Positions 1 through 64,000 of a stretch of DNA of 64,000 bases are shown here, in pieces; positions within the stretch are counted from its first letter, which is position 1; every line of letters starts with the position of its first letter. The notes under the pieces are model-generated. The model saw only the letters and a list, made by a program, of their open reading frames with translations, did no database searches and was not told where the DNA came from. The stretch is from the NCBI RefSeq assembly GCF_001677475.2, contig NZ_CP015229.1; one strand, written 5' to 3'. The position numbers and the translations under genes are program-made. Source of the DNA: Escherichia coli. GTDB taxonomy: Bacteria > Pseudomonadota > Gammaproteobacteria > Enterobacterales > Enterobacteriaceae.

Positions 1-19
1 TTATTATTAGAAAAGATGA

Positions 20-1378
20 TTATGCTACGTCTTCGTACTGCGGAACCGGGTTACGGAAACTCTTGGTTACGCAAGCCAGGTAAATCAGGCCGATAGCCGC
101 CCAGATCAGACCCAGAACCATTGAGCTCTCTTCCAGGTTAACCCACAGCGCACCTACAGTCAGCGCACCACACATCGGCAGGAACAGATACTGGAAGTGA
201 TCTTTCAGCGTCTTGTTACGCTTCTCACGGATCCAGAACTGCGAAATAACCGACAGGTTAACGAAGGTGAACGCCACCAGCGCACCAAAGTTAATCAGCG
301 CCGTAGCCATTACCAGGTCGAAGTTGATTGCCAGCAGAGCAATCGCGCCAACCAGGATGATGTTCATCGCCGGAGTACGCCATTTCGGGTGTACATAACC
401 GAAGAAGCTTTTCGGGAACACGCCGTCACGACCCATTACGTACATCAGACGCGCCACGCCTGCGTGCGCCGCCATACCGGACGCCAGTACGGTAATGGTG
501 GAGAAGATCAGCGCGCCAACCTGGAACGCTTTACCCGCAACGTACAGCATGATTTCAGGCTGTGACGCATCCGGATCTTTAAAGCGAGAGATATCCGGGA
601 AGTACAGCTGCAGGAAGTAAGTTGCAAAGATGAAGATCATGCCGCCGATCAGCGCGGTCAGGAAAATCGCACGCGGGATCACGCGCTCTGCATCTTTGGT
701 TTCTTCCGACAGGTTGCTGATGCCGTCAAAGCCGGTAAAGGAGAAGCACAGGATTGTCGCCCCGGTAATCATCGGGATAACATGCGCATCGCCAGACCAG
801 AACGGACGAGTGCTCGCCAGCGTACCAGCGCCTTCACCTTCAAATACGCCATAAACAACCATGCCCAGAATCACCGCGATCAGCACTACCTGCAACACGA
901 CGATTACAGTGTTGAAGTTCGCTACGGATTTCAGACTACGCAGGTTAAAGGCGGTCATAAAGGCCACCAGCGCCACCACAAACATCCACGATGGGATGGA
1001 AGGCACCAGAGCTTCAAAATAGATTTTCGCCAGCAGAATGTTGATCATCGGCGCGAACAGATAGTCGAGCAGAGAAGACCAACCCACCATAAAGCCGACA
1101 GTCGGGCTAATGGATTTCTGGGCGTAAGTGTATGCAGAGCCAGCAGAAGGATAGCGGCGAACCAGCTTCCCGTAGCTCAGAGCCGTAAACAGGATCGCAA
1201 TCAATGCGAACGCATAGGCTGTCGGCACATGACCATCCGTGAGGCCTGAAACGATACCAAATGTATCAAACAGCGTCATCGGCTGCATATAGGCAAGACC
1301 CATCATTACAACCGGAACTAACGTAAGCGTTTTACGCAATTCCACGCGAGAGGTGTTTGGAGTAACGTTATGCGACAT
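20..1378 (-). CDS. plaP: Putrescine/amino acid APC-family permease PlaP (YeeF); 454-aa ORF, probable start at third codon (MSHNVTPNT...)
   Basis: ORF translation is a multi-TM APC-type permease matching remembered E. coli PlaP; synteny with yeeY/yeeZ. Confidence 0.85.
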
Positions 1379-1525
1379 GGTCATTCTCCTTTACGGTGAT
1401 AACCGTCGCGTAAGCAAAAAATTGCCCCATTTTTTTGGATTCCTCAGCGACAACAACTGTCGATTTTTAGTAAATATCTATCCGGTACGAAGCCCGGCCT
1501 CTTGGTATGAATGATTGGTTTGAAG

Positions 1526-1562
1526 CAAAAAATAACCGACGCTGATGAAACGTCGGTTTTTA
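1526..1562 (-). terminator. Rho-independent terminator hairpin (accgacg...cgtcggt) flanked by A and T runs, downstream of yeeY
   Basis: Inverted repeat with flanking A6/T5 runs read directly from sequence. Confidence 0.5.
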
Positions 1563-1644
1563 GTCATTTTTTGACAGCGGCGCATTGTGCCTAAATAGGG
1601 GGGAAATGACAAGAGAATGAGAGGCTTGTCATAATAATTTTTCT

Positions 1645-2574
1645 TTAAATGGCTGATTTTCCGTCATCAGATTTTGCATAAACACCGGCGATCGCACTAT
1701 TTGCTAAAATTTCATCTCGCCACCAGCCGCTGGCAAGCCCTGCGGTCTGTTCGTTCCAGCCAATCCAGACGGGTTCAAAGAGAGTTTGGGCGACTACTTT
1801 CTTCTCGATTAACGCGCCACTATCGAGAAAACGTTGCGCCAGATAACGGGGTAAATAGCCGCAGCCAAGGCCGCTAATTTGCAGCTCCAGCTTGGTTTTA
1901 AAATCGAAAACGGTAATGGCTTCTTGTTCGTCGAGAACTTGTGAGGCCGTAGAAGCGCCGGCCTGTGCAGTGTCCCCCACCACAATCGCCCGATATCGTT
2001 TAATGATACGACGGTTTAACGGTTCTTCTTCCAGGGCTAACGGATGATGAGGCGCGACCGCAAAGACTTGTTCCAGATCGCCCAACCGCGAGAAACCAAA
2101 CTCACTGGAAGATGGTGGCTCATGCATCGCGCCAACAATAATATCCGCTCGCCCCTGAGTCAGGGCATCCCAGGAACCACCGAGTACGCCATTGATAAAC
2201 TTCAGGCGCGTCACGCTATGATGTTGATAAAAAGCTTCAATGAGTGGCGCAAGCAGAGAAAAAGGAAACGTGTCGTCCACGCCAATCACCAGCTCGTTTT
2301 CCCAGCCTTCGTGCAGTTTGATCGCCTGCTTTTCCAGTTCTCGCACGGTATGCAGAACTTCCCGCCCTTTCTCTAATAACATTTTTCCGGTGCGGGTGAA
2401 TTTAGCGCGGTGACCGCTACGATCAAGCAATTGAATATTAAGGTCGCTTTCCAGCTTGTGAACGGTGTAACTTAGAGCGGATGGCGTCTTGTAGAGTTTG
2501 GCCGACGCCGCCGCAAAACTGCCTTCTTTTTCTAAGGCATCGAGGATCATCAACACATCCAGCAGTGGTTTCAT
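1645..2574 (-). CDS. yeeY: LysR-family transcriptional regulator YeeY
   Basis: N-terminal HTH (LSYTVHKLESDLNIQLLDR) plus LysR substrate-binding domain in ORF translation; synteny. Confidence 0.85.
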   Translation of the reverse strand: MKPLLDVLMILDALEKEGSFAAASAKLYKTPSALSYTVHKLESDLNIQLLDRSGHRAKFTRTGKMLLEKGREVLHTVRELEKQAIKLHEGWENELVIGVDDTFPFSLLAPLIEAFYQHHSVTRLKFINGVLGGSWDALTQGRADIIVGAMHEPPSSSEFGFSRLGDLEQVFAVAPHHPLALEEEPLNRRIIKRYRAIVVGDTAQAGASTASQVLDEQEAITVFDFKTKLELQISGLGCGYLPRYLAQRFLDSGALIEKKVVAQTLFEPVWIGWNEQTAGLASGWWRDEILANSAIAGVYAKSDDGKSAI

Positions 2575-2619
2575 ACACGCCCCCTTGCAGTGTATGCGGC
2601 GTCCTGCTGGCGTGATCGT

Positions 2620-3444
2620 TTACTCCAGCGGCATTACCAGCGGATCGGGATACTGGTATTCAAACCCCAGTTCATTACAAATCCGACTGCCATCAATAAT
2701 CTTACCTTTGCCGCTGTCCAGACTATTTCTGAACTGCGGAGGTTCCAGCCCCAGTAAACGGGCCATCTGCGGATAGAAAACATTACGCGCAGGGTGAGCT
2801 GGCGCACATATATTATAGATGTGTCCGCCTTTAGGTGCCTGTAACAACAGAGTGATAGCGCCAATAACATCTTCTAAATGGACTAAATTAACACCATGTT
2901 CACCATCAGGCGCGGTTTTTCCGGCAAAGAAGCGTCCGGGATGACGTCCCGGTCCGACCAGCCCCGCAAGACGCAGAATATCGACCGAAGTACCGGGTAA
3001 ATTGTGCAGCCAGTCTTCGAGTTCTTCTAATACTCGTCCACTGTTGGTCACCGGATTACGCGGGGTGGTTTCTTTCACCGTGCCTTGCGCGTCGCCATAG
3101 ACAGATGTTGAGCTGGTAAAAATAATTCGGGGAATACGATGGGCCAGCGCGCTATCCACTAACTCTTGTACCGCTTGTAAATAGAACTCATCGCCGGGGC
3201 CGCTACGACGTGCCGGAAGCGTAATGACCAGCGCGTCGGCATCCATCAGGGCATCCAGATCGTCAGAATCGCAAACTAACTCAGGCTCCATGCGAAGCAG
3301 ATAGCTATCAATGCCACTCATTCGGGCCGCTTCGACACCATCTTGTGTGGTTTTACTCCCGGTGACTTGCCAGCCTCGCGCTGAAAGTGACATCGCCAGC
3401 GGCATGCCTAACCACCCTAACCCGACAATTGCGACCTTTTTCAT
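2620..3444 (-). CDS. yeeZ: NAD-dependent epimerase/dehydratase family protein YeeZ
   Basis: Rossmann N-terminus MKKVAIVGLGWLG; 274 aa; synteny. Confidence 0.85.
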   Translation of the reverse strand: MKKVAIVGLGWLGMPLAMSLSARGWQVTGSKTTQDGVEAARMSGIDSYLLRMEPELVCDSDDLDALMDADALVITLPARRSGPGDEFYLQAVQELVDSALAHRIPRIIFTSSTSVYGDAQGTVKETTPRNPVTNSGRVLEELEDWLHNLPGTSVDILRLAGLVGPGRHPGRFFAGKTAPDGEHGVNLVHLEDVIGAITLLLQAPKGGHIYNICAPAHPARNVFYPQMARLLGLEPPQFRNSLDSGKGKIIDGSRICNELGFEYQYPDPLVMPLE

Positions 3445-3526
3445 CCGTTATCTCCTGATACACCTTAGATCTATAAGGCTACGCTAGCGTATCAAAACTG
3501 ACAATTCATTCTATGAATGAATCTGT

Positions 3527-3781
3527 TCAATAATGATAACGACATGCTGCAATGAGCAGTGAATCGTCGGTAACCGCGTATACCAGACGGTGCTCCTCTG
3601 TAATGCGTCGGGACCAGAAACCTGACAAATTATGTTTCAGGGGTTCTGGCTTCCCCTTACCTTCAAATGGCGTTCTGCGGGTATCTTTGATAAGTTCATT
3701 GATCTTTTTAACAATTCGCTTATCTGTTTCCTGCCAGTACAGATAATCATCCCATGATTCCTCAGACCAGATTAGTTTCAC
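3527..3781 (-). CDS. yoeB: YoeB toxin (RelE/ParE superfamily mRNA interferase)
   Basis: 84-aa [25 protein letters not shown]... ending ...CRYHY; overlaps yefM stop by 4 nt. Confidence 0.9.
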
Positions 3782-4029
3782 TCAATAATGTCCTTTTCCG
3801 TTCCTTTGCCAGATTTCAGGCTATCGATTGAGTCCATCAATCTCCGGGCATTAGCGGGGGAACGCAGTAGATAAGCCGTCTCCTCCAGGGAGTTGTATTC
3901 TTCGAGTGACATCAGAACACAAGCCTCTCCATTCTGACGAGTAATAAGGATCGGGGCATGATCTTCAACGGCTTTCATCATTGTTGCCGACAAATTCTGA
4001 CGCGCTTCGCTGTAGCTAATTGTACGCAT
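3778..4029 (-). CDS. yefM: YefM antitoxin (Phd/YefM family); start taken at internal Met [13 protein letters not shown]
   Basis: ORF translation matches remembered 83-aa YefM; ORF-track N-terminal extension is probably not translated. Confidence 0.85.
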
Positions 4030-4044
4030 GTTAATCTCCTCTTT

Positions 4045-4062
4045 TGTACATTTCATTGTACA
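4045..4062. promoter_or_regulatory. Putative YefM-YoeB operator: two TGTACA core motifs 12 bp apart just upstream of yefM
   Basis: ttgTGTACAtttcatTGTACAat read in sequence; the TGTACA core of the yefM operator is established knowledge. Confidence 0.5.
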
Positions 4063-4312
4063 ATGATGGGCGTTAATTAACTATTTATTAATTAGTTTGT
4101 AGATCAAGATATTGTCAGTGAGTCGAAAAATACAGGCTTCGCTATTTTTGGTGCCGTCAGCTTAGAGGTCAGTCCTCTTAGCACCCTCCTTGCCCCGCTC
4201 ATTCATTAAACAAATCCATCGCCATAAAATATATAAAAAAGCCCTTGCTTTCTAACGTGAAAGTGGTTTAGGTTAAAAGACATCAGTTGAATAAACATTC
4301 ACAGAGACTTTT

Positions 4313-4363
4313 ATGACACGCGTTCAATTTAAACACCACCATCATCACCATCATCCTGACTAG
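4313..4363 (+). CDS. hisL: his operon leader peptide HisL (MTRVQFKHHHHHHHPD, 7 consecutive His codons)
   Basis: 16-codon ORF with His7 run read directly; too short for ORF track. Confidence 0.95.
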   Translation: MTRVQFKHHHHHHHPD

Positions 4364-4423
4364 TCTTTCAGGCGATGTGTGCTGGAAGACATTCAGATCT
4401 TCCAGTGGTGCATGAACGCATGA

Positions 4424-4460
4424 GAAAGCCCCCGGAAGATCATCTTCCGGGGGCTTTTTT
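4424..4460 (+). terminator. his attenuator terminator (gcccccggaag...cttccgggggc followed by T6)
   Basis: Perfect GC-rich hairpin plus T-run between hisL and hisG. Confidence 0.9.
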
Positions 4461-4508
4461 ATTGCGCGATTGATAACGGTTCAGACAGGTTTAAAGAGGA
4501 ATAACAAA

Positions 4509-5408
4509 ATGACAGACAACACTCGTTTACGCATAGCTATGCAGAAATCCGGCCGTTTAAGTGATGACTCACGCGAATTGCTGGCGCGCTGTGGCATTAA
4601 AATCAATCTTCACACCCAGCGCCTGATCGCGATGGCAGAAAACATGCCGATTGATATTCTGCGTGTGCGTGACGACGACATTCCCGGTCTGGTAATGGAT
4701 GGCGTAGTAGACCTTGGGATTATCGGCGAAAACGTGCTGGAAGAAGAGCTGCTTAACCGCCGCGCCCAGGGTGAAGATCCGCGCTACTTTACCCTGCGTC
4801 GACTGGATTTCGGCGGCTGCCGCCTTTCGCTGGCAACGCCGGTTGATGAAGCCTGGGACGGCCCGCTCTCCTTAAACGGTAAACGTATTGCCACCTCTTA
4901 TCCTCACCTGCTCAAGCGTTATCTCGACCAGAAAGGCATCTCTTTTAAATCCTGCTTGCTGAACGGTTCTGTTGAAGTCGCCCCGCGCGCCGGACTGGCG
5001 GATGCAATTTGCGATCTGGTTTCCACCGGTGCCACGCTGGAAGCTAACGGCCTGCGCGAAGTCGAAGTTATCTACCGCTCGAAAGCCTGCCTGATCCAGC
5101 GCGATGGCGAAATGGAAGAATCCAAACAGCAGCTGATCGACAAACTGCTGACCCGTATTCAGGGTGTGATCCAAGCGCGCGAATCAAAATACATCATGAT
5201 GCACGCACCGACCGAACGTCTGGATGAAGTCATCGCCCTGCTGCCAGGTGCCGAACGCCCAACTATTCTACCGCTGGCGGGTGATCAACAGCGCGTAGCG
5301 ATGCACATGGTCAGTAGCGAAACCCTGTTCTGGGAAACGATGGAAAAACTGAAAGCGCTGGGTGCCAGTTCAATTCTGGTCCTGCCGATTGAGAAGATGA
5401 TGGAGTGA
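4509..5408 (+). CDS. hisG: ATP phosphoribosyltransferase HisG (start at [12 protein letters not shown])
   Basis: ORF translation matches HisG; operon context. Confidence 0.95.
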
Positions 5409-5413
5409 TCGCC

Positions 5414-7796
<2,383 letters not shown>

Positions 7797-7797
<1 letters not shown>

Positions 7798-8863
7798 TGA
7801 GTCAGAAGTATCTTTTTATCGATCGCGATGGAACCCTGATTAGCGAACCGCCGAGTGATTTTCAGGTGGACCGTTTTGACAAACTCGCCTTTGAACCGGG
7901 CGTGATCCCGGAACTGCTGAAGCTGCAAAAAGCGGGCTACAAGCTGGTGATGATCACTAATCAGGATGGTCTTGGAACACAAAGTTTCCCGCAGCCGGAT
8001 TTTGATGGCCCGCACAACCTGATGATGCAGATCTTCACCTCGCAAGGCGTACAGTTTGATGAAGTGCTGATTTGTCCGCATCTGCCCGCCGATGAGTGCG
8101 ACTGCCGTAAGCCGAAAGTAAAACTGGTGGAGCGTTATCTGGCTGAGCAAGCGATGGATCGCTCTAACAGTTATGTGATTGGCGATCGCGCGACCGATAT
8201 TCAACTGGCAGAAAACATGGGCATTACTGGTTTACGCTACGACCGCGAAACCCTGAACTGGCCGATGATTGGCGAGCAACTTACCAAACGAGACCGTTAC
8301 GCCCATGTAGTGCGCAACACCAAAGAGACGCAAATTGACGTCCAGGTGTGGCTGGATCGTGAAGGTGGCAGCAAGATTAACACCGGCGTTGGCTTCTTTG
8401 ATCACATGCTGGATCAGATCGCCACCCACGGCGGTTTCCGCATGGAAATCAACGTCAAAGGCGACCTCTATATCGACGATCACCACACCGTCGAAGATAC
8501 CGGCCTGGCGCTGGGCGAAGCGTTAAAAATGGCTCTTGGCGACAAACGCGGTATTTGTCGCTTTGGTTTTGTGCTACCGATGGACGAATGCCTTGCCCGC
8601 TGTGCACTGGATATCTCTGGTCGCCCGCACCTGGAATATAAGGCCGAATTTACCTACCAGCGCGTGGGCGATCTCAGCACCGAAATGATCGAGCACTTCT
8701 TCCGTTCGCTCTCATACACCATGGGCGTGACCCTGCACCTGAAAACCAAAGGTAAAAACGATCACCACCGTGTAGAGAGCCTGTTCAAAGCTTTTGGTCG
8801 CACCCTGCGCCAGGCCATCCGCGTGGAAGGCGATACCCTGCCCTCATCGAAAGGAGTGCTGTA

Positions 8864-8864
<1 letters not shown>
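7797..8864 (+). CDS. hisB: Bifunctional histidinol-phosphatase / imidazoleglycerol-phosphate dehydratase HisB (start at [14 protein letters not shown])
   Basis: HAD motif DRDGTL at N-terminus and IGPD domain; operon context. Confidence 0.95.
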
Positions 8865-10942
<2,078 letters not shown>

Positions 10943-10949
<7 letters not shown>

Positions 10950-11554
10950 CAGAACAACAACGTCGCGAACTGGACTGGGAAAAAACTGACGGACTGATGC
11001 CGGTGATTGTTCAACACGCGGTATCTGGCGAAGTGCTAATGCTGGGCTATATGAACCCGGAAGCCTTAGACAAAACCATCGAAAGCGGCAAAGTCACCTT
11101 CTTCTCGCGCACTAAACAGCGACTGTGGACCAAAGGCGAAACGTCGGGTAATTTCCTCAACGTAGTGAGCATTGCGCCGGACTGCGACAACGACACTTTA
11201 TTAGTGCTGGCGAATCCCATCGGCCCGACCTGCCACAAAGGCACCAGCAGCTGCTTCGGTGACACCGCTCACCAGTGGCTGTTCCTCTATCAACTGGAAC
11301 AACTGCTTGCCGAACGTAAATCTGCCGATCCGGAAACCTCCTACACTGCCAAACTGTATGCCAGCGGCACCAAACGCATCGCGCAGAAAGTGGGCGAAGA
11401 AGGCGTGGAAACCGCACTAGCAGCAACGGTACATGACCGCTTTGAGCTGACCAACGAGGCATCTGACTTGATGTATCACCTGCTGGTGCTGTTGCAGGAT
11501 CAGGACCTGGATTTAACGACGGTGATTGAGAACCTGCGTAAACGGCATCAGTGA
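10943..11554 (+). CDS. hisI: Bifunctional phosphoribosyl-AMP cyclohydrolase / phosphoribosyl-ATP pyrophosphatase HisIE
   Basis: 203-aa ORF; operon context. Confidence 0.95.
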
Positions 11555-11565
11555 GTTGCGGGGTA

Positions 11566-11640
11566 AGCGGATGCGATATTGTTGTCGCATCCGGCAAAAA
11601 AAAACGGGCAAGGTGTCACCACCCTGCCCATTTTCTTTAA
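11566..11640. terminator. Bidirectional terminator region between hisI and wzzB (two hairpins separated by A9, followed by T-rich run)
   Basis: gcggatgcgata...tgtcgcatccggc A9 gggcaaggtg...accctgccc attttcttt read in sequence. Confidence 0.7.
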
Positions 11641-11651
11641 AACCGAAAAGA

Positions 11652-12632
11652 TTACTTCGCGTTGTAATTACGCAGAGCGTTACGCCCCAACACAATCCCC
11701 GCGCCAACCATGCCGCCCAGCAGCACCGCCAGAATCAAGGTAATTGCCTTTTTCGGACTATCGCGACGAATAGGTAACGTCGGTTTCATCACATAACGGT
11801 AAGCATGAATATCAAGATCATCAACTTTTAAGCTTTCGATATCCAGCAGGTTTTGACGAGTCTGATAGTAGTTTGGTGAGAACACCAACGGACGGGTCGC
11901 TTCATGTTTAATCATCGACTCCAGCGCTTCGCTACCCAAAAGGAACAACGTATCTTGCGTCACATCTTCAGTCTGCTGAACCTGTGGCTTTGTCACCTGC
12001 GCCTGATTCGCATACTGCAACGCTTCCTGAATCTGACGGATACGCAGATCTTTCTGCTCCTGCGCGACTACTTCCTGCGTTCTTAAAGAGTCCTGCAAGT
12101 TTTTCCGTCCCAGAGCAATGTTGTCTTTGAGATCCTTTTCTAGCTCTTGATTCACTTTATCATCAACTTGCTGAATGTATTGGGCCAACTTCATTTGTGC
12201 GCCCTCTGCAGTTTGCCCAACATAAGAAACAGTCAATGGTAATTGCTGGTTCTTAACAGAAGGTTCGATGGTAAGTTTTTCTGGTTCATCCTGATTATCC
12301 AGCGTTTCTGCTAATGCAGAGAAGGCAGAACTGAAGCGACCAATTAACGTCTCCTGCAAATCCGATACTTTCGGTGCAGCCTGACCATAGATAACATTCA
12401 TGGCATTGTTATAGCCAGCAATTTGCCCCACGTCGGGCTGAGTGATAATTGCTGTTGACGTCCATTTCTCCTTCGCAACTGCCAAATATCCAATAGCCAG
12501 GGCAATAGCCACAATGACGGAAATGATGATTGTCATCTTGCCACGCCACAACTGCACTAGTAAATCAATCAAATCAATCTGTTCTGGGTCATTATTTTGC
12601 CCAGAAACATTATTATTTTCTACTCTCATCAT
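11652..12632 (-). CDS. wzzB: O-antigen chain-length determinant WzzB (polysaccharide co-polymerase 1); start approximate (near MRVENNN)
   Basis: ORF translation with N- and C-terminal TM segments and coiled-coil periplasmic region; position between his and ugd. Confidence 0.85.
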   Translation of the reverse strand: MMRVENNNVSGQNNDPEQIDLIDLLVQLWRGKMTIIISVIVAIALAIGYLAVAKEKWTSTAIITQPDVGQIAGYNNAMNVIYGQAAPKVSDLQETLIGRFSSAFSALAETLDNQDEPEKLTIEPSVKNQQLPLTVSYVGQTAEGAQMKLAQYIQQVDDKVNQELEKDLKDNIALGRKNLQDSLRTQEVVAQEQKDLRIRQIQEALQYANQAQVTKPQVQQTEDVTQDTLFLLGSEALESMIKHEATRPLVFSPNYYQTRQNLLDIESLKVDDLDIHAYRYVMKPTLPIRRDSPKKAITLILAVLLGGMVGAGIVLGRNALRNYNAK

Positions 12633-12774
12633 TACCCTAACTGACGGAAATTTCCAAGTCCGCATAGTTTAGCGATAATCCTCGTGAATGCTATAGGATA
12701 AGTGATAAAAATAATGAATTGTTGCGTAAGTAACAAAAGACAATCAGGGCGTAAATAGCCCTGATAACAAGATG

Positions 12775-13950
<1,176 letters not shown>

Positions 13951-14131
13951 TCAGAATTAACTTAACTGTGAATCATGATGTTTTTAGCATCCTGATAAGA
14001 GTTAAAAGTTTTAACGCTACGTTGTAAGATGGTCAACGCAACGAAAAACAATTCAGATTTTCTTTATAAGAATAGCTGATATTTATTAAGTTAATATTAA
14101 GCAGTGAAATTTAGTCTATAAGATATTTGGC

Positions 14132-14163
14132 AAAAAAAAGCCCGGTGCAATATACGCCGGGCC
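14132..14163 (-). terminator. Rho-independent terminator downstream of gnd (gcccggtg...cgccgggc with A8 on plus strand = T8 on minus)
   Basis: Hairpin plus homopolymer run read directly. Confidence 0.6.
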
Positions 14164-14189
14164 TCAATTTTATTGTTGATTAAATCAGA

Positions 14190-15596
14190 TTAATCCAGCC
14201 ATTCAGTATGGAACACACCTTCTTTATCAATGCGCTTATAAGTATGCGCACCGAAATAGTCACGCTGTGCCTGGATCAGGTTTGCAGGCAGAACTGCGGC
14301 GCGGTAGCTGTCATAATAGGCAACCGCAGCCGCGAAGGTCGGAACCGGGATACCGTTCTGTACTGCATAAGCAACGACATCACGCAGCGCCTGCTGGTAG
14401 TCATCGGCAATTTGCTTAAAGTACGGAGCCAGCAGCAGGTTAGCGATCTGTGGATTTTCGGCATATGCATCGGTGATTTTCTGCAGGAACTGCGCACGGA
14501 TGATGCAGCCAGCACGGAAAATCTTCGCGATTTCGCCGTAGTTCAGATCCCAGTTGTATTCTTCAGACGCAGCACGCAGCTGAGAGAAGCCCTGAGCGTA
14601 AGAAACGATTTTGCCCAGATACAGCGCACGGCGAACTTTTTCGATGAACTCAGCCTTGTCGCCTGCTGACTGAGCTTGCGGACCAGAGAGAACTTTAGAT
14701 GCGGCAACGCGCTGATCTTTCAGAGAAGAGATATAACGTGCAAACACAGACTCGGTAATCAGCGACAGCGGTTCTCCGAGATCCAGCGCGCTCTGGCTGG
14801 TCCATTTACCGGTACCTTTGTTAGCCGCTTCATCCAGGATCACATCAACCAAGTAGTTACCGTCTTCATCTTTTTTAGTGAAGATGTCTTTGGTGATGTC
14901 GATCAGGTAGCTGCTCAGTTCACCGTTATTCCACTCGGTAAAGGTCTGTGCCAGTTCTTCGTTGGTGAGGTTCAGGCCACCTTTAAGCAGAGAATAGGCT
15001 TCAGCAATCAGTTGCATATCACCGTATTCAATACCGTTGTGAACCATCTTCACATAGTGACCTGCACCATCGGCACCAATATAGGTAACGCATGGCTCCC
15101 CGTCTTCAGCTACTGCGGCGATTTTGGTCAGGATCGGTGCAACCAGTTCATAGGCTTCTTTCTGCCCACCAGGCATAATGGAAGGACCTTTCAGCGCACC
15201 TTCTTCACCGCCGGAAACACCGGTACCAATGAAGTTAAAACCTTCGGCAGAAAGCTCACGATTACGACGAATGGTGTCCTGGAAGAAGGTATTACCACCA
15301 TCAATAATGATGTCACCTTTATCGAGGTATGGCTTGAGGGAATCAATAGCAGCATCCGTGCCTGCACCTGCTTTAACCATTAACAGGATGCGACGAGGCG
15401 TTTCCAGAGATTCAACGAACTCTTTCACCGTATAGTAAGGAACCAGTTTTTTGCCTGGATTTTCGGCAATCACTTCTTCCGTCTTTTCACGGGAACGGTT
15501 GAAAATAGAGACGGTATAACCACGGCTTTCGATGTTAAGCGCAAGATTGCGCCCCATCACTGCCATACCGACTACGCCAATCTGTTGCTTTGACAT
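14190..15596 (-). CDS. gnd: 6-phosphogluconate dehydrogenase (decarboxylating) Gnd
   Basis: [21 protein letters not shown]... 468 aa; synteny. Confidence 0.95.
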
Positions 15597-15787
15597 TGTT
15601 TACTCCTGTCAGGGGGTTACCGCGGGATTGCGCGGCTTGAATATGAAACAGATGTTAACTCAAGTTACATGAATGTGTGTAGTGCTGAATTTCATTAATG
15701 CAACGAATACCGTTCATCTTCCTTTATACAGACATCCACTTGTAACCAAACCTACGCGCACATGTAAGCGAAGATAAATCTATAACA

Positions 15788-17212
15788 TCAAGAAATTAAA
15801 GATATAATACTCCCAAGCACATTCGTAACATATTGCTTAGCCTGATTTTCATCACTGCCTTCAGCGTAACAACGGAGTTCAGGGGCATTTCCGGAAGGAC
15901 GGAGATGTATAATATCACCATTAGTTAAAATAAATCTTGCACCATCAGTTTCATCAATAGTGGAACAGGATAATGATTCATACCCTAATTTATTAAAGAA
16001 ATTATTAGGTGATGAAATGGCATTTTTTATAATTTGCTGACTTGACTCTGAAGGAAAGTTTTTCACTCTATCTGACCAAGTAAATCGCTGTGGAAGATTA
16101 TTAACCAGTTGAGAGATAGTACTATTGCGAGAAGCTATTAAGAGCATTAACGCTGGTAATACTGCATCTCGAGTAGGTAACGCATTTAATTCTTTGCCAT
16201 TAATTTGTAAATCGGAGGCAAGCAGAAAACCGCCATTAGCTTCAAAACCAGCGACTGAATCAAATTGTTTAGCAAGTTCTGAAAACGCTGCAATCACATA
16301 AGGAGAGCCAATTTTAGTCCGTTGTGTATTTGCAAATTTATTAGATTGTTCAATTGCTGTATTACAACTCACTGGAATAGCCAACGCCTTGATATTAAGT
16401 TCAATAGCCGTAAGTAATCCCAGAATATCGCCTCGTAGCCATTCACCATTTTCATCGGCAACTAAAGGGCGATCACCATCACCATCTGTTGAGAAAATTG
16501 CATCGAGATTGTATTTTTTAGACCACTCTCTTGCAAGTAGACGATCTTCTTCGCTAACTGCTTCCGTATCAATAGGAACGAACTCATCACTTCTACCGAG
16601 GGAGATGACCTCAGCACCCAATTGATTAAAAAGTGGAGCATATAAATCTCGTCCTGCACTAGAATGTTCATAGATCCCAATTCTCTTCCCCTTTAAAATA
16701 TCGGAATTAAAAAGAGAAACATAACGTTCTAGGTATGAATCCGCACCTTGAGTACTTGTTTCAAGATGAGGTAATACATCTACAGGAGAAAAAACATATT
16801 CACTATTTACTATTGCTAACTCATCCTCTTTTGTGATTTCACCATCTGGACGGTAAAATTTCAAACCATTACGGTCAAAAGGTATGTGACTACCGGTAAC
16901 CATTATGCAGGGGATGTTTTTCTGCATGGAATAATGAGCTAATGCAGGGGTCGGAATTACACCATGATATTCAACAGCGAACCCATGTTGTTTGATAGCG
17001 AACGCGCATGCCTGAGCAATTTCATAACTACTCGGGCGATTGTCAATGGCTAAAGCAACTTTATTAAAATTGTATTTGTCATCAATAACAGAAAGAAACG
17101 CATGACTGAAGGCTGCACAAACATCATGGGTAAAATCGATGACTAAACCACGAGCACCACTAGTGCCGAAAGCAATATTGCTATCGGTAATGATTTTGTT
17201 AGCATTTAACAT
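15788..17212 (-). CDS. O-antigen cluster phosphohexomutase (phosphomannomutase-like, divergent; TGSHIP and DGDGDR motifs)
   Basis: alpha-D-phosphohexomutase-like motifs in ORF translation; position downstream of manC; sequence clearly different from cps CpsG in this window. Confidence 0.65.
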   Translation of the reverse strand: MLNANKIITDSNIAFGTSGARGLVIDFTHDVCAAFSHAFLSVIDDKYNFNKVALAIDNRPSSYEIAQACAFAIKQHGFAVEYHGVIPTPALAHYSMQKNIPCIMVTGSHIPFDRNGLKFYRPDGEITKEDELAIVNSEYVFSPVDVLPHLETSTQGADSYLERYVSLFNSDILKGKRIGIYEHSSAGRDLYAPLFNQLGAEVISLGRSDEFVPIDTEAVSEEDRLLAREWSKKYNLDAIFSTDGDGDRPLVADENGEWLRGDILGLLTAIELNIKALAIPVSCNTAIEQSNKFANTQRTKIGSPYVIAAFSELAKQFDSVAGFEANGGFLLASDLQINGKELNALPTRDAVLPALMLLIASRNSTISQLVNNLPQRFTWSDRVKNFPSESSQQIIKNAISSPNNFFNKLGYESLSCSTIDETDGARFILTNGDIIHLRPSGNAPELRCYAEGSDENQAKQYVTNVLGSIISLIS

Positions 17213-17217
17213 GATGA

Positions 17218-17964
17218 TTACTTCTTAATAAATTGAGGAAGTTTGGATAGATTTTTATACGCTAAAGCTATTGGCCAGATAATACCATTCTGTTTCATAG
17301 CGCGAATATCTTCCATTGATTTATTGATCATGGAAGATGCTGAGCGATTGCTAATTCCACCAACACGCATTTTCACTAATACTTTTGGTAAGTAAGCTAT
17401 TGAAATACGCTGTTTTAAAATATAACGTAATAATGAGTCATAATCAGCAGATATTCGGTAATCTAATGAAAAACAACCAAACTCACTATAACAATCGCGT
17501 TTCATATAAAATGATGGGTGTGGCGGCATCCAACCTAGTTTCATCTTCAAACGGCTAAATGAGCCACTCTTCCATAATCTAATACGTTTAGTCGTATCAT
17601 TTTGGGCAACATACTCCAAATCACCATAAACAGCATCACACCCTGAACTTTCAAATGTTTTTACTATATCTGCAATAGCATCGTCATAAGCAAGTAAGTC
17701 ATCAGAGTGCAAAAATCCAATTATATCACCAGAAGCTGCTTGAATACCTTTATTCAGTGCATCATAAATACCATTGTCGGGTTCGCAAATGATTGTTGAA
17801 ACTCTTGTACATTTACTCTTGATTAGCTCTATTGTATTATCTTTCGATGCTCCATCTACAACTATATATTCAATATCTGAATGCGTTTGTTTTTCCAGAG
17901 AGAGTAATGTATCAAGAAGCGTTTTTTCACTATTATAAGTTGCTGTGATAATTGAAATCCGCAT
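17218..17964 (-). CDS. Glycosyltransferase family 2 (WcaE-like)
   Basis: N-terminal ISIITATYNSEKTL...VVDGASKDNT motif typical of GT2; O-antigen cluster context. Confidence 0.75.
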   Translation of the reverse strand: MRISIITATYNSEKTLLDTLLSLEKQTHSDIEYIVVDGASKDNTIELIKSKCTRVSTIICEPDNGIYDALNKGIQAASGDIIGFLHSDDLLAYDDAIADIVKTFESSGCDAVYGDLEYVAQNDTTKRIRLWKSGSFSRLKMKLGWMPPHPSFYMKRDCYSEFGCFSLDYRISADYDSLLRYILKQRISIAYLPKVLVKMRVGGISNRSASSMINKSMEDIRAMKQNGIIWPIALAYKNLSKLPQFIKK

Positions 17965-19370
17965 TAGTATCCAACTCCAGAAGAAGAAACTCTTATAACA
18001 TCATCCTCTTCCAAGTAGACTCCTGATCTAACCTCAATTATTTCAAGTGGGATCTTGCCAGGATTTTCAATGGCATGTGGAACACCAACAGGTATATATG
18101 TTGATTCATTTTCTGAAACAAGATAAGTTTTCTCCTCAAGATGAACTTTAGCTGTCCCCGAAACAACAATCCAATGTTCAGTACGATGGTAATGGATCTG
18201 CTTAGCGGTAATGTGACCCGGTAATACAATCACATGTTTAACCTGAAAGCGTTGCCCTTCAGCTATAGTGTCATGACTGCCCCAAGGACGAAAAATTTCC
18301 CGATGTTGTAAATATTCTGTTCGATTATTCTTTTTAAGCTGAGCTACGATGTTTTTAACTTGCTGAACTTTATCTTTATGAGCAACTAATACTGCATCTT
18401 TCGTTTCAACGACAACCAAATCCTTTACGCCCACGGCACCAATAAGTCTATGCTGCGAATAAAGATAACTATCTGTAGCATCCTCAACCAAAACATCACC
18501 ACGAATGGCATTGCCGCTTTGGTCTTTTGAACTTATTTCCCACAGCGCAGACCATGACCCAACATCACTCCATTGCGCATCCAATGGTACGACTACAGCT
18601 TCTGCTGTTTTTTCCATAACGGCATAGTCGATTGACTCTTCAGGGCAGCAAGAAAAAGAAGAATTATCCAAGCGGATAAAATCTAAATCTTGAGTCGAGG
18701 AAGCTAAGGATTGCTGACAACTCTCTAGAATATCTGGACGGAATTTTTTTAGTTCATCGATGAATACAGATGCTCTGAACATAAACATTCCACTATTCCA
18801 AAGATAACCGCCATCTGACAAATACCGCTGAGCTAATTCTAGCTCTGGCTTTTCAACAAAAGCTGCAACTTTATAACCTTGCCCACTAAGTGGATCACCT
18901 GACTTAATATAGCCATACCCTGTCTCTGGAGCTGTTGGAACAATGCCAAATGTGACCAACTTACCTTGCTGCGCAAACTCCTTCGCGGCCAAAACTGCTG
19001 TAATGAAACTATTCTCATCCTGAATTTCATGGTCAGCCGCAAGAACTAAAAGTATAGGATCCTCTCCACTTGCCGTTGCCTGAAGCGCTGCAAGGGCTAC
19101 AGCTGGTGCCGTATTGCGCCCAACAGGCTCAAGCAAAATCCCACTATGCTTTAAACCAACTTTACGTAATTGTTCAGCAACGATGAAACGATGTGATTCA
19201 TTACAAATGATCAAAGCAGGATTGTGTTCAACCTTTTCTAGCCGTCGCATAGTCTCTTGCAACATAGTTAAGCGGCTATTTAAAGACAGAAATTGTTTCG
19301 GATAAAGTGTACGTGAAAGAGGCCATAATCTGGTACCAGATCCACCGGCCATGACAACGGGAAGTAGCAT
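17964..19370 (-). CDS. manC: Mannose-1-phosphate guanylyltransferase / mannose-6-phosphate isomerase (ManC), O-antigen copy
   Basis: ORF translation closely parallels cps CpsB in this window ([19 protein letters not shown]... C-terminal cupin); AT-rich codon usage. Confidence 0.9.
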   Translation of the reverse strand: MLLPVVMAGGSGTRLWPLSRTLYPKQFLSLNSRLTMLQETMRRLEKVEHNPALIICNESHRFIVAEQLRKVGLKHSGILLEPVGRNTAPAVALAALQATASGEDPILLVLAADHEIQDENSFITAVLAAKEFAQQGKLVTFGIVPTAPETGYGYIKSGDPLSGQGYKVAAFVEKPELELAQRYLSDGGYLWNSGMFMFRASVFIDELKKFRPDILESCQQSLASSTQDLDFIRLDNSSFSCCPEESIDYAVMEKTAEAVVVPLDAQWSDVGSWSALWEISSKDQSGNAIRGDVLVEDATDSYLYSQHRLIGAVGVKDLVVVETKDAVLVAHKDKVQQVKNIVAQLKKNNRTEYLQHREIFRPWGSHDTIAEGQRFQVKHVIVLPGHITAKQIHYHRTEHWIVVSGTAKVHLEEKTYLVSENESTYIPVGVPHAIENPGKIPLEIIEVRSGVYLEEDDVIRVSSSGVGY

Positions 19371-19375
19371 ATCTA

Positions 19376-19837
19376 TTACCTTGATATAAAATAATTTTTG
19401 GTATATTGATGAACTGTAGTGCTATTAAGCAACGTTACTACATCAAACCACTTGTAGGAATTATGCTGAATCGTTGGTAGGCGAAGTTGCTGCGGATTAA
19501 TTTGAATTTCATATCCATGCACTACGTAGTGTGTAGAAAAATCTAGTTCAGAAAAATTGTCATTGTAAAAGTGTTCATACACACCAAGAAATATGGCCTC
19601 ACCAAGACTAGTTTGAACGCCTAACTCTTCATATGTGATCCTTTTAAAAGCATCCTCGAATGACTCGTCCTTAAAAATTCGCCCTCCAGGCACAAACCAA
19701 TAATTTTTTGCGGGGCGATTCAGGCGCTGCCCAAGCAGCGCCTCTCCTTTATCATTTCTAATTATGAGGTCAATCGAGATTAGAGGAGTATGCTTGACTA
19801 TTGTTTTAAATAACTCATATTCTAATCTCTTTTTCAT
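19376..19837 (-). CDS. gmm: GDP-mannose mannosyl hydrolase (NUDIX), O-antigen copy
   Basis: NUDIX-type protein parallel to cps Gmm/WcaH in this window (YWFVPGGR motif). Confidence 0.85.
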   Translation of the reverse strand: MKKRLEYELFKTIVKHTPLISIDLIIRNDKGEALLGQRLNRPAKNYWFVPGGRIFKDESFEDAFKRITYEELGVQTSLGEAIFLGVYEHFYNDNFSELDFSTHYVVHGYEIQINPQQLRLPTIQHNSYKWFDVVTLLNSTTVHQYTKNYFISR

Positions 19838-19839
19838 AA

Positions 19840-20805
19840 CTATCCCCGAAAAGAATCAATATTCTCAAGAAACCATTGATATGTTAATGATAGACCTTCA
19901 TGTAAATTATAGCGATGTAGCCAGCCCAAGTTTTTGAGTCGGGTAACGTCCATAAGCTTTCGCGGGGTGCCATCTGGTTTGGTCGCGTCAAAAACAATTT
20001 TTCCTTGATAACCCACTACAGAAGCCATTGTTTCAGCCATTTCACGTATAGAACAATCCACCCCCGTACCAACATTAATATGAGATAACATTGGTTGTGT
20101 ATTTTGTTGATAGATTGTGTCCTCTAACTCCATCACATGAACCGAGGCAGCAGCCATATCATCAACATATAAAAACTCACGCATCGGTGTTCCCGTGCCC
20201 CAGACAATAACTTCTTGTGCACCACTTTCTTTTGCCTCATGGAATCTACGCATAAGCGCCGGAATAACATGGGAGTTTTCAGGATGGAAGTTATCATTCG
20301 AACCATAAAGATTAGTCGGCATTACACTTCTATAATCGCGACCATATTGACGATTATAAGACTCACATAATTTTATGCCCGCAATCTTAGCAATTGCGTA
20401 TGGCTCATTAGTTGGCTCAAGTATGCCCGTCAAAAGTGCAGACTCTTTCATCGGCTGCTCTGCAAATTTTGGATAAATGCAGCTAGAGCCTAAAAAAAGT
20501 AATTTTTGAATTCCAACCTTGTGAGCTGAATGTATAATATTACTCTCAATCATGAGATTCTGATAAATGAATTCTGCTGGAAATGTATTATTGGCATAAA
20601 TACCACCTACTTTTGCCGCAGCAAGATAAACCTGATCAACCCTCTCTCTCTCAAAAAATGCCTCAACATCCTTCTGCACGGTCAGATCGAGTTCTTTGTG
20701 TGTTTTAACCACTAACTCGATATCATCACGCAGCGATAATTGTCGGCAAATAGCAGAGCCAACCATGCCCTGGTGCCCAGCAACATATACTCTTTTCTTT
20801 ATCAT
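19840..20805 (-). CDS. fcl: GDP-L-fucose synthase (GDP-4-keto-6-deoxymannose 3,5-epimerase/4-reductase), O-antigen copy
   Basis: 321 aa, colinear with cps Fcl in this window ([12 protein letters not shown]...). Confidence 0.9.
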
Positions 20806-20808
20806 GTA

Positions 20809-21942
20809 TTAACGCTCCAGAGAAACCGAAACATCATAACCATGGCTTTTAAGAAGTGCATGTTGTTTCGCTTTTAACAAATCGCTAGCAACCATTTCTG
20901 CACACATCTCTTCAACTGTAATCTCTGGTTCCCAGCCTAATAGATTTTTTGCTTTTGCAGGGTCACCTAAGAGTGTTTCAACTTCAGCAGGACGGAAATA
21001 ACGAGGATCAACCCGAACTATAACGTCTCCAACATTTACACCAATAGCACAATCGGAAACTTTATTAACTACTGTGGCTATCTCATCTACACCCTCACCA
21101 GTGAATTCAAGTTCAAGTCCGACTTCTTTAGCAGCCATACGGACAAATTCACGCACAGATATCTGTTTACCTGTGGCGATGACAAAATCCTCTGGATGAT
21201 CTTGCTGAAGCATCATCCATTGCATGCGAACATAATCTTTAGCGTGTCCCCAGTCACGCAACGAATCCAGATTACCCAAATATAAGCATTGTTCGATCCC
21301 CTGAGAAATATTAGCTATTGCACGAGTAATTTTACGAGTAACAAAAGTTTCTCCACGGCGTGGCGATTCATGGTTAAAAAGAATACCATTACAAGCATAT
21401 ATACCATAAGATTCACGGTAGTTAACTGTTATCCAGTAAGCATACATCTTAGCTACAGCATAAGGCGAACGCGGGTAGAATGGAGTTGTTTCACGCTGAG
21501 GAATCTCTTGCACTAAACCAAAAAGTTCTGAAGTAGATGCTTGATAGAAACGTGTTTTTTTCTCCAGCCCACAGATTCGTATTGCTTCTAATAAACGTAA
21601 TGTACCTATTGCATCTACATCTGCTGTATATTCTGGTGACTCGAATGATACTGCGACATGGGATTGTGCACCAAGGTTATAAATTTCATCCGGTTGAATT
21701 TCTTGGATTAAACGGATCAGATTCGATGTATCTGTTAAATCCCCATAGTGTAAAATAAAATTAGGCTCATCAACGAATCGTGATTGATATATATGATCAA
21801 TTCTATCAGTGTTAAATGACGATGCTCGGCGTTTTATACCATGTACTTCATAACCTTTTTCAATAAGAAATTCAGCAAGATATGAACCATCTTGTCCAGT
21901 TACGCCTGTGATAAATGCAACTTTTTTATTCATTTTAATCAT
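20809..21942 (-). CDS. gmd: GDP-mannose 4,6-dehydratase, O-antigen copy (start may be at MNKK, 21930)
   Basis: Colinear with cps Gmd in this window ([37 protein letters not shown]). Confidence 0.9.
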
Positions 21943-21951
21943 GTTATGTTC

Positions 21952-22983
21952 CTAAATATTCAACTCATTATAAACTTTAATCGTTTCATTAACACATTTT
22001 GACCATGAAAATTTTTGCGCCTGCAGTAAACCTCTTTCGATCATAACATTTCTTTTTAAATTAACTAATTCTAAAGCTTCTTTTAACGTAAACTCATTAA
22101 TATCATCAATATAAATAGGCGCATTCCCCCCTACTTCCGGCAACGAGGATGTGTTTGCACAAATAACTGGACATCCGGCCTGCATAGCTTCTAGGACAGG
22201 TATTCCAAACCCCTCATAACTGGAAGGGTAAACAAGTGCATATGCAGTATTATACTGTATATTTAAATCTTCATTACTCAAAAATGTAAAATGTTCATAT
22301 CTATTTTTTAAATATTTTTCAAGGAGTTCTCTTTCATATTTTTTAAGCGAGCCTCCGCCTACAATTGTAAGCTTTAAGCCATGTAATTTCCCTACAGCTT
22401 TGACTGCAAGAACGAAATTTTTATAACCTTCTCTGGCACCGACAAACAAAACTGAATTATTTACTCTCATATCAGATATGTTAGAAATATGTTTATATGA
22501 TGGGGATACACCATTATAAATCACTCTAATTTTATCTTCACTAATTGGACAGTACTTAAGTAAATCTCTAGCAGTGTTGTTTGAAATACAAATTACGATA
22601 TCACTATTCTTGATAGCATGATATTTTTGAAGAGAATGAATAAATTTTGACATTCCTCCCCTGTATTTTTCATAGGTAAAATCATGAACAGTTGTAACAT
22701 TTTTCACATTCAAATTAGGATTTTTATGAACTCGATAATAACTTGAGTGTAAAACCCTAGTTTTAATATCACTTACATTTCTATATCTTTCTAAAATTCT
22801 TGGCTCACGATATTGCAACTTTAAGTCACTTGTATCAAACTCAAATTCTTTATTTTTATACAATAGAATTTCAGCTTGGTAATTTGATTTCACCATTCCT
22901 TGGATCAACTCATTAAAGTATACACTTATTCCACCAAATGATTGGAGATTATAAATAATCCCATCGATAGTTACCATTATCAT
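21952..22983 (-). CDS. Glycosyltransferase family 1 (GT4-like)
   Basis: C-terminal EGFGIPVLEAMQAGCPVI motif typical of GT-B retaining glycosyltransferases. Confidence 0.75.
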   Translation of the reverse strand: MIMVTIDGIIYNLQSFGGISVYFNELIQGMVKSNYQAEILLYKNKEFEFDTSDLKLQYREPRILERYRNVSDIKTRVLHSSYYRVHKNPNLNVKNVTTVHDFTYEKYRGGMSKFIHSLQKYHAIKNSDIVICISNNTARDLLKYCPISEDKIRVIYNGVSPSYKHISNISDMRVNNSVLFVGAREGYKNFVLAVKAVGKLHGLKLTIVGGGSLKKYERELLEKYLKNRYEHFTFLSNEDLNIQYNTAYALVYPSSYEGFGIPVLEAMQAGCPVICANTSSLPEVGGNAPIYIDDINEFTLKEALELVNLKRNVMIERGLLQAQKFSWSKCVNETIKVYNELNI

Positions 22984-24236
22984 CGCCCTCGCAAGGTAAT
23001 ACGTTCGATTAGAACGAACAATATCAAAAAGAAGATCAGTAACAATACATATGCAGGCCCAGAAAAATAAGTTCCAAATGAAGGTGAAATGAGAATTATA
23101 GAAAGCAAAAAATAGGATGCAGAGTTCGTAATTACTTTTGCATTAAACATTTTAAGCTTAGCAAAAATATAGCCATAAAAGATATTCATAGGTGAAAGAA
23201 AAGTTAAAATGACCAGTCCAACATATCCATAATCAACAAAATTATCCATCCCTTTTGAAAAAGCAGGTGTATGCCCCGACTCTGCAGCTCCTGGATAATA
23301 GATTTCATTTACATGCAGAAATCCATATACAAAAGGTTTATCAGGAAACAAACCTCTCGGTATATAAGACCAAAACTGGCTGAAATAGACTGTGCCATTG
23401 AAAAATTTAACCACACCTTTATCAATATCTTGCAGCAAATAAATACTGTTTTGATACTGGTCAAAATAAGACAATACTACATCGACATTCATATTTCCAA
23501 TAGCTAAAAATAAATTATAGAGAATGGCACACGCTGCCAGAGGTGTAACTAAAATCAGGCCAAATTTTAGAAATCTAGATTTATTAAGACTTAACACTGC
23601 AAGATAAAAAATCGCAAATGAAAGAATAAAGGTTTTCGATCCAAGAAAAAAAACCAAGGTACAATAGAATATCGCGCATAAAAATAATTTTATTTCCGAG
23701 CGTAAAGCCAACGCTCTAGAAAAATAAGATACTGAAAGCATACTTAAAGAAAAGGCATACAAAAAACCATTACCTTCTCGATAGTTTTGATAACCATCCC
23801 TGGGATTCGTCAACCATCCAGAAATACCTATTTCTGACTTTGAAGAAAGAAGAACAAATAATGTAACAAACAGAACCAATGTAATATTTGATATTCTTTT
23901 TAATTTTGTATGCGAAATTAAGCAAGTTAAATAGCTCTCTCTATTTTTGAATATTATATTAAAAATAAAATAAAATAAAATTATAGATAAAACACCCACA
24001 AAAGAGTATATGTTATATATGAATAAAGCCTCATTATAATATTGATTTAACGCAAAGTCTGAACCATAGAAAAGAGGGGCCAGAATATTTTCCAATAGAA
24101 AAACCGGGAATAAAATAATGGCGCAAATGGTAAAGGGATTGATAATTGTAAGTCTTAGCGTTTTCGTCGCTAATAAAGAAAAAGAAAAATATAGTACTAC
24201 AGCGAGTGTAACATTTAAACAATATATTATTACCAC
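22980..24236 (-). CDS. wzy: O-antigen polymerase Wzy (candidate)
   Basis: 418-aa highly hydrophobic multi-TM protein with no catalytic motifs of other families, very AT-rich, located in O-antigen cluster. Confidence 0.6.
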   Translation of the reverse strand: MVIIYCLNVTLAVVLYFSFSLLATKTLRLTIINPFTICAIILFPVFLLENILAPLFYGSDFALNQYYNEALFIYNIYSFVGVLSIILFYFIFNIIFKNRESYLTCLISHTKLKRISNITLVLFVTLFVLLSSKSEIGISGWLTNPRDGYQNYREGNGFLYAFSLSMLSVSYFSRALALRSEIKLFLCAIFYCTLVFFLGSKTFILSFAIFYLAVLSLNKSRFLKFGLILVTPLAACAILYNLFLAIGNMNVDVVLSYFDQYQNSIYLLQDIDKGVVKFFNGTVYFSQFWSYIPRGLFPDKPFVYGFLHVNEIYYPGAAESGHTPAFSKGMDNFVDYGYVGLVILTFLSPMNIFYGYIFAKLKMFNAKVITNSASYFLLSIILISPSFGTYFSGPAYVLLLIFFLILFVLIERITLRGR

Positions 24237-24246
24237 ATCCTCTCCC

Positions 24247-25056
24247 CTATCTTAAACCGAATAATTTGCGCTTAATTGATTTTGTTTTTTGATATAATGT
24301 TTGAGGAACAATCATTTTAAATAAAACTTGCAATGTATTATAGACAGCAAATTTTATTTTGTATGATAAGGGCATATGAATATTATTTTTAGCTAGAATG
24401 TAAGCAATTTCTTTCTTGACTAATTTTTTATTAGACTCATTTGAACTTACACCCGAAGCATCCATTATGGATACAGGAAAATTCACATAATGCAACGTAG
24501 ATGGATCTATTGTTCTTATCATAAAATCACTATCAGCAGCAATTTTTAGTGTTGTATCAAAGCGATTAGCATTATCTTTAAAAAAGCTAGAATGCTGGAA
24601 AGTACCCTGATGAGGAGGAAGTGAAGGCCGACCACATTCCCACTTTTTCTGTATTTTTCCGTAAACTCCAACTATATTATCTTTATCACTAAAATATACA
24701 TCACCATATATAGTTGTTGCACTCATATTTTCGTGAATGGCATTTGCTATTTTTGAAAGAGTATTATTTTCATAGAATGTATCGCCAGCTCCCATAAAAA
24801 TAACCCAATCGCCATTTATGTGAGGAAGAGCTTTATTCCAAGCGTCGTATATTCCTTGATCAGATTCGCATAAAAAATAATCTATAATATCAATATATCT
24901 ATAAATATATTCTAGTGTTGATTTGTTAGAGTTGCCGTCTATAACAATCCATTGAATATTACAATAATTTTGATTTTTAATAGATTCTGCAGTCTTGCAG
25001 AAATCTTCCTCACAATTATACGTCGATGTTATTATAGTAATCTGTAAGCCATTCAT
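24247..25056 (-). CDS. Glycosyltransferase family 2
   Basis: ITIITSTYNCEEDF...VIDGNSNKST N-terminal GT2 signature. Confidence 0.75.
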   Translation of the reverse strand: MNGLQITIITSTYNCEEDFCKTAESIKNQNYCNIQWIVIDGNSNKSTLEYIYRYIDIIDYFLCESDQGIYDAWNKALPHINGDWVIFMGAGDTFYENNTLSKIANAIHENMSATTIYGDVYFSDKDNIVGVYGKIQKKWECGRPSLPPHQGTFQHSSFFKDNANRFDTTLKIAADSDFMIRTIDPSTLHYVNFPVSIMDASGVSSNESNKKLVKKEIAYILAKNNIHMPLSYKIKFAVYNTLQVLFKMIVPQTLYQKTKSIKRKLFGLR

Positions 25057-25062
25057 CTTAAC

Positions 25063-25773
25063 TCACTTATTTTTCATAGCAATATATTTTAATCTTAATT
25101 CTTTAATTAATGTCTTTACTTTACTATCAGTGGAATACTCAATATTAAACGTGCCAGAGACTCCTCTTATTTTGGGAATAGTTGTTCCAATAACTCCTTT
25201 TAATTTATTATTTTTAATTTGCTCAAAAAAAATGTGTTCTAAATAAACACCATCAAGGTCACGCACAGATTTATAAGAATTAGCAAAAAAGTCCCAATAT
25301 ATTTTTTTATTTACAACATAAAATCTTGTATCAATCATATTTTCATTCAGAAAAGGAACTGGTATAAAAAAAGCTTTACCATTGAATGCATTTATACATT
25401 GCTTATAATTATCGACGTATAGTTTTGATGTTATTTTTGCAAAACTTTCAGCATTAGACAAATAGCGGCTATTCATTAATGCATACTCAATTATTTCACC
25501 CTCTCCGTAACCTTTACCATAAGATTGAACACTTTCTATATCATTTTTGAAATGTATTATCTCGATCGAATCTTTATTAAGTATTTGTTTATCATTATGA
25601 ATATCTTTCGTCAAATCATAATCACTACCATCACATATTACTATAGAATCAGCATTCTTTGACAACTCTCTTATCGCTTTCAATGTATGTAATAATCTTG
25701 AATTTTCATCAGAAAGATTTGTAAGAGGAGCATTAGGTGAGATACAAGAAGTCACTAATACTGGGATTTTCAT
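25063..25773 (-). CDS. Hypothetical O-antigen cluster protein, ~236 aa (possible glycosyltransferase of unassigned family); start ATG overlaps wzx stop (ATGA)
   Basis: ORF with ATGA coupling to wzx; contains DGSDYD (DxD-like) motif; no family recognised by eye. Confidence 0.4.
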   Translation of the reverse strand: MKIPVLVTSCISPNAPLTNLSDENSRLLHTLKAIRELSKNADSIVICDGSDYDLTKDIHNDKQILNKDSIEIIHFKNDIESVQSYGKGYGEGEIIEYALMNSRYLSNAESFAKITSKLYVDNYKQCINAFNGKAFFIPVPFLNENMIDTRFYVVNKKIYWDFFANSYKSVRDLDGVYLEHIFFEQIKNNKLKGVIGTTIPKIRGVSGTFNIEYSTDSKVKTLIKELRLKYIAMKNK

Positions 25774-27014
25774 TTTTTCTTTTCCAGCCTCAACGAAATT
25801 AACATTAGTATAAAATAATCGACGGTGACTCTTGCGCTCCAAGCATAAGCCACACCTGCTACAGAAAAATACATAATTGAAAAATATAAAACCAGCAGAT
25901 ATGGAATACATTCAACAAGATGAATGAGCCCCGTAATATTTGCATAACCTTTCGATTGGATTTGAGCAAATGGAACTTGAGCAAGAGAGTTGAATACAAA
26001 ACCTACTAATAATATTTGAAATATATAAGGACTCTCAGTGCTATATTGTTTTCCAAGCCATAAAGTTATAATATCACCAGCCTTCAAAGAAAACATAATA
26101 GCTATAACTATACTAGTTACACTTATTAATAACGTAGCCTCTTTTATTATTTTTCTCCGCTCATCTTTTGTATTATTCTTGCATAGAGCAGGAAAAACTG
26201 TCCTTGCTATAGTTGTCGGTAATATAAGTAACTTTGAAATTGCATCTGCAGGAGCAATATATAACGAAGCTTTAGCGGGGCCAACTGCATTTGATAAGAT
26301 AAATCGATCAATATTTGTAAGCAATGGGTTAATTATACTACTAATACTCGCCCATCCTCCAAAACTTAATAGTGCTTTTGTTTTACTTAGACTAAAATCC
26401 ATTGTAAGCCTATTATTTCTAAAAACAAAGAACACGCTTAAAAGAGCACCAACTATTCTCGCAATCACCAATCCCAAAGTAGCATTAAGCAAACCAACAT
26501 TTCCATGAATGAAAATAACTGGTAGTAGCGCAGTTAACACACCTGTAATTGTTTTTTGTACATTCAATAATTTGAACTTTTCATATCCTTCTAATATCCC
26601 CCAACAAACCATATTAAGAAGATAAAATGGCAGACAGTAGGATAAAATACTTATAGCATATGCAACACTTTCAGTTTGTTCCGGACCACTAATTAAGGAT
26701 GCAATCTTATGGTCGCAGTAATAAAAAATTACGGCTACAACAACACCAATAGATAATGTTAATAAAAATGATGTTGTAATTATTTGACTGGTTGCCTTTT
26801 TGTCGTTTTTATTTAATGATATTTCACGCACAACGGCTCGGGAAAGTCCGAGATCAAATATACTTGCGTATCCAACTATTGTAAAAAACATTAAAAAAAA
26901 GCCAAAGTTAGTTATTCCTAACTCCCTTGCCAAATACCCCATCGCAGGTATTGACAATAAAGTTGGGATTGCATACCCAACCAAATTTATTAAACTATTT
27001 ATTTTAATACTCAT
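25770..27014 (-). CDS. wzx: O-antigen flippase Wzx (polysaccharide transporter family)
   Basis: 414-aa protein with ~12 predicted TM segments, located immediately after rmlC. Confidence 0.7.
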   Translation of the reverse strand: MSIKINSLINLVGYAIPTLLSIPAMGYLARELGITNFGFFLMFFTIVGYASIFDLGLSRAVVREISLNKNDKKATSQIITTSFLLTLSIGVVVAVIFYYCDHKIASLISGPEQTESVAYAISILSYCLPFYLLNMVCWGILEGYEKFKLLNVQKTITGVLTALLPVIFIHGNVGLLNATLGLVIARIVGALLSVFFVFRNNRLTMDFSLSKTKALLSFGGWASISSIINPLLTNIDRFILSNAVGPAKASLYIAPADAISKLLILPTTIARTVFPALCKNNTKDERRKIIKEATLLISVTSIVIAIMFSLKAGDIITLWLGKQYSTESPYIFQILLVGFVFNSLAQVPFAQIQSKGYANITGLIHLVECIPYLLVLYFSIMYFSVAGVAYAWSARVTVDYFILMLISLRLEKKK

Positions 27015-27031
27015 TTTTTAATTATCTTTTG

Positions 27032-27574
27032 TCAATAATTATTTTGTATAAATGGAGTGCCCAAACAATCTTTTTGTGATAAAAGAGGTTCTTTGTATAA
27101 TTGCCAATCTATGTTAAGTAAAGCATCATTCCAAATGATACATTTCTCATGTTCTTTTGAGTAAAAATTATTGGTCTTATACAATATTTCTGAACCTTCT
27201 TCTTTTACATAAAAACCATGTGCAAATCCCTCAGGGATCCACAACTGGCGCTTATTCTCAGCAGATAAATTCACCCCAACCCACTTGCCAAAAGTAGGTG
27301 ACGATTTACGAATATCAACCGCAACATCAAAAACCTCACCAACAACGCAACGTACCAATTTCCCTTGCGCATAAGGTTCTAACTGATAATGCAGCCCGCG
27401 TAAAACACCTTTACTAGACTTCGAATGGTTATCCTGGACAAATTCAACCTTACGTCCTACAGCTTCTTCGAATACTTTCTGATTAAAGCTTTCCATAAAG
27501 AAACCACGCTCATCACCAAAAACTTTCGGCTCGAAAATTAACACATCAGGAATTTCTGTTTTAATTACGTTCAT
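27032..27574 (-). CDS. rmlC: dTDP-4-dehydrorhamnose 3,5-epimerase RmlC
   Basis: 180-aa cupin; rmlBDAC order. Confidence 0.9.
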   Translation of the reverse strand: MNVIKTEIPDVLIFEPKVFGDERGFFMESFNQKVFEEAVGRKVEFVQDNHSKSSKGVLRGLHYQLEPYAQGKLVRCVVGEVFDVAVDIRKSSPTFGKWVGVNLSAENKRQLWIPEGFAHGFYVKEEGSEILYKTNNFYSKEHEKCIIWNDALLNIDWQLYKEPLLSQKDCLGTPFIQNNY

Positions 27575-27578
27575 TTTA

Positions 27579-28457
27579 TTAATAACCTTTAATCATTTTC
27601 AGCAGATACTGTCCATAAGCATTTTTTTTCAGCGGCTCCGCTAATGCTTTCACCTGTTCAGCATCAATAAACCCTTTACGGTAAGCAATTTCTTCTGGGC
27701 AGGAAACCTTTAGTCCCTGGCGCTCTTCAATGGTGGCAATGAAGTTGCTTGCTTCAATAAGACTCTGATGTGTCCCCGTATCCAGCCATGCATAACCACG
27801 CCCCATCATGGCAACGGATAAACGCCCCTGTTCCATATAAATACGGTTAATATCGGTAATTTCCAGTTCACCACGGGCAGAAGGCTTAAGGTTTTTCGCC
27901 ATTTCGACAACGTCGTTATCATAGAAATAAAGCCCGGTTACCGCATAATTACTTTTTGGTTGTAGCGGTTTTTCTTCCAGGCAGATCGCCGTACCGTTTT
28001 TATCAAACTCAACGACACCGTAGCGTTCAGGATCATTAACGTGATAGGCAAATACCGTTGCACCACTTTCTTTGTTAACAGCGACATCCATTAACTTCGG
28101 CAGATCATGACCGTAGAAGATATTATCACCAAGAACCAAAGCACAATCATCACCACCGATAAACTCTTCACCGATAATAAACGCCTGCGCAAGCCCATCT
28201 GGAGTCGGTTGCACTTTGTACTGAAGATTTAGCCCCCACTGGCTACCGTCACCCAGCAGTTGTTGAAAACGAGGAGTATCCTGTGGCGTACTAATAATCA
28301 GAATATCGCGAATACCCGCCAACATCAGTGTAGAGAGCGGGTAATAGATCATCGGCTTATCATAAATAGGTAATAGCTGTTTACTGACAGCCATAGTCAC
28401 AGGATAAAGACGTGTACCAGAACCACCCGCTAAAATAATACCTTTACGCGTTTTCAT
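27579..28457 (-). CDS. rmlA: Glucose-1-phosphate thymidylyltransferase RmlA
   Basis: [19 protein letters not shown] nucleotidyltransferase N-terminus; 292 aa. Confidence 0.95.
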
Positions 28458-28514
28458 TTCATCATTCCTTTTAATTCATCTTGCTCCACCATCACGAACA
28501 AGATGCAAAAACTA

Positions 28515-29414
28515 TTAAATTGCTGTAGTCGTAAATAATTCGTTGAGCATTCGTTTCACACCAACCTGCCACTCAGGCAAGACAAGCGCAAAGTTCTGCT
28601 GAAATTTTTCTGTATTAAGGCGAGAGTTATGTGGACGACGAGCTGGTGTAGGATAGGCTGTTGTTGGTACTGCGTTGAGCTTGTTGAGTGCAAGGGGAAT
28701 ACCTGCTTTGCGCGCCTCTTCAAAAACCAGCGCAGCATAATCGTGCCAGGTTGTGGTACCACTGGCTACCAGATGGTACAAACCTGCGACTTCCGGTTTA
28801 TTCAGTGCCACACGAATAACATGTGCCGTACAATCAGCCAGCAGCTCAGCACCTGTTGGCGCACCAAATTGATCATTTATCACAGCCAGTTCTTCGCGCT
28901 CTTTTGCCAGACGCAACATCGTTTTGGCGAAGTTATTTCCTTTACCTGCGTATACCCAGCTGGTACGGAAAATAAGATGCTTCGCGCAATGTTCCTGTAA
29001 CGCTTTTTCTCCGGCTAACTTGGTTTCACCGTAAACATTTAGCGGTGCGGTTGCATCCGTCTCCAGCCATGGCGTGTCGCCATTTCCAGGGAAGACGTAG
29101 TCAGTTGAGTAATGAATTACCCAAGCCCCAACTTCATTAGCCGCTTTTGCAATTGATTCAACGCTAGTCGCATTGAGTAATTGTGCAAATTCGGGTTCTG
29201 ACTCAGCCTTATCTACTGCGGTGTGAGCCGCAGCATTAACAATAACATCAGGTCGAATTCTTTTGACTGTTTCAGCTACACCTTCAGGATTACTAAAATC
29301 ACCACAATAATCAGTGGAGTGAACATCAAGAGCAATCAAATTACCCAAAGGTGCCAGAGCACGCTGTAGTTCCCAACCTACCTGCCCTGTTTTGCCGAAA
29401 AGGAGGATATTCAT
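28515..29414 (-). CDS. rmlD: dTDP-4-dehydrorhamnose reductase RmlD
   Basis: [20 protein letters not shown]; 299 aa. Confidence 0.95.
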   Translation of the reverse strand: MNILLFGKTGQVGWELQRALAPLGNLIALDVHSTDYCGDFSNPEGVAETVKRIRPDVIVNAAAHTAVDKAESEPEFAQLLNATSVESIAKAANEVGAWVIHYSTDYVFPGNGDTPWLETDATAPLNVYGETKLAGEKALQEHCAKHLIFRTSWVYAGKGNNFAKTMLRLAKEREELAVINDQFGAPTGAELLADCTAHVIRVALNKPEVAGLYHLVASGTTTWHDYAALVFEEARKAGIPLALNKLNAVPTTAYPTPARRPHNSRLNTEKFQQNFALVLPEWQVGVKRMLNELFTTTAI

Positions 29415-30499
29415 TACTGGCGGCCCTCATAGTTCTGTGCAATCCACGATTGATAGGCACCACTTTTCACATTATCAACCCATTTTGTATTGGACAGGTA
29501 CCATTCCACTGTCTTCCGAATCCCGCTCTCAAACGTTTCCTGCGGTTTCCAGCCCAATTCGCGGCTAATCTTCTCAGCATCAATCGCATAACGGCGATCG
29601 TGTCCCGGGCGGTCGGCAACATAAGTAATTTGCTCACGATAAGATTTCTCTTTCGGTACAATCTCATCCAGCAAATCACAAATAGTAAGCACTACATCGA
29701 TGTTTTTCTTTTCGTTGTGTCCGCCAATATTATAGGTTTCGCCTGCTTTACCTTCAGTAACGACTGTATATAACGCTCGAGCATGATCCTCGACATACAA
29801 CCAATCGCGAATTTGATCCCCTTTACCATAAATAGGTAATGCTTTACCTTCCAGAGCATTCAGAATAACCAATGGAATCAATTTTTCCGGGAAATGATAA
29901 GGGCCATAATTGTTAGAGCAATTAGTCACAATGGTCGGTAAACCATAGGTACGTTTCCACGCGCGGACTAAATGATCGCTGGATGCTTTGGATGCGGAAT
30001 AAGGGCTGCTTGGTGCGTAAGCTGTTGTCTCAGTAAATAAGGGTAATTTTTCTTTATTATTTACTTCGTCAGGATGAGGCAAATCACCATAGACTTCGTC
30101 AGTAGAAATATGATGAAAACGGAAGCTATTTTTCTTGTCGCTATCAAGAGCAGACCAGTAATTGCGAGCGGCTTCCAAAAGGACATAAGTACCAACAATA
30201 TTGGTTTCAATAAATGCCGCAGGGCCTGTAATTGAACGATCCACATGGCTTTCAGCAGCCAGGTGCATCACTGCATCCGGCTGATGCAGAGCAAAAATCC
30301 GCGCCATTGCAGCAGCATCGCAAATATCCGCATGTTCAAAAACATAGCGTTCAGAATCAGAAACATCAGCAAGTGATTCCAGGTTTCCGGCGTACGTTAA
30401 TTTATCGACATTAACAACACTATCCTGCGTATTATTTATAATGTGACGAACTACAGCAGAACCAATAAATCCTGCGCCACCAGTAACAAGTATTTTCAC
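29414..30499 (-). CDS. rmlB: dTDP-glucose 4,6-dehydratase RmlB
   Basis: [20 protein letters not shown]; 361 aa SDR. Confidence 0.95.
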
Positions 30500-30573
30500 T
30501 TAATTATTCCATATTACTTCAGAGCATGCTGTGAAATAAGCGGCTCTTAGTTTGATTAATAGAGGTATTAATG

Positions 30574-30612
30574 CACGCTACCGCCCCTGGCTTTACAGCT
30601 ACCAGAGCACTG
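30574..30612 (-). promoter_or_regulatory. JUMPstart element containing ops (GGCGGTAGCGTG) upstream of the O-antigen operon
   Basis: Minus-strand read: cagtgctctggtagctgtaaagccaggggcggtagcgtg, matching the remembered 39-bp JUMPstart consensus. Confidence 0.9.
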
Positions 30613-30870
30613 CATGCATGCCTACGATGTGACGAGCGTTACCCACTCGCGCTAAACCCGAAAAATTCAAACACTAATTGTCTTACCAATCCGCTCTGGA
30701 AACAAGGAAAATCCTGGAAAACTTTGACTAAAATCCTATTGCTAACTCGTTGTTATCCTGATTGTTTATATAAAACAACGGCAGGAATATTCGCAACAAA
30801 TTACTTTCGCCACGAATCTTCACTGCCGTTATAATTTTCTTATCAACCGTTACATTCGGTCAGATTTTCA

Positions 30871-31764
30871 TTATTCGCTTAACAGCTTCTCAATGCCTTT
30901 ACGGAACTTCGCCCCTTCTTTCAGGTTGCGTAGTCCATACTTCACGAACGCTTGCATATAACCCATTTTTTTACCGCAGTCGTAGCTGTCACCAGTCATC
31001 AGCATTGCATCAACAGACTGTTTTTTCGCCAGTTCGGCAATGGCATCTGTCAGTTGGATACGTCCCCATGCACCTGGCTGAGTGCGTTCAAGTTCCGGCC
31101 AAATATCGGCAGAAAGCACATAGCGACCAACGGCCATGATGTCTGAGTCCAGCGTCTGCGGCTGATCCGGTTTTTCGATGAATTCAACAATGCGGCTGAC
31201 TTTACCTTCGCGATCCAGTGGTTCTTTGGTCTGAATAACGGAGTATTCAGAGAGGTCACCCGGCATACGTTTTGCCAGCACCTGGCTGCGGCCCGTTTCG
31301 TTGAAGCGCGCAATCATGGCAGCAAGGTTGTAGCGCAGCGGGTCGGCGCTGGCGTCATCGATCACAACGTCTGGCAGCACCACGACAAATGGGTTGTCAC
31401 CAATGGCGGGTCGTGCACACAAAATGGAGTGGCCCAAACCTAAAGGTTCGCCCTGACGCACGTTCATAATGGTCACGCCCGGTGGACAGATGGACTGCAC
31501 TTCCGCAAGCAGTTGACGCTTCACGCGCTGCTCAAGGAGAGATTCTAATTCATAAGAGGTGTCGAAGTGGTTTTCGACCGCGTTCTTGGACGCGTGAGTT
31601 ACCAGGAGGATTTCTTTGATCCCTGCAGCAACAATCTCGTCAACAATGTACTGAATCATTGGCTTGTCGACGATCGGTAGCATCTCTTTGGGAATCGCCT
31701 TAGTGGCAGGCAACATATGCATCCCAAGACCCGCTACAGGAATAACTGCTTTTAAATTCGTCAT
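30871..31764 (-). CDS. galF: UTP-glucose-1-phosphate uridylyltransferase-like regulatory subunit GalF (start at [14 protein letters not shown])
   Basis: ORF translation; conserved position between cps and O-antigen clusters. Confidence 0.95.
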
Positions 31765-31938
31765 TATTTCATCCACCTGTAAAATGGTTGCTGAATTATA
31801 GCTTGTTCGATTTTTTTCGCCAGCATCAATTACCCTGAATTGATTACTGAATTACTTTTGATGTTACGCCGCTTCGTTGTGGATTGCAGTAGCATTGTTC
31901 CTAAGTATGGCTCCATTTTTCCAGGAATGGTCGCAAAT

Positions 31939-33333
31939 CTACTCCCTCCGTTCCGGCAATCTAAAGTTAATCTTTTCCACATTAACAATATGGTGATTTA
32001 TCCTGTCGATATCGACGGAGCTTTGCCCTCTTTCATTCACCGCATGAACATTTGCAAGAGACAGTAGTGTTTCTTTTTTCGCCATATAAACGCCGCGAAC
32101 GTCTTTGCGCATGTCAAAGTTCATGCTCAATGCTGGTCCAACAGAGGATTCCTGCATCACTTTGATATTACGCATAAAAAGGTGTTGCGGCTTGTTGTGT
32201 AGCTCCAGCGAGGCACGCTTCATCTCAATGTTAGTCAGTGCCACAAAGGAGACGGCATTCCCGGCTGAGATTTGGATACCGCGCAATTTATAAACAAGGT
32301 GGGTGTTATCCAGTTGAATATTATTCACTCGGAAATTTTGTGGTATCGAGAGATATTTGCCTTTAATTACCCCATAGCCGATTAACATCCCGGCACTATT
32401 AATCATTTCAATATTATCAATCACGAAATTATCACAACCGTAAATAGCGACTGTCGCGTTATCAATACCTGCTTTCTTACTGAAATCCGGCGTGATATTG
32501 CGGGCTTTGATATTACGGATAACAAAATGTTTACCATTTTCAACATGGATCAACTGCCGACAATCCGATCCCGTGATATTCGCCACGACAAAGTTTTTCA
32601 CTGCCTGGTCTTCCGGGTAATTATTATCATAAGTGCTTCCCGCAAGACCTATGCCAATGCCCCAGTTGATTTTGCCGTTAGTACAGTTGATGCGCTCGAT
32701 GATGTGGTCGGAGATCAAAATATCACTGTCGTTAATCGCCACGTTCCATTCAATAGCGTCCCCCTGTAAGTCGCTGAACTTACAATTGGTGATGTTGGCA
32801 CCGATAATCTGGTTATGAAATCCCTGGCGTAAGATGGCGTAATTAGCGTGGCTGACAGTGAGGTTATCGATGGTCAGGTTGCGCATGACCCGTTTGTTTT
32901 TGCCGCCGATATAAATCTGCGTTACCGGGCCAAAGCCGCTCATCACCAGCCCTTTGATGGAGCAGTCAGAACCGCGCACATCCAGGGTGATGTTATGCAT
33001 ACTGCCGCCCTCCTCCCCTGTCACCTGGCTGCCGTCCTGTAAGACAAATCGCCCTCTGCCGTTGCCGCGCAGGCTTCCAAGGATGTGTAACGTTTTACCG
33101 GGAGGGATAAAGATGCCGGTGTTGATATTGTCACAAACCAATCCGGCAGGCACGACGACCGTTTGCCCTTCGCTGAAGGCTTGTTTAAATGAGGCGATCC
33201 AGTCGTGAGGGTTGTAGTCGTTAATGTTAACGCTTTGTCGGGCGGGAAGCGCGCGGGCGAAAGGGGTATGGAGGAAGGCAAGCGCCGAGCTTGCCGTCAG
33301 GAAGGTGCGTCGGGAGAGTGTTTTAAATGGCAT
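31939..33333 (-). CDS. wcaM: Colanic acid biosynthesis protein WcaM
   Basis: 464 aa with N-terminal Tat-like signal ([13 protein letters not shown]); synteny. Confidence 0.9.
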
Positions 33334-33343
33334 ACGTTCTCCT

Positions 33344-34564
33344 CTATAAAGCCTGCAGCAGGCTGGCGAGTTCTCGATTGATCACCTGCTGGTTAAAATC
33401 GTGTTCGACTTTTTCGCGAGCACGTTTGATAACCGGAGCCAGTTCGTCAGTGTCCAGTTGGCTAAATGCCGCCAGGCGTTGCGCCAGTGCGCGAGCATCG
33501 TTCTCAGGCACCAGCCAGCCGGATTTATCGGCCTCCACCAGTTCCGGTATTCCGCTATGCAGAGTAGAAACCACCGGAATGCCGACCGCCATCGCTTCCA
33601 TCAGCGCTACCGGAATGCCTTCCATATCGCCATCCGCGCCCGTTACCGATGGCAACAGGAAGACATCCGCGTCGTCGAGCATCGCTTTCACTTCGTGGCT
33701 CGGTTTAAAGCCCGGCATCTCTACCACATCTTCCAGTTGATATTGTTCGATGAGGGTACGCAGGCGTCGTTCCCACGGGCCAATGCCGAGGATGCGATAG
33801 CGAAATGCCATGCCCTGCTCTTTCAACTGACGGCAGGCTTCGATCGCCACATGCAGGCCTTTTTTCTCGGTTAAGCGTGCGACGGAAATGATTTCCAGCG
33901 GCGTTGCGGGCGCTTTCACCGGACGCGGGCTAAAGCGCGTCATGTCCACGCCCATACGCGATACGGCAATTTTTTCCCTCGGGCAGCCCATTTTTTGCAG
34001 CCTTCCGGCCCACAGATCGCTTATTGGTAACATCAGGTCGCCACGGCGAAACAGTTGTTGATATTCGGGAGTGTAGTGGTTGAGCACTTCCCGACTGGAG
34101 ATATCAATACCGTGGAAGATGGTGGCAATTTTGCCGCGAATGACACCCAGTTCGCGTAGTTTTGCTGCGGTTACCCCCGCAGGGCCAAAATGAGCGATAA
34201 AGACATCGGCATAAAATGGTGTTGCGACCTGGCCGCAAATGGCAGACAAAATCAGGTTCCGCGACTCGGCACCATAGCGTTTGAGGTTAAGCGCCTGCCA
34301 GGTATTTTTGCGATGAATGCCGCGTAAGGTCTGGCTGGCGCGGTGGCGCAGCTTCGCCACTTTGCCCGTAGGTTCGTCCTGTAACCAACGGGTTCTGGCG
34401 GCAAGGTTGTATTTCGTCCATGCCGCGTGGGTGTTCTGGGTGTCGCCTTTTTGCAGCGCAACAATCTCCACTTCAAAGCCCATATCAATAAACGCGGTAA
34501 TTTGATTGAGGACGAAGGTTTCTGACGACAGCGGAAATTTCAATAAGAAGAAGCCGACCTTCAT
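33344..34564 (-). CDS. wcaL: Colanic acid glycosyltransferase WcaL (GT1)
   Basis: 406 aa; GT-B fold motifs; synteny. Confidence 0.9.
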
Positions 34565-35841
34565 TTCGCCTCCCCGATGCGCTCAAGCACAGACTGCACC
34601 ATCTGCATTCCCGTCTGACGTTCGCGACTGACGGCTTCGTTAAGTCGAGCGTTCAGCACCGGAAGCTGGCCTAAGGTATCCGCAACCATCGTTTGCAGGC
34701 TGCCGTCTAATAAATGACGGATATCAATCGCCATCTCTGGCAGTCCCAGCTGCTGCATAATCCCGGCGGATTTATGTTCATAGTTGATGGCAATCGCCGG
34801 AGTGGCAAAGTTCATTGAGATAATGGCGGAGTGCAGGCGCGTACCGACGGTGAGTTCACAGGCCCCCAGAATTTTGCCCATTTCCAGATCGTTAAGTTCA
34901 TCCATCACTACGTGATAACGGGCAGGATCGCTGATGTGCTGGCGCAGGTTGAGCGCCACCATGCGGTCGTCTTTGTTATAGCTGTCGATGCCCGTACAGG
35001 TGGAGAGCGCAATGACCTGATAGCCTTCGTCGAGAATGCGATTGACCACCCCGGCAAAGGCTTTTTCATACGCTTGTTGGGTGGTGCCGAGACGTTTGTC
35101 GAACGGTGCCAGTTCGCGCAGGGTAATTGCCACCGCTTTCTGTTGTGCGGCAACATCCAGCCAGTGTTGAACAGCATAGCTGGCGGTGAAGTCTTCAATG
35201 TGGTGATCGACCAGCCACGCGGTATCGACGCCATGTTCCACTTTTGCAGTGGTGATATTGCTGCGTTTCATCAGATCAAGGCTGACCGATTCGCGCAGGA
35301 TCAGCGCGTCACAGTGACCAAAAACGTAGTTCGCCAGTTGGTTAAATTGCTCATCCTGGAAGGGACCGACGCTGTGACCAATCATAAACAGCGGCTTTTT
35401 CGCCATAAACGTGCAAAGTGCATGTTCAAACTGCGGCACGCCGTAGAGATCGACAAAAAACGATCCGCCGACCTGAATAATGGCGTCGTAACCTGACAGC
35501 AAGCGCACGAAGTCGGTGAATCCCTGGGCGATGGCGATATTACGCAGCTTGCCAGTGTCGGTGACGCGTGAGAGCAATACCTGATGTTGGTAGCGGCGAC
35601 GGAGGACTTTTTTAACGCGCCCGACAACGCCCGCCGCGCTGTTGTGTTGTTTCATTTGCAGGAACAACGGATCGCCCATTACCGGGCGGTTGAGCAGCCA
35701 GGAAGAACTGACCGGATAGCGGCTCATCACGTCCACTTCGGCATGTGGATTGAGGATGTTGATGGCATCAAGTAAGCCGCGCAAGATGGCGCTGTCGCCG
35801 CGATTGCCGCAAGTATGGTTGCCAAGAATAAGTAATTTCAT
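34561..35841 (-). CDS. wcaK: Colanic acid pyruvyl transferase WcaK
   Basis: 426 aa; synteny. Confidence 0.9.
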   Translation of the reverse strand: MKLLILGNHTCGNRGDSAILRGLLDAINILNPHAEVDVMSRYPVSSSWLLNRPVMGDPLFLQMKQHNSAAGVVGRVKKVLRRRYQHQVLLSRVTDTGKLRNIAIAQGFTDFVRLLSGYDAIIQVGGSFFVDLYGVPQFEHALCTFMAKKPLFMIGHSVGPFQDEQFNQLANYVFGHCDALILRESVSLDLMKRSNITTAKVEHGVDTAWLVDHHIEDFTASYAVQHWLDVAAQQKAVAITLRELAPFDKRLGTTQQAYEKAFAGVVNRILDEGYQVIALSTCTGIDSYNKDDRMVALNLRQHISDPARYHVVMDELNDLEMGKILGACELTVGTRLHSAIISMNFATPAIAINYEHKSAGIMQQLGLPEMAIDIRHLLDGSLQTMVADTLGQLPVLNARLNEAVSRERQTGMQMVQSVLERIGEAK

Positions 35842-35902
35842 TTTTTCCTCATAAATTTGATGCCAGGTGAGGCTGTGTTTGTTTTGTTCGTTGCCGCTTT
35901 TT

Positions 35903-36090
35903 GCCTGATGCGACGCTGGCGCGTCTTATCAGGCCTACAAGACCCGAGCACAGAACCGTAGGCCGGATAAGGCGTTCACGCCGCATCCGGCATTCAGTGC
36001 CTGATGCGACGCTGACGCGTCTTATCAGGCCTACAGGTCCCGAGCACAGAACCGTAGGACGGATAAGGCGTTTTACGCCGCATCCGGCAA
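35903..36090. repeat. BIME/REP cluster: two tandem ~90-bp units (gcctgatgcgacgctg[gc/ac]gcgtcttatcaggcctaca...ccgtagg.cggataaggcg...ccgcatccggca)
   Basis: Two near-identical palindromic units read directly; ORF-track ORFs here are spurious. Confidence 0.9.
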
Positions 36091-36116
36091 CCATTGCCGG
36101 AACCGAAAACAACAAC

Positions 36117-37595
36117 TCACCCCGCCCGTAAAAACATTTTCATTTTTTCGCTGCGACAAAACTGACGCTTCACTTCCACCACCAGCGGATGGCGCGACAG
36201 CACAATCATCACCACAAACGCCAGCACGCCCGCGGCTATTTGCACCGCCAGCAGCATCCCCAGCGCCAGTTGCCCTTTCAGTACAATGCCCAGTGCATAA
36301 CTGACCACCAGCGTCGGCAGCGAGAGATAAAACGGTAGCCACAAACTCAGGATGTACTGGCGATAACTGGAACCGAGCACCGGTTTAATCATCACGAAAT
36401 AGCTCAGAATGGTGTTGATAATCTGCACCAGCAGGAAACCGAGCGTGACGCCGATTGCGCCCGCCATCTGCCCACCAATGATGATTGCCGGAATAAACAG
36501 AAATGTTTTGAATACGTTGAATTTAAAGCTGATATCCACCCGCGCTTTCGCCATCAGCAGCGAACCAATCGGGTTACCCACTGAGCGCAGTAGCCCCACC
36601 ACACACAGCAATTGCAGCACCGGAATAATGCTGTTCCACTTTTCGCCAAATACCAGCGGTACAAAGTTATTCGACACCACCATTAGCCCCAGCAGCGCCG
36701 GAAAGTTGATAATCCCCACTACCGACAGCAGCTTGTAGAAGTTGACGCGCAGCTTTTCGGTGTCGTCCTGAATTTTGGCAAATGCCGGAAACAACACGCG
36801 GGTGATGATTGGGTTCAGCTTCATCGGCGGCACAACTGCCACGTTGTACGCCAGGTTGTATCCCCCTGCCACGCCCGCGCCGAGAATACGCGCCAGCACC
36901 AGCGTTGAAAGGTTGGTGTTGAGATAGTTGATGATGCTGTCCGCCGTCAGCCAGGCACCAAAGCGTAAGTTCGGTGCCACCGACGCCAGCGAGAAATGCA
37001 GACCGGGGCGATAAATTTTGCGGCCAAAGTAGCCAAACAGCAGCGTTCTTACCGCACTATTGACCAGATAACCGAGGATCGCGGTCATCGCCAGCGGCCA
37101 GAAATGGGCGCTAACCACCGTAAAAGTAAAGCCCGCCAGCACCGCGCTGGTTTCGATCATGCCGATTTTGTTGAACTCCAGCTCTTTTTGCATCAACGCG
37201 CGGAACTGCTGCCCGTGGGGGATCACCACAAACGCCAGTGACAATGTTTTAATCAACGGTGCCAGGTCCGGGTTATTCAGCACGTCGCCGATGAGATCAC
37301 TCAACAAAAACACTGCCACGCACACTACAATCCCCAGCCCGACGTTCAGCCAGTACAGCGTGGTGAGTTCCAGGTGGCTGATTTCTTTTCGCTGAATAAT
37401 CGAGTTAGCGATACCGAAGTCAGAAAGCGTATCTGCCAGCGCGATGATCACCAGCGACACGGTAAGCAAACCGAACTGGTGGTTGTCAATAATCCGCGCC
37501 AGCACGGTCATCTGTACCAGCCCGAGGCCGATGATGATCACCGTAGCAATCGCCGACCACTTCGCGCCGCTGATGGTTTTTTCACGTAAGCTCAT
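36117..37595 (-). CDS. wzxC: Colanic acid repeat-unit flippase WzxC
   Basis: 492-aa multi-TM; synteny. Confidence 0.9.
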   Translation of the reverse strand: MSLREKTISGAKWSAIATVIIIGLGLVQMTVLARIIDNHQFGLLTVSLVIIALADTLSDFGIANSIIQRKEISHLELTTLYWLNVGLGIVVCVAVFLLSDLIGDVLNNPDLAPLIKTLSLAFVVIPHGQQFRALMQKELEFNKIGMIETSAVLAGFTFTVVSAHFWPLAMTAILGYLVNSAVRTLLFGYFGRKIYRPGLHFSLASVAPNLRFGAWLTADSIINYLNTNLSTLVLARILGAGVAGGYNLAYNVAVVPPMKLNPIITRVLFPAFAKIQDDTEKLRVNFYKLLSVVGIINFPALLGLMVVSNNFVPLVFGEKWNSIIPVLQLLCVVGLLRSVGNPIGSLLMAKARVDISFKFNVFKTFLFIPAIIIGGQMAGAIGVTLGFLLVQIINTILSYFVMIKPVLGSSYRQYILSLWLPFYLSLPTLVVSYALGIVLKGQLALGMLLAVQIAAGVLAFVVMIVLSRHPLVVEVKRQFCRSEKMKMFLRAG

Positions 37596-37596
37596 A

Positions 37597-38991
37597 TCAA
37601 TATGCCGCTTTGTTAACGAAACCTTTGAATACCGTCAGGAAAACGATTTTGATATCGAACCAGACGCTCCATTCGCGGATGTACTCAAGGTCGAACTCGA
37701 CGCGTTTTTCCATTTTCTCCAGCGTGTCGGTTTCGCCGCGCCAGCCGTTAATCTGCGCCCAGCCAGTAATGCCCGGTTTCACTTTATGGCGCAGCATGTA
37801 GCCTTCAATGAGCTGTCGATACTGTTCGTTATGCGCCACTGCGTGCGGACGTGGCCCGACAATCGACATCCCACCAGTCAGCACATTGATAAACTGCGGC
37901 AATTCGTCCAGCGAGGTGCGGCGCAGAAAGTTCCCCACTTTGGTAACGCGCGGATCGTTCTGCGTCGCCTGGGTCACCACTTTGTCGTTCTCCATCACTT
38001 TCATGGAACGGAACTTCCACACTTTGATCGGTTTGCCATCCATGCCATAGCGAGTCTGGCGGAAAATAACCGGCCCTGGTGAACTGAGTTTCACCGCCAG
38101 CGCAATACAGCACAGCACCGGGGAGATCAGCAGCAGAATAAGCGTCGCCAGCACAATGTCTTCCGCACGTTTGAGCAGGCGGTTTACCCCGGAAAGCGGC
38201 GTATCGTACAGCGGTACCACCGGTACGCCGTTCATCTCTTCGATACGGGAATGGAGAATGTTGAAGGTAAAGACATCGGGGATCAGCAGCACCGAACAGG
38301 TGGTGTCCGCCAGTTGATGGACCAGTTTTTTCACGCGCGCGCCGTCGCACATTTGCATCGCGATATAGACGTTATGAATCTTGCCCGCTTTCGCATCCTC
38401 GACCAGTTGTTGCAGATTACCCGCCCAGTCGTTAGAAACGCCGCCCGGTTTTGGGTCGTGGTATACGCCCACCACTTCAAACCCTAACCACGGCTGATTA
38501 CGGAAGCTCTCCATCAGCATTTGTCCGGCGGCTAAATCCCCCGCTACGGCGACCATACGCTTGTTATAGCCATGATTACGCAGCCAGCCCGCCCCAATGC
38601 GAATACATGAACGGCAAACCACCAGTCCGATGCTGGTCAGCCCATACCACGCCAGCCAGATTTTCAGTTGCGTGTCGAAATCATTGTTGAACGCCACCAG
38701 ACCGGCGCTGAAAATCACGCTTAAGGTCCAGTTTTGTAGCAACAGGGCAAATTCTGTCGCTGCCCGAACACCGCGCCATGAGCGATAAAAATCGGTGATG
38801 CCGCCCAGCATCTGGAACACCACCAGCGTAATCAGCGCCACCAACAGGTGCATGTAGAGGAATGACAGTCCGCTCACTTCGCAAACCAGCCATAACCCGG
38901 CAAACATGATGGTGATATCTGAAAAGCGTTGCACCATAGAGATTAACGATGCATTGGTTTTCGCTCGCTCGCGCTTTTTTAGATTTGTCAT
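37597..38991 (-). CDS. wcaJ: Undecaprenyl-phosphate glucose phosphotransferase WcaJ
   Basis: 464 aa; C-terminal sugar transferase domain (VGPRPH); synteny. Confidence 0.9.
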   Translation of the reverse strand: MTNLKKRERAKTNASLISMVQRFSDITIMFAGLWLVCEVSGLSFLYMHLLVALITLVVFQMLGGITDFYRSWRGVRAATEFALLLQNWTLSVIFSAGLVAFNNDFDTQLKIWLAWYGLTSIGLVVCRSCIRIGAGWLRNHGYNKRMVAVAGDLAAGQMLMESFRNQPWLGFEVVGVYHDPKPGGVSNDWAGNLQQLVEDAKAGKIHNVYIAMQMCDGARVKKLVHQLADTTCSVLLIPDVFTFNILHSRIEEMNGVPVVPLYDTPLSGVNRLLKRAEDIVLATLILLLISPVLCCIALAVKLSSPGPVIFRQTRYGMDGKPIKVWKFRSMKVMENDKVVTQATQNDPRVTKVGNFLRRTSLDELPQFINVLTGGMSIVGPRPHAVAHNEQYRQLIEGYMLRHKVKPGITGWAQINGWRGETDTLEKMEKRVEFDLEYIREWSVWFDIKIVFLTVFKGFVNKAAY

Positions 38992-39126
38992 CGTTGTTCC
39001 TGTTCTATTGTCGCCTCGCCCCTCACCCCGGCCCTCTCCCCAAAGGGGCGAGGGGGAGAAGAAAGTTCCGTGCTCACTTCTCTCCGCAGGCAGTAGAGCG
39101 TCAGGGTGAGGGGGAAAGTAATGACA

Positions 39127-40497
39127 TTACTCGTTCAGCAACGTCAGCAGAGTTCGCGTTCGCGCTTCCATCAGCGGCACATCACCGCGCGATTCCACAT
39201 TCAGGCGCACCACCGGTTCGGTGTTGGAGGAGCGCAGGTTAAAGCGCCAGTCGGCAAAGGTCATGCTGATGCCATCGGTGCGATCCACCGCCAGCGCCTC
39301 ACGGCTAAAATGCTGTTCCACGCGGTTAATCGCCTCAACGGGATGCGCCAGTTTGCTGTTGATCTCACCGCTTGCCGGAAACGCCGCCATCCGGTCGCGT
39401 ACCAGTTCGCCCAGCGTTTTCTCTTTCAGGCACACCAGTTCGGCGACCAGCAGCCACGGGATCATGCCGCTGTCGCAGTAAGCGAAATCACGGAAGTAAT
39501 GGTGGGCGCTCATTTCGCCACCGTAGATGGCGTCTTCCTTGCGCATCCGTTCTTTAATAAAGGCGTGTCCGGTTTTCGACATCACCGGAGTGCCGCCCGC
39601 GGCAGTCACCACATCAACGGTGTTCCAGGAGAGACGTGGATCGTGGATGATCTTCGCGCCGGGATTTTTTTCGAGGAACGCTTCTGCCAGTAGGCCGACA
39701 ATGTAGTAGCCCTCAATAAACTGCCCTTTTTCGTCAAACAGGAAACAGCGGTCAAAATCGCCATCAAAGGCAATGCCCATATCCGCGCCGTGTTTGATGA
39801 CCGCATTGCGGGTGTCATCGCGGCATTCCGGCAGCAGCGGGTTAGGAATACCGTTGGGGAAATTGCCGTCCGGCGTGTTGTGCACTTTGATCAATTCCAC
39901 CGGTGCGCCGAGGGCGTTAAAGCGGGCTTCGATAGCGTCCACCACCGGCCCCGCTGCGCCGTTCCCGGAGTTGATTACCAGCTTGAGCGGCGTGAGGTTT
40001 TTGACGTTGATATAACCGAACAGGTGATCAACGTAAGCGTCACGCAGATTGATTTGCTGATAGCGACCGCGTTTTGTTTCATCAACGGGAGGAAAGTCGT
40101 TGGCTTCTGCCAGACGCTGGACGTCGCGCAGTCCGGTATCACCGCTGATCGGGCGGGCCCCTTCGCGCACCAGCTTCATGCCGTTGTAATCCATCGGGTT
40201 ATGGCTGGCGGTAACTTCGATGCCGCCATCCACGCCGAGATGGAACGTGGCGAAATAGATCTCTTCGGTGCCGGACATGCCAATATCCAGCACATCGACG
40301 CCCGCATCCTGTAAACCTTTCGCCAGCGCCAGTTTTAAGGTTTCGCTGGTGAGGCGGACATCACCGCCTAACACAATGGTTTTCGGTTTGAGAAATTCGC
40401 CATAGGCACGCCCAATACGCCAGGCAATATCTTCATTCAGTTCTTCGCCTAATTTCCCGCGAATATCGTAGGCTTTAAAGCAGGTTAATTTTTTCAT
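39127..40497 (-). CDS. cpsG: Phosphomannomutase CpsG/ManB (start at [14 protein letters not shown])
   Basis: TASHNP catalytic loop, [16 protein letters not shown] motifs in ORF translation. Confidence 0.95.
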
Positions 40498-40587
40498 GTC
40501 GTTACCCTTTTTCAGGCAATAGTTGGCCCTGACCGAAGCGGCCAATTTTGTTTTTGTCGTTATTTACATCGCGGTTCGGCATTCATT

Positions 40588-40688
<101 letters not shown>

Positions 40689-40689
40689 T

Positions 40690-42126
40690 TTACACCCGTC
40701 CGTAGCGATCCGCGAAGCGCACCACATCATCCTCTTCGAGATAAGAGCCGGAGCGCACTTCAATTAAATCGAGCGGAATTTTCCCCGGGTTTTCCAGGCA
40801 GTGCTTCGCCCCCAGCGGAATATAAATGGACTCGTTTTCACCAAGCAGTTTGATATCACCGTCAATAGTGACTTTTGCCGTTCCCGCGACAACCACCCAG
40901 TGTTCCGCCCGGTGATGGTGCATCTGTACCGACAAGCCTTCGCCCGGTTTCACGGTGATGCGTTTCACCTGGTAGCGGTCGCCCGCGTCGATAGAGTCAT
41001 ATTTGCCCCACGGGCGATAGACTTCGCGATGTACCCGATGCTCATGGCGACCATCGGCTTTGATCTGCTCGACCACTTTTTTCACATCCTGCACCGCATT
41101 GCGGTCGGCAATCAGCACCGCATCTTTGGTCTGCACTACCACCAAATCTTTCACCCCGACGGTGGTGACCAGGCCAGATTCGGCATACACATAGCTGTTT
41201 TCAGTTTTGTGATTAATCACATCGCCATGGCAAACGTTGCCCTCGGCGGTGTGGGCGCTGATCTCCCATAAAGAGGACCAGGAGCCGACATCGCTCCAGC
41301 CCGCATCCATCGGCACCACAACAGCATCTGCCGTGCGTTCCATAACTGCGTAATCCACCGACTCTTCCGGGCAGGCCAGAAACGCTTCTTCATCCACACG
41401 AATAAAATCGAGATCCGGATCGACGGCGCTCATCGCTTTTTCACAGGCGTTGAGGATGTCCGGGCGATATTTTTTCAGTTCTTCGAGATAGCGTCCGGCG
41501 CGGAACAGGAACATGCCGCTGTTCCAGTAATATTCGCCGCTTGCCACATAGGCCTGGGCGGTTTCCAGATTCGGTTTTTCGACAAACTGCGCCACTTCAA
41601 AGGCCACCGTATCCTGCTCACCCGCCGACACTTCACCGCGACGAATATAGCCATAACCGGTTTCTGGTAGATCCGGCACAATGCCGAAGGTCACCAGCTT
41701 ACCTGCTTCGGCATATGGCATGGCATTACGCACGGCGGCACGGAACGCGTCTTCATCGGCAATCACATGATCCGCCGCCAATACCAGCATTAACGGGTCG
41801 CTCTCCGGGCTATGACGTTTTGCCGCCAGCGCCGCCAGTGCAATGGCAGGTGCAGTGTTACGCCCTGCCGGTTCGAGAATAATGTTCTCGGTGAGTTTGT
41901 TCAGTTGACGCAGCTGTTCCGCGACAATAAAGCGGTGCTGCTCATTACAAATCACCACCGGGCTTTCGCACTCCACGCCGTTCAGGCGACAGATGGTGGT
42001 TTGCAGCATGGTGAGATCGCCTTTCAGGCATAAAAACTGCTTGGGGTAAAGTACGCGGGAAAGCGGCCATAAGCGGCTCCCGGAGCCACCTGCCATCACA
42101 ACTGGATAGAGTTTCGACTGCGCCAT
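40690..42126 (-). CDS. cpsB: Mannose-1-phosphate guanylyltransferase CpsB/ManC
   Basis: 478 aa; synteny. Confidence 0.95.
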
Positions 42127-42128
42127 AA

Positions 42129-43352
42129 TTATCCCCGAATATCATTTATAAATTGACGTAACACGTTCTCTTTATCGAGCGTGCGTTCGGCATATTCACG
42201 TGCCACCGTGTTGTGTTTGGGCAGCAGGAGCGCCTGACGGATCCCCGCCACCAGTGCCTCGACCGATTCCGGTTCTACGCAAACCGCAATGCCCGGAAAG
42301 GTTTCGCAAAGCTGCCCCAGTTCGGTGTGGGCTTCTGCGGTAATCACCGCGTTACCACCTACCGCCAGAATATTGGTCAGTTTCGACGGCAATACGGCAT
42401 CTGCCGCGCCGCGTTTTTGCACTACCAGATGGCAATCGCCCATCTTCAGCAGTGCGGGTAAAGCGTCATACGATTGCAGTGGAAAAAATTGCATGTTGCG
42501 CAGTCCACGCTGCTGCGCCATTTTTTCCAGCCGCGCTTTGCCGCCGCCCTGCCCGACAATGGCAAAAATCAGCGGTTCATCGCGCAGGCGATCGGCAGCT
42601 TCAATAACGTTTTCCAGCCCTTGCTTTTCACCAATATTGCCGGAGTAAAGAATGATTTTTTTGTTATCCGGCAGGCCAAGCTGGTTACGAAGGGCATCAA
42701 CATCGGCGTCTGCAACATATTGAAAACGGGCGATTTCCGACCAATTGGGGAAGAAGATGACGTTTTCCGCCGCCACGCCTTTTTCGATGGCTTTATTCAT
42801 CATCGAACGCGAAATCGTGGAGACGTTATCGACGTTATGCAGTCCGCTACGTTCGAACGCCGTCGCCAGCTGTGCCACTTTGCCGCCTTTGCCTTTTCCG
42901 GCAAGGCCCAGCCCCAGCATGGCGTCCACTTCGTAATCCTGAATATGCAGCACCGTGCGCGCACCAGAAAGTTTCGCCAGCAGGCGCATTCCCGGCGTGC
43001 AAAACAGCGTTGGCACTACGCCAATAATGCGCTCCGGCTTCCAGCGACGTTGCGCCATCAGCGGGAAAAAACTGCTGACGGCAAAACTGCCGAGATGCAA
43101 CAGGCGTTTCAGGGTGCTCGGCTGTTTTGGCACATACAGCGGGCAGCGCCACACCGTGGCGGCCCCCTCTTCCCGTTTGTACCGCCAGGCGGAATAGTTC
43201 TCACCCACCTGCCACTGCGGGTAGTAAGGCGGTGCGGTAATGACCCGCACCTCATGACCTTGTGCCGCAAGCCATTCCACCATCTCTCCGGTGTATTTGC
43301 CGATGCCGGTTAACTCCGGCGAGTAGTTAATGCCGTAGACCAGTATTTTCAT
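42129..43352 (-). CDS. wcaI: Colanic acid glycosyltransferase WcaI
   Basis: 407 aa GT1; synteny. Confidence 0.9.
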
Positions 43353-43828
43353 AATCCGGGTACTCCGGCACGCTTCTCAGCGAGAAAATAGGCGCGGCTG
43401 TTAGCGTGAACATTGTCACTGGCGAGCAGCGCGTCCGGCGTCAGCCAGCGGTAATCGTCATGCTGCTCATCCGGCAGTAACAGCTCTTCTTCCACTACTC
43501 TGAAGCGAAAACCGAGCACCACATAGTGAGTGGAGAAATCCGTGCCGGAGAAGTTATCGTCATAAAAGTGCTGCCAGACACCGTAAAACTGGCCTGCTGT
43601 TATCGGCAGACGCAGCCCCAGTTCCGCCATCGTCAGCCGCTCAAATGCGGCTTCCAGCGTTTCGTCTTTCTGCACGCGCCCTCCCGGCACAAACCAGTAA
43701 CCCTGCGCCGGGCGGTTGGTTCTTTTGCCAAGCAGAAACTCGCCGCGACTGTTCTCGACAATAAAGTCGAGAGAGACAAGCGGGGTGGAGCGCACTACCG
43801 TGGCAAAGTCTTCCTGACGTAAAAACAT
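43349..43828 (-). CDS. gmm: GDP-mannose mannosyl hydrolase Gmm/WcaH (start at MFLRQEDF)
   Basis: NUDIX protein; synteny. Confidence 0.9.
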
Positions 43829-43830
43829 CA

Positions 43831-44796
43831 TTACCCCCGAAAGCGGTCTTGATTCTCAAGGAACCACTGGTAAGTGCTGGCAAGCCCCGCTTCCAGTGAG
43901 ATTTCGTGATACCAGCCAAGCTGATGCAGGCGCGTCACATCCAGCAGTTTGCGCGGCGTACCATCCGGTTTACTGGCATCAAAAACCACCCGACCTTTGT
44001 AACCCACCACTTTGGCGATGGTTTGCGCCAGCTCGCGGATAGTGCAGTCAACGCCCGTGCCGACGTTAATGTGTGACAGCATCGGCTGGGTGTTTTCCAG
44101 CCAGACTTCGTGCGCCAGCTCCATCACATGAATGCTCGCCGCTGCCATATCATCGACGTGCAGAAATTCACGCATCGGTGTACCGCTGCCCCATACCACC
44201 ACGTCCGGTGCATTCTGTGCCGTCGTCTCGTGGAAGCGACGCAGCAATGCAGGTATCACATGCGAATTACTCGGATGGAAGTTGTCGTGTGGCCCGTACA
44301 GGTTGGTCGGCATGACCGAGCGGTAATCGCGTCCATACTGGCGGTTGTAAGATTCGCACAGTTTGATCCCGGCGATTTTGGCAATGGCGTAAGGCTCGTT
44401 GGTCGGCTCCAGCGTACCCTGCAATAACTCGCTTTCGGCCATCGGCTGTTTTGCCAGTTTCGGGTAGATGCAGGACGATCCGAGAAACAGCAGTTTGTTC
44501 ACGTCGTTCTGATGCGCAGCGTGAATGATGTTGCTCTCAATCATCATGTTCTGGTAGATGAAATCCGCCGGATAGGTGTTATTGGCAACAATGCCGCCCA
44601 CTTTCGCTGCCGCCAGATAAACCTGGTCAATGCGCTCGCTGGCAAAGAAATCATGCACCGCACGGCTATCCAGAAGGCTCAGCTCGTCGCGGGTGCGTAA
44701 TACCAGTTCCACATCACCGCGCTGTTCGAGCTGCCGCCTGATGGCGGAACCGACCATCCCGCGATGGCCAGCGATAAAAATGCGTTGTTTACTCAT
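43831..44796 (-). CDS. fcl: GDP-L-fucose synthase Fcl (WcaG)
   Basis: 321 aa; synteny. Confidence 0.95.
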
Positions 44797-44798
44797 GC

Positions 44799-45920
44799 TT
44801 ATGACTCCAGCGCGATCGCCACGTCGTAGCCGTGAGATTTCAGCAGAGAGTGTTTTTTCGCCGCTTCGAGGTCATTAGCCACCATTTCAGACACCATCTC
44901 TCTGAGGGTGATTTCCGGTTTCCAGCCCAGTTTTTCGTGCGCTTTGGTCGGGTCGCCAAGCAGCGTTTCAACTTCAGCCGGACGGAAGTAACGCGGGTCA
45001 ACGGCGATAATCACATCACCCGGTTTAACGCCCGGCGCGTCATGCCCGGTGACGGAAACCACAATGCCCTTCTCTTCAACACCCGTGCCTTCAAAGCGCA
45101 GTTTGATGCCCAACTGTGCTGCCGCCATTTCCACGAACTGACGTACGGAGTACTGAACGCCGGTCGCGATAACGAAATCTTCTGGCTGTTCCTGTTGCAG
45201 CATCATCCACTGCATTTTTACGTAGTCTTTGGCATGGCCCCAGTCACGCAGGGAATCCATATTGCCGAGGTACAGGCACGACTCCAGCCCCTGGGCGATG
45301 TTGGCGATTGCGCGGGTAATTTTGCGGGTAACGAAGGTTTCGCCGCGGCGCGGGGATTCATGGTTGAAGAGAATACCGTTACAGGCGTACATGCCGTAGG
45401 ATTCGCGGTAGTTAACGGTGATCCAGTAGGCGTACAGTTTGGCGACCGCATACGGAGAGCGTGGGTAGAACGGCGTGGTTTCTTTCTGCGGAATTTCCTG
45501 CACCAGACCGTACAGTTCAGAAGTGGAAGCCTGATAGAAACGAGTTTTCTTTTCCAGACCGAGGAAGCGGATCGCCTCCAGCAGGCGCAGCGTACCCATC
45601 GCATCAACGTCTGCGGTATATTCCGGTGACTCAAAAGAGACCGCAACGTGGCTCATTGCGCCCAGGTTGTAAACTTCATCCGGCTGCACTTCACGCAAAA
45701 TGCGCGTCAGGTTGGAGGTATCACTCAGGTCGCCATAATGCAGATGGAATTTCGGGTTGCAGGTGTGCGGATCCTGATAAATGTGATCCACGCGCTCGGT
45801 GTTGAATGACGATGCACGACGCTTAATACCATGCACCTCATAACCTTTTTCCAGCAGAAACTCTGCCAGGTAAGAACCGTCTTGTCCGGTTACACCGGTG
45901 ATGAGAGCGACTTTTGACAT
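44799..45920 (-). CDS. gmd: GDP-mannose 4,6-dehydratase Gmd
   Basis: 373 aa; synteny. Confidence 0.95.
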
Positions 45921-45946
45921 GTCTTATTCCTCTGTATTTTTTGAAT

Positions 45947-46495
45947 TTATTCAGTTTCAACGCGTTCGCGTATCACCACTGCGGGATTCCCCCGGCAAAC
46001 CACATTTGCCGGAAGCGATTTAAAAACACTGCTTCGCGCACCCACGACGGTGCCGTCGCCGATCGTTACGCCAGGGGCAACAAAGACATCGGTTGCCAGC
46101 CAGCATTTCTCGCCAATCACAATAGGTGTGGCGTTAATGGTGAAATGTTGACTTGCATGGTCGTGGCTACCGGTGCATAAATAACTTTTTTGCGATATCA
46201 CCGAATTTGCGCCAATGGTTATTTCACCGAGGGTATATAAATTGACCTCATCGCCGACCCACACGTAATCACCTAAGGTTAATTTCCACGGATAGGTAAT
46301 TTTTACTGACGGACGAATAACTACGTTTTTTCCTATTTTTGCGCCGAATAAACGTAATAAAAATTCCCGCCAGCGATACAATACTTGTGGCGACCAGGCA
46401 AATAATGTTGCCTGTACTGCCCACCACAATTGCACTTTAATAGCGTTGCCGCCCCGGAACCCTTTCGGCACCGAGAAACCACTTAAATCCTGCAT
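45947..46495 (-). CDS. wcaF: Colanic acid acetyltransferase WcaF (hexapeptide-repeat)
   Basis: 182 aa left-handed beta-helix repeats; synteny. Confidence 0.9.
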   Translation of the reverse strand: MQDLSGFSVPKGFRGGNAIKVQLWWAVQATLFAWSPQVLYRWREFLLRLFGAKIGKNVVIRPSVKITYPWKLTLGDYVWVGDEVNLYTLGEITIGANSVISQKSYLCTGSHDHASQHFTINATPIVIGEKCWLATDVFVAPGVTIGDGTVVGARSSVFKSLPANVVCRGNPAVVIRERVETE

Positions 46496-46510
46496 CGTTT
46501 TCCCTTATAT

Positions 46511-47257
46511 TCAGCTTTTGTTATATAAGGCTTTCGTCTTTGAGGTAGTACGTTGGCGTAAATGCCAGGATAATTCTGCCCAGAAGCCAGGCACATGTAA
46601 TATCTGCCGTTGGACTTTTTTGGCGTCAGCACACAATTCCATATTATTGGTGGTAGATACTCCACCCATAGAAAATTCAGACACCAGGCCATTGAGTTTT
46701 CTAAATGCATAACCAGCTTTATACATTTTGGCTGCCAGCGCGTAATCGGAAGAAACTTTATATTCCAGGTCATAACGCCATTTTTTCAAACCGGATACCG
46801 GGAAAAATATCGCCTGATGACTGGCGGGCAGGCTGTGATAAATATACCAGCCCGGTTTGGCGCTACGTTTAATTTTATGCCCGTCGCCAAAATCCAGCAG
46901 CGCATCGCCGGTGATCATCACGTTATCTTTTTGCATTTTTAACTTACGGACAAAAATTGCGGCATCCTGATGAAAAATATCGCCCGAGTTGAGAAACAAC
47001 GCGAACTTGCCTTGTGCCATCGCAATGCCCTTGTTCATGGCGTCGTAGATACCGTTATCTGGCTCGCTGACAAAGCGTAGGTTATAGATACCATTGAGGT
47101 TTTCCAGATACTCACGGGTGCCGTCGTTGGAACCGCCATCGACAACAATCCATTCGAAGCTGATATCGTCAGCCTGCGCCAGATGCGCCAGCGAGGCATG
47201 TGTTTTGACTATCCCTTCGAGGTTACGAAACGCGACAGTGATTATGCTAAGCAACAT
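46511..47257 (-). CDS. wcaE: Colanic acid glycosyltransferase WcaE (GT2)
   Basis: 248 aa; synteny. Confidence 0.9.
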
Positions 47258-47267
47258 GTTCTTATTC

Positions 47268-48485
47268 TTACCTCGTAATATTTAACGCTTTTCGCAAAAT
47301 AAACGGACAGACGATTAAAAAAGCATATTCCGGGCTAAATATCGAACCGGTAAAAAACAGCGATACCGGAGTGAAAAGATATAATTGCACGCGAAAATTG
47401 CGATTATCACCAAAAGCGTTGATCATCATTTTTATCACTTTTCCCATGTACCACAGCGATAAAAACACTGCGAACCAGGAAAAATAAATAATCAGCAGAT
47501 ACAAACCATTGTCTATGGTTTTTCCGACATCCGCACCGTTAAATATTCCGAATGATGCGACATATTCATAAAGTGAGCCAAATCTGACTACACCGTCAAT
47601 ATGGGTCAAAGAATAACCGACCATCACCAGCGGACCGACAATACGATAATACGATGACGATCCTTCCGTACCTAAATCACCCAGACGGGTGGAAATATAA
47701 GGAAACGCGATTACCACACCAACCAGGAATACAGCCAGAGAAATCAATGCTAACGGTAACTTTTTCTTAATCGCCTCTTTATTCAGATATTGAAATACCC
47801 ACTCCAGCAAATAAAAAAGGATAAAGGTCATAACCCCTGAAAACGATCCGGATAATATTATCCCTGCGAGAATCATAGCATCTGTTTTAGGCGTTTTGAT
47901 ACCAAACTGTTTGATGCTGAGCCAAATTGAGATTAATGCCAGAGCGAAAAATGCCGGTTCGAAATAAAGTGCTGTCGTGCGCTTGCCACCGAATTTAATG
48001 AAATTCAGTACATAGCTGTTGCTGTAAATCAGATATTTCGAAATCGACTCCATAATACTGCTGCCGCCGGTGAGGATAATTTGCGCCATCTCCACCGCCG
48101 CCAGCGCCACCACCAACCCGACCACCAGATAAAAAAAGCGTAATATCTTGCGGTGGTTGTGGGGCGAAATCGTTTTAAAGCGAATACTCCACACCATGCC
48201 AATAATGATCACAATATAGACAAACAGCATGGTTGAAGTGACGTATTTACTGGCATCCAACGACTGACCAAACAGGTAGTTAAACGCCGTGAGTCCCGCA
48301 CCAATCCCTAAGGCAATCATCAATTTTTTAACGCTGATGCGCTCTAAAAACAGCAGTAACAAGACAGGTAAAAAAGTGACGATGGTGATGGGAAAACTTT
48401 CGCCAAGCTGGGCGATTTTGACGTTAACCAGCAGGTAGATCAGCGGCAGCAGCAGGTAGCTACAGATTCTGATAGAAGTTGACAT
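47268..48485 (-). CDS. wcaD: Colanic acid polymerase WcaD (start at [12 protein letters not shown])
   Basis: Multi-TM 405-aa protein; ORF-track 5' extension overlaps wcaC and is probably not translated. Confidence 0.85.
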
Positions 48486-49677
48486 ACTCCTCCAGCATCT
48501 GTTGTCCACTGTAGGCGGCACGGCTGCGTTGGCTGAACTCAGCCAGCGTGGTACCAAATACCGCCTGCGCGATTTCCGGTTTGCTTAACTGGACCAGTTG
48601 CAGCACCTCTTCTTCGCTGACGGTTTTACCGCCGGATTTTTGCAACACTTCACGCGCCGCGTCGCTATGGGTGGCAATCACCGGCACGCCAATTGATAAC
48701 GCCTCACACAAAATCAGTGGGTAGTTATCGACACGAGAACTGAACACCAGCGCATCCATCTGATTGAGCGCGCTCATCAGCTTACGTTTGTCGGTTTCAA
48801 AGCCGTGATTGACCACGTTGCCAGCGGTGAACGGCGAGAACTTACCAAAGGTATGCAGTTCGATTTTGTCGTCCAGCGCCATCATCTCGCGCACCAGTTG
48901 CTGGTTAGTTTTGCCGTCGTAACGCAGGTCATGCGCTACCACCGCGATTTTCGGCTTGCCCTGAGTTTCGCGCACCGGAGGCAGATCCGCCAGAATCGCT
49001 TCGGTTGCCATATCAATACCGTTATTGATAATCCGGCAACGCCCTGGGCCATACAGGCTATTGAAAGCGTCAGCCACATGCTGGCTGGGGGAAATAAACT
49101 GACAGCCCAGTGCCAGCATCTCACGGAATAACTGGCGTTTGCCCGCCACCAGCTGGCGCGCGCGATCAATCTTCACCGGCGGATAATTATTTAAGGTCGG
49201 GCATTTCTGGCAGCTCGTTTTCCAGCCTTCGCAACCGTCGGTAAAGGCGCAGCGTCCGGTAACGCTCCAGTGGTCGTGCAGCGTCCAGACCAGTGTGATA
49301 TCCGGTTTATGGTTTTTCACTTTTTCGCAAAAGCGCACCACGCTCTTAAGATTCAACCAATAGCTGTGCAGCACATGAAAATGCAGAACCAGCGGACCCG
49401 GTGTGCGAGTAATGGTGCGATATAACTCATTGAAATTACCGAACAGATCGCGATTAAACAGACGAAACAACGCAATGTTCGCCATCGCGGTCATCCGCGG
49501 CGTATGTTTGATGACCTGCGGGTAGTTCTGATGGCTGACGCTCTCTTTGCCGCCTTTGCCGTAGCCGTAGACAAAATGTGACGCCAGCCCCTGTTGCAGC
49601 GCGCGCTGGTGGAGATCTAACGCCACACCTGCCGCCCCGCCTTCCGCCAGTCGCACATTAAATTGCAGAATATTCAT
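48460..49677 (-). CDS. wcaC: Colanic acid glycosyltransferase WcaC (GT1)
   Basis: 405 aa; synteny. Confidence 0.9.
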   Translation of the reverse strand: MNILQFNVRLAEGGAAGVALDLHQRALQQGLASHFVYGYGKGGKESVSHQNYPQVIKHTPRMTAMANIALFRLFNRDLFGNFNELYRTITRTPGPLVLHFHVLHSYWLNLKSVVRFCEKVKNHKPDITLVWTLHDHWSVTGRCAFTDGCEGWKTSCQKCPTLNNYPPVKIDRARQLVAGKRQLFREMLALGCQFISPSQHVADAFNSLYGPGRCRIINNGIDMATEAILADLPPVRETQGKPKIAVVAHDLRYDGKTNQQLVREMMALDDKIELHTFGKFSPFTAGNVVNHGFETDKRKLMSALNQMDALVFSSRVDNYPLILCEALSIGVPVIATHSDAAREVLQKSGGKTVSEEEVLQLVQLSKPEIAQAVFGTTLAEFSQRSRAAYSGQQMLEEYVNFYQNL

Positions 49678-50162
49678 TTAATTACCTTCACTCGCGCTTT
49701 TTCTCCCACCACCAGCGCGTTGTCCGGGACAGAGTCGAGCACCACGCTGCCCGCGCCCACGGTGACGTTGTTACCAAGCGTGATATCACCAAGAATAATG
49801 ACGTTGGCACCGAGTTCGACACCGTTACCAATGTGTGGACATGCCATGTTATCGGCACCCCGATTGCCGATAGTGACGCCGTGGCGAATGGTGAAATCAT
49901 CCCCCGCGACCACGTTTTTATTGATCACTACGGCGTAACCGTGATGGATAGTAAAGCGTCGGCCAATGGTCGCGGCGGCCTGGATTTCATAACCGAAAAA
50001 GCATTCGGTGATAATGCGATACAGCACCAGCAGCGGGGCCGCCCACAGATTGTTGAGGACGTTCTTTTTGCGCCACACCGAACAAAAATGAGCAACGCGA
50101 TAGGCAAGAACCATGCAGCACGGGCGTAAACTCCAGCTGTTGGCGCGCAGATCTTCCAGCAT
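49674..50162 (-). CDS. wcaB: Colanic acid acetyltransferase WcaB (serine acetyltransferase-like hexapeptide)
   Basis: 162 aa; synteny. Confidence 0.9.
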   Translation of the reverse strand: MLEDLRANSWSLRPCCMVLAYRVAHFCSVWRKKNVLNNLWAAPLLVLYRIITECFFGYEIQAAATIGRRFTIHHGYAVVINKNVVAGDDFTIRHGVTIGNRGADNMACPHIGNGVELGANVIILGDITLGNNVTVGAGSVVLDSVPDNALVVGEKARVKVIK

Positions 50163-50164
50163 CC

Positions 50165-51004
50165 TTAACGCCCCCGTATTCCATCAGCCAGACGTTTGCC
50201 GTTACGCACCGACAGTAGCGTCAACAAAGTCCGCCAGGTCATGCGTTTATTGCGGATCTGGTAGAGGGTAAACAATTGATATTTTTTGCTGGCGCGGTCA
50301 AATTTGTCTTTGTGCTTGCGGTAAAAGTGGAAGTATCCGGAGAATTTTTTCGGTGACGAGGTGATCTGCATTTCACCGTGATTGATATGCAGGATCTGCG
50401 TCGCTTCTTCCACTTTCCACGGTTCGCCATACTCCACCACCATCCGCAGGAAGATGTCGTAATCCTGTGCCGCTTTCAGTTCGGTATCGAACAAACACTC
50501 TTTGAAACGCCACGCCCAGGTAAAGACCTGATTGCCAATGATATTGCGTTTATAGAACAGGCGGCGTGAATAGGGTGATTTGGGATACAGCGGCAAACTT
50601 GCTGGTTGGGAATAGACTTCGCCCTGGCAAACGTAGTCGTTGGCGTACAAAAAGGCGTGAGTGACCAGTTGCTGCTTATGGGCGAGGAAGACGCTCAGGC
50701 GGTTGGGCGTCCATTCATCATCGTCATCGATCCCGGTGATGTATTCCCCTTGCGCCCGCATAATTGCCTGGTTACGTACCGCGCACGCTCCGCTGTTAAT
50801 ATCGTTGTGAATGTAAGTAATACGCGGATCGTTGAGGGCGGTGACGTACTGTTGCAGTTGTTCCCAGGAGGTGGAGCAATCATCCACGATGATCATCTCC
50901 CAGTTACTGTAGTCCTGGCGCAGGACCGATTTTATCGCCCGAATCGCCAGTTGTTGGCGGTTCCAGGTCGGCATATAGATTGAGATCAGCGGATTTTCTT
51001 TCAT
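50165..51004 (-). CDS. wcaA: Colanic acid glycosyltransferase WcaA (GT2)
   Basis: 279 aa; DDCS/DDDDE motifs; synteny. Confidence 0.9.
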   Translation of the reverse strand: MKENPLISIYMPTWNRQQLAIRAIKSVLRQDYSNWEMIIVDDCSTSWEQLQQYVTALNDPRITYIHNDINSGACAVRNQAIMRAQGEYITGIDDDDEWTPNRLSVFLAHKQQLVTHAFLYANDYVCQGEVYSQPASLPLYPKSPYSRRLFYKRNIIGNQVFTWAWRFKECLFDTELKAAQDYDIFLRMVVEYGEPWKVEEATQILHINHGEMQITSSPKKFSGYFHFYRKHKDKFDRASKKYQLFTLYQIRNKRMTWRTLLTLLSVRNGKRLADGIRGR

Positions 51005-51038
51005 AGGTTGTTCTCCCGACTTATGAGCTGGTTTGCTT

Positions 51039-51078
51039 GCCGGATGCGGCGTGAACGCCTTATCCGGCCTACGGGGCG
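51039..51078. repeat. REP element between wcaA and wzc
   Basis: gccggatgcggcgtgaacgccttatccggcctacg read directly. Confidence 0.8.
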
Positions 51079-51096
51079 GTGCGAATGCAGGTGTCG

Positions 51097-53259
51097 TTAT
51101 TTCGCGTCCGACTTATATTCGTATTCGTAATAGCCATAATCCTGATACGCGCTGGCGCGGCGGAAGATGGAGTTCAGAATCACCCCTTTCACCGGAATAC
51201 CGTTTTGCTCAAAGCGGCTCAGACTGGTTTCCACTTCTTTCAATGTGTTGACCGCATAACGCGCCACCATTAACGTGGTTCCAACATGACGACCAACAAT
51301 TGCCGCATCGGTCACTGCCAGAATCGGCGGCGTATCAATCAACACCAGGTCGTAGTTTTTACTCGCCCAGTTCACCAGTTCGGCAAAGCGTTCGCTCATC
51401 AACAGTTCAGAAGGATTTGGCGGTACCTGACCGCGCGGGATCAGGTCAAATTTGGCAATAGAGGTCGGTTTAGCAGCGGTAGTAATATCGCCCTGACCAA
51501 TCAGAATTTCCGACAGGCCATTGACGTTATTGGTGCCCAACAGCTCGTGGGTGTAGCCTTTGCGCATATCGCAGTCGATCAACAACACCCGTTTATTGGT
51601 CTGACTGATCACCGCCGCCAGGTTAGCGCAGACAAAGGTTTTACCGATTGACGGGCTAACCCCGGTCATCATCAACACATTGTTCTGCGCCTGCATCATC
51701 GCGAAGTGCAGACTGGTACGCAGACTGCGGATGGCTTCAATCGCCAGATCGGTTGGATTCCCCACCGCCAGTAGCTGGCTCTGTTTATAGCGTTTAATCC
51801 CTTTGATGGTTTTGACGCTATCGCGCGCTTTCTGCCATTCCGACAGCGGGATGCTGGCATAGACGCTGATACCGTGTTCTTCCAGCACCTGCGGGCTTTC
51901 GATGCCACGATTAAACAACGAGCGCAGCAGTACACCCACGATAGAGAGCATCAGGCCGAGGATAATCGCCCCGAGGATAATCAGCCCTTTCTTCGGTTTC
52001 AGCACACCAGGCTGGGTGATTGCCGGGTCAACAATGCGCACATCGCCGACGGTGCTGGCTTCGGTGATTTTCAGCTCCTGTTCTTTATTCAGCAGTTGCA
52101 TATAGACCTGCTGACCAGACTCGACATCGCGGGTCAGACGGACAATTTCCTGCTGGGTTTTCGGCATCGCCGTTACGCGCCCGTTAAGTTTGGCTTTTTC
52201 GTCTTCCAGCGCCTGCCGTTTCTCCAGCAGCGTGCGGTACGCCGGATGAACTTTGGTGAACAGCTTGGAGATTTCCGCCTCTTTAAAGGTCAGTTCGTTC
52301 AGCTGCGCGTCGATGTTCACCATCGAATCGAGCACCGCTTTCGCTTCCAGCGGCAGATCAACAGAATCTTTATCCTGACGGAAGGCATTCAGTTTGTTTT
52401 CGGCAACATCGAGGCGGCTACGTACTTCCGGTAACTGTTGCGCGAGGAAAGCGAGGCTTTTCGACGCTTCCGCCGATTTGCGCTCAATATTTTGTTCCTG
52501 ATAGTTACGGGCGATGCTGTTAAGAATGTCGCGGATCTGTTCGCGATCTTCACCGGTATAAGTCAGGCTCAGTACGCCTGCGTCTTTGCCGTTCTCCGTT
52601 ACCGTCAGGCTGTTTTGCAGTTGGTTGATCATCCCCAGCGTGGAGTATTTGGTGATGGTAAACTCACTGCCCGGGCTAGCGTGAATAGCTTCAACCATCA
52701 GCGTGACGCCTTCTTTTGTCAGCATCTGGCCCGCTTGCCCACGGGCGCTAAAGCCGCCATCGCTGCTCAGAGTGTAGTTTTTATCGTCCAGCACATTAAG
52801 CGTAAACACCTGATCCGCCATCTCTTTCGGACGGTTAAAGGTGGTCACTTTCACCGTTTCGTTCTGACTTCCCATCAGGCGATCCCAGCCCGCACCGAAA
52901 ATCGGGAACGTGTTTTTGCTCACCGCAATATCGAGGTCGAGATCGTCCACCGTTTTACCAAGCACCAGGCGCGAACGAATCAACTGGATCTCGGCGTCCG
53001 ATGCAGGCGGTTTGTTGGCTAACGCCGATCCGATATCCTGCACTAACGAATTGCCGCTGCTTTGCTCGATTTGTACCAGTGCGTCGGCACTATAAATCGG
53101 CGTGGCGAAGAAGGTGTAAACCACGGCACAGAGGGCGAATACGGTGGTGATGCCAATCACCCACCAGCGCGCTTCAATGACGGTGCCGACCAGGCGACCA
53201 ATATCGATTTCATCACTGCCCGTTACCGGAGCGGCATGTTGTTTTACTTTTTCTGTCAT
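51097..53259 (-). CDS. wzc: Tyrosine autokinase / co-polymerase Wzc (start at MTEKVKQHAAPV)
   Basis: Walker A (GVSPSIGKT) and C-terminal Tyr-rich tail (YQDYGYYEYEYKSDAK) in ORF translation. Confidence 0.95.
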   Translation of the reverse strand: MTEKVKQHAAPVTGSDEIDIGRLVGTVIEARWWVIGITTVFALCAVVYTFFATPIYSADALVQIEQSSGNSLVQDIGSALANKPPASDAEIQLIRSRLVLGKTVDDLDLDIAVSKNTFPIFGAGWDRLMGSQNETVKVTTFNRPKEMADQVFTLNVLDDKNYTLSSDGGFSARGQAGQMLTKEGVTLMVEAIHASPGSEFTITKYSTLGMINQLQNSLTVTENGKDAGVLSLTYTGEDREQIRDILNSIARNYQEQNIERKSAEASKSLAFLAQQLPEVRSRLDVAENKLNAFRQDKDSVDLPLEAKAVLDSMVNIDAQLNELTFKEAEISKLFTKVHPAYRTLLEKRQALEDEKAKLNGRVTAMPKTQQEIVRLTRDVESGQQVYMQLLNKEQELKITEASTVGDVRIVDPAITQPGVLKPKKGLIILGAIILGLMLSIVGVLLRSLFNRGIESPQVLEEHGISVYASIPLSEWQKARDSVKTIKGIKRYKQSQLLAVGNPTDLAIEAIRSLRTSLHFAMMQAQNNVLMMTGVSPSIGKTFVCANLAAVISQTNKRVLLIDCDMRKGYTHELLGTNNVNGLSEILIGQGDITTAAKPTSIAKFDLIPRGQVPPNPSELLMSERFAELVNWASKNYDLVLIDTPPILAVTDAAIVGRHVGTTLMVARYAVNTLKEVETSLSRFEQNGIPVKGVILNSIFRRASAYQDYGYYEYEYKSDAK

Positions 53260-53261
53260 TC

Positions 53262-53705
53262 TTATACCTGCTCTGCGTTCAATGCCTGCGCCCACTGGCG
53301 GGCAGACCGTTCAAGTAATGTGTACACCGCTGCAAACGTTTCCCGGCTTTTGCGATACGGATCGGGGATTTCACATTCGTTATCCCAGTGACCAAACAGC
53401 ATCACTTTGCCGCGCATCTCAGGTGCCATCTCGCATAAGCGTTCGATATGGCGCTTTTCCATGGTCAAAATCAGGTCATAGTTGCGACACAGACGGCGGC
53501 TGATTTGCCGTGCACAGTGACCTTCCAGAGACAGTTGATGTTCTGCGGCGACGCTGATAGCGGTAGGATCAGCGCCCTTACCGACCAGCGCGCCGAGTCC
53601 AGCGGACTCCACTTTCAGCTCCGGGTGATAACGTTGCAGTAAGCGTTCCGCCGTCGGGGAACGGCAAATATTGCCGACACAGACAACTAAGATGTTGTTA
53701 AACAT
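53262..53705 (-). CDS. wzb: Low-molecular-weight protein-tyrosine phosphatase Wzb
   Basis: CVGNICRSP P-loop at N-terminus. Confidence 0.95.
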   Translation of the reverse strand: MFNNILVVCVGNICRSPTAERLLQRYHPELKVESAGLGALVGKGADPTAISVAAEHQLSLEGHCARQISRRLCRNYDLILTMEKRHIERLCEMAPEMRGKVMLFGHWDNECEIPDPYRKSRETFAAVYTLLERSARQWAQALNAEQV

Positions 53706-53710
53706 GACGA

Positions 53711-54850
53711 TTACCAGTTATGAATGTCGCTGGCTGTATCCGTCATGTAACGGACACCGCTAATAGTTGGCAGCAACTGATTGATCAGACGGTTCCAGCG
53801 GGAAACCGGGGCGGTGGTGACATACACCACGTCATAAGGTTGCAGGCGGAATTCTGTCGCCATCACCAGCGACGTCGCATCGGACATATCCAGCTGGTAG
53901 ATATTGGCAATCTTGCCGTTACGCCCGCCCTCGCCTTTCAGCGGACGAATGACAAAGATGCCGCTGGCGTTGGAGGTGGTCATGTCGATACCTTCGGCAT
54001 TGCCCAGAGCTTCAGTCAGGGTCATGCCGCTAAAGTCCATTTTCAGGGTGCTCTGTTTCTTCACTTCACCCATCACAAATACTTTCAGATCATCATTACG
54101 CGGCACGTAGAGAATATCGCCGGGATAAAGCAGTCGGTTCTGATTGAGGTCGCCGTTTTGCATCAGCGCCTGCAAAGAAATGCGTTCTTCACGACCATTG
54201 TGTGTTAGCACCACGTTGCGCCAGTCAGCGGTGTCGGTCAGGCCACCTGCGGCGTTGATGGCATCGAGAATGGTCAGTGGCACGTTGGTGATCGCCTGTT
54301 GACCGGATTTATTCACCTGACCGGAGATATAGGCCTTTTGCGAGCGGAAGGCGGCGATATTAACGTCCACCTGCGGGTCAGCGATGTACGTCGCTAAGCG
54401 CCCGGTAATATCACTGCGGATTTCAGCGAGCGTTTTCCCCACGACGTGAACCTTGCCGATATACGGGTAGAACATAGTGCCGTCAGGCTGTACCCAGTTG
54501 CCGGTGTCGCTGGAGCTGCGGTACTGACCGGCTGGCGTGGTGAGTTCCGGGTGATCCCAGACGGTGACATTAAGAACGTCCCCCGGCCCGACGCGATACT
54601 GGTAATTCGCGATCTCACTTTCCAGCGTCATATTGGGGCGCGCTACATTCGGGCGTGGGCGTAATTGGTCAATCAGGCGCGGGGTCAGCGGATAAACATT
54701 CACCATTTTGTCGAGATCGAAATCAGCGTCCTGCTGTTTGATGACGTCTTTCCCCATCGTCGACATATTGCTGCCCGGAAGTACTGTGCAACCGCTTATC
54801 AAGGTTACTGACACCAATAATGGCATCAATTTCATTTTGGATTTCATCAT
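53711..54850 (-). CDS. wza: Outer-membrane polysaccharide export lipoprotein Wza
   Basis: 379 aa with lipoprotein signal (LISGCTV); synteny. Confidence 0.95.
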
Positions 54851-55028
54851 TGTTTATTTATCACTTTGGCAGAGTAATTATCCTGTGCACTATTAATAGC
54901 AATGTCGCCATGCACATTTACCTTGCAGTTAATTGAATAAAAATTTAACTGGCATCAGTCCTAAAAAAATTGATTTCATCCGCAGGCTATTGACAGAATA
55001 ATTCAGACTGGTCTTTCAGGCATCCAGA

Positions 55029-55066
55029 CACGCTACCGCCCCTGGCTTTTAGCTACCAATACACTG
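55029..55066 (-). promoter_or_regulatory. JUMPstart/ops element in the long 5' leader of the colanic acid operon
   Basis: Minus-strand read: cagtgtattggtagctaaaagccaggggcggtagcgtg (ops GGCGGTAGCGTG). Confidence 0.85.
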
Positions 55067-55507
55067 ATTTAGCTTAATTTTTAAAACCCTCTCAACATAC
55101 AGTCGTTGATGAGAAAGGGTTATTGCGGAAATTAACTTCCGAATATAAGGTGACATTATGGTAATTGAATATTGGCTCTCCAATAATGCAGGAGGAAGTG
55201 TTACAGCTAACGGAATAGCAGGCAAGGTAACAATTCGGCAATTGGCTATTTTTAAGAATTATATTAAGTGTCATTCAATATGGTTTTTAGGAGTTTCTTT
55301 AGGTTGACAATATTTAATATAGTGTCTCCACATGCGATATTTCTTAAATAATGTTTTATTATTACCACTTTTAATTCAGGGATAATGTGAGGTTATTACC
55401 CTCAAATAATATGAGATAAATAGTGCTGCAACATTGCATTTTTGCCCCGATTTATCCATGATCGAATTGTGACATTTGTCATACAACGAATAGGTTTTGT
55501 ACTTACT

Positions 55508-57091
55508 ATGGAATGGATTGCCGATCCGTCTATCTGGGCCGGGTTAATCACGCTGATTGTGATCGAACTGGTCCTCGGCATTGATAACCTGGTCTTTATT
55601 GCCATCCTCGCCGAAAAACTACCGCCGAAGCAGCGCGACCGCGCACGGGTTACCGGGCTGTTGCTGGCGATGTTAATGCGCCTGTTACTGCTGGCGTCAA
55701 TCTCCTGGCTGGTCACCCTGACACAACCGCTATTCAGCTTCCGCTCGTTTACCTTTAGCGCCCGCGATTTAATCATGCTGTTTGGTGGTTTCTTCCTGCT
55801 GTTCAAAGCCACGATGGAGCTGAACGAACGGCTGGAAGGGAAAGACAGCAATAACCCCACGCAACGCAAAGGTGCGAAGTTCTGGGGGGTGGTGACACAA
55901 ATTGTGGTACTGGACGCCATCTTCTCACTCGACTCAGTGATTACCGCCGTCGGGATGGTCGACCATTTACTGGTCATGATGGCCGCCGTTGTTATCGCTA
56001 TTAGCCTGATGTTGATGGCAAGCAAGCCGTTAACCCAGTTCGTTAACAGTCACCCGACCATCGTTATTCTCTGCTTAAGCTTCCTGTTGATGATTGGCTT
56101 TAGCCTGGTGGCGGAAGGTTTCGGCTTCGTCATTCCGAAAGGCTACCTGTACGCTGCCATTGGTTTCTCGGTGATGATCGAGGCGCTCAATCAGTTGGCT
56201 ATCTTTAACCGGCGACGTTTTCTTTCCGCTAACCAGACGCTGCGCCAGCGGACTACCGAAGCGGTAATGCGCCTGCTTAGCGGGCAAAAAGAAGATGCGG
56301 AACTGGACGCCGAAACCGCGTCCATGCTGGTGGATCATGGTAACCAGCAGATCTTTAATCCGCAGGAACGGCGGATGATTGAGCGGGTACTTAATCTTAA
56401 CCAGCGTACCGTCAGCAGCATTATGACGTCGCGCCACGATATTGAGCATATCGATCTCAACGCGCCGGAAGAAGAAATCCGCCAGTTGCTGGAGCGAAAT
56501 CAGCATACGCGGCTGGTGGTTACCGACGGTGATGACGCAGAAGATTTGCTCGGTGTTGTTCACGTTATCGACCTGCTACAACAGTCTCTGCGCGGCGAAC
56601 CGCTCAACCTGCGGGTGTTGATTCGCCAGCCGCTGGTGTTCCCGGAAACCTTGCCGTTGTTACCTGCCCTGGAGCAGTTCCGTAATGCCCGCACGCACTT
56701 TGCTTTTGTGGTGGATGAGTTTGGTTCAGTGGAAGGGATTGTGACATTAAGTGACGTCACTGAAACCATTGCCGGTAACTTACCGAACGAAGTGGAAGAG
56801 ATCGACGCCCGCCATGATATTCAGAAGAATGCGGACGGTTCCTGGACGGCGAATGGTCATATGCCGCTGGAGGATCTGGTGCAATATGTGCCGCTACCGC
56901 TGGATGAAAAACGTGAATATCACACCATTGCCGGGCTGTTGATGGAATATTTACAGCGTATTCCAAAACCTGGCGAAGAAGTTCAGGTGGGGGATTATTT
57001 GCTTAAAACGTTGCAGGTGGAAAGCCATCGCGTGCAGAAGGTGCAGATTATTCCACTGCGTAAGGATAGCGAGATGGAGTACGAGGTGTGA
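55508..57091 (+). CDS. yegH: Inner-membrane TerC-family/CBS/CorC-domain protein YegH (start at [12 protein letters not shown])
   Basis: TerC-like TM region followed by CBS pair and CorC_HlyC domain in ORF translation; synteny. Confidence 0.9.
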
Positions 57092-57099
57092 TAAAACAT

Positions 57100-57135
57100 C
57101 AAATGCGCAGGTTCAAACTGCGCATTTGATTTATA
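57100..57135 (+). terminator. Rho-independent terminator after yegH (caaatgcgcag...ctgcgcatttg + T-rich)
   Basis: 11-bp perfect inverted repeat read directly. Confidence 0.6.
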
Positions 57136-57165
57136 CAAAATTTAGTATAATCTAAGGATGGAGTA

Positions 57166-57527
57166 ATGAGAAAAAAGCTGGCTTTTCTTGATACCAGTCT
57201 TGACGATTTACGCGCATTTCCAGAATCGTCTCGACAGGAAATTGGCTATCAACTCGCCAGGAAATTGGCTATCAACTCGACAGGATCCAACAAGGGTTAA
57301 ACCCATACGACTGGAAACCTTTTACAACTATCGGCCCGGGTGTGCGAGAGATTCGTACTCGCGATGCTGATGGGATCTATCGCGTCATGTATGTCGCAAA
57401 ATTTGAAGAAGCGGTTTACGTATTGCATTGTTTTCAAAAGAAAACACAGACTACCAGTCAATCGGATATTGATTTAGCCAAACGACGCTATAAAGAACTT
57501 GTTCAGGAGCGGAAAAATGAAAATTGA
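57166..57527 (+). pseudogene. HigB-like (RelE/ParE superfamily, Gp49-like) toxin gene disrupted by a frameshift
   Basis: N-terminal 30 codons in frame 1 (MRKKLAFLDTSLDDLRAFPESSRQEIGYQL) then premature stop; C-terminal part in another frame (…REIRTRDADGIYRVMYVAKFEEAVYVLHCFQKKTQ…). Removing one copy of a 23-bp tandem repeat restores a 112-aa ORF. Confidence 0.7.
57233..57278 (+). repeat. 23-bp direct tandem duplication (gacaggaaattggctatcaactc / gccaggaaattggctatcaactc) causing the frameshift in the toxin gene
   Basis: Two adjacent copies with one mismatch read directly. Confidence 0.85.
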
Positions 57528-57807
57528 AACCTTTGATAGTGTGTGGGATGCGGTGAGTGTCACCCCTGAACAAGCGGAAAATATGCGGATCCGTGCCGAG
57601 CTTGTAACGATCATTAATAACTGGATTGAACAACAAGGGTTTAGCCAGACTCAGGCAGCGTCTGCTTTAGGGGTCACTCAACCTCGCATATCTGAACTTG
57701 CCAGAGGTAAGATCCAGATCTTTAGTATCGATAAATTGATCACCATGATGGCTCATGCAGGATTGCATATTCAACGTATTGAAGTTCAATATCCACATGC
57801 TGCTTAG
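57517..57807 (+). CDS. HigA-like antitoxin (XRE-family helix-turn-helix), start ATG overlaps toxin stop
   Basis: MKIETFDSVWDAV...QTQAASALGVTQPRISELARGKIQIFSIDKLITMMAHAGLHIQ; HTH_XRE-like motif; GGAG RBS upstream. Confidence 0.7.
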   Translation: MKIETFDSVWDAVSVTPEQAENMRIRAELVTIINNWIEQQGFSQTQAASALGVTQPRISELARGKIQIFSIDKLITMMAHAGLHIQRIEVQYPHAA

Positions 57808-57818
57808 TACTATAAATA

Positions 57819-57848
57819 CAGATGGCGACAAATTGACGCCGCCATCTG
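57819..57848. terminator. Possible hairpin terminator between antitoxin gene and asmA (cagatggcg...cgccatctg); weak flanking T/A runs
   Basis: 9-bp inverted repeat read directly. Confidence 0.35.
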
Positions 57849-57859
57849 CATAACTTGTC

Positions 57860-59713
57860 TTACATCTTCTCCAGCAACTTCTTCACATCTTTGCCATTGC
57901 GGGAATCTTTATTCCGCTCGGCCCAGTCATTCAGGCGACGTTTCGCTTCGTCCTGTAGATGTTTGCGCAGTAACTGATCCACTTGCAGACTGTAATTGAG
58001 TTGCTGCCAGTTGCCATAAACCCGCAGCGGTACTGGCGTTTCTTTGAGGAAATCAATCAGTTTGCTTTCCCCGTTCCAGCCACCCACGACCCGAATATCA
58101 AACTGGGTGTCGCAGGTTTGATCTGCCAGATTCAACATACCTTCCCCTGTAAGCGCCAGCACAGGCGATTGACCTTGCATGTCGTTTAACGTCACGACGC
58201 CATCCTTCAACGTCAAATCGGTGGTAAAGCGATCAAGCCGCGTCACGTTATCGAAGTTTTCAGCGGCCTTCACATCACCACCATTACGCTCTACCGCTTG
58301 CTGAATCATCTGCTGGAAGTTCATCCCTTCCATGCGCGTGTCAGTCATTTCGACATGTGCCTGTCCTTGCCAGTTGTGGCGGAATGCGTCGGCATCTATG
58401 TCAGCACCGGAGAAATCACCAGCCAGTGACATTTTTCCGGTCAACGAAATCGGATAGTTAAACGCCTTCAGAATGGTACCAATCTCAACGTTTTCCAGCC
58501 GTGGCTGAAAGTTTATCCGCGGATTTGCTGATGTCGCGTCCAGCGTGCCCGGCAGTGAAACCTGTCCACCGTTAAGTTTGCCCTGCAGTTGAGTAATTTC
58601 CAGCAAACCCGACTTGTTGGTCATTTGCGTGGCAACATCTGTAAAATTCATTCCGCGCCAGCGCACGTTACTGGCTTGCAACAAAATATCAGCCGTAAAG
58701 CCTTGCAGTCCCTGATAGGCCGGTTCATCAATACGCGAAGAAATGACCGGGCGCGGCAACGTTGATTGGCTCTGCCCTTGCTGCGCGGCACCGTTTTCAC
58801 CATTCGCTGTTTCATTAAGCGGGATGAGGTTGTCAAGATTCAGTTGCGGGAATTGCAGTCTCAGCTGCCATTCCGGTTTCTCTGTCAGCGTGACCTGTGC
58901 TTGCCCGCTCAGCGTACTTTCATTGGCGGTCAAGCTGATTTGGTTAAATGAAAGGCGTTTATGTGACTCCTGCCACTGGGCCTGGAAACTCCCCTGCCCC
59001 TGAATACCTTGTTTTGGTAAATCGGCACCCTGCAACTGCCAGTTAATTTGTTCAATAGCCGCCGTTAAATCATGCGGATAATCAGAAGCATCTACCGTAC
59101 CGTTAAGGGATATCGTGAGATCGCGCTGATCGCGATTAACCCGCCCGGAGAACTCAAATGAGCCACGATGTTGGGGATCTTGTTCCATTTGCAGGCGGAT
59201 ATTACGGATTGTCACCTGCTCGTCATCTTCATGCTGGAACACCAGAACGCTGTCCGCCACCTTAAGACTGGATATATCAAACGACCATCCGCGATCGTCT
59301 GACAGATCCGGCAAAGTATTGTCGCGCGGTGCAACAGGAGCGTCTTCACTGCGCACCGCTTCAGTCTGCGGCGTCAGTTGGATCACTGCCCCTTTTAGCA
59401 TCACCTGCTTAACGCTCAGTTGATGACTCAGTAGTGGTAAAAGCGCCACGTCCAGACGCATGTTGTCGGCGCGAACCAGTGGCTGGCTTGCGCCCTGGGC
59501 GGTGAGAGACATTCGCCCGGAGAGGATACTAAGCTGCGGCCAGACGTGCCAACGCAGTGGCCCGTCGAGCTGCAATTGATAACCGCTACGTGCAGCAACT
59601 TGCTTGACCATATAGTCGCGGAAATCATTCGGATTCACCAGCAACACTAACGCAGATAACCCGGCCACCAGCACGACCAGGAGTATCATCAGCGTCGTCA
59701 GAAATCGTCTCAT
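57860..59713 (-). CDS. asmA: Outer-membrane assembly protein AsmA
   Basis: 617 aa; N-terminal TM anchor; synteny with dcd/udk. Confidence 0.9.
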   Translation of the reverse strand: MRRFLTTLMILLVVLVAGLSALVLLVNPNDFRDYMVKQVAARSGYQLQLDGPLRWHVWPQLSILSGRMSLTAQGASQPLVRADNMRLDVALLPLLSHQLSVKQVMLKGAVIQLTPQTEAVRSEDAPVAPRDNTLPDLSDDRGWSFDISSLKVADSVLVFQHEDDEQVTIRNIRLQMEQDPQHRGSFEFSGRVNRDQRDLTISLNGTVDASDYPHDLTAAIEQINWQLQGADLPKQGIQGQGSFQAQWQESHKRLSFNQISLTANESTLSGQAQVTLTEKPEWQLRLQFPQLNLDNLIPLNETANGENGAAQQGQSQSTLPRPVISSRIDEPAYQGLQGFTADILLQASNVRWRGMNFTDVATQMTNKSGLLEITQLQGKLNGGQVSLPGTLDATSANPRINFQPRLENVEIGTILKAFNYPISLTGKMSLAGDFSGADIDADAFRHNWQGQAHVEMTDTRMEGMNFQQMIQQAVERNGGDVKAAENFDNVTRLDRFTTDLTLKDGVVTLNDMQGQSPVLALTGEGMLNLADQTCDTQFDIRVVGGWNGESKLIDFLKETPVPLRVYGNWQQLNYSLQVDQLLRKHLQDEAKRRLNDWAERNKDSRNGKDVKKLLEKM

Positions 59714-59734
59714 GGTATCCTCAATGGGCCTGAA

Positions 59735-60316
59735 TTAGTCTTTATCGATTCGGCTGGCTACCGCGCCCTGCTGGTTGCGATATTTCGCATCTTCACGGCG
59801 GTTGTAAGGTCGCGCCGCCGGGCCGGAAAGCGGCTCAAAGCTCAGCGCACCAATTAACATGCCCGGACGCAGCGCCAGCGGCAACTTACCGGAGTTGTAG
59901 AACTCCAGCACAATGCAGCCAGACCAGCCCGGATCGATACGGTGCGCGGTGACGTGCACCATAAGCCCCAGACGCGCCAATGAGGAACGCCCGTCCAGCC
60001 ATCCCACCAGATCGGCTGGCAGCGTCACTGACTCCAGCGTCACCGCCAGCGCCAGCTCTCCTGGGTGAAGATAAAACGCCTCGCTTTCATCGAGTACGAT
60101 CTCATCGCTCATCACGCGGTCAAGCGCGGCGCTCACTTCATCTTTGGGACCGCTCAGATCGATAAACGCTGCCGTGTGACCACGGAAGGTACGAAATTTA
60201 TTGCCCAGGCGCACATCCACCGTCGCGCCATTAATACGCTCCACTGGCGGACGTGGGTTGATCGACAAACGGCCTTCATCAAGCCAGGCTTCAATATCTC
60301 GGTCACACAGACGCAT
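59735..60316 (-). CDS. dcd: dCTP deaminase Dcd
   Basis: 193 aa [17 protein letters not shown]... Confidence 0.95.
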
Positions 60317-60407
60317 GGCATTTTCTCCTTTCGCGCATCACTCCCTTAACGCCAATTACGTCAAGGGCATACCAGGTTATCACTGAACGGTACACAATTT
60401 ATCAAGC

Positions 60408-61049
60408 TTATTCAAAGAACTGACTTATTTTCGCTTTCAATATATCGATGGCGATGCGGTTTTTCCCGCCGCGCGGCACGATAATGTCCGCATATTGTTT
60501 AGAAGGCTCAATGAATTGCAGGAACATCGGGCGCACGGTTTTTTGATATTGCGCCATCACGGAATCCATTGAACGCCCACGCTCGTTAACGTCACGCTTG
60601 ATGCGCCGCATCAGACAGATATCCAGCGGGGTATCAACGAAAATTGAGAAGTTAAGTTCATCACGCAAACGCGCATCCGTCAGCAGCAAAATGCCTTCGA
60701 GAATGATGACTTTCTTCGGCTCAACCGTCACCGTTTCTTTCATACGCGTATGTTCAACATAGCTGTAAACCGGCAGGTCAATGGCCGAGCCGCGTTTCAA
60801 TGCTTGTAAATGCTCAAGCAGCAGGCTGTGATCCATCGCGCTGGGATGGTCGTAGTTGGTCTTAACGCGTTCTTCCATCGACAGATGGCTTTGATCTTTG
60901 TAATAGCAGTCTTCGGGAATTACGCCGATGTGTTCATCACCGACTTGCTCACGTAATTCACGATAAAGGGTACTGGCAATAAGACTCTTGCCGGAAGCCG
61001 ATGCGCCAGCGATACCGATAATGACGCACTGATGAGACTGATCAGTCAT
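60408..61049 (-). CDS. udk: Uridine/cytidine kinase Udk (start at [22 protein letters not shown])
   Basis: P-loop [11 protein letters not shown]; 213 aa from the chosen start. Confidence 0.95.
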
Positions 61050-61366
61050 ATATTTAGCGACCTGATTAACCTGGATGTTAGGAAGGGGGCGACGAAGCGC
61101 CAAACGCGGCAATTATAGGGATTTCATCCGCCTGATACCAGTCGAATAGCGTTGCCGCGCGCTCAGAGTAATTGTTGACGAATAATTCCCGGTGGCAAAT
61201 TACGTTGTTCAGTTTTAATGCAAGGTAAAAATTGTTATACGCAGTTGCGCAAATTATCCGCCTTTACGTCACTTTATGAGCAATTCGCATATAAAATGTA
61301 AAACTTTTGTACTAGCATAAACACAGAAACGAATACTGGCGACCTGGTCTTGCGGATAAAGCGGTA

Positions 61367-64000
61367 ATGAGCAAACAATCACAGCATGTATTAATTGCCC
61401 TACCCCACCCGCTGCTTCACCTGGTCAGTTTAGGTTTAGTCTCGTTTATCTTTACCCTTTTCTCGCTTGAGCTTTCGCAGTTTGGCACCCAACTCGCCCC
61501 ACTGTGGTTCCCGACGTCCATCATGATGGTGGCGTTTTATCGCCATGCCGGGCGCATGTGGCCGGGGATTGCGCTGAGCTGCTCGCTGGGAAATATCGCC
61601 GCATCCATCCTGCTTTTTTCCACCAGCTCGCTGAACATGACCTGGACGACCATCAATATTGTTGAAGCCGTGGTCGGGGCAGTGCTACTGCGTAAATTGC
61701 TGCCGTGGTATAACCCATTGCAAAATCTGGCTGACTGGCTGCGTCTGGCACTCGGCAGCGCCATTGTTCCGCCTCTGTTGGGGGGTGTTCTGGTTGTCCT
61801 GCTGACGCCCGGAGACGATCCTCTCAGGGCATTTTTGATATGGGTACTGTCAGAATCCATCGGCGCACTGGCACTGGTGCCGCTGGGATTGTTATTTAAA
61901 CCACACTATCTGCTGCGCCATCGCAACCCACGGTTGCTTTTTGAGTCGCTGCTCACGTTGGCCATCACACTGACGTTAAGCTGGCTTTCGATGCTGTATC
62001 TGCCGTGGCCTTTTACTTTCATTATTGTGCTGTTGATGTGGAGCGCCGTGCGCCTGCCACGAATGGAAGCCTTTTTGATCTTCCTTACCACGGTGATGAT
62101 GGTGTCACTGATGATGGCCGCTGATCCCTCCCTGCTTGCTACGCCGCGTACATACCTGATGAGCCATATGCCGTGGCTACCGTTTTTGCTGATCCTACTG
62201 CCCGCCAACATCATGACCATGGTGATGTATGCCTTTCGTGCGGAGCGCAAACACATTTCCGAAAGCGAAACCCGTTTTCGTAATGCCATGGAATATTCCG
62301 CCATCGGCATGGCATTAGTGGGCACCGAGGGACAATGGCTGCAATCCAACAAAGCACTCTGCCAGTTTCTCGGTTACAGTCAGGAAGAACTGCGCGGACT
62401 CACCTTTCAGCAACTGACCTGGCCGGAGGATCTCAATAAAGATCTGCAACAGGTTGAAAAGCTGATCAGCGGTGAAATAAACACCTATTCAATGGAAAAA
62501 CGCTACTACAACCGCAATGGCGATGTTGTCTGGGCGTTGCTTGCCGTCTCACTGGTGCGCCACACGGATGGCACGCCGCTCTATTTTATCGCTCAGATTG
62601 AAGACATTAACGAGCTAAAACGCACCGAACAGGTGAATCAGCAACTGATGGAGCGCATCACGCTGGCTAACGAAGCGGGCGGGATTGGCATCTGGGAGTG
62701 GGAGCTTAAGCCGAATATTTTTAGCTGGGATAAGCGGATGTTCGAGCTGTATGAAATTCCTCCGCATATCAAACCGAACTGGCAGGTGTGGTACGAGTGC
62801 GTGCTGCCGGAAGATCGCCAGCACGCCGAAAAAGTGATTCGCGATTCATTGCAATCGCGCTCTCCCTTTAAACTGGAATTTCGCATTACCGTGAAAGACG
62901 GCATTCGCCATATCCGCGCCCTCGCTAACCGGGTACTGAATAAAGAAGGCGAAGTCGAACGCCTGCTCGGCATTAATATGGATATGACCGAAGTGAAACA
63001 GCTTAACGAGGCATTGTTTCAGGAAAAAGAGCGCCTGCACATAACGCTGGATTCCATCGGTGAAGCCGTGGTCTGTATTGATATGGCGATGAAAATTACC
63101 TTTATGAATCCGGTGGCGGAGAAGATGAGCGGCTGGACGCAGGAAGAAGCGTTAGGTGTTCCGCTCCTGACGGTGTTGCATATTACTTTTGGCGACAACG
63201 GACCATTAATGGAGAACATTTACAGTGCCGACACCTCACGTTCCGCGATTGAACAAGATGTGGTGTTGCACTGCCGAAGCGGCGGCAGCTACGACGTGCA
63301 TTACAGTATTACGCCGTTAAGTACTCTGGACGGCAGCAATATAGGCTCGGTTCTGGTGATTCAGGACGTCACCGAATCACGCAAAATGCTGCGCCAGCTG
63401 AGCTACAGCGCCTCCCATGATGCACTGACGCATCTCGCCAATCGCGCCAGTTTTGAGAAGCAACTACGCATCCTGCTGCAAACGGTAAACAGTACACATC
63501 AGCGACATGCACTGGTGTTTATCGATCTTGATCGCTTTAAAGCGGTGAATGACAGCGCCGGGCACGCCGCTGGCGACGCTTTACTGCGCGAACTGGCGTC
63601 ATTGATGCTGAGTATGCTGCGCTCCAGCGACGTGCTGGCGCGACTCGGTGGCGATGAATTTGGTCTGCTGCTGCCAGATTGTAATGTCGAAAGTGCGCGT
63701 TTTATCGCTACACGCATTATCAGCGCCGTGAATGACTATCACTTTATCTGGGAAGGACGTGTACATCGGGTAGGTGCCAGTGCCGGGATTACCTTGATTG
63801 ATGACAACAATCATCAGGCGGCTGAAGTGATGTCGCAGGCTGATATCGCCTGTTATGCCTCCAAAAATGGTGGACGGGGCCGGGTGACGGTTTACGAACC
63901 GCAGCAAGCTGCCGCACATAGCGAACGGGCGGCGATATCGCTTGATGAACAGTGGCGGATGATTAAAGAGAATCAGTTGATGATGATCGCCCACGGTGTC
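61367..64000 (+). CDS. dgcE: Diguanylate cyclase DgcE (YegE), 5' portion only; ORF runs off the window end (MASE1, PAS and GGDEF domains present)
   Basis: Manual plus-strand translation from ATG 61367 (MSKQSQHVLIALPHP...) remains open to 64000; GGDEF motif (LARLGGDEFGLLL) near 63650; not in ORF track because no stop codon lies in the window. Confidence 0.85.
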   Translation, partial: MSKQSQHVLIALPHPLLHLVSLGLVSFIFTLFSLELSQFGTQLAPLWFPTSIMMVAFYRHAGRMWPGIALSCSLGNIAASILLFSTSSLNMTWTTINIVEAVVGAVLLRKLLPWYNPLQNLADWLRLALGSAIVPPLLGGVLVVLLTPGDDPLRAFLIWVLSESIGALALVPLGLLFKPHYLLRHRNPRLLFESLLTLAITLTLSWLSMLYLPWPFTFIIVLLMWSAVRLPRMEAFLIFLTTVMMVSLMMAADPSLLATPRTYLMSHMPWLPFLLILLPANIMTMVMYAFRAERKHISESETRFRNAMEYSAIGMALVGTEGQWLQSNKALCQFLGYSQEELRGLTFQQLTWPEDLNKDLQQVEKLISGEINTYSMEKRYYNRNGDVVWALLAVSLVRHTDGTPLYFIAQIEDINELKRTEQVNQQLMERITLANEAGGIGIWEWELKPNIFSWDKRMFELYEIPPHIKPNWQVWYECVLPEDRQHAEKVIRDSLQSRSPFKLEFRITVKDGIRHIRALANRVLNKEGEVERLLGINMDMTEVKQLNEALFQEKERLHITLDSIGEAVVCIDMAMKITFMNPVAEKMSGWTQEEALGVPLLTVLHITFGDNGPLMENIYSADTSRSAIEQDVVLHCRSGGSYDVHYSITPLSTLDGSNIGSVLVIQDVTESRKMLRQLSYSASHDALTHLANRASFEKQLRILLQTVNSTHQRHALVFIDLDRFKAVNDSAGHAAGDALLRELASLMLSMLRSSDVLARLGGDEFGLLLPDCNVESARFIATRIISAVNDYHFIWEGRVHRVGASAGITLIDDNNHQAAEVMSQADIACYASKNGGRGRVTVYEPQQAAAHSERAAISLDEQWRMIKENQLMMIAHGV

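Follow-up and report, generated by a model that had tools for sequence, protein, structure and literature searches.

An intact chromosomal yefM-yoeB toxin-antitoxin operon, including its published operator, in an Escherichia coli genome

The locus described here is, almost certainly, an intact chromosomal yefM-yoeB type II toxin-antitoxin operon of Escherichia coli, which includes the operator that has been characterized in the literature. It is found in a continuous stretch of 64,000 nucleotides of E. coli DNA (contig NZ_CP015229.1), referred to as the window, and all positions given below are those of the window. The yefM-yoeB locus is an ordinary one, which is fully known already and holds nothing surprising. 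Its structure, operator, promoter and catalytic mechanism have all been determined by experiments on identical proteins, and no feature of the sequence speaks against this identification.

Genomic setting

Comparison of the list of open reading frames with the K-12 annotation yielded the gene order yeeY-yeeZ-yoeB-yefM-hisL-hisG, which is the same as that in K-12. The operon is chromosomal and located between yeeZ and hisL, where it is divergent from the his operon (Table 1). An 871-bp query that spans the cassette is 100% identical to the corresponding region of E. coli strain KV7, for which the RefSeq annotation lists yoeB, yefM and hisL. A search of the Rfam families over positions 3300-4700 gave the His leader as the sole match, i.e., no RNA family was found inside the cassette.

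The interval 3527-4062, to which an earlier note on this DNA had assigned the module, is bounded by the stop codon of yoeB and by the outer end of the core hexamer of the operator repeat L. The complete L palindrome reaches position 4066 and the -35 box position 4083, i.e., both extend beyond that interval.

Table 1. Coordinates of the yefM-yoeB operon, its control region, its surroundings and related features of the window
Feature	Position	Strand	Remarks
yoeB, ribosome-dependent mRNA interferase toxin	3527..3781	minus	84 aa, GTG start, TGA stop at 3527-3529
yefM, Phd/YefM-family antitoxin and autorepressor	3778..4029	minus	83 aa, ATG at 4029
GTGA overlap of yefM and yoeB	3778..3781	minus	4 nt; yefM stop TGA (3780..3778) and yoeB start GTG (3781..3779), as in the K-12 annotation
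Shine-Dalgarno sequence GAGGAG	4036..4041	minus	precedes the yefM ATG by 6 nt; the same in all six aligned E. coli alleles
In-frame upstream ATG	4054..4056	minus	published position -7 to -5; opens a 92-aa ORF (3778..4056); not used
S (short) operator repeat, TGTACA core	4045..4050		contains the transcription start G 4049 (minus strand, +1)
L (long) operator repeat, perfect 14-bp palindrome TCATTGTACAATGA	4053..4066		core 4057-4062; covers the -10 box
-10 hexamer TACAAT of promoter pyy	4055..4060	minus	same as published 5'-TAcAAT-3' (PMC7730913)
-35 hexamer TAGTTA	4078..4083	minus	17 bp upstream of -10; same as published 5'-TaGttA-3' with 17-bp linker (PMC7730913)
Regulatory difference from K-12	4032		A in the window, G in K-12; SD-ATG spacer
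Regulatory difference from K-12	4051		A in the window, C in K-12; position -2, directly beside the S core
Regulatory difference from K-12	4069		C in the window, T in K-12; -35/-10 linker; C is the majority base among six aligned alleles
AT-rich hairpin followed by GUCAGUUUUG	3504..3522	minus	arms of 8 bp and loop of 3 nt; follows the yoeB stop at a distance of 5 nt
Presence/absence segment	3522..4174		yoeB, yefM, promoter-operator and ~90 bp upstream; right boundary approximate; from alignment with two cassette-less strains
His leader	4339-4462		Rfam RF00514, 132.6 bits
Flanks of the operon			plaP, yeeY and yeeZ on one side; hisL, His leader and hisG-hisD on the other; arranged as in K-12
HTH_37/XRE antitoxin of the HigBA-like insert	57499..57807		3.6e-21

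The toxin and the antitoxin

The operon encodes a complete YefM/YoeB pair, as the earlier note had claimed, and both proteins are 100% identical to those of K-12. All 83 residues of YefM are the same as residues 4-86 of chain A of PDB entry 2A6Q, and all 84 residues of YoeB are the same as those of chain E of that entry (100% identity). The YoeB sequence is also identical to that of E. coli YoeB in PDB entries 2A6R and 2A6S and to that of the ribosome-bound toxin in entries 4V8X, 6OTR, 6OXA and 6OXI.

These identities are accompanied by matches to curated family models. YoeB is matched over the full length (1-80 of 80) of the Pfam model PF06769 (YoeB_toxin) at 146.3 bits, where the cut-off is 27, and by the NCBIfam equivalog TIGR02116 (Txe/YoeB) at 132.8 bits (cut-off 51.8). 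It is also matched by PF05016, and a match to TIGR02385 (RelE_StbE) is weak and falls under the curated cut-off. For YefM, the match to PF02604 (PhdYeFM_antitox) scored 96.8 bits (cut-off 29.8) and that to the NCBIfam equivalog NF008499 scored 186.6 bits (cut-off 121). In addition, YefM is matched by the Phd-family model TIGR01552.

Because YoeB is 100% identical to the wild-type protein, the residues involved in catalysis and substrate contact are present, and E46, R59, E63, R65, H83 and Y84 can all be read off the translation; i.e., there is no substitution of a catalytic residue. In the toxin, E46 serves as the general base and H83 as the general acid, R65 and Y84 stabilize the transition state, and R59 and E63 contact the substrate (PMC3814384). 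In YefM, the DNA-binding arginines R10 and R31 are found in the N-terminal basic patch of the 83-residue translation; according to a passage of PMC4803016 that cites Bailey & Hayes 2009, both are essential for DNA binding.

The yefM gene is located immediately upstream of yoeB, both on the minus strand, and the 4-nt overlap of the two genes that the earlier note described is found at 3778-3781 as GTGA, in agreement with the annotation of K-12. This overlap of stop and start codons probably couples translation of yoeB to that of yefM. From the sequence of the toxin, the source strain would harbor an apparently functional YoeB.

Candidate features that overlap these coding sequences were rejected. 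Two antisense open reading frames on the plus strand (3552..3746 and 3632..3757) are mechanical calls that overlap a gene with full protein-level support. Terminator-like sites within the coding sequences on the same strand (3607-3626 and 3880-3892) are attributed to chance, with two found and 0.9 expected. The only report of the repeat search at the cassette was an inverted repeat (77%) inside yoeB, which was also judged to be a chance occurrence.

The start codon of yefM

The mechanical list of open reading frames, as well as early annotation, starts YefM at the ATG at 4056, which would yield a protein of 92 residues. This ATG is in frame with yefM, the list shows no stop codon between the two starts, and an equivalent in-frame upstream ATG exists in K-12. 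Yet we consider a 92-residue YefM highly improbable, because primer extension placed the +1 position at a G that corresponds to 4049, i.e., downstream of the ATG at 4056, and because the product of an overexpressed yefM that included the upstream codon still began at +21 (PMC1802561). The upstream ATG itself is located within the L palindrome, overlapping the -10 box, and it is not preceded by a Shine-Dalgarno sequence, whereas GAGGAG precedes the ATG at 4029 by 6 nt. The Pfam and NCBIfam models also begin at residue 1 of the 83-residue protein.

The longer frame is thus over-extended, since its ATG (at -7) is found upstream of the mapped transcription start; it is the "-7" start that was rejected by Kedzierska et al. 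(PMC1802561), and the suspicion in the earlier note of an over-extended N-terminus is borne out. The start at 4029 is the one annotated in both K-12 and strain KV7, and the 6-bp gap between the ribosome-binding site and this ATG is the published one (PMC1802561). The correct annotation of yefM is therefore that of an 83-residue protein that starts at 4029 and not that of the 92-residue frame.

Promoter and operator

Upstream of yefM, the minus strand reads ...ATAGTTAATTAACGCCCATCATTGTACAATGAAATGTACAAAAGAGGAGATTAACATG. The published -35 and -10 elements, the start-site G and the ribosome-binding site are all intact in the window, and from the G at 4049 the ATG of yefM is found at +21, as published. 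The two TGTACA motifs pointed out upstream of yefM by the earlier note (4045-4050 and 4057-4062) are the cores of the published repeats S and L. The palindrome TCATTGTACAATGA is identical to the L repeat for which protection by YefM against DNase I was reported (Kedzierska, Lian & Hayes, PMC1802561), and the distance from L to S, center to center, is 12 bp, as published (PMC1802561). Hence, in the comparison of the operator palindromes with the published site, which had been suggested as a check, the L 14-mer, the S core and the spacing are all identical, and the operator is not disrupted. With L over the -10 box and S over the +1 position, the arrangement is that described for the promoter pyy (PMC7730913).

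General-purpose searches did not detect these elements. The sigma-70 consensus scan did not find the yefM promoter because TAGTTA matches TTGACA at only three of six positions, and the promoter was instead placed from the literature. The L palindrome was not reported in the repeat search because its 7-nt arms fall under the length threshold.

A short hexamer such as TGTACA may also occur by chance, and in the 64-kb window single copies are indeed found at chance level, without enrichment (9, compared to 12.3 ± 3.3 expected). That the two hexamers upstream of yefM are chance occurrences without regulatory meaning is nevertheless vanishingly improbable. The 64 kb contain exactly one TGTACA-N6-TGTACA pair, where only 0.10 would be expected even if up to one mismatch is allowed. 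This single pair is, base for base, the K-12 L/S operator defined by DNase I footprinting, over the -10 and +1 positions (PMC1802561, PMC7730913), and it is unchanged in six E. coli alleles. The coincidence of the sole pair with the footprinted operator implies that it is no chance match, and the chance reading is already refuted by the footprinting and mutational results published for an operator of identical sequence.

Sequence variation at the locus

Alignment to K-12 yefM-yoeB, which had also been proposed as a check, revealed seven synonymous coding changes, along with three regulatory positions at which a single base is changed. At the DNA level, the coding sequences differ from those of MG1655 by seven substitutions, all of which must be silent because both proteins are identical to those of K-12. 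The changes at 4032, 4051 and 4069 are all found outside the palindromes and the promoter hexamers, and several further differences from K-12 are located in the upstream intergenic region.

The alignment was extended to six alleles, i.e., those of the window, K-12, CFT073, U13A, CE2050 and O104:H4. The -35 box, L, S and the Shine-Dalgarno sequence, together with a 37-bp upstream block, are invariant in all six, and variation accumulates farther upstream. The A at -2 (4051) is found only in the window among the six aligned alleles, and it is shared with KV7 through the 871-bp identity described above. Among the 4216 genomes that harbor the cassette, 46 are at least 99% identical to the window over its length. 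The lineage-specific C-to-A change at 4051 could alter the cooperative occupancy of the S site or the usage of the start site. In combination with the A at 4032, a different autoregulatory set-point or a different YefM:YoeB ratio might result for this minority allele. We consider such effects quite unlikely. Spacers between the paired hexamers vary widely among species (PMC1802561), and a large effect of an A at -2 would for this reason not be expected.

Loss of function is known at this locus in other strains, which raises the question of whether the cassette of the window might be a decayed or inactivated remnant with a dead toxin, a truncated antitoxin or a broken operator. The known cases are an R65L substitution in the YoeB of U13A, an IS2 insertion in the isolate L6_E562 and the lack of the cassette in ~22% of the genomes. 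In the window, however, YefM and YoeB are 100% identical to the crystallized wild-type proteins, the coding changes are all synonymous, and the operator, the promoter and the Shine-Dalgarno sequence are intact. The amino-acid identity to K-12 makes the remnant reading very unlikely, to the point that we give it hardly any weight, and the locus is regarded as an intact operon in what follows.

E. coli U13A is a uropathogenic (UPEC) urine isolate, in which YoeB carries T19A in addition to R65L, where R65 is the arginine that stabilizes the transition state; judging from these substitutions, this may be a natural allele with an attenuated toxin. Its YefM also differs by accession (WP_001259253.1 instead of WP_001259255.1). 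In the enterotoxigenic (ETEC) isolate L6_E562, the IS2 element is found inside yoeB with yefM intact beside hisL, i.e., an example of inactivation of the toxin.

Proposed regulation and toxin action

The scheme outlined in this section combines two kinds of information. For the window it was established that the proteins, operator, promoter, ribosome-binding site and genomic context are those of the experimentally characterized K-12 system, and the order of binding, corepression, ribosome-dependent cleavage and dependence on Lon are transferred from experiments with K-12. As both proteins and the operator are identical to those of K-12, we infer that YoeB would be toxic, that YefM would neutralize it, and that the operon would display autorepression and protease-dependent activation.

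Transcription is predicted to proceed from the weak sigma-70 promoter pyy, starting at the G at 4049 inside the S repeat. A YefM dimer would bind first to L, over the -10 box, and then to S, over the start site. YoeB, bound at the C-terminus of YefM in a YefM2-YoeB complex, would act as a corepressor, and as a result of this corepression L and S would be occupied cooperatively and RNA polymerase excluded. This proposal follows the roles assigned in the literature, where YefM is the primary repressor and YoeB an enhancer of repression, L is bound before S, and both are bound more avidly by the complex (PMC1802561, PMC3920265). Binding of YefM also hides the catalytic fold of YoeB, which accounts for neutralization of the toxin (PMC3920265).

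Upon depletion of YefM, i.e., by Lon proteolysis, free YoeB would enter the ribosomal A site. Christensen et al. are said to have found, in 2004, that YefM is degraded by Lon and that this degradation leads to activation of YoeB. The toxin would then cleave the A-site mRNA by general acid-base catalysis and translation would stop, consistent with the observation that free YoeB binds in the A site of the 70S ribosome and cuts the mRNA in the A-site codon, after its second nucleotide (PMC3814384).

Comparison with known systems

The closest relative is yefM-yoeB of E. coli K-12 itself (b2017/b4539; PDB 2A6Q), with which the window shares the proteins, the 4-nt overlap, the L 14-mer, the S core and the 12-bp spacing, as well as the -35, -10 and +1 elements, the Shine-Dalgarno sequence and the position between yeeZ and hisL. 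The DNA differs only by changes that are silent or found outside the core elements.

Axe-Txe of the Enterococcus faecium plasmid pRUM is composed of a homologous Phd/YefM-type antitoxin and a YoeB/Txe-type toxin, and its operator likewise holds paired repeats with a TGTACA core, 12 bp apart (PMC7730913). In contrast to the operon of the window, Axe-Txe is plasmid-borne, and its L and S repeats are located between the -35 and -10 elements rather than over the -10 and +1 positions. Furthermore, it has a stronger -35 element (TTGCTT), less complete repression and an extra internal promoter (PMC7730913, PMC3920265). With TAGTTA as the -35 element, L over the -10 box and a chromosomal context, the window displays the pyy arrangement and not that of pat.

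YoeB shares with the toxin of RelBE the microbial RNase fold of the RelE type and the action at the ribosomal A site. However, RelE is without the classical Glu/His acid-base pair that YoeB retains (PMC3814384), and the antitoxin of RelBE is of the RelB type, whereas YefM, the partner of YoeB, is of the Phd type (PMC3920265). YefM is a member of the Phd family, also represented by Phd-Doc, and YefM-YoeB can be described as a "hybrid" of the RelBE and Phd-Doc parent families.

Distribution and role of the cassette

The cassette (3527-4066) was found in 4216 of 5426 complete E. coli genomes (78%), always at 97-100% identity and always on the chromosome. Its flanks are present in 5416-5423 of these genomes, such that ~22% of the genomes harbor the flanks without the cassette. 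Two of the cassette-less genomes, strain 142 (from cattle) and VCSW5, were aligned with the window. In both, ~210 bp are found in place of window positions 3522 to ~4174 (~650 bp) with sharp junctions, and the yeeZ-hisL spacer is shortened from 869 bp to 425 bp. The ~210-bp replacement holds what we take to be REP elements, e.g., GTAGACCTGATAAGGCATTCACGCCGCATCCGGC, recognized from their resemblance to the REP consensus. The cassette is a presence/absence marker among E. coli lineages.

The left junction of the cassette coincides with the last base of the AT-rich hairpin at 3504-3522, for which an RNA fold of -14 kcal/mol (z = -2.15) was calculated. The hairpin was not called in the terminator scan. 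Speculatively, it might act as a weak terminator that separates yoeB from yeeZ.

The physiological role of chromosomal yefM-yoeB is the subject of a continuing debate in the literature. A working module need not be a stress-response regulator of benefit to the host; it could be mainly a selfish, dispensable addiction cassette, inserted as an accessory element between yeeZ and hisL. The presence/absence polymorphism (4216 of 5426), the REP-like replacement with sharp junctions in the sampled genomes and the occasional inactivation of the cassette, as in U13A and L6_E562, would be consistent with such a role. On the other hand, the cassette is maintained at one fixed locus, at 97-100% identity and with near-invariant proteins, in 78% of the genomes. 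Moreover, according to a review, YefM-YoeB contributes to bladder colonization by CFT073 (PMC4963858), and a passage of PMC7256200 refers to protection during thermal stress. On balance, we regard the selfish role as possible, albeit somewhat unlikely. This alternative bears on biological role alone; whichever applies, the molecular mechanism proposed above for the intact operon would be unchanged.

A second, HigBA-like locus

The earlier note also counted two type II toxin-antitoxin loci in the window, of which the second was a HigBA-like insert. The locus is indeed present, at 57140-57830 between yegH (55442..57091) and asmA (57860..59713), but its toxin gene is frameshifted by a 23-bp tandem duplication. 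The encoded toxin is of the Gp49/RelE-ParE type, and PF05973 (5e-21) matches only its C-terminal part. The duplication (57230-57285, 2.4 copies) splits the reading frame of the toxin, and removal of one copy by eye yielded a continuous Gp49-like frame. Because the toxin gene is frameshifted, the locus as sequenced is composed of an antitoxin gene and a toxin pseudogene and does not hold an intact pair.

The HigBA-like insert was found in 910 of 5426 E. coli genomes and is absent from KV7. The best full-length matches cover 745 bp, compared to 768 bp of the query, i.e., 23 bp less, and RefSeq lists an intact "RelE/ParE family toxin" and an HTH protein at these sites. As the best matches are 23 bp shorter and have an intact toxin gene, the duplication is found in none of the full-coverage matches among those listed.

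Other observations in the window

The O-antigen gene cluster at 14000-31800 differs from that of KV7, although the yefM-yoeB regions of the two are 100% identical; from this difference, which is seen in the maps of open reading frames, it follows that the window and KV7 are identical only locally. A different O-antigen cluster beside an identical yefM-yoeB region fits with recombination at the his-gnd-galF region.

A REP/BIME-like repeat with a 96-bp unit (1.9 copies, 35902-36089) is found in the region of the colanic-acid genes, in the gap between the open reading frames 34561-35841 and 36117-37595. Finally, hisC (6715-7797) contains a perfect array of the tetranucleotide GCTG with 7.5 copies (7299-7328). 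The HisC reading frame of the window comprises 360 residues, compared to 356 in strain KV7, which suggests an in-frame expansion of the GCTG repeat by 12 bp.

Follow-up and report, generated by a model that had tools for sequence, protein, structure and literature searches.

Our analysis identifies, with near certainty, the control region of the Escherichia coli his operon, consisting of the leader peptide gene hisL and a ribosome-mediated transcription attenuator, within a 64,000-nt stretch of DNA (hereafter the window) that is the yeeZ-yefM/yoeB-his-O36 antigen-colanic acid region of the E. coli chromosome. The identification is carried by the anatomy of the sequence, by its membership of an RNA family and by mutually exclusive helices that are conserved in other genera, and none of our results contradicts it. 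Since the late 1970s the his attenuator has served as a paradigm of ribosome-mediated transcription attenuation, and the leader and attenuator described here are already known, annotated in both RefSeq and Rfam, and represent no new biology.

The leader gene and its run of histidine codons were read from the sequence and its translation:

4313-4363, plus strand: hisL leader peptide gene, ATG at 4313 and TAG at 4361-4363, 16 codons, MTRVQFKHHHHHHHPD (sequence reading and translation).
4334-4354, plus strand: run of seven His codons, CACCACCATCATCACCATCAT, the presumed sensor of charged tRNA-His supply (translation).

Seven consecutive CAY codons occur only once within the 64 kb, both strands considered, and that occurrence is the run at 4334-4354. 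Base composition predicts about 6e-6 such runs per window, and 100 dinucleotide-preserving shuffles of the window yielded none. K-12 hisL (b2018) and the hisL that RefSeq lists for strain A1 (WP_001364200.1) both encode this very peptide. The gene was missing from the ORF listing, which had a floor of 20 aa and gave only spurious overlapping ORFs around it (4283-4354, minus strand; 4375-4473, plus strand); with 16 codons, hisL lies below the cut-off and so goes unseen by length-filtered ORF tracks. The earlier note had described a 16-codon hisL with seven consecutive His codons that fell below the ORF-track cut-off, as small ORFs can, and sequence, translation and listing bear this out. The span it had claimed, 4313-4460, also proved exact, beginning at the start codon and ending at the final T of a six-T run.

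Family membership and genomic context agree with this assignment. The Rfam family His_leader (RF00514) matched the plus strand at 4339-4462 with 132.6 bits (gathering score 49, E = 2.8e-23), covering model positions 1-126 of 126. When 4200-4520 was used as a megablast query, the region was found in 5,423 of 5,426 complete E. coli genomes, 5,416 of which matched over 80% or more of the query, and records among the matches listed carry the RefSeq features "hisL: his operon leader peptide", "His leader region" and hisG. Strain A1, K-12 MG1655 and strain E06 have hisL and the leader feature annotated at homologous coordinates, and in all three the gene order comprises yeeZ and yoeB-yefM 5' of hisL on the opposite strand and hisGDCBH 3' of it. 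The window likewise carries hisG, hisD, hisC, hisB and hisH on the plus strand 3' of the attenuator, beginning with:

4509-5408, plus strand: hisG, first structural gene under the attenuator, annotated ATG at 4509, Shine-Dalgarno sequence AGAGGA at 4494-4499.

Several observations concern the annotation of these flanking genes. A "first start after stop" rule over-extends hisG, placing its start at TTG 4470 rather than the annotated ATG 4509 and bringing the false extension to within 10 nt of the attenuator T run; the same rule over-extends hisD (5405-6718), with GTG 5405 taken in place of the annotated ATG 5414. The divergent type II toxin-antitoxin pair yoeB-yefM (3527-4029, minus strand) lies 5' of hisL as in K-12, and the ORF list starts yefM at 4056 (92 aa) where the annotated start is at 4029 (83 aa). 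An A run in the yefM-hisL intergenic region (4126-4132) has one A more than in K-12 and E06; this non-coding site falls 5' of the yefM-yoeB operon.

Downstream of hisL, Rfam, folding and an inverted-repeat search all point to one hairpin:

4423-4439 / 4443-4459, plus strand: E:F intrinsic terminator, the attenuator, with a GC core at 4428-4435 / 4447-4454.

The core reads GCCCCCGG/CCGGGGGC, and the hairpin sits in a near-perfect inverted repeat whose arms (4420-4440 / 4442-4462) are 90% complementary. The core stem (4423-4439 / 4443-4459) has a computed energy of -29.6 kcal/mol and is joined by a six-T run (4455-4460, then ATT) that lies 48 nt 5' of the hisG start at 4509. The 188-nt leader 4283-4470 as a whole folds far better than expected, with a minimum free energy (MFE) of -71.1 kcal/mol compared with -42.1 +/- 3.9 kcal/mol for shuffled sequences (z = -7.5), and none of 200 shuffles folded as well. 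The symmetry of the hairpin also produced two kinds of match that we rejected: a His_leader match on the minus strand (4420-4567, 34.5 bits vs the gathering score of 49), which is an artefact of that symmetry and marks no second element, and sub-threshold matches to sRNA and miRNA families (RcsR1, Spot 42 and NsiR1 among the sRNA ones), which reflect the palindromic terminator hairpin alone.

The terminator competes with other pairings of the same RNA. We computed helix energies in isolation with ViennaRNA and mimicked the ribosome by masking leader bases; the following helices, all on the plus strand, are predicted:

4346-4359 / 4368-4381, plus strand: A:B helix, -12.2 kcal/mol, also in the Rfam consensus structure.
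4363-4373 / 4379-4390, plus strand: B:C helix, first half of the read-through conformation, -12.1 kcal/mol.
4381-4389 / 4398-4406, longest form 4375-4389 / 4398-4413, plus strand: C:D helix, -11.9 to -14.7 kcal/mol.
4396-4409 / 4428-4441, plus strand: D:E helix, the antiterminator that holds the terminator 5' arm, -16.7 kcal/mol, 85% complementary.
4417-4439 / 4443-4466, plus strand: extended form of the E:F helix, -37.5 kcal/mol.

Segments B, C, D and E each take part in two competing helices, with D:E overlapping E:F and B:C overlapping both A:B and C:D. The earlier note had seen a strong GC hairpin and T run after hisL, had called them the classical his attenuator and had proposed a search for alternative antiterminator and terminator pairings. 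Folding and the inverted repeat at 4420-4440 / 4442-4462 upheld the first point, the Rfam score of 132.6 bits (gathering score 49) and the RefSeq annotation the second, and the ViennaRNA search recovered the classical alternatives, B:C plus D:E against C:D plus E:F.

When the complete leader was folded at equilibrium with a masked ribosome footprint, the terminator was kept under every mask, as a kinetic switch would lead one to expect. Since equilibrium folding cannot display the read-through state, we turned to truncated co-transcriptional snapshots. Snapshots without a ribosome formed A:B and C:D, followed by E:F. With a mask up to 4346-4358, and with D yet to be made, the MFE structure was B:C; with a mask up to 4346-4364 and the RNA 3' end at 4443, it was B:C plus D:E (-24 to -29 kcal/mol). 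E:F was present in every snapshot of the full-length RNA. The modeling thus supports the read-through state only as a kinetic, co-transcriptional intermediate. With a mask up to 4373, which represents a ribosome at the stop codon, B was covered and C:D formed first (-13.9 kcal/mol), and once the 3' end reached 4443, D:E (-20.3 kcal/mol) was slightly favored over C:D (about -14 kcal/mol). Once the ribosome has reached the stop codon, termination would therefore depend on the earlier formation of C:D, which is an assumption of the classical model.

The same architecture recurs well beyond E. coli. An exact-pattern scan of species-representative genomes for six His codons followed by Pro-Asp-stop gave at least 120 matching loci, in Enterobacterales, Aeromonas and Pasteurella, and every listed one was a short ORF ending in H6-10 P D*. 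The number of His codons among the 120 loci listed was six in 95, seven in 24 and ten in one. A HisG homologue (68-99.7% identity) lay 3' of the leader, co-oriented with it, in all 111 listed loci with enough downstream DNA (in the nine listed loci lacking a hisG match, the downstream sequence extends no further than 204 nt), and the distance from leader stop to hisG in those 111 was 121-293 nt, with a median of 145 nt that equals the spacing in the window.

We aligned the 107 distinct leaders among the matches listed and compared each helix with slid controls in which pairing partners were shifted by 1-3 columns. Across these leaders, the terminated set of helices (A:B, C:D and E:F; 34 pairs) was paired in 97.4% of cells compared with 42-58% in the slid controls, and the read-through set (B:C and D:E; 21 pairs) in 96.6% compared with 43-56%, contrasts that are inflated because the window sequence itself supplied the helices tested. 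Paired cells by helix amounted to 95.7% for A:B, 98.7% for C:D, 98.3% for E:F, 98.8% for B:C and about 95% for D:E (107 leaders listed). The loci had been chosen by the 3' end of the peptide, a choice that leaves the downstream helices unconstrained. Double changes were found at five pairs of the terminated set in the 107 leaders, including compensatory changes in the terminator from GC to AU in 23 sequences and from CG to UA in 32; many stem columns vary little, and true covariation is concentrated in the terminator. In leaders where C4431 (segment E) is U, its E:F partner is A and its D:E partner is still G, giving U-A and G-U pairs that keep both structures.

Upstream of hisL, a promoter can be placed 3' of an A+T-rich stretch:

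4245-4250 and 4269-4274, plus strand: probable hisL promoter, -35 TTGCTT and -10 TAGGTT separated by an 18-nt spacer (hexamers read from the sequence, placement deduced).

The his promoter probably lies at 4245-4274, a position derived from the deduced +1 and, in part, from what is generally described for the his promoter; a literature search returned no citable his promoter hexamers. The +1 itself comes from published numbering. The leader RNA has been described as 180 nt long, with DnaA-box-like sites at +46-56, +126-134 and +187-195 (PMC10989985). Sites with at most two mismatches occur at 4327-4337, 4407-4415 and 4468-4476 (the last in the K-12 allele), and the published numbering fits these positions only if +1 is 4282, from which we deduce:

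4282, plus strand: +1 of the ~180-nt his leader RNA (deduced from the published numbering of DnaA-box-like sites).

With +1 at 4282, a 180-nt RNA would end near 4461, directly past the T run, and the pause site would fall at +102. The pause elements are as follows:

4355-4359 / 4368-4372, plus strand: his pause hairpin CCUGACUAGUCUUUCAGG, 5-bp stem CCUGA/UCAGG with an 8-nt loop, the inner part of A:B.
4374-4384, plus strand: his pause site, RNA 3' end U4383, 11 nt past the pause hairpin (sequence reading).

We take U4383 to be the exact his pause nucleotide, in line with the his pause literature. The pause consensus is present (G-10 at 4374, Y-1 at 4383 and G+1 at 4384), and each of these three positions is at least 90% conserved across the 107 leaders among the matches listed. 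The function of the pause hairpin, the G-10 Y-1 G+1 consensus and the coupling of RNA polymerase to the leader ribosome have been described previously, and pausing is known through assays published for this very sequence (PMC9291695).

Two simple scans of 4000-4700 failed to recover these elements. A sigma-70 scan left the his promoter uncalled, since its -35 hexamer matches at only three of six positions. An intrinsic-terminator scan passed over the his attenuator and reported a weak 5-bp hairpin within hisG (4633-4649); A-U and G-U pairs carry the attenuator stem into the T run, so that a rule placing the T tail after the stem fails. These misses are a limit of the scans and not evidence that the promoter or the attenuator is absent.

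For ribosome dependence, the pause and actual termination, we infer from the literature on an all but identical sequence that the region would operate as follows. Transcription would start ~30 nt 5' of hisL, at the deduced +1 (4282), and RNA polymerase would pause at U4383 behind the hairpin 4355-4359 / 4368-4372 until the ribosome on hisL catches up. When charged tRNA-His is scarce, the ribosome would stall on the His codons at 4334-4354 and cover segment A, B:C (4363-4373 / 4379-4390) and D:E (4396-4409 / 4428-4441) would form, the terminator 5' arm would be occupied, and polymerase would read through into hisGDCBHAFI. When charged tRNA-His is plentiful, a ribosome at the TAG (4361-4363) would cover B, allowing C:D and E:F (4423-4459) to form; E:F would stop transcription at the U run (4455-4460) and leave a leader RNA of ~180 nt. 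If hisL were not translated at all, the helices formed would be A:B, C:D and E:F, and termination would likewise follow. This matches the accepted attenuation model, in which the attenuator is a 14-bp stem with a 5-nt loop (PMC10989985), and in E. coli and Salmonella read-through rises as charged tRNA-His becomes limiting, with translation of the leader a requirement (PMC10989985; PMC9291695).

A "DnaA-dependent riboswitch" was proposed for this leader in 2023 (PMC10989985). Under that proposal, attenuation would require DnaA bound to DnaA-box-like sites on the leader RNA, where it would block the leader ribosome and favor E:F over D:E; we consider it unlikely that the attenuator works in this way. 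Its proponents reported DnaA-dependent attenuation of hisG, and not of hisL, together with immunoprecipitation of the leader RNA (PMC10989985), and the sites that they call important are intact in the window (4327-4337 and 4407-4415), with two mismatches each to TTWTNCACA. Binding of DnaA to the leader was however seen in vivo and not in vitro, and the authors themselves call their model "possible" (PMC10989985). Sites with two mismatches to a degenerate 9-mer are also common by chance: we counted six within 220 nt, several of them outside the proposed DnaA boxes. The fourth proposed box, "DnaA box 4" of PMC10989985 (4468-4476), goes from two mismatches to three in the window through the A at 4469, and the classical model accounts for the conserved alternative helices with no need of a protein. 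A role for DnaA would be an extra layer and would not replace the identity of the region as the hisL attenuator.

The A at 4469 (G in K-12) lies 9 nt past the U run and outside the terminated transcript. A second difference, T4443 (C in K-12), is a polymorphism of the terminator loop that changes the 5-nt loop from AUCAC to AUCAU and may add an A-U pair; the computed energies for T4443 and the K-12 C are -37.5 and -36.8 kcal/mol, a difference of 0.7. The allele first appeared very rare, with three exact matches to an 80-nt query, and this was ruled out by a 65-nt query without 4469, which found T4443 in 457 of the 5,217 genomes matched, the E. coli type strain and strain C among them; the apparent rarity was due to the linked A4469 in the 80-nt query. 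T4443 is also the commoner state in other genera (in the alignment of 107 leaders among the matches listed), and, judged from the folding, it is predicted to be a neutral loop polymorphism. Just 3 of 5,426 complete genomes (AST215, NY1601 and KV7) combine T4443 with A4469. That the combination (a loop that could close to three nucleotides through an added A-U pair, together with A4469) might shift the basal set-point of his attenuation in the O36 lineage and bear on the DnaA model strikes us as highly improbable.

Returning to the hisL attenuator, we consider it a very long shot that the terminated ~180-nt leader would also work as a trans-acting small RNA. There are other sRNAs that derive from attenuators, and under histidine sufficiency the leader would be an abundant, stably folded and terminator-ended transcript. 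Against this, no target is indicated by any of our results, the matches to sRNA families all fall far below their gathering scores, and the cis-acting helices fully explain the pattern of conservation. Weakest of all, with virtually no probability, is the view that a chance short ORF adjoins an ordinary or bidirectional terminator of neighboring genes with no regulatory coupling: hisL-sized ORFs are abundant by chance and the hairpin is near-palindromic, with a weak sub-threshold Rfam match on the reverse strand (34.5 bits), but no gene ends converge here (yefM-yoeB, on the minus strand, is transcribed away, and hisG, on the plus strand, lies downstream), seven CAY codons in a row are expected only about 6e-6 times per window, the ORF, His run, Pro-Asp-stop and helices are conserved 5' of hisG in 111 listed loci, and the His_leader score of 132.6 bits argues against it, so that conservation, synteny and the Rfam score together exclude it.

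Other features of the window were noted in passing. In hisC (6715-7797, plus strand), a (CTGG)7 repeat at 7299-7328 (reported by TRF as (GCTG)7.5) takes the place of the (CTGG)4 found in K-12 and in the closest O36 strain, E06. The 12-bp expansion is in frame and duplicates Leu-Ala-Gly-Trp, giving a HisC of 360 aa rather than 356 aa. Repeats of CTGG are classic hotspots of slippage, and gain or loss of a single unit would shift the hisC reading frame; the laboratory strain OV2 matched over only 82 nt, which may represent the loss of one unit. Among 2,903 complete E. coli genomes matched over the full length, none had the (CTGG)7 form. The exact 360-aa protein nonetheless exists in public records (for example ANO89798.1, on 14 contigs), which rules out a unique or artificial expansion, and the allele is a rare natural one.

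Further along the window, an O36-type O-antigen cluster (about 15788-30499, minus strand) carries O36-family wzx and wzy and rmlBDAC, and holds a second gmd-fcl-gmm-manC-manB set, the other belonging to the colanic acid cluster at about 40-46 kb. The interval 17000-27000 was covered in only 8 of 5,426 complete genomes, the best match being E06 (99.6%), whose O-antigen cluster has an IS5-like insertion that the window lacks. Above their Rfam thresholds were JUMPstart elements 5' of the O-antigen and colanic acid clusters (30574-30612 and 55029-55066, both minus strand), an algC RNA motif just 5' of the colanic acid manB/cpsG (40502-40551, minus strand), the REP-type naRNA4 (35961-36031, plus strand) and STnc240 (1525-1599, minus strand). 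No tRNA genes were found in the 64-kb window.

As a positive control, the his leader demonstrates that a 16-codon regulatory ORF is recognizable from raw sequence. Our data also emphasize that length-filtered ORF tracks hide leader peptides and that a naive scan for a hairpin and T run can miss a canonical terminator.

Compared with known systems, the window is closest to K-12, whose hisL and his attenuator have the same peptide, pause hairpin, pause site, A-F segments and U run, at the same distance to hisG and between the same yefM-yoeB and hisG flanks; over 4239-4530, which takes in the promoter region, hisL, the attenuator and the beginning of hisG, the two sequences differ at only two bases, T4443 and A4469. 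The his leaders of Salmonella and other Enterobacterales share the architecture, keeping the five helices, the His6-7-Pro-Asp-stop ending and a hisG ~145 nt past the stop. Most other genera have six His codons (95 of the 120 loci listed) compared with seven in the window, and their leaders are variable in the residues at the N terminus, in the C:D loop, in the spacer between D and E, and in the terminator loop. The trp, thr, leu, phe and ilv attenuators follow the same logic, with a leader ORF rich in cognate codons, a pause hairpin and mutually exclusive helices, and they require no regulatory protein (PMC10989985; PMC9291695). They differ from the his leader in sensing other amino acids and in belonging to other RNA families (Thr_leader reached 22.8 bits on the window vs a gathering score of 55), and the his leader forms three stacked hairpins where trp follows a 1:2 / 2:3 / 3:4 scheme.

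Follow-up and report, generated by a model that had tools for sequence, protein, structure and literature searches.

An Escherichia coli O36-type O-antigen gene cluster with a GT-A-like protein as the probable fourth glycosyltransferase

Between gnd and galF, the window (the whole 64,000-nucleotide stretch of Escherichia coli DNA that was analysed) carries 15 consecutive open reading frames, all on the minus strand, which span positions 15788-30499 (14,712 bp) and agree in their coordinates with the 14.7-kb minus-strand operon proposed in a preliminary description of this DNA. The features of the locus are listed below in order of position, with model scores given against the respective cut-offs.

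11652..12665, minus strand: wzzB, O-antigen chain-length regulator (NF012015, 607 bits vs 267, residues 13-337)
14190-15596: gnd, flank of the cluster
15788..17212, minus strand: manB-type phosphohexomutase of 474 aa, at the distal end of the operon (RefSeq 'phosphomannomutase')
17218..17964, minus strand: wfeY, GT2-family putative alpha-1,3-L-fucosyltransferase, L-Fuc onto GlcNAc-PP-Und (from the literature and WrtF homology)
17964..19370, minus strand: manC, mannose-1-phosphate guanylyltransferase / mannose-6-phosphate isomerase (TIGR01479, 745 bits vs 373)
19376..19837, minus strand: gmm, GDP-mannose mannosyl hydrolase of the Nudix type (NF011963, 203 bits vs 146)
19840..20805, minus strand: fcl, GDP-L-fucose synthase (NF047922, 546 bits vs 500)
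20809..21942, minus strand: gmd (TIGR01472, 582 bits vs 415)
21952..22983, minus strand: GT4-family (Pfam Glycos_transf_1, retaining GT-B) glycosyltransferase (generic GT4 matches; RefSeq 'glycosyltransferase family 4 protein', 341 aa)
22980..24236, minus strand: wzy, O36 O-antigen polymerase of 418 aa, starting with GTG at 24236 (exact protein GenBank ANO89814, 'O36 family O-antigen polymerase')
24247..25056, minus strand: GT2-family (inverting, GT-A) glycosyltransferase, 269 aa (generic GT2 matches; RefSeq 'glycosyltransferase family 2 protein')
25063..25773, minus strand: conserved 236-aa protein, folded like GT-A enzymes (nucleotide-diphospho-sugar transferase fold) and proposed as the fourth glycosyltransferase for the O36 unit
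25770..27014, minus strand: wzx, flippase for the O36 O unit, a polytopic membrane protein of 414 aa (exact protein GenBank ANO89817, 'O36 family O-antigen flippase')
27032..27574, minus strand: rmlC (rfbC), dTDP-4-dehydrorhamnose 3,5-epimerase (TIGR01221, 277 bits vs 156)
27579..28457, minus strand: rmlA (rfbA), glucose-1-phosphate thymidylyltransferase (NF012024, 675 bits vs 588)
28515..29414, minus strand: rmlD (rfbD), dTDP-4-dehydrorhamnose reductase (NF007440, 655 bits vs 308)
29414..30499, minus strand: rmlB (rfbB), dTDP-glucose 4,6-dehydratase, 361 aa, GTG start (NF007490, 795 bits vs 649)
30574..30612, minus strand: JUMPstart RNA element including ops (Rfam RF01707, 60 bits vs a gathering score of 35)
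30871-31776 (open reading frame bounds): galF, the other flank of the cluster

The identities originally proposed for rmlBDAC, wzx, gmd, fcl, gmm and manC are borne out by NCBIfam models, Wzx matching MOP-flippase models below their cut-offs, and the flanking gene products Gnd, GalF, Ugd, WzzB and WcaM all score above the curated cut-offs. The four RmlABCD enzymes, ManC, Gmd and Fcl are all full length and exceed these cut-offs; both predicted nucleotide-sugar pathways appear present and intact in the models and the open reading frame map, with no pseudogene among the rml, gmd and fcl genes of the window. RmlA, RmlB, RmlC and RmlD would together produce dTDP-L-rhamnose, while GDP-L-fucose would be formed by ManB, ManC, Gmd and Fcl, with Gmm as an accessory Nudix hydrolase. 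The cluster Gmd shares 79% amino acid identity with the colanic-acid Gmd in the window. The ManB-type protein is a four-domain member of the PGM/PMM family, yet it falls under every NCBIfam cut-off and shares only 21.6% identity with the CpsG of the window; it is named phosphomannomutase in the literature as in RefSeq. Comparison with RefSeq places the start of gmd probably at 21933 and that of the GT4 gene probably at 22977.

At the head of the operon, the ops sequence GGCGGTAG, found by motif scan and read in the sequence at 30578-30585, lies about 80 nt upstream of rmlB, and the JUMPstart/ops element is, as judged from its sequence, the RfaH-dependent antitermination signal of the operon. 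Simple promoter and terminator scans at both operon ends returned nothing above shuffled expectation. The wzzB gene, which is intact, lies outside 15788-30499 yet belongs to the O-antigen pathway.

Hydrophobicity analysis indicates that the glycosyltransferases of the cluster are soluble, whereas Wzx and Wzy are polytopic. Wzx has nine strongly hydrophobic segments and shares 97% identity with the O36 allele that occurs most often; Wzy has nine hydrophobic segments and a large hydrophilic loop, shares 99% identity with a second O36 Wzy of 418 aa, and matches TIGR04370 weakly (only 27.6 bits vs a cut-off of 40). No open reading frame for a wzm/wzt ABC transporter is found in 15788-30499. Since a MOP-type Wzx, a polytopic Wzy and WzzB are present and wzm/wzt are absent, the cluster is predicted from its gene content to be of the ordinary Wzx/Wzy-dependent O-antigen type.

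The GC content is 0.28-0.33 across the cluster centre, from wzx through the GT4 gene, 0.34-0.47 for the rml and the man/fuc genes, 0.50-0.56 for gnd, galF and the colanic-acid genes, and 0.51-0.57 for the flanks as a whole, in line with the earlier observation that the cluster is AT-rich relative to its surroundings. A polysaccharide cluster of Buttiauxella noackiae is fully collinear with that of the window, in the order wcaM, galF, rmlBDAC, wzx, the 236-aa homolog, GT2, wzy, GT4, gmd, fcl, gmm, manC, GT2 and manB, and has the same central GC dip, but its proteins share only 50-89% identity with those of the window (Wzx 55%, Wzy 61%, the 236-aa protein 50%). The horizontal origin that had been suggested is supported by the low GC content, by this collinearity and by the mosaic pattern of identities.

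The serogroup had been left open in the preliminary description, and the comparison of wzx and wzy with annotated genomes identifies it as O36. In a set of 5,426 complete E. coli genomes, the wzx-wzy block recurs in 8, with 97.9-99.5% nucleotide identity; each of the eight is annotated with 'O36 family' wzx/wzy, and in these genomes the whole 15.3 kb is collinear and 95.9-98.5% identical. The exact Wzx, Wzy, glycosyltransferase and ManB proteins of the window are deposited in GenBank under O36 family names (ANO89807-ANO89817). The O36 label is a genotypic one, derived from the names given in RefSeq/GenBank and from the match to alleles that bear such names. The cluster is already known, as a copy of the E. 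coli O36 O-antigen gene cluster, whose record, together with the O36 structure, was published in 2014 for the type strain H502a (AB811613; Perepelov et al., Carbohydr Res 390:46). The galF-gnd location, the 15 genes and their order are all alike in the window and the published cluster, as judged through other O36 genomes. The region is very probably an intact O36 cluster, transcribed as one RfaH/JUMPstart operon and directing the synthesis of the O36 pentasaccharide through the Wzx/Wzy pathway.

A different or new serogroup that shares with O36 only the rml and GDP-fucose modules is conceivable in principle, as other E. coli clusters, such as that of MDK6L1, share about 65% of the locus around a different centre; the shared part, at about 91% identity, consists of rmlBDAC and of gmd through manB. 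In a gene-by-gene comparison, moreover, rmlBDAC of the window is only 87-96% identical to three other O36 genomes. However, the serotype-specific centre (wzx, the 236-aa gene, GT2, wzy and GT4) is 97.7-99.8% identical per gene to O36 genomes, which largely refutes this reading, and the exact proteins bear O36 names in GenBank; another serogroup is therefore extremely improbable. The block from wzx to manB is 97.7-100% identical at the nucleotide level to other O36 genomes, and the divergence of the rml genes is consistent with replacement of the rml module of the window by recombination. It is somewhat less far-fetched, though still improbable, that the strain has the O36 genotype but displays no O36 antigen (rough or altered LPS), through a defect in wecA, waaL or rfaH outside the window or through a subtle inactivating substitution. 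O36 clusters do decay elsewhere: in E06, gmd is cut by ISKpn26 and wzzB has an internal stop, and wzy has deletions of 1-3 bases in isolate 23, Ec1119 and SCU-301. Some serogroups with complete clusters are rough, according to a review. Against this, the 15 cluster genes of the window are all intact, as are its wzzB and JUMPstart element; gmd and wzy are undamaged, unlike in some complete O36 genomes, and the 418-aa Wzy sequence recurs unchanged on 46 contigs in public data.

Titles and review statements in the literature describe the O36 repeat as a pentasaccharide that bears a side branch of two residues, which fits the tetra- or pentasaccharide first predicted. The cluster contains no initiating phosphoglycosyltransferase in the open reading frame map of 15788-30499; because of this, and because the literature links Fuc to GlcNAc, the WecA-type initiation proposed earlier fits. 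The glycosyltransferase encoded between manC and manB in O36, O41, O156, O159 and O168 is WfeY, to which the linkage alpha-L-Fuc-(1->3)-D-GlcNAc has been assigned in the literature (PMC10606467). According to the literature, the arrangement gmd-fcl-gmm-manC-wfeY-manB and this linkage are common to O36, O41, O156, O159, O168, SD2019180 and S. dysenteriae type 4, whereas wzx, wzy and the other glycosyltransferases of the latter six differ from those of O36, by description. L-Fuc is thus present in the matched serogroup, according to the literature, and the fucose part of the proposed composition stands; the L-rhamnose part rests on rmlBDAC, and L-Rha in the O36 unit we infer from these intact genes and from the expectation raised by the title of Perepelov et al. 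2014, no statement on it being found in the titles and review statements consulted.

Among solved structures, WfeY comes closest to that of WrtF, a GT2 fucosyltransferase from Rhizobium tropici (PDB 9omh), at an E-value of 6e-23 over about 210 residues, and by sequence it groups with the WrtF/WbdO-like fucosyltransferases of family GT2. The equivalents of Asp66, His142 and Asp167 of WrtF are conserved in WfeY (EPD, H and AD), but the 'DxD' site reads HSDD in WfeY and GADD in WrtF, and the equivalent of Asn143 is Pro. The linkage formed by WrtF is alpha-(1->4), and that of WfeY is alpha-(1->3) by the literature assignment. The 269-aa GT2 protein shows N-terminal similarity to WrtF (E-value 6e-10). 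The two GT2-like proteins and the GT4-like protein match generic NCBIfam models only; the gene initially called 'GT1' does encode a glycosyltransferase, but the label does not hold, as Pfam Glycos_transf_1 corresponds to CAZy GT4. In the proposed assembly, WecA, encoded elsewhere, would start the unit by transferring GlcNAc-P to undecaprenyl phosphate, and WfeY would add alpha-L-Fuc to O-3 of GlcNAc. The transfer of the last three residues would fall to the second GT2 enzyme, to the GT4 enzyme and, most probably, to the GT-A-like protein of 236 aa, an assignment of enzymes to linkages that we infer from the gene content. The unit would then be flipped by Wzx, polymerised by Wzy to a chain length set by WzzB, and ligated to the core by WaaL.

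The 236-aa gene starts with the ATG at 25773, overlapping the wzx stop; the 282-aa version (25063-25911) of the 'unknown' open reading frame is a longest-frame artefact. Sequence searches of Pfam, NCBIfam and the PDB gave nothing significant for the protein; the GT2 profile PF00535 matched at E = 0.47, which is not significant, and hhalign against the GT2 proteins of the cluster gave a probability of 8%, with only the IVICDGS segment aligned. The protein forms a single Rossmann-like alpha/beta/alpha fold that can be superimposed on GT-A enzymes, and we are confident that this fold is GT-A-like. The DxD after beta-4 is absent, and K113-x-T115-x-K117 lies at its expected position. As a pentasaccharide needs four glycosyltransferases after WecA and three others are present, the 236-aa protein is probably the fourth.

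It is unlikely, though not negligibly so, that the protein is instead nucleotidyltransferase-like, or another transferase for a non-sugar substituent, with one of the recognised glycosyltransferases being bifunctional. The G-x-G-x-R loop that sugar nucleotidyltransferases carry at the N-terminus is missing from the 236-aa protein, and a non-glycosyltransferase role would leave only three of the required enzymes. Some of its relatives in AFDB are fused to a GT1/GT4 domain, the protein and its homologs are always positioned among glycosyltransferase and wzx/wzy genes, and the literature text consulted on O36 mentions no non-sugar substituent. That the 236-aa protein is a glycosyltransferase may tentatively be extended to a wider proposal, which we consider possible but rather doubtful: it could represent a widespread family of DxD-less, GT-A-fold glycosyltransferases, with neither a Pfam model nor prior biochemistry, that forms one O36 linkage, possibly that of the side branch, independently of metal. 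In this family, K-x-T-x-K replaces DxD, and CDGS, GKGYGEGE, DTRF and E179 are invariant. In unrelated bacteria, members of the family again occur next to gmd/fcl genes, which hints at a connection with glycans that contain fucose. The 236-aa protein is the only poorly understood component of the cluster; with a tractable O36 system, its linkage could be assigned.

Beyond correct annotation, the value of the locus is small; it allows the strain to be assigned to O36 by in silico typing. Reports on Shiga-toxin-producing E. coli include this serogroup, often in combination with stx2g. The window provides a clean, undamaged reference copy of the O36 cluster, at a time when PGAP calls wzy a pseudogene in all complete O36 genomes whose annotation was inspected. 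This 'frameshifted' flag was found in all six annotated genomes inspected among the eight complete O36 genomes, and on intact wzy frames of 1,257 nt it looks like a reference artefact. A pseudogene reading of wzy in the window is rejected, as the gene is one uninterrupted open reading frame and the identical 418-aa protein has been accepted in GenBank.

Judged from its sequence, the locus between gnd and galF is an O-antigen cluster that has been described before, that of serogroup O36, with a standard Wzx/Wzy pathway. Typing by wzx and wzy, the check proposed in the preliminary description, returned O36: the wzy-to-wzx block (22980-27014) has a full-length match in only 8 of 5,426 complete E. 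coli genomes (97.9-99.5% identity), all eight of which carry the annotations "O36 family O-antigen flippase" and "O36 family O-antigen polymerase", and the entire 15.3-kb locus is collinear with the same eight genomes at 95.9-98.5% identity. Exact-sequence look-up retrieved the GenBank proteins of Wzx (ANO89817) and Wzy (ANO89814), both named O36 family, together with those of a 236-aa protein (ANO89816), a GT2 protein (ANO89815), WfeY (ANO89808), and ManB (ANO89807). Compared with other O36 alleles, the Wzx of the window shows 97% identity to the commonest one (526 contigs), and its Wzy shows 99% identity to a different O36 polymerase of 418 aa. H502a (O36:K-:H9; GenBank AB811613) is the type strain of the serogroup. 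The original finding is real and its interpretation sound, and the locus itself is already known; the one remaining point with some novelty concerns the 236-aa protein, which is predicted to be GT-A-like.

The ORF listing of the window bears out a 14.7-kb minus-strand operon, with the same 15 adjoining ORFs at 15788-30499 (14,712 bp), flanked by gnd (14190-15596) and galF (ORF at 30871-31776, with a probable true start at 31764, because GalF models align from residue 5). RmlB, RmlD, RmlA, RmlC, Gmd, Fcl, Gmm, and ManC score above the curated NCBIfam cut-offs, as do the flanking Gnd, Ugd, WzzB, GalF, and WcaM, and Wzx matches MOP-flippase models, in agreement with the identities first given to these genes. 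Wzy matches the generic repeat-unit-polymerase model weakly (27.6 bits; cut-off 40), and its gene starts with a GTG at 24236, preceded by a GGAG Shine-Dalgarno sequence. The AT-richness noticed by eye is confirmed by the GC profile, which is lowest from wzx through the GT4 gene (0.28-0.33), intermediate in the sugar-pathway genes of the cluster (0.34-0.47), and highest in gnd, galF, and the colanic-acid genes (0.50-0.56). Family searches found two GT2-like proteins and one GT4-like protein (Pfam Glycos_transf_1); the last had been called GT1, correctly as a glycosyltransferase, but its family is GT4.

17218-17964, minus strand, wfeY; closest solved relative WrtF, a GT2-family GT-A fucosyltransferase (E 6e-23)
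21952-22983, minus strand, GT4 glycosyltransferase gene
24247-25056, minus strand, second GT2 gene

The structure and gene cluster of O36 have been published (Perepelov et al. 2014), and the title of Mandal 2015 gives the repeat as a pentasaccharide, which agrees with the predicted tetra- or pentasaccharide; the predicted WecA-type initiation also agrees with the GlcNAc reported for O36. According to the literature, the unit has a two-residue side branch, a feature of few E. coli O units. The predicted fucose is accounted for by alpha-L-Fuc-(1->3)-D-GlcNAc, which PMC10606467 reports for O36, O41, O156, O159, and O168, crediting the linkage to wfeY, a glycosyltransferase gene between manC and manB that is common to these five serogroups. 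A statement of the full O36 composition was not found in the accessible literature text, and the predicted rhamnose is supported only by the intact rmlBDAC genes. WfeY retains the equivalents of WrtF Asp66, His142, and Asp167, with HSDD at the "DxD" site. GT2 enzymes invert, so that GDP-beta-L-Fuc would yield an alpha-L-fucoside, which fits the linkage reported for WfeY. The cluster "manB" (15788-17212, 474 aa) encodes a PGM/PMM-superfamily mutase that falls below every NCBIfam cut-off, its best match being an archaeal GlmM-type model; it shares only 21.6% identity with CpsG of the colanic-acid genes (39127-40545) and therefore belongs to a different mutase lineage, and phosphomannomutase activity seems to have been attributed to it on the basis of context.

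As a WecA-started pentasaccharide needs four glycosyltransferases, the 236-aa protein is the candidate fourth. This protein had been listed as unknown; it is present, but the 282-aa ORF starting at 25911 is ruled out as the gene, since the ATG at 25773 (minus strand) overlaps the wzx TGA and both the RefSeq and GenBank models have 236 aa. The protein has no Pfam or NCBIfam match (PF00535 E = 0.47) and no sequence relative in the PDB, and its 246 homologs are all unnamed. The family has the invariant positions C47-D-G-S50, G86-K-G-Y-G-E-G-E93, K113/T115/K117, D148-T-R-F, and E179. With hhalign, only the IVICDGS segment aligned with the cluster GT2s (IVVDGAS), at a probability of 8%.

The AlphaFold2 model (pLDDT 96, pTM 0.93) places the TarI/IspD cytidylyltransferases and KfiA at the top Foldseek ranks. 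The protein lacks the glycine-rich G-x-G-x-R loop that nucleotidyltransferases have. The CDGS strand corresponds to the nucleotide-binding "DDGS" strand of GT2 enzymes, and K-x-T-x-K occupies the GT-A DxD position, from which we infer that the protein may contact the diphosphate independently of metal. Its AFDB50 relatives (TM-scores 0.8-0.93) occur in Proteobacteria, Bacteroidota, Firmicutes, and Chlorobi and are auto-labelled "GT2-like" or "uncharacterized", two of them being fused to a GT1/GT4 domain. The protein thus very probably belongs to an uncatalogued, GT-A-like family of glycosyltransferases; a rival reading, which we regard as unlikely, is that it transfers something other than a sugar. 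On two freshwater metagenome contigs (L008 and L009, 2819-7768), a 40%-identical homolog adjoins a GT10 fucosyltransferase and genes resembling gmd and fcl, although the genes are arranged differently; this is a hint that the protein is repeatedly associated with fucose glycans.

The genes from wzx to manB (15788-27014) are 97.7-100% identical per gene to those of other O36 strains, whereas rmlBDAC (27032-30499) reach only 87-96%; gnd and galF are 90-96% and 96-97% identical. The cluster is therefore mosaic, and an exchange of the rml module by recombination, which is well known between O-antigen clusters, fits this pattern. Other E. coli O-antigen clusters, such as that of MDK6L1 (NZ_CP081324), have both sugar modules (rmlBDAC and gmd to manB) in common with the window at about 90% identity, around a different centre. 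The wzx, wzy, and glycosyltransferase centre of MDK6L1 is unnamed; this cluster may represent an OgN-type genotype, because its RefSeq flippase carries no serogroup name. Two Buttiauxella noackiae-type contigs (L010 and L011) carry the same 15 genes in a fully collinear order (galF, rmlBDAC, wzx, the 236-aa homolog, GT2, wzy, GT4, gmd, fcl, gmm, manC, GT2, and manB); their proteins are 50-89% identical to those of O36, and the central GC dip is the same. This collinearity and GC dip support an origin outside E. coli, or in an ancient shared pool, and Buttiauxella may make an O36-like polysaccharide. The window also carries the GDP-Fuc genes of colanic acid, and identity between these paralogs and the O-cluster proteins is 79% for Gmd, 73% for Fcl, 50% for Gmm, and 59% for ManC.

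No gene of the window is disrupted, and this includes the rml, gmd, and fcl genes, whose decay to pseudogenes would have contradicted the predicted composition. In the closest O36 relative, E. coli E06 (L001, NZ_CM143910), an IS5-like element, ISKpn26, interrupts gmd (8631-10954) and wzzB has an internal stop (1-451), so that E06 probably cannot make the O36 antigen. The annotation was examined in six of the eight complete O36 genomes (L001 and L003-L007), and in every one RefSeq/PGAP flags wzy as "frameshifted". By alignment, the window, E06, and 2014C-3075 have the same uninterrupted 1,257-nt ORF; as GenBank accepts the 418-aa Wzy, the flag on intact copies seems to be an artefact of the reference protein. 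In isolate 23, by contrast, two single nucleotides are truly deleted, both in T runs, and wzy is also shortened in Ec1119 (1,255 nt) and SCU-301 (1,254 nt, with an internal stop); across these three genomes, the real T-run deletions amount to 1-3 bases. Overall, the flags likely reflect in part this artefact and in part homopolymer error or real decay.

Three flanking stretches (1-9000, 33400-45400, and 57000-64000) have best matches of 98.4%, 97.0%, and 98.3% among the 5,426 complete RefSeq E. coli genomes; none reaches 99%. The E. coli lineage of the host seems to be poorly sampled.

Simple promoter and terminator scans of the operon were uninformative. A JUMPstart element lies about 80 nt upstream of rmlB, and Rfam located further RNA elements in the window:

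30574-30612, minus strand, JUMPstart with the ops octamer GGCGGTAG (Rfam RF01707, 60 bits versus 35; also pattern search and sequence reading)
55029-55066, second JUMPstart, heading the colanic-acid operon
40502-40551, algC RNA motif at the 5' end of cpsG
35961-36031, REP-derived naRNA4 between wcaK and wzxC
4339-4462, his operon leader
1525-1599, sRNA STnc240

The REP-derived naRNA4 accounts for about 36 BLAST places per genome.

Follow-up and report, generated by a model that had tools for sequence, protein, structure and literature searches.

The O-antigen gene cluster found in the stretch of Escherichia coli DNA analysed here (64,000 nucleotides of contig NZ_CP015229.1, referred to as the window) ends with a gene that occupies the usual position of manB, with gnd next to it, yet its product is only 22-24% identical (22% by BLASTP, 23.5% by MAFFT) to CpsG, which is encoded in the colanic acid region of the same window. 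The question raised by this locus is whether such a divergent protein is an unusual enzyme or an ordinary phosphomannomutase of another kind. A preliminary description of the DNA had already placed the gene last in the O-antigen cluster and called it very different from CpsG, and it had read the catalytic serine loop as TGSHIP instead of TASHNP with the metal-binding loop DGDGDR kept; the position, the divergence and both loop readings are borne out, the last by translation. Its further suggestions, that the catalytic loop is non-canonical and that the protein is either a phosphomannomutase from a distant lineage or a mutase with altered sugar specificity, fare differently, as the gene is very likely the manB of an O36-type E. 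coli O-antigen cluster and encodes its phosphomannomutase (EC 5.4.2.8).

The coding frame of the gene lies on the minus strand; the plus-strand frame of the same interval contains stops throughout. The translated protein begins with MLNANKIITDSNIAFGTSGARG, as the preliminary description had quoted it, and the positions of its loops and of the neighbouring genes are compiled in Table 1. Pfam domains PGM_PMM_I, II, III and IV are recognized in it with 81.1, 44.9, 27.9 and 33.2 bits, and since all four exceed their gathering scores, the protein is a full-length alpha-D-phosphohexomutase. The elements that characterize this superfamily are present in each domain. The catalytic-serine loop of domain I, T-[AG]-S-H, takes the form TGSHIP within the wider loop MVTGSHIPFDRNG (amino acids 104-116), and it aligns with TASHNP of the structures 1wqa and 9du5 and, in 4hjh, with a loop identical to it. 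The DGDGDR loop fits the metal-loop consensus of domain II, D-x-D-x-D-R (PMC5570346), and both the sugar loop of domain III with its Glu and the Arg/Ser phosphate loop of domain IV are found. A promoter and terminator scan of positions 15500-17400 gave nothing that exceeded shuffled expectation.

Table 1. Location of manB, its predicted active-site loops and associated features in the window.
Feature	Position	Strand	Basis and remarks
gnd	14190-15596		adjoins manB
manB (predicted O-antigen phosphomannomutase), 474 aa	15788..17212	-	ORF; last gene of O36-type cluster
Phosphate-binding loop RPSGNAPELR, aa 438-447	15872..15901	-	translation
Sugar-binding loop GFEANGG with Glu324, aa 322-328	16229..16249	-	translation
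Metal-binding loop DGDGDR, aa 243-248	16469..16486	-	translation
Phosphoserine loop TGSHIP, aa 106-111	16880..16897	-	translation; predicted catalytic Ser108
GT2 glycosyltransferase (wfeY type), 248 aa	17218..17964	-	ORF; between manC and manB
manC	17964..19370	-	NCBIfam TIGR01479 GMP_PMI, 745 bits (cut-off 373); RefSeq annotation
gmm (GDP-mannose mannosyl hydrolase, NUDIX)	19376..19837	-	ORF; collinear E06 annotation
fcl (GDP-L-fucose synthase)	19840..20805	-	ORF; collinear E06 annotation
gmd, 377 aa	20809..21942	-	ORF
JUMPstart element	30574..30612	-	Rfam RF01707, 60 bits (gathering score 35); head of the O-antigen operon ending in manB
ops-like GGCGGTAGCGT	30575-30585		within the JUMPstart element
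cpsG (colanic acid)	39127-40497	-	NCBIfam CpsG model NF011943, 1055 bits

Genes of this type are well represented within the species. DNA matching manB is present in 200 of the 5426 complete E. coli genomes surveyed, in each as a single chromosomal copy; identity reaches at least 99% in seven of these genomes and lies at 90-95% in 147, and among the matches listed the annotation is phosphomannomutase in every case (25/25). The best match is to strain E06 (99.7% at the nucleotide and 99.6% at the amino acid level), in which the gene is a RefSeq 'phosphomannomutase', the wzx and wzy genes are annotated as "O36 family", and the gene order is that of the window: rfbBDAC, wzx, orf, GT2, wzy, GT4, gmd, fcl, gmm, manC, GT2, manB, gnd. 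Two amino acid differences separate the two proteins and nothing of substance distinguishes them. Identity to the window protein then falls to 93.2% for strain 13E0780 (O156), 92.6% for KBN10P04869 and 90.3% for TUM11353 (O79). The ManB proteins of O36, O156, O79 and related serogroups (for example WP_097480453.1, WP_032314593.1 and WP_077890987.1) measure 473-474 amino acids; their genes also stand last before gnd and are flanked by the same manC, with the same wfeY in O36 and O156. The loops MVTGSHIPFDRNG, DGDGDR and GFEANGG are identical in the window ManB and in all four E. coli proteins compared, while the first 33-41 nucleotides of the window gene diverge from some alleles. The structure of the O36 O antigen and its gene cluster have been published (Perepelov et al. 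2014, Carbohydr Res 390:46, as cited in PMC7685785). Judged by its sequence, the window manB is thus an ordinary, already annotated and already known gene of that cluster. With 90-99.6% identity to the annotated ManB proteins of O36, O156 and O79, and with the same loop, the window protein belongs with the ordinary members of the ManB subfamily, which disposes of the suggestion that it might be something other than an ordinary ManB.

The same loops extend well beyond E. coli. In the best 120 of more than 8000 homologues from a database clustered at 90%, TGSHIP and DGDGDR are both present without exception (120/120), and all of the source-named proteins among these 120 are called phosphomannomutase; the genera represented include Escherichia, Enterobacter, Lelliottia, Kosakonia, Citrobacter, Photorhabdus, Providencia, Photobacterium, Vibrio and Aeromonas. 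An exhaustive HMMER search across 1.84 billion representatives of clusters recovered 592 clusters at the 50% identity level with E<=1e-30, and motifs were counted in the 121 full-length representatives within the top 150 matches, which share 39-55% identity with the window ManB. TGSHIP is found in 111 of these 121 and Ile110 in 115, with the Thr, Ser and His of the loop invariant. The three Asp and the Arg of DGDGDR are invariant in at least 120, and the sugar-loop Glu and the residues of the phosphate-binding loop in at least 119; G[FY]EANGG is present in 104 and R.SGNAPE.R in nearly all. Each of the signature loops, TGSHIP, G[FY]EANGG and R.SGNAPE.R, is present in the window ManB. Because TGSHIP is shared by the close relatives, most of the distant ones and the structure 4hjh, it is no anomaly but the canonical phosphoserine loop in a ManB subfamily that is both large and old, contrary to the earlier view of it as non-canonical. 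This subfamily, the clade that unites 4hjh with the O-antigen ManB proteins of gamma-proteobacteria, we take to be the one recorded in the CDD as cd03088 'ManB'.

The conservation of Ile110 and of the catalytic residues among distant representatives indicates that Gly107 and Ile110 are under purifying selection. It also bears on the possibility that the gene is a decaying, redundant copy, in which CpsG would supply mannose-1-phosphate and the replacement of Asn by Ile in the serine loop would be a mark of lost function. Such a history would be in keeping with the intact cpsG in the same window, and with Brucella, which can do without the manB of its O-antigen (wbk) region and in some species has that gene interrupted by an IS element. 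However, Ile is the residue held by nearly all of the distant representatives, the catalytic, metal-binding and phosphate-binding residues are all invariant among them, the ORF is full length with four domains, and the protein is 90-99.6% conserved over four E. coli O types, so that decay is scarcely credible. Functional redundancy is a separate matter: since cpsG resides in the same genome, manB may be redundant for the supply of GDP-mannose.

Among solved structures, 4hjh of Brucella melitensis, deposited as "Phosphomannomutase", is by far the top match to the window ManB (E=1.5e-109, 44% identity over 446 aligned residues). Its loops read MVTGSHIPDDRNGLKFYR, STDGDADRP, GFEANGG and RASGNAPELR, and the four active-site loops of the two proteins match (MVTGSHIP.DRNGLKFYR, STDGD.DRP, GFEANGG and R.SGNAPELR), the metal-binding loop being DGDADR in 4hjh and DGDGDR in the window ManB. 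The Brucella protein is alphaproteobacterial and comes from another genomic context, the LPS core or wbk region; candidates for the gene behind it are BMEII0899 and BMEI1396. The structure, which is unpublished and has been termed a 'paralog' of BMEII0899, has glucose-6-phosphate bound at the active site (PMC7762576). The next matches are the archaeal phospho-sugar mutases 1wqa, 9du5 and 2f7l (E of about 1e-23 to 1e-15), which align over their full length and have a sugar loop of the E-x-N-G-G type akin to that of the window ManB; GlmM structures (1e-18 to 1e-12) and AlgC of P. aeruginosa (about 2e-5) match more weakly. The archaeal mutases and GlmM differ from the window ManB in having TASHNP and SGTEP loops.

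Genetic observations from Brucella may be considered alongside these structures. Mutants in manBcore (BMEII0899) are reported in the literature to have deep-rough LPS, and in a natural rough Brucella vaccine strain a Gly103Glu substitution lies beside the catalytic residue of manBcore, as modelled by the authors on 4hjh (PMC7762576); in manBcore, too, the loop has a Gly followed by the catalytic residue. By analogy, this rough phenotype may offer indirect genetic support for a phosphomannomutase role of TGSHIP-type ManB proteins. The phosphomannomutase CBU0294 of Coxiella was considered as a characterised relative and set aside, being of the AlgC type and 55% identical to AlgC.

The relationship to the other phosphohexomutases of E. 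coli was examined by means of a neighbour-joining tree, in which authentic GlmM and Pgm were represented by the E. coli K-12 proteins. The window ManB clusters with 4hjh and the gamma-proteobacterial ManB proteins, apart from GlmM, CpsG and Pgm, and in MAFFT alignments its identity is 43.5% to 4hjh, 26.0% to K-12 GlmM, 23.5% to CpsG and 17.6% to K-12 Pgm. Within the alpha-D-phosphohexomutases it thus belongs to a clade of its own kind, to which neither CpsG/AlgC nor GlmM nor Pgm belongs. The part of the earlier proposal that invoked a phosphomannomutase of a distant lineage is therefore upheld, while altered sugar specificity finds no support, and the apparent divergence of the gene beside CpsG is explained by a manB subfamily distinct from the CpsG/AlgC type. 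CpsG has VTASHNP and DGDFDR where the window ManB has VTGSHIP and DGDGDR. The sugar-binding loop, which the preliminary description did not mention, departs from CpsG further than the serine loop does, as it reads GFEANGG in the window ManB, GGEMSAHH in CpsG (BLASTP alignment) and GAENSGH in GlmM. What CpsG/AlgC and the window ManB have in common is the superfamily, the four-domain architecture, the predicted reaction and the pathway partner (CpsB or ManC).

Profile models of individual families give a similar account. No NCBIfam equivalog scores above its cut-off for the window ManB: the best is the archaeal GlmM model TIGR03990 (169 bits, cut-off 439), followed by the glmM model TIGR01455 (101 bits, cut-off 448), whereas the PMM/PGM model NF007088 reaches 62 of the 618 bits required by its cut-off and neither the CpsG model NF011943 nor the Pgm model NF005737 matches. 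Identification as GlmM from these scores was rejected, since CpsG, itself a genuine phosphomannomutase, obtains more on the same two models (307 and 183 bits) and the GlmM matches are thus generic to the superfamily.

These results can nonetheless be read in terms of a phosphohexomutase with altered or broadened specificity, towards glucosamine or GlcNAc phosphates for example, which the divergent loops would reflect. The leading NCBIfam models are after all those of GlmM, and K-12 GlmM is slightly nearer to the window ManB than CpsG is. In addition, GFEANGG contains FEAN, which is the motif of the eukaryotic GlcNAc-phosphate mutase PGM3/AGM1, where its Asn touches the N-acetyl group, and not that of PMM/PGM (PMC5570346). 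Yet the GlmM scores are far under their cut-offs, a similar E-x-N-G-G loop occurs in archaeal relatives annotated as PGM/PMM, the PDB matches at E<=1e-3 include no structure of AGM1, and the ligand bound by 4hjh is a plain hexose phosphate. The gene neighbourhood adds further weight against an amino-sugar substrate: the only consumer in the O36 module is that of mannose-1-phosphate, ManC, which requires this substrate, and the module has no enzyme that uses an aminosugar-1-phosphate, while tight linkage to manC is seen in all seven of the gamma-proteobacterial loci examined. Altered specificity is accordingly regarded as highly improbable.

Phosphomannomutase activity, the preferred reading, fits the module in which the gene resides. 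In the window, gmd-fcl-gmm-manC-wfeY-manB form a six-gene unit of low GC content with manB last and wfeY alone between manC and manB; in E06 the counterpart of gmd is interrupted by ISKpn26. The name wfeY has been given to the gene between manC and manB in O36, O41, O156, O159 and O168, all of which have an alpha-L-Fuc-(1->3)-D-GlcNAc linkage to which WfeY has been assigned (PMC10606467). The window GT2 protein is identical to that of E06 (100%), 89-90% identical to those of O156 and KBN10P04869, and 59-63% identical to the products of genes in the same position in Vibrio and Aeromonas. Indeed the order gmd-fcl-NUDIX-manC-GT2-manB is shared by Vibrio furnissii and Aeromonas salmonicida, whose ManB proteins are about 64% identical to that of the window, and Photorhabdus has gmd-fcl-manC-manB. 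Linkage to manC, either directly or one gene apart, was found at every locus examined, that is at seven other gamma-proteobacterial loci in five genera; this argument covers gamma-proteobacterial relatives of at least 63% identity, in which gmd-fcl usually adjoins as well. Among distant members of the subfamily (41-48% identity), the gene context of representatives shows that manC linkage is not universal, and as these members do not always lie beside manC, sugar specificity over the whole TGSHIP subfamily need not be uniform.

A further reading is that the enzyme is a bifunctional phosphomannomutase/phosphoglucomutase, like AlgC and the archaeal phospho-sugar mutases, that would also make glucose-1-phosphate, for instance for dTDP-rhamnose by way of rmlBDAC. 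This would plausibly extend the phosphomannomutase assignment and does not contradict it. It is suggested by the glucose-6-phosphate with which 4hjh was crystallised, by the next PDB relatives (1wqa, 9du5), archaeal enzymes entered under the names phospho-sugar mutase or PGM/PMM, by the RmlA encoded in the O36 cluster, itself a user of glucose-1-phosphate, and by one 48%-identical representative that adjoins homologues of rmlA and rmlC, not manC. E. coli possesses a dedicated Pgm, however, and manB travels with manC and not with rmlA, the modules of O156, KBN10P04869, Vibrio and Aeromonas being without rml genes. To our knowledge, manB is absent from clusters with rml genes whose O units have no sugars derived from mannose, which also counts against a second role. 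Bifunctionality is on balance rather unlikely, though it deserves more credence than either decay or a changed specificity.

The role proposed for the gene follows from its assignment as a phosphomannomutase. Phospho-Ser108 of TGSHIP would act together with Mg2+ bound by Asp243, Asp245 and Asp247 of DGDGDR, and ManB would thereby turn mannose-6-phosphate into mannose-1-phosphate by way of mannose-1,6-bisphosphate. ManC would then form GDP-mannose from mannose-1-phosphate, Gmd and Fcl would convert GDP-mannose to GDP-L-fucose for the O unit, and the WfeY-type transferase would place fucose onto the GlcNAc of the O unit. We infer how the window ManB works and that mannose phosphate is its substrate, with the chemistry taken from knowledge of the superfamily (PMC5570346) and from the glucose-6-phosphate-bound 4hjh (PMC7762576). 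No enzyme assay or complementation of an enterobacterial TGSHIP-type ManB was found in the searchable literature, and no published kinetics were found for the TGSHIP lineage; the substrate assignment thus rests on homology and gene context.

The origin of the gene can be addressed through base composition. The GC content of manB is 38.1% (24.6% at third codon positions, GC3), that of cpsG is 55.9% (GC3 66.1%) and that of the whole window is 48.1%; cpsG also has an algC RNA motif upstream. Given this difference between 38% and 56%, manB very probably came in by lateral transfer from a low-GC donor, together with the other genes of the O-antigen cluster. The unit gmd-fcl-gmm-manC-wfeY-manB would have entered E. 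coli as a low-GC, laterally transferred module, and acquisition of the cluster from such a donor would explain why two phosphomannomutases of one genome are so different.

E. coli thus appears to carry two very different phosphomannomutase lineages. It is improbable, if slightly less so than an altered specificity of this one enzyme, that the substrate range of the TGSHIP/FEANGG ManB proteins differs from that of CpsG/AlgC, whether by being strictly confined to mannose or by including amino-sugar phosphates as well; were it so, the presence of two non-orthologous types of phosphomannomutase side by side in E. coli would have a functional and not only a historical reason. For O-antigen clusters in general, divergence from a resident paralogue or from the TASHNP motif does not signal novelty, because the genes of such clusters are routinely imported from low-GC donors.

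The two phosphomannomutase (PMM) genes of this genome are distinguished by their 5′ regulatory context as well as by their lineage. The start of the colanic-acid gene cpsG (40497) lies directly downstream of an algC RNA motif, whereas the Rfam scan of the window placed no such motif at the O-antigen manB, which begins only 5 nt after the stop codon of its neighbour. The cpsG query matched 5724 places in 4688 of 5426 complete E. coli genomes, and in this set the window's cpsG allele finds no match above 97.7% nucleotide identity, while the O36 manB, by contrast, reaches matches of 99.7%. Coordinates are compiled below, along with other elements that Rfam recognizes in the window.

Features of the window and of compared loci
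Feature	Location	Strand	Remarks
STnc240	1525-1599	-	Rfam
His leader	4339-4462	+	Rfam
Sugar-binding loop of manB product	16229-16249	-	
GT2 gene (248 aa) between manC and manB	17218-17964	-	
JUMPstart heading O-antigen operon	30574-30612	-	Rfam; ops-like core GGCGGTAGCGT
naRNA4 (REP-type element)	35961-36031	+	Rfam
cpsG	39127-40497	-	
algC RNA motif (RF02929)	40502-40551	-	77 bits; gathering score 34
JUMPstart heading colanic-acid operon	55029-55066	-	Rfam; ops-like core GGCGGTAGCGT
Corresponding GT2 gene, locus L007	6250-6996		
Corresponding GT2 gene, locus L009	6249-7004		
41%-identical TGSHIP-subfamily representative, locus L014 (JGI 3300024259)	5001-6428		

The sugar-binding loop of the TGSHIP-type ManB subfamily, G[FY]EANGG, includes FEAN, a motif of eukaryotic N-acetylglucosamine-phosphate mutase (PGM3/AGM1), in which its Asn touches the N-acetyl group (PMC5570346). 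Overall, the manB product resembles the PGM3/AGM1 family too little for that family to show up among the PDB hits.

The GT2 gene located between manC and manB has been named wfeY, and the alpha-L-Fuc-(1->3)-D-GlcNAc linkage has been attributed to it (PMC10606467). Its product resembles WcaE only weakly (41% across the first 101 aa; 68 bits, where the cut-off is 369). E. coli O156 and E. coli strain KBN10P04869 have the manC-GT2-manB arrangement too, with GT2 amino acid identities of 89-90%, and it is conserved with identities of 59-63% in Vibrio furnissii and Aeromonas salmonicida. The wfeY-type transferase and the biosynthesis genes appear to move between genera as a single cassette.

The O-antigen cluster was also compared with that of strain E06, the closest O36 genome (NZ_CM143910.1, 8778-13404, versus window 20809-24236). 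In E06 an ISKpn26 insertion interrupts gmd, wzy carries a frameshift and wzzB an internal stop, and its O-antigen is probably defective; the window has uninterrupted reading frames for both gmd (377 aa) and wzy (418 aa), and the strain looks O-antigen competent.

Within the 50%-identity library, several representatives of the TGSHIP subfamily, among them P0233, P0250, P0257 and P0259, are predicted to be very long, at 1000-4400 aa; the mutase match to them falls into two stretches and extends only over aa 12 to ~410. Fusions, gene-calling errors or introns in eukaryotic genes could account for such proteins. The L014 representative has neighbours with TrmB, Cpn60/TCP1 and Toprim domains, and the gene context of the locus holds no polysaccharide genes nearby, which suggests that the TGSHIP subfamily reaches beyond polysaccharide-cluster contexts, and possibly into archaea.

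Follow-up and report, generated by a model that had tools for sequence, protein, structure and literature searches.

The two gene sets for GDP-L-fucose synthesis found in a 64,000-nucleotide stretch of an Escherichia coli genome (the window) are very probably two old modules that were inherited separately, one being the resident copy of the colanic acid cluster and the other part of a horizontally circulating O-antigen cassette. The genes gmd, fcl, gmm and manC are present twice, all on the minus strand, at 21942-17964 in the O-antigen cluster and at 45920-40690 in the colanic acid cluster, in a region that comprises his-wzz-ugd-gnd, the O-antigen genes, galF and the colanic acid genes. The positions and common orientation given in a preliminary description of this DNA are exact. 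The gene order, which it called colinear, is the same in both copies, but the colanic copy is interrupted: wcaI, a fucosyltransferase gene that the O-antigen copy lacks, separates gmm from manC. The O-antigen unit extends past manC to 15788, adding a GT2 glycosyltransferase gene and manB, which brings it to six genes.

In the O-antigen unit (minus strand throughout), gmd, encoding GDP-mannose 4,6-dehydratase, lies at 20809-21942 and scores 582 bits with TIGR01472 (cutoff 415), with a GC3 of 0.24. Its longest open reading frame has 377 amino acids, and the real start is likely to be at 21933, 9 nt later, which is the start in RefSeq homologues. It is followed by fcl (GDP-L-fucose synthase, a GDP-4-keto-6-deoxymannose 3,5-epimerase/4-reductase, 19840-20805; NF047922, 546 bits, cutoff 500), gmm (the Nudix enzyme GDP-mannose mannosyl hydrolase, 19376-19837; NF011963, 203 bits, cutoff 146) and manC (mannose-1-P guanylyltransferase/PMI, 17964-19370; TIGR01479, 745 bits, cutoff 373), the latter not reaching the threshold of NF012004, the model specific for CpsB (674 vs 859). 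The manC stop and the start of the GT2 gene share a TAATG overlap. The GT2 gene (17218-17964; Pfam PF00535) is wfeY-like by its position between manC and manB (phosphomannomutase, 15788-17212; four PGM_PMM Pfam domains).

The colanic acid cluster, also on the minus strand, has the order wza-wzb-wzc-wcaABCDEF-gmd-fcl-gmm-wcaI-cpsB-cpsG-wcaJ-wzxC-wcaKLM upstream of galF and is 97.5-97.9% identical to annotated E. coli sequences. Its gmd (44799-45920; TIGR01472, 587 bits) lies in a region that shares 97.5% identity with colanic clusters of E. coli in which gmd is annotated. Annotation in E. coli matches likewise covers fcl (wcaG, 43831-44796; NF047922, 549 bits), the GT4 gene wcaI (42129-43352; Pfam GT4/GT1) and cpsG (manB, 39127-40497; Pfam PGM_PMM I-IV), while gmm (wcaH, 43349-43831) reaches 325 bits with NF011963 and cpsB (manC, 40690-42126) 1113 bits with NF012004 (cutoff 859). 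An algC RNA motif was seen at 40502-40551, just before cpsG.

The separate inheritance of the modules is visible in neighbour-joining trees with bootstrap, which were made for single genes and for a concatenation of the four proteins. In the concatenation, an O-type and a colanic-type clade are each obtained with 100% bootstrap; the O-antigen copy groups with cassettes of Citrobacter, Enterobacter and Aeromonas (100%), and modules of colanic type from Mangrovibacter and Enterobacter sp. Ag1 group with the colanic copy (100%). Across the four proteins the copies in the window share 66.5% identity, and each is at least as close to homologues from Pseudomonas or Marinobacterium. For ManC of the O-antigen copy, relatives were found in a large protein collection at 96% (an ENA protein), 93-94% (E. 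albertii, E. coli), 86-87% (Citrobacter), 82% (Enterobacter) and 70% (Aeromonas) identity, compared with only 59% for the colanic copy, and a search for a donor using one genome per species gave a best ManC match of 62% (Stutzerimonas, Pseudomonas), too low to point to a donor. The separate multi-genus clades and the low identity between the copies support the earlier suggestion that the O-antigen copy did not arise by local duplication. Its arrival with the O36 cluster, which was part of the same suggestion, goes beyond what can be shown, since the cassette is common to several serogroups.

The alternative that retains most weight, although it is improbable, is an ancient duplication in an enterobacterial ancestor, after which the GC content of one copy fell in situ by drift, with no horizontal transfer involved. 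Enterobacteriaceae hold both modules, and the O-type and colanic-type sequences come together in 73% of the fcl bootstraps, but sisterhood of the two lineages obtains 0% for manC and 8% for gmd, and colanic ManC is 69-70% identical to ManC of Aliidiomarina, Photorhabdus and Alishewanella as against 59% to the O-type copy. Copies from Aeromonas and from plasmids fall inside the O-type clade, only 130 of 5426 E. coli genomes contain 80% or more of the cassette's length (227 of the 5426 any part of it), and its manB is not orthologous to cpsG, all of which argue against descent within the family. Since fcl alone places the lineages as sisters, a duplication long ago somewhere in the Gammaproteobacteria may lie behind them; what is excluded is a local or recent one.

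Horizontal circulation of the O-antigen copy is also suggested by the distribution of the cassette gmd-fcl-gmm-manC-GT2-manB as a whole. It is 99.1-99.7% identical at the nucleotide level to RefSeq genomes with O36-family wzx/wzy and about 88% identical to a block in E. coli O84 and another serogroup, always adjoining gnd. The same six-gene block is present in Citrobacter portucalensis, Enterobacter hormaechei and Aeromonas hydrophila, and is carried by IncFIA/FIC/R and other plasmids. In other genera the GT2 protein accompanies the cassette at 61-82% amino acid identity, and wfeY was reported between manC and manB in O36, O41, O156, O159 and O168 (PMC10606467). Its predicted function is that of an alpha-1,3-fucosyltransferase acting on GlcNAc-PP-Und, the acceptor and linkage following from the literature on wfeY (PMC10606467). 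Paralogy to glycosyltransferases of the colanic cluster was considered and rejected: the GT2 protein and WcaE both have 248 amino acids, but their match is limited to the N-terminal 101 residues with 41% identity and the score is far under the cutoff of the WcaE model, and the GT4 protein encoded upstream of the O-antigen gmd has no significant similarity to WcaI. The O-antigen ManB shares 21.6% identity with CpsG (E=2e-8), a homology at superfamily level only, and its best solved relative is the phosphomannomutase 4hjh (E=1.5e-109). It is a four-domain alpha-D-phosphohexomutase of a phosphomannomutase lineage other than CpsG, and not a CpsG ortholog; the two are predicted functional duplicates although they are distant homologues. 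A scan for internal promoters and terminators in the cassette gave no more matches than in shuffled sequence.

A more far-reaching interpretation, which we consider doubtful, is that the six-gene block, often with the upstream GT4 gene, is a self-contained cassette for fucosylating the first sugar that moves between genera, and that selection favours its strong divergence from the colanic module, direct repeats of similar sequence being liable to cause loss of the O-antigen cluster, as in O14. The genera involved would be Escherichia, Citrobacter, Enterobacter, Proteus and Aeromonas, and movement may partly proceed via IS26-flanked segments of IncF/IncR resistance plasmids. The occurrence across genera and on plasmids is observed; that the block moves as one unit and that its divergence is selected is conjecture.

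Both gene sets qualify, from their Gmd and Fcl sequences, as modules for GDP-L-fucose, which is the predicted product. In both copies Gmd, Fcl and ManC score above the cutoffs of NCBIfam equivalog models and Gmm above that of a subfamily model. The catalytic Thr, Glu, Tyr and Lys of Gmd, an SDR enzyme, are kept in both, T133/E135/Y157/K161 aligning with T137/E139/Y161/K165 of the O-antigen protein, and O-antigen Gmm keeps the residues that match R37, R52, R65, E70, Y103, Q123 and H124. Several of the GDP-sugar pathways behind E. coli O antigens use Gmd (PMC7685785), and one could imagine that the O-antigen fcl makes another GDP-6-deoxyhexose (D-rhamnose, 6-deoxy-D-talose or a product of the colitose pathway), so that the modules would not be functional duplicates. 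This is very unlikely, as the protein passes the Fcl equivalog model, all five catalytic and epimerase residues of the E. coli GDP-fucose synthase (S107/C109/Y136/K140/H179) are identical in both copies according to the alignment, and alpha-L-Fuc-(1->3)-GlcNAc was reported in O36 (PMC10606467).

The age of the separation is indicated by the divergence between the copies. Protein identities (BLASTP) are 78.9% for gmd, 73.2% for fcl and 58.7% for manC (E=0 for each) and 49-50% for gmm (E=5e-58), and codon alignments give nucleotide identities of 67.7, 64.0, 58.0 and 50.0%, respectively. Synonymous sites are saturated and NG86 dS is not computable, so that there is no meaningful dN/dS ratio; third-position identity is 0.28-0.36, against 0.22-0.23 expected from composition alone. 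The O-antigen genes have a GC content of 0.37-0.42 and a GC3 of 0.24-0.34, compared with 0.54-0.56 and 0.62-0.67 for the colanic genes. The preliminary description, in which an AT-rich and a GC-rich copy were called homologous but visibly diverged, is borne out by these values, and the high nucleotide identity that would have spoken for recent duplication was looked for and not found. Megablast returned no match between the modules, the best 150-nt sliding window has an identity of at most 0.79, the longest exact word common to both (shared k-mers) has 14 nt, and neither a tract above 90% nucleotide identity between the modules nor gene-conversion tracts (sliding windows; blastn with word sizes 28, 11 and 7; shared k-mers) were detected in the window. 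A recent copying of the colanic module into the O-antigen locus by tandem or segmental duplication, or gene conversion continuing to the present, for which the like order and orientation of gmd-fcl-gmm-manC and the conversion documented for O157 manB/cpsG (PMC3158064) could be cited, retains practically no probability in view of this divergence, the saturated synonymous sites, the separate multi-genus clades and the different lineage of manB. The split between the copies is much older than this genome, and recent duplication or gene conversion between them is excluded.

RecA needs a perfect match of about 23-27 bp plus high overall identity. With 50-68% nucleotide identity and a longest exact run of 14 nt, the modules would fall short of this and are probably now too different to recombine. 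The sequence basis of the earlier claim that divergence limits homologous recombination is therefore present, and the barrier itself would follow from it.

The O-antigen cluster belongs, as judged by wzx/wzy type and galF-gnd gene content, to the O36 family, the serotype being read from genes. Eight RefSeq genomes in which wzx/wzy carry an O36-family annotation fully cover positions 15700-31000, with 95.9-98.4% identity. O-antigen clusters are modular and have low GC (PMC3715488). The cassette has a GC content of 0.39, compared with 0.28-0.33 in the O36-specific centre; since it also is common to other serogroups, the O36 cluster looks like a modular construction, and the cassette may predate O36 in the E. 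coli O-locus pool. The Fuc-(1->3)-GlcNAc linkage with alpha-L-Fuc is described for O36, the sugar composition of which rests on one sentence (PMC10606467).

Each cluster has its own JUMPstart/ops element on the minus strand, which is consistent with separate expression. One is located upstream of rmlB at the head of the O-antigen operon (30574-30612; Rfam RF01707, 60 bits vs a gathering score of 35; GGCGGTAG at 30578-30585) and the other upstream of wza at the head of the colanic acid operon (55029-55066; RF01707, 57.9 bits; GGCGGTAG at 55033-55040). As ops occurs in both operons, any difference in expression must sit in the promoters. Expression of wza is Rcs-dependent, and the colanic acid operon is induced by stress. 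The colanic module gmd-fcl-gmm-wcaI-cpsB-cpsG is the resident, host-like copy (GC3 about 0.63) and would supply fucose to colanic acid. In the cassette, ManB and ManC would provide GDP-mannose, Gmd and Fcl would convert this to GDP-L-fucose, and the embedded GT2 would add the second O-unit sugar, alpha-L-Fuc, to GlcNAc-PP-undecaprenol. Because the modules are in separate operons with their own JUMPstart/ops elements, the O antigen could be fucosylated whether or not the colanic acid operon is active, and we infer that independent regulation is the reason that both have been kept.

Even where the pathway is already encoded nearby on the chromosome, an O-antigen cluster brings nucleotide-sugar genes of its own. 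The present case illustrates this rule, as well as the nature of O-antigen clusters as mosaics of low-GC modules, and has little weight beyond annotation. A two-module arrangement is ordinary and already described, the O36 cluster, wfeY and manB/cpsG recombination all having been published, and about 780 extra gmd-like places in the 4843 E. coli genomes with any gmd match indicate that a second gmd copy is common in this species. In practical terms, deletion or conversion via manB/cpsG as in O14 and O157 is probably not open to the two modules of this strain.

When the window is compared with known systems, the colanic acid cluster is identical in order and content to the wca/cps cluster of K-12 (Stevenson et al. 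1996, via PMC7685785), with 97.5% nucleotide identity to E. coli genomes, likewise a JUMPstart element upstream of wza, and no notable difference. The O-antigen cluster has the same order, rmlBDAC-wzx-...-wzy-GT4-gmd-fcl-gmm-manC-GT2-manB next to gnd, as the E. coli O36 cluster (Perepelov et al. 2014, Carbohydr Res 390:46, via PMC7685785; wfeY cassette of O36, O41, O156, O159, O168 and SD2019180, PMC10606467). In a comparison with one O36 strain, identity is 97-99.8% in the serogroup-specific centre but only 85-91% in rmlC-rmlB and 82-92% in ugd-gnd, and wzy is intact in the window but frameshifted in that strain; for the flanks of the window, no match among the 5426 complete E. coli genomes exceeds about 98% identity. 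O157 and O14 have, like the window, GDP-sugar genes in two sets of like direction, which flank the O-antigen cluster and are separated by about 23 kb. In the O14 type strain, the O-antigen cluster was lost via manB/cpsG recombination (PMC7685785), and in O157 manB was converted by cpsG (>95% identity; PMC3158064). The manB copies in these serogroups are similar enough to recombine, whereas manB in the window is of a different lineage with 22% amino acid identity to cpsG, and the other four genes of its two modules have no common word longer than 14 nt.

The window is laid out like the his / O-antigen / colanic acid region of E. coli K-12. The his operon is on the (+) strand (His leader at 4339-4462), whereas the (-) strand holds wzzB, ugd, gnd, the O-antigen cluster at 15788-30499, galF and, at 31939-54850, the colanic acid genes wcaM to wza. 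Eight RefSeq E. coli genomes match the whole length of the O-antigen cluster at 95.9-98.4% identity, and their wzx and wzy genes are annotated as 'O36 family'. The his and colanic acid flanks are E. coli-like, but none of 5426 complete E. coli genomes exceeds about 98% identity to any part of them. It follows that the source belongs to a divergent lineage or has recombined heavily here. A match to the REP-derived Rfam family naRNA4 lies between wcaK and wzxC (35961-36031, (+)), and such repeats probably explain the 10-29 matches per E. coli genome obtained with colanic-region queries.

The O-antigen copy consists of gmd (20809-21942), fcl (19840-20805), gmm (19376-19837) and manC (17964-19370), and the colanic copy of gmd (44799-45920), fcl (43831-44796), gmm (43349-43831) and cpsB/manC (40690-42126), all on the (-) strand. 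These coordinates agree exactly with the preliminary description, which had gmd-fcl-gmm-manC present twice, but the colanic copy is split by wcaI (42129-43352, (-)) between gmm and manC, and the O-antigen unit runs on through a GT2 gene (248 aa; 17218-17964, (-)) and manB (15788-17212, (-)). Gmd, Fcl, Gmm and ManC pass their NCBIfam models in both gene sets, which also conserve the catalytic residues established for the E. coli enzymes. The observation of two modules is real and its interpretation essentially right; the arrangement is ordinary and already published.

Regarding the origin of the modules, neighbour-joining trees (Kimura correction, 200 bootstraps) were made for 18 modules. On concatenation, an O-type clade (three E. 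coli serogroups, Citrobacter, Enterobacter, Aeromonas) and a colanic-type clade (the window copy, Mangrovibacter, Enterobacter sp. Ag1) each received 100% support. Bootstrap support for the two types as sisters was 73% with fcl, 44% with gmm, 8% with gmd and 0% with manC, and the 66.5% identity of the window copies over the four proteins is in the same range as that of either copy with Pseudomonas, Marinobacterium and Aliidiomarina homologues (63-72%). These results exclude a duplication that was local or recent, whereas a very old one somewhere in Gammaproteobacteria may have occurred.

The copies are homologous yet diverged in nucleotide sequence, as had been proposed. Protein identities are 78.9% (gmd), 73.2% (fcl), 50.0% (gmm) and 58.7% (manC), with E-values from 0 to 5e-58, whereas codon-aligned nucleotide identities are 67.7, 64.0, 50.0 and 58.0%, respectively. 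Megablast did not align the two modules with each other, 14 nt is the longest exact word that they have in common, and no 150-nt window exceeds an identity of 0.79. Third-position identity is 0.28-0.36 versus 0.22-0.23 expected from base composition alone, and Nei-Gojobori dS could not be computed, synonymous sites being saturated. The described contrast between an AT-rich O-antigen and a GC-rich colanic copy is borne out by GC3 (0.24-0.34 versus 0.62-0.67), that of the colanic copy resembling the his genes and the remainder of its cluster. Taken together, the low identity, saturated dS, short common words and GC3 split exclude recent duplication and gene conversion between the modules. RecA-dependent exchange has minimal homology requirements, by which divergence at this level would be expected to block such exchange.

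The six genes gmd-fcl-gmm-manC-GT2-manB form a single block, or cassette, adjoining gnd, with manC and GT2 overlapping by one base (TAATG). In nucleotide sequence, the cassette is 99.1-99.7% identical in O36 genomes and about 88% identical in O84 and at least one more serogroup, of which wzx/wzy and the glycosyltransferases differ from those of O36. At least 80% of its length is found in 130 of the 5426 complete E. coli genomes, and the gene order and TAATG overlap recur in chromosomes of Citrobacter portucalensis, Enterobacter hormaechei and Aeromonas hydrophila. Plasmid-borne cassettes occur in E. coli, C. portucalensis, Proteus terrae and E. hormaechei (plasmid matches H77-H81). One, on the IncFIA/FIC/R plasmid pdm277c_NDM5 (NZ_CP096176.1, locus L088, 11932-23277), has GT4 and flippase genes upstream, short fragmentary polysaccharide genes, and IS26 beside it. 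The plasmid cassettes of E. coli, Citrobacter, Proteus and Enterobacter (IncF/IncR and others) show 69-88% amino acid identity, with IS26 adjacent. In another O36 genome, NZ_CM143910.1, the IS5-like ISKpn26 interrupts the cassette. Identity of ManC relatives falls from 96% (an unnamed ENA protein) through 93-94% (E. albertii, E. coli), 86-87% (Citrobacter), 82% (Enterobacter) and about 70% (Aeromonas) to 66-69% (Photobacterium, Yersinia), all of them closer to the O-antigen ManC than the colanic copy is (59%). With colanic gmd as a distant blastn query, 5624 places were found in 4843 E. coli genomes, about 780 of them extra gmd-like copies, so that second copies are common.

Within the O-antigen cluster, three blocks differ in GC content, which is 0.36-0.47 in the rml genes, 0.28-0.33 in the serogroup-specific centre and 0.34-0.42 in the cassette. 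Other serogroups share the rml genes and the cassette but not the centre. As compared to another O36 E. coli (locus L001), centre and cassette are 97-99.8% identical, whereas rmlC-rmlB (27258-29757) and ugd-gnd (12761-15260) reach only 85-91% and 82-92%, drops that mark recombination breakpoints at both cluster ends. The GC blocks and this uneven identity show that the cluster has been pieced together from modules, each with its own history, in the way described for clusters of Salmonella and E. coli (PMC3715488). Of the proposal that the O-antigen copy arrived with its cluster rather than by local duplication, the latter part stands, given the separate clades, and the former needs qualification since the cassette may be older than the O36 combination of modules. 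The window wzy (22980-24236, (-)) is an intact 418-aa ORF, with two extra A residues (23646 and 23718) relative to wzy of O36 strain NZ_OW848980.1 (L001, 10281-11535), which is annotated as frameshifted.

In the most likely pathway, ManB and ManC would yield GDP-mannose, from which Gmd and Fcl would make GDP-L-fucose. The GT2 gene, lying between manC and manB, is the counterpart of wfeY, assigned to the alpha-L-Fuc-(1->3)-D-GlcNAc linkage common to O36, O41, O156, O159 and O168 (PMC10606467). JUMPstart/ops elements lie upstream of rmlB for the O-antigen operon (30574-30612, (-)) and of wza for the colanic operon (55029-55066, (-)), and promoter and terminator matches inside the cassette were not in excess. 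The colanic acid operon is Rcs-induced. With a GDP-fucose supply of its own, the O-antigen operon would allow the O unit to be made independently of the colanic one, and we infer that this independence is the reason for keeping that supply.

The cassette manB encodes a four-domain phosphohexomutase, with phosphomannomutase 4hjh as nearest solved relative (E=1.5e-109). An Rfam algC RNA motif (40502-40551, (-); 77 bits versus a gathering score of 33.8) sits in the 190-nt cpsB/cpsG gap, closely preceding the colanic phosphomannomutase gene. The O-antigen manB, starting 5 nt past the GT2 gene, is without this element. The identity of this manB to cpsG is only 21.6%, which is important since through this pair both clusters are known to interact in other strains: in the O14 type strain such an interaction led to deletion of the O-antigen cluster (PMC7685785), and the O157 manB, unlike that of the window, was converted to >95% identity with cpsG (PMC3158064). 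Marinobacterium and Pseudomonas loci (L004, L011, L017, L035) carry gmd-fcl-wcaI-like-gmm-manC modules, in which the WcaI homologue (59-61% amino acid identity) is placed between fcl and gmm, whereas in colanic acid clusters wcaI lies between gmm and manC.

What the first reader, a model, noticed from the sequence alone, without database searches (positions are those of the whole stretch)
22980..27014. Very AT-rich wzx/wzy segment with A8/T8 homopolymer tracts inside coding sequence
The wzx, unknown-gene and wzy segment is the most AT-rich part of the window. It contains 8-nt A/T runs within coding regions at 23646-23653 (wzy), 25225-25232 (unknown gene) and 26893-26900 (wzx). Such tracts can cause slipped-strand frameshifts affecting O-antigen expression, but in AT-rich DNA they also arise by chance.
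Basis: seen in the sequence. Interest (0 to 1): 0.25.

Follow-up and report, generated by a model that had tools for sequence, protein, structure and literature searches.

The report
Chance T-runs; one recurrently breaks wzy
The three 8-base A/T runs are ordinary by-products of Phe-Phe codons in AT-rich E. coli O36 O-antigen genes, but the run in the polymerase gene wzy has lost a base in a lineage that supplies about 60% of the public contigs counted, so many "O36" genomes probably cannot polymerise their O-antigen.

Summary
Window 22980-27014 is the AT-richest part of the window (30.9% GC against 49% elsewhere). It has exactly three A8 runs at the stated places.

Each run is T8 on the coding strand, made of TTT TTT (Phe-Phe) plus flanking T. 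Three runs is what codon usage predicts (expected 2.99). A change of one base at any run truncates the protein.

Across 26 related O36 loci and exact-protein look-ups, the wzx and unknown-gene runs never vary, apart from one error-ridden assembly. The wzy run does vary.
- A T7 frameshift allele occurs in one haplotype group, often with a second 1-base deletion 70 nt upstream.
- It accounts for about 490 contigs, against about 310 with intact wzy.
- T8 and T7 sit on 21-kb backgrounds that differ by one SNP.
- SNP polarity implies at least two length changes, or recombination.
- One T9 allele occurs on another haplotype.

This looks like an ordinary homopolymer hotspot causing largely one-way wzy loss. 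A semi-rough LPS is predicted, as in Nissle 1917. It does not look like programmed phase variation. Interest is modest.

The parts
22980..24236 (-). wzy, the O36 O-antigen polymerase. It is 418 aa with a GTG start and is intact in this window.
   Evidence: ORF. RefSeq names it 'O36 family O-antigen polymerase'. It is colinear with a 418-aa Escherichia O-antigen polymerase at 88% identity and no gaps. The exact protein is on record as P0015 on 46 contigs.
23646..23653 (-). T8 run on the coding strand of wzy, codons 195-197 (GTT TTT TTT CTT = V F F L). It is the only one of the three runs that varies between isolates (T7, T8, T9).
   Evidence: A loss of one base gives a 214-aa product and a gain of one base gives a 217-aa product. 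The T7 products are on 76-123 contigs, and on 219-364 contigs when combined with the second deletion.
23716..23720 (-). T5 run in wzy, 70 nt upstream of the T8 run in the gene. It is shortened to T4 in one sub-lineage of the T7 allele, which is a second frameshift.
   Evidence: The resulting 181-aa product is on 364 contigs.
24247..25056 (-). GT2-family glycosyltransferase, 269 aa. It has no A/T run of 7 or more.
   Evidence: Pfam PF00535 at E = 7e-19, the RefSeq annotation, and the run counts per gene.
25063..25773 (-). The 'unknown gene', 236 aa. Its start overlaps the wzx stop by 4 nt. The predicted structure has the fold shared by nucleotide-sugar transferases (GT-A-like). It is most likely the fourth glycosyltransferase of the cluster; that function is inferred.
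   Evidence: RefSeq calls it 'hypothetical protein'. It has no Pfam or NCBIfam match above threshold. There are 246 homologues without a Pfam domain. The AlphaFold2 model has mean pLDDT 95.6. Foldseek matches sugar nucleotidyltransferases (HddC, TarI, IspD) and GT-A glycosyltransferases (KfiA, LARGE1, COLGALT1) with TM-scores of 0.4-0.5.
25225..25232 (-). T8 run in the unknown gene, codons 181-183 (ATT TTT TTT GAG = I F F E). It is invariant in credible sequences.
   Evidence: The product expected after losing one base is found only in the error-ridden assembly L010, and the product expected after gaining one base is not on record. The intact protein is on 568+244 contigs. The run is also T8 in the sister cluster at 86% identity.
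25770..27014 (-). wzx, the O36 O-unit flippase, 414 aa.
   Evidence: Pfam PF01943 at E = 4e-24 and PF13440, and the RefSeq name 'O36 family O-antigen flippase'.
26893..26900 (-). T8 run in wzx, codons 39-41 (GGC TTT TTT TTA = G F F L). It is invariant in credible sequences.
   Evidence: The run is also T8 in the sister cluster. A change of one base would leave a product of 40 or 53 aa.

Best explanation
The segment is the serotype-specific core of the E. coli O36 O-antigen gene cluster. Like such regions generally, it has about 30% GC. Its membrane and transferase proteins are rich in Phe, and Phe is encoded about 80% by TTT. Wherever Phe-Phe is flanked by a T-ending and a T-starting codon, a T8 run appears on the coding strand, which reads as A8 on the + strand. 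That accounts for all three runs, and their number is what codon usage predicts. They are not programmed switches.

Any 8-base run is still a replication-slippage hotspot. In wzx and the 236-aa gene, length changes are not seen, presumably because they are removed by selection; I infer that blocking the pathway before ligation traps the undecaprenyl-phosphate carrier. In wzy a loss is tolerated, because single O-units can still be ligated to the lipid A-core. There, a T8 to T7 deletion truncates Wzy at residue 214. It has spread through one haplotype group and was followed by a second deletion (T5 to T4) and by amino-acid changes, as expected for a gene no longer under selection.

The window itself carries the intact T8 allele. 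Shown here: the anatomy, the chance expectation, the allele distribution and the haplotype relations. Inferred: the semi-rough LPS phenotype of T7 strains and the selective reasons.
For: Identity: the segment is 98-99.5% identical to 8 complete E. coli genomes annotated as O36 wzx/wzy, between galF/rmlBDAC and gmd-fcl-manC-manB-gnd. An ops element lies upstream of rmlB at 30578-30585.

Chance: 3 runs of 8 or more were observed against 2.99 expected under synonymous-codon shuffling. TTT:TTC counts are 39:9, 10:4, 10:2 and 22:4 in the four genes.

Codon context and truncation by a change of one base.

Invariance of the wzx and unknown-gene runs: 25 of 26 O36 loci, the exception (L010) being short in all three runs. 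Protein look-ups give the same result.

wzy polymorphism: T7 occurs in L002, L003, L007, L009, L012, L031, L032 and L033. These come from PacBio, hybrid and Illumina-based assemblies of independent projects. The truncated products are on 76-364 contigs. Intact Wzy is on 187+46+60+17 contigs.

Stepwise decay: the intact protein with the L012-type sequence exists (P0046, 17 contigs). The 'repaired' version of the double-deletion haplotype does not exist.

Other evidence: the wzy run is not conserved in the sister cluster, which has GTG TTT TTT CTA, a T6 run. Indel rates rise exponentially with run length in E. coli (PMC8510543). A natural wzy-null strain gives semi-rough LPS in Nissle 1917 (PMC7924626, citing Grozdanov 2002).
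Against: The wzy run has changed more than once. T8 and T7 alleles sit on 20.7-kb backgrounds that differ by a single SNP. One derived SNP (window 24937) groups T8 and T7 members together. Another (25714) groups the remaining T7 haplotypes. So either two independent losses, a reversion from T7 to T8, or recombination is needed. A T9 allele exists on a third haplotype. That recurrence, and the possibility of reversion, is what a low-rate switch would also produce.

The phenotype of T7 strains was not measured. The contig counts mix sources that may have assembled the same isolates, and they count only exact protein sequences.
Confidence: 0.75

Rival explanations
1. The wzy T8 run is a genuine, if slow, contingency switch. 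Slipped-strand mispairing toggles Wzy ON (T8) and OFF (T7 or T9) reversibly. Lineages could then alternate between long-chain and single-unit O-antigen under phage, serum or immune selection.
For: Of the three runs, only the one in the gene whose loss is tolerated varies. T8 and T7 sit on backgrounds that differ by 1 SNP in 20.7 kb. SNP polarity requires at least two events or a reversion. There is an independent T9 allele. OFF alleles reach about 60% of the contigs counted, which suggests that loss can be advantageous.
Against: The run length of 8 is below the A/T cut-off of 10 used for phase-variable tracts, and E. coli has mismatch repair (my own knowledge). The run is not conserved in the sister cluster and runs are not enriched. 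The OFF allele persists through sub-lineages that have since gained 6-17 SNPs, a second frameshift and amino-acid changes. There are no T7 products among about 290 contigs of three other haplotypes. No direct evidence of a T7 to T8 reversion was found; one early loss on an unchanged haplotype plus one recombination or parallel loss explains the data.
Confidence: 0.15
2. The frameshifted wzy (T7) still yields some full-length Wzy. RNA polymerase slippage or ribosomal frameshifting on the U-run would restore the frame, so T7 strains would remain at least partly smooth.
For: All other genes of the cluster remain intact in T7 genomes, which fits continued use of the pathway. Little Wzy may be needed for activity (my own knowledge, not tested here).
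Against: To my knowledge, productive transcriptional slippage in enterobacteria is described for runs of about 9 or more, and this run has only 7. The most common allele has a second frameshift 70 nt upstream (net loss of two bases) that a single slip cannot correct. Intact neighbouring genes are equally expected if single O-units are still made and ligated.
Confidence: 0.07
3. The run-length differences are sequencing or assembly errors at homopolymers, and all isolates really carry T8.
For: Two assemblies are clearly error-prone. L010 is short by one base in all three runs and has other indels. L008 (the same record as L013) has scattered indels and an internal stop.
Against: T7 is found with the other two runs intact in complete genomes from independent projects, in an NCTC long-read assembly, and in many short-read assemblies. 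It tracks the SNP haplotype. Its predicted products are on hundreds of contigs.
Confidence: 0.03

Closest known systems
E. coli O36 O-antigen gene cluster (Wzx/Wzy-dependent, at the galF-gnd locus)
   Same: The segment is 98-99.5% identical in nucleotides to the wzx and wzy genes annotated as O36 family in 8 complete genomes. Gene order is the same: rmlBDAC, wzx, 236-aa gene, GT2, wzy, GT4, gmd-fcl-gmm-manC, GT2, manB. The O36 structure and cluster were published by Perepelov et al. 2014, cited in PMC7685785. That paper is not held and I did not read it.
   Different: Nothing essential differs; the window is a member. It carries the intact (T8) wzy allele, whereas many public genomes with this cluster carry T7.
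Natural wzy-null, semi-rough E. coli such as Nissle 1917 (O6)
   Same: A small mutation inside wzy truncates the polymerase while the rest of the cluster stays intact. In Nissle this gives lipid A-core capped with one O-unit, and serum sensitivity (PMC7924626, citing Grozdanov et al. 2002).
   Different: The Nissle mutation is a single-nucleotide exchange. Here the mutation is a 1-base deletion in a T8 run, and it is shared by a whole haplotype group, not one strain. The phenotype of the O36 T7 strains has not been measured.
Simple-sequence-repeat contingency loci of surface-glycan genes in Campylobacter, Neisseria, Haemophilus and Helicobacter
   Same: A homopolymer lies inside a glycan-biosynthesis gene, and its length changes switch the reading frame. 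Length variants are seen between close relatives.
   Different: The known cases use G/C runs of 7 or more, or A/T runs of 10 or more. They switch at high, reversible rates. To my knowledge the best-studied hosts among them (Campylobacter, Helicobacter) lack canonical mismatch repair. Here the run is A/T of 8 in a mismatch-repair-proficient species. It is not enriched, not conserved in the sister cluster, and mostly fixed within lineages.
Yersinia pestis O-antigen cluster decay (my own knowledge, not checked here)
   Same: An O-antigen pathway is inactivated by small frameshifts, several of them in short homopolymers, and these are inherited clonally.
   Different: In Y. pestis several genes are hit and the whole species is rough. 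Here only wzy is hit, and only in part of the O36 population.

Membership tests
SSR-mediated phase-variable (contingency) locus | Repeat tract at or above the length shown to support phase variation (poly-G/C of 7 or more; poly-A/T of 10 or more in PhasomeIt) | tested here: not met
   All three runs are A/T of 8. The cut-offs come from PMC6321876.
SSR-mediated phase-variable (contingency) locus | Tracts more frequent than composition or codon usage predicts | tested here: not met
   3 observed against 2.99 expected under synonymous-codon shuffling; 63% of shuffles reach 3.
SSR-mediated phase-variable (contingency) locus | Tract-length polymorphism among closely related isolates | tested here: inconclusive
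   Met for wzy: T8 and T7 on backgrounds 1 SNP apart over 20.7 kb, plus one T9. Not met for the wzx and 236-aa-gene runs, which are T8 in all credible sequences.
SSR-mediated phase-variable (contingency) locus | High-frequency, reversible ON/OFF switching within a clonal population | not testable with these tools
   This needs read-level data or colony assays. Indirect evidence is against it: the OFF allele persists through diverged sub-lineages and has acquired a second frameshift, and three other haplotypes show no T7.
SSR-mediated phase-variable (contingency) locus | Tract retained in orthologues | tested here: not met
   The sister cluster at 86% identity has GTG TTT TTT CTA (T6) in wzy. 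The wzx and 236-aa-gene runs are retained, but they are simply Phe-Phe codons.
E. coli O36 Wzx/Wzy-dependent O-antigen cluster | wzx and wzy close to the O36 reference genes, located between galF and gnd | tested here: met
   98-99.5% identity to genes that RefSeq names O36 family flippase and polymerase. The flanking genes are galF, rmlBDAC, gmd, fcl, manC, manB and gnd.
E. coli O36 Wzx/Wzy-dependent O-antigen cluster | Wzx belongs to the polysaccharide-flippase (MOP) superfamily | tested here: met
   PF01943 at E = 4e-24, PF13440 at E = 2e-21, and NF007773 (MOP flippase) at E = 4e-23.
Natural wzy-null (semi-rough) variant | Premature termination inside wzy while the rest of the cluster is intact | tested here: not met
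   Not met for the window, where wzy is an intact 418-aa ORF. Met in relatives L002, L003, L007, L009, L012 and L031-L033.
Natural wzy-null (semi-rough) variant | LPS carrying a single O-unit on the lipid A-core | not testable with these tools
   This requires LPS gel electrophoresis of T7 isolates.

The most novel reading that the evidence does not exclude
The T8 run in O36 wzy acts as a slow but selectable two-way switch of O-antigen polymerisation in E. coli. Losses (T7, T9) and at least one restoration (T7 to T8 inside the mixed clade) would let lineages move between smooth and semi-rough LPS. This would be a repeat-mediated on/off control of an O-antigen polymerase in a mismatch-repair-proficient enterobacterium.
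Probability: 0.12. Interest if true: 0.5.

Novelty: new member of a known kind. Interest (0 to 1): 0.3.

Why it matters
The main value is practical. In-silico O-typing calls "O36" from the presence of wzx and wzy, to my knowledge. Roughly 60% of the public contigs that carry one of the exact Wzy products I counted encode a frameshifted polymerase. Those strains are predicted to be semi-rough, so they may fail serum agglutination, may be more serum-sensitive, and may differ in phage susceptibility.

It is also a clean natural illustration of selection acting on equal mutational hotspots. Of three identical 8-base runs in one operon, only the run in the gene whose loss is tolerated shows variants.

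It does not reveal a new mechanism.

Tried and rejected
- Enrichment of runs: four null models were tried (mononucleotide, Markov, codon-order and synonymous-codon shuffles). None shows an excess at length 8 or more.
- Sequencing artefact as the explanation for T7: rejected, because T7 tracks the SNP haplotype and appears across platforms with the other runs intact. It is accepted only for L010 and L008/L013.
- Compensating double frameshift: the two deletions in L002, L003 and L007 remove two bases in all and do not restore the frame.
- Hidden regulatory features: promoter-like and terminator-like sites in 22500-31500 are at shuffle level. The + strand ORFs at 24995-25246 and 26038-26508 are not annotated in any of the 8 RefSeq genomes.
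- Literature: searches for O36 with wzy and frameshift or truncation, and for wzy homopolymer phase variation in E. coli, found no description of this allele. The O36 structure paper is not held.
- Function of the 236-aa gene: Pfam, NCBIfam and a PDB sequence search gave nothing significant. Only the structure prediction plus fold search was informative.
- A first fuzzy-anchor survey of run lengths absorbed run bases into the anchors. I redid it with anchors that allow substitutions only.
Full report
**What is there**

Window 22980-27014 is 30.9% GC, against 49.3% for the rest of the window. The lowest-GC 4-kb stretch starts at 22231, and the lowest-GC 100-nt stretch (15% GC) lies inside the first gene at 23882.

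The segment holds four genes, all on the minus strand:
- wzy at 22980-24236 (418 aa, GTG start)
- an unannotated 236-aa gene at 25063-25773
- wzx at 25770-27014

Megablast finds the segment in 8 of 5,426 complete E. coli genomes at 97.9-99.5% identity. There the genes are annotated as O36 family O-antigen polymerase and flippase. They sit between galF-rmlBDAC and gmd-fcl-gmm-manC-GT2-manB-gnd. An ops element lies upstream of rmlB at 30578-30585 on the minus strand. So the segment is the serotype-specific core of the known E. coli O36 O-antigen cluster.

**Are the runs more than chance?**

No. On the coding strand each run is T8 built from TTT TTT (Phe-Phe) plus neighbouring T:
- wzy codons 195-197: GTT TTT TTT CTT (V F F L)
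- the 236-aa gene, codons 181-183: ATT TTT TTT GAG (I F F E)
- wzx codons 39-41: GGC TTT TTT TTA (G F F L)

TTT outnumbers TTC about 4:1 in these genes. The three observed runs compare with 1.2 expected from a mononucleotide shuffle, 1.9 from a first-order Markov chain, 2.45 from shuffling codon order, and 2.99 from shuffling synonymous codons. In the last model, 63% of shuffles reach three.

**Would a slip matter?**

Yes, at all three runs. Losing or gaining one base leaves 214 or 217 of 418 aa of Wzy, 190 or 183 of 236 aa of the unknown protein, and 40 or 53 of 414 aa of Wzx.

**Do the run lengths vary between isolates?**

I aligned the 8 complete genomes. I added 18 O36 loci fetched through exact look-ups of neighbouring or variant proteins. 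Four further loci of a diverged sister cluster were fetched separately.

The wzx run and the unknown-gene run are T8 in every locus except L010. That assembly is one base short in all three runs and has further indels, so it is an error-prone assembly.

Exact-sequence look-ups in the 15-billion-protein collection agree. The intact 236-aa protein is on 568+244 contigs. The product expected after losing one base is on one contig, which is L010. The product expected after gaining one base is not on record.

The wzy run does vary.
- It is T8 in the window, L001, L004-L006, L011, L016, L017 and L022-L029.
- It is T7 in L002, L003, L007, L009, L012, L031, L032 and L033.
- The two error-prone assemblies also read T7.
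- L002, L003, L007 and L009 carry a second 1-base deletion in a T5 run 70 nt upstream (window 23716-23720). The net loss is two bases.

The T7 allele is real. It occurs with the other two runs intact. It is found in independent complete genomes, in an NCTC long-read assembly and in many short-read assemblies. It also tracks the SNP haplotype.

Contig counts for the exact predicted products:

| Product | Contigs |
|---|---|
| Intact Wzy, four sequence variants | 187, 46, 60, 17 |
| T7 N-terminal product (214 aa) | 76 |
| T7 C-terminal product (240 aa) | 123 |
| T7+T4 N-terminal product (181 aa) | 364 |
| T7+T4 C-terminal product (240 aa) | 219 |

Taking the larger number of each pair gives about 490 frameshifted against about 310 intact, or about 61%. 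This is rough. Sources overlap, and only exact sequences are counted.

**History of the allele**

Over 5,063 nt (wzx to GT4), eight T8 loci and three T7 loci have the same SNP haplotype. L022 (T8) and L031 (T7) differ by one SNP in 20.7 kb, which includes gnd.

A 'repaired' version of that T7 haplotype exists as an intact protein (P0046, 17 contigs). The repaired version of the double-deletion haplotype does not exist. This fits an order of events: intact, then T7, then T7 plus T4 plus two amino-acid changes.

Polarising SNPs against the other haplotypes gives two groupings. One derived site (window 24937) unites the mixed T8/T7 haplotype. Another (25714) unites the remaining T7 haplotypes, L032 and the L014 type. 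Each grouping rests on a single SNP. If they hold, the run changed at least twice (two losses, or a loss and a reversion), or recombination moved the allele.

Separately, one short-read contig on a third haplotype has T9 with all other runs normal. The three other main haplotypes, on about 290 contigs, show no T7 product.

In a sister cluster from other Escherichia lineages (86% nucleotide identity, Wzy 88% identical), the wzx and unknown-gene runs are T8. The wzy site reads GTG TTT TTT CTA, a run of only T6.

**Interpretation**

All three runs arise by chance from codon usage. Indel rates in E. coli rise exponentially with run length (PMC8510543), so any 8-base run is a hotspot. Variants are seen only in wzy, the gene whose loss is tolerated.

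The reasons below are inference from established knowledge of the Wzx/Wzy pathway:
- Without Wzy, single O-units are still flipped and ligated to the lipid A-core, which gives semi-rough LPS.
- The natural wzy mutant Nissle 1917 shows exactly this (PMC7924626, citing Grozdanov 2002).
- Blocks at the flippase or a late transferase strand the lipid carrier.

A back-of-envelope comparison is my own rough inference. It sets two or three run events against about 18-120 SNPs per 5 kb of tree. That puts the run at a few hundred times the per-site substitution rate. This is ordinary for an 8-base run and far below contingency-locus rates.

The field's working cut-off for phase-variable A/T tracts is 10 (PMC6321876). 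The OFF allele's persistence, its second frameshift and the absence of the run in the sister cluster all argue for one-way decay, not programmed switching. A slow, selectable two-way switch is not excluded, because of the mixed T8/T7 clade. I give it about 0.12-0.15.

**The unknown gene**

It has no significant Pfam, NCBIfam or PDB sequence match. It belongs to a widespread family of 240-260-aa proteins without a Pfam domain (246 hits). Invariant residues include a C-D-G-S motif and G-K-G-x-G-E-G.

An AlphaFold2 model from a 54-sequence alignment has mean pLDDT 95.6. Foldseek places it with nucleotide-diphospho-sugar transferase folds. These include the sugar nucleotidyltransferases HddC, TarI and IspD, and the GT-A glycosyltransferases KfiA, LARGE1 and COLGALT1. 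E-values are about 1e-6 to 1e-5 and TM-scores 0.4-0.5.

The dTDP-rhamnose and GDP-sugar pathways of the cluster are already complete. A fourth glycosyltransferase is therefore the most likely role. This is inferred, not shown.

**Compared with what is known**

The cluster itself is already known. The T7 allele is flagged as 'frameshifted' in RefSeq. I found no paper that describes it, its frequency or its link to the homopolymer. It is a new example of a known kind of event, natural wzy inactivation at a homopolymer hotspot. It is not a new mechanism.

**Verdict**

Interest is about 0.3, mainly for concordance between genotype and serotype.

Noticed in passing
L001 9001-10257; L004, L005 and L006 1001-2257 (equivalent to window 22980-24236): RefSeq (PGAP) flags wzy as a 'frameshifted' pseudogene in all 8 complete genomes. 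Four of these have an uninterrupted 418-aa ORF of the same length as the window's, and their exact proteins are annotated as intact in GenBank (P0014, P0016). Possibly the reference evidence is dominated by products of the common T7 allele. This is unexplained.
   Followed up: partly
L001 5631-7954 (equivalent to window about 20809-21942, gmd): In strain E06, the closest relative of the window, gmd is split by an IS5-like ISKpn26 element. This is a second, independent way of disabling this O-antigen cluster. In the window gmd is intact.
   Followed up: no
window 14132-14139: Another A8 run forms the U-tract of a stem-loop terminator just downstream of gnd (minus strand: GCCCGGCG...CACCGGGC followed by T8). 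It is one base shorter in 2 of 5 aligned sequences (L001 and L032). This shows that an unconstrained 8-base run in the same neighbourhood also varies.
   Followed up: partly
window 27622-27629 (rfbA/rmlA): This T8 run on the + strand inside rmlA is specific to the window/L001 haplotype. All other O36 loci read TTTTTCTT there, so it is a run created by a single substitution.
   Followed up: partly
window 23930-24000 (inside wzy): This is the most AT-rich spot of the whole window (15-17% GC). Many draft assemblies end inside wzy just downstream of it, giving 'partial' Wzy proteins of 289-312 aa that start near residue 107-130. That suggests coverage drop-out in short-read libraries.
   Followed up: no
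L018-L021 (sister cluster); P0003 and P0066 (Buttiauxella noackiae): A colinear sister O-antigen cluster at 86% nucleotide identity occurs in contigs whose Wzy is annotated from E. ruysiae and other non-coli Escherichia. A more distant version occurs in Buttiauxella (Wzy 61% and the 236-aa protein 50% identical). So the O36-type cluster has relatives outside E. coli.
   Followed up: partly
window 25063-25911: The longest ORF for the 236-aa gene runs 282 aa and overlaps the end of wzx by 142 nt. One old annotation uses it (P0056). The 236-aa start at 25773 overlaps the wzx stop by 4 nt (ATGA) and is the one used by RefSeq and by nearly all records.
   Followed up: partly
window 11596-11604: This A9 run is the longest homopolymer in the window. 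It lies next to a GC-rich inverted repeat outside the O-antigen cluster.
   Followed up: no
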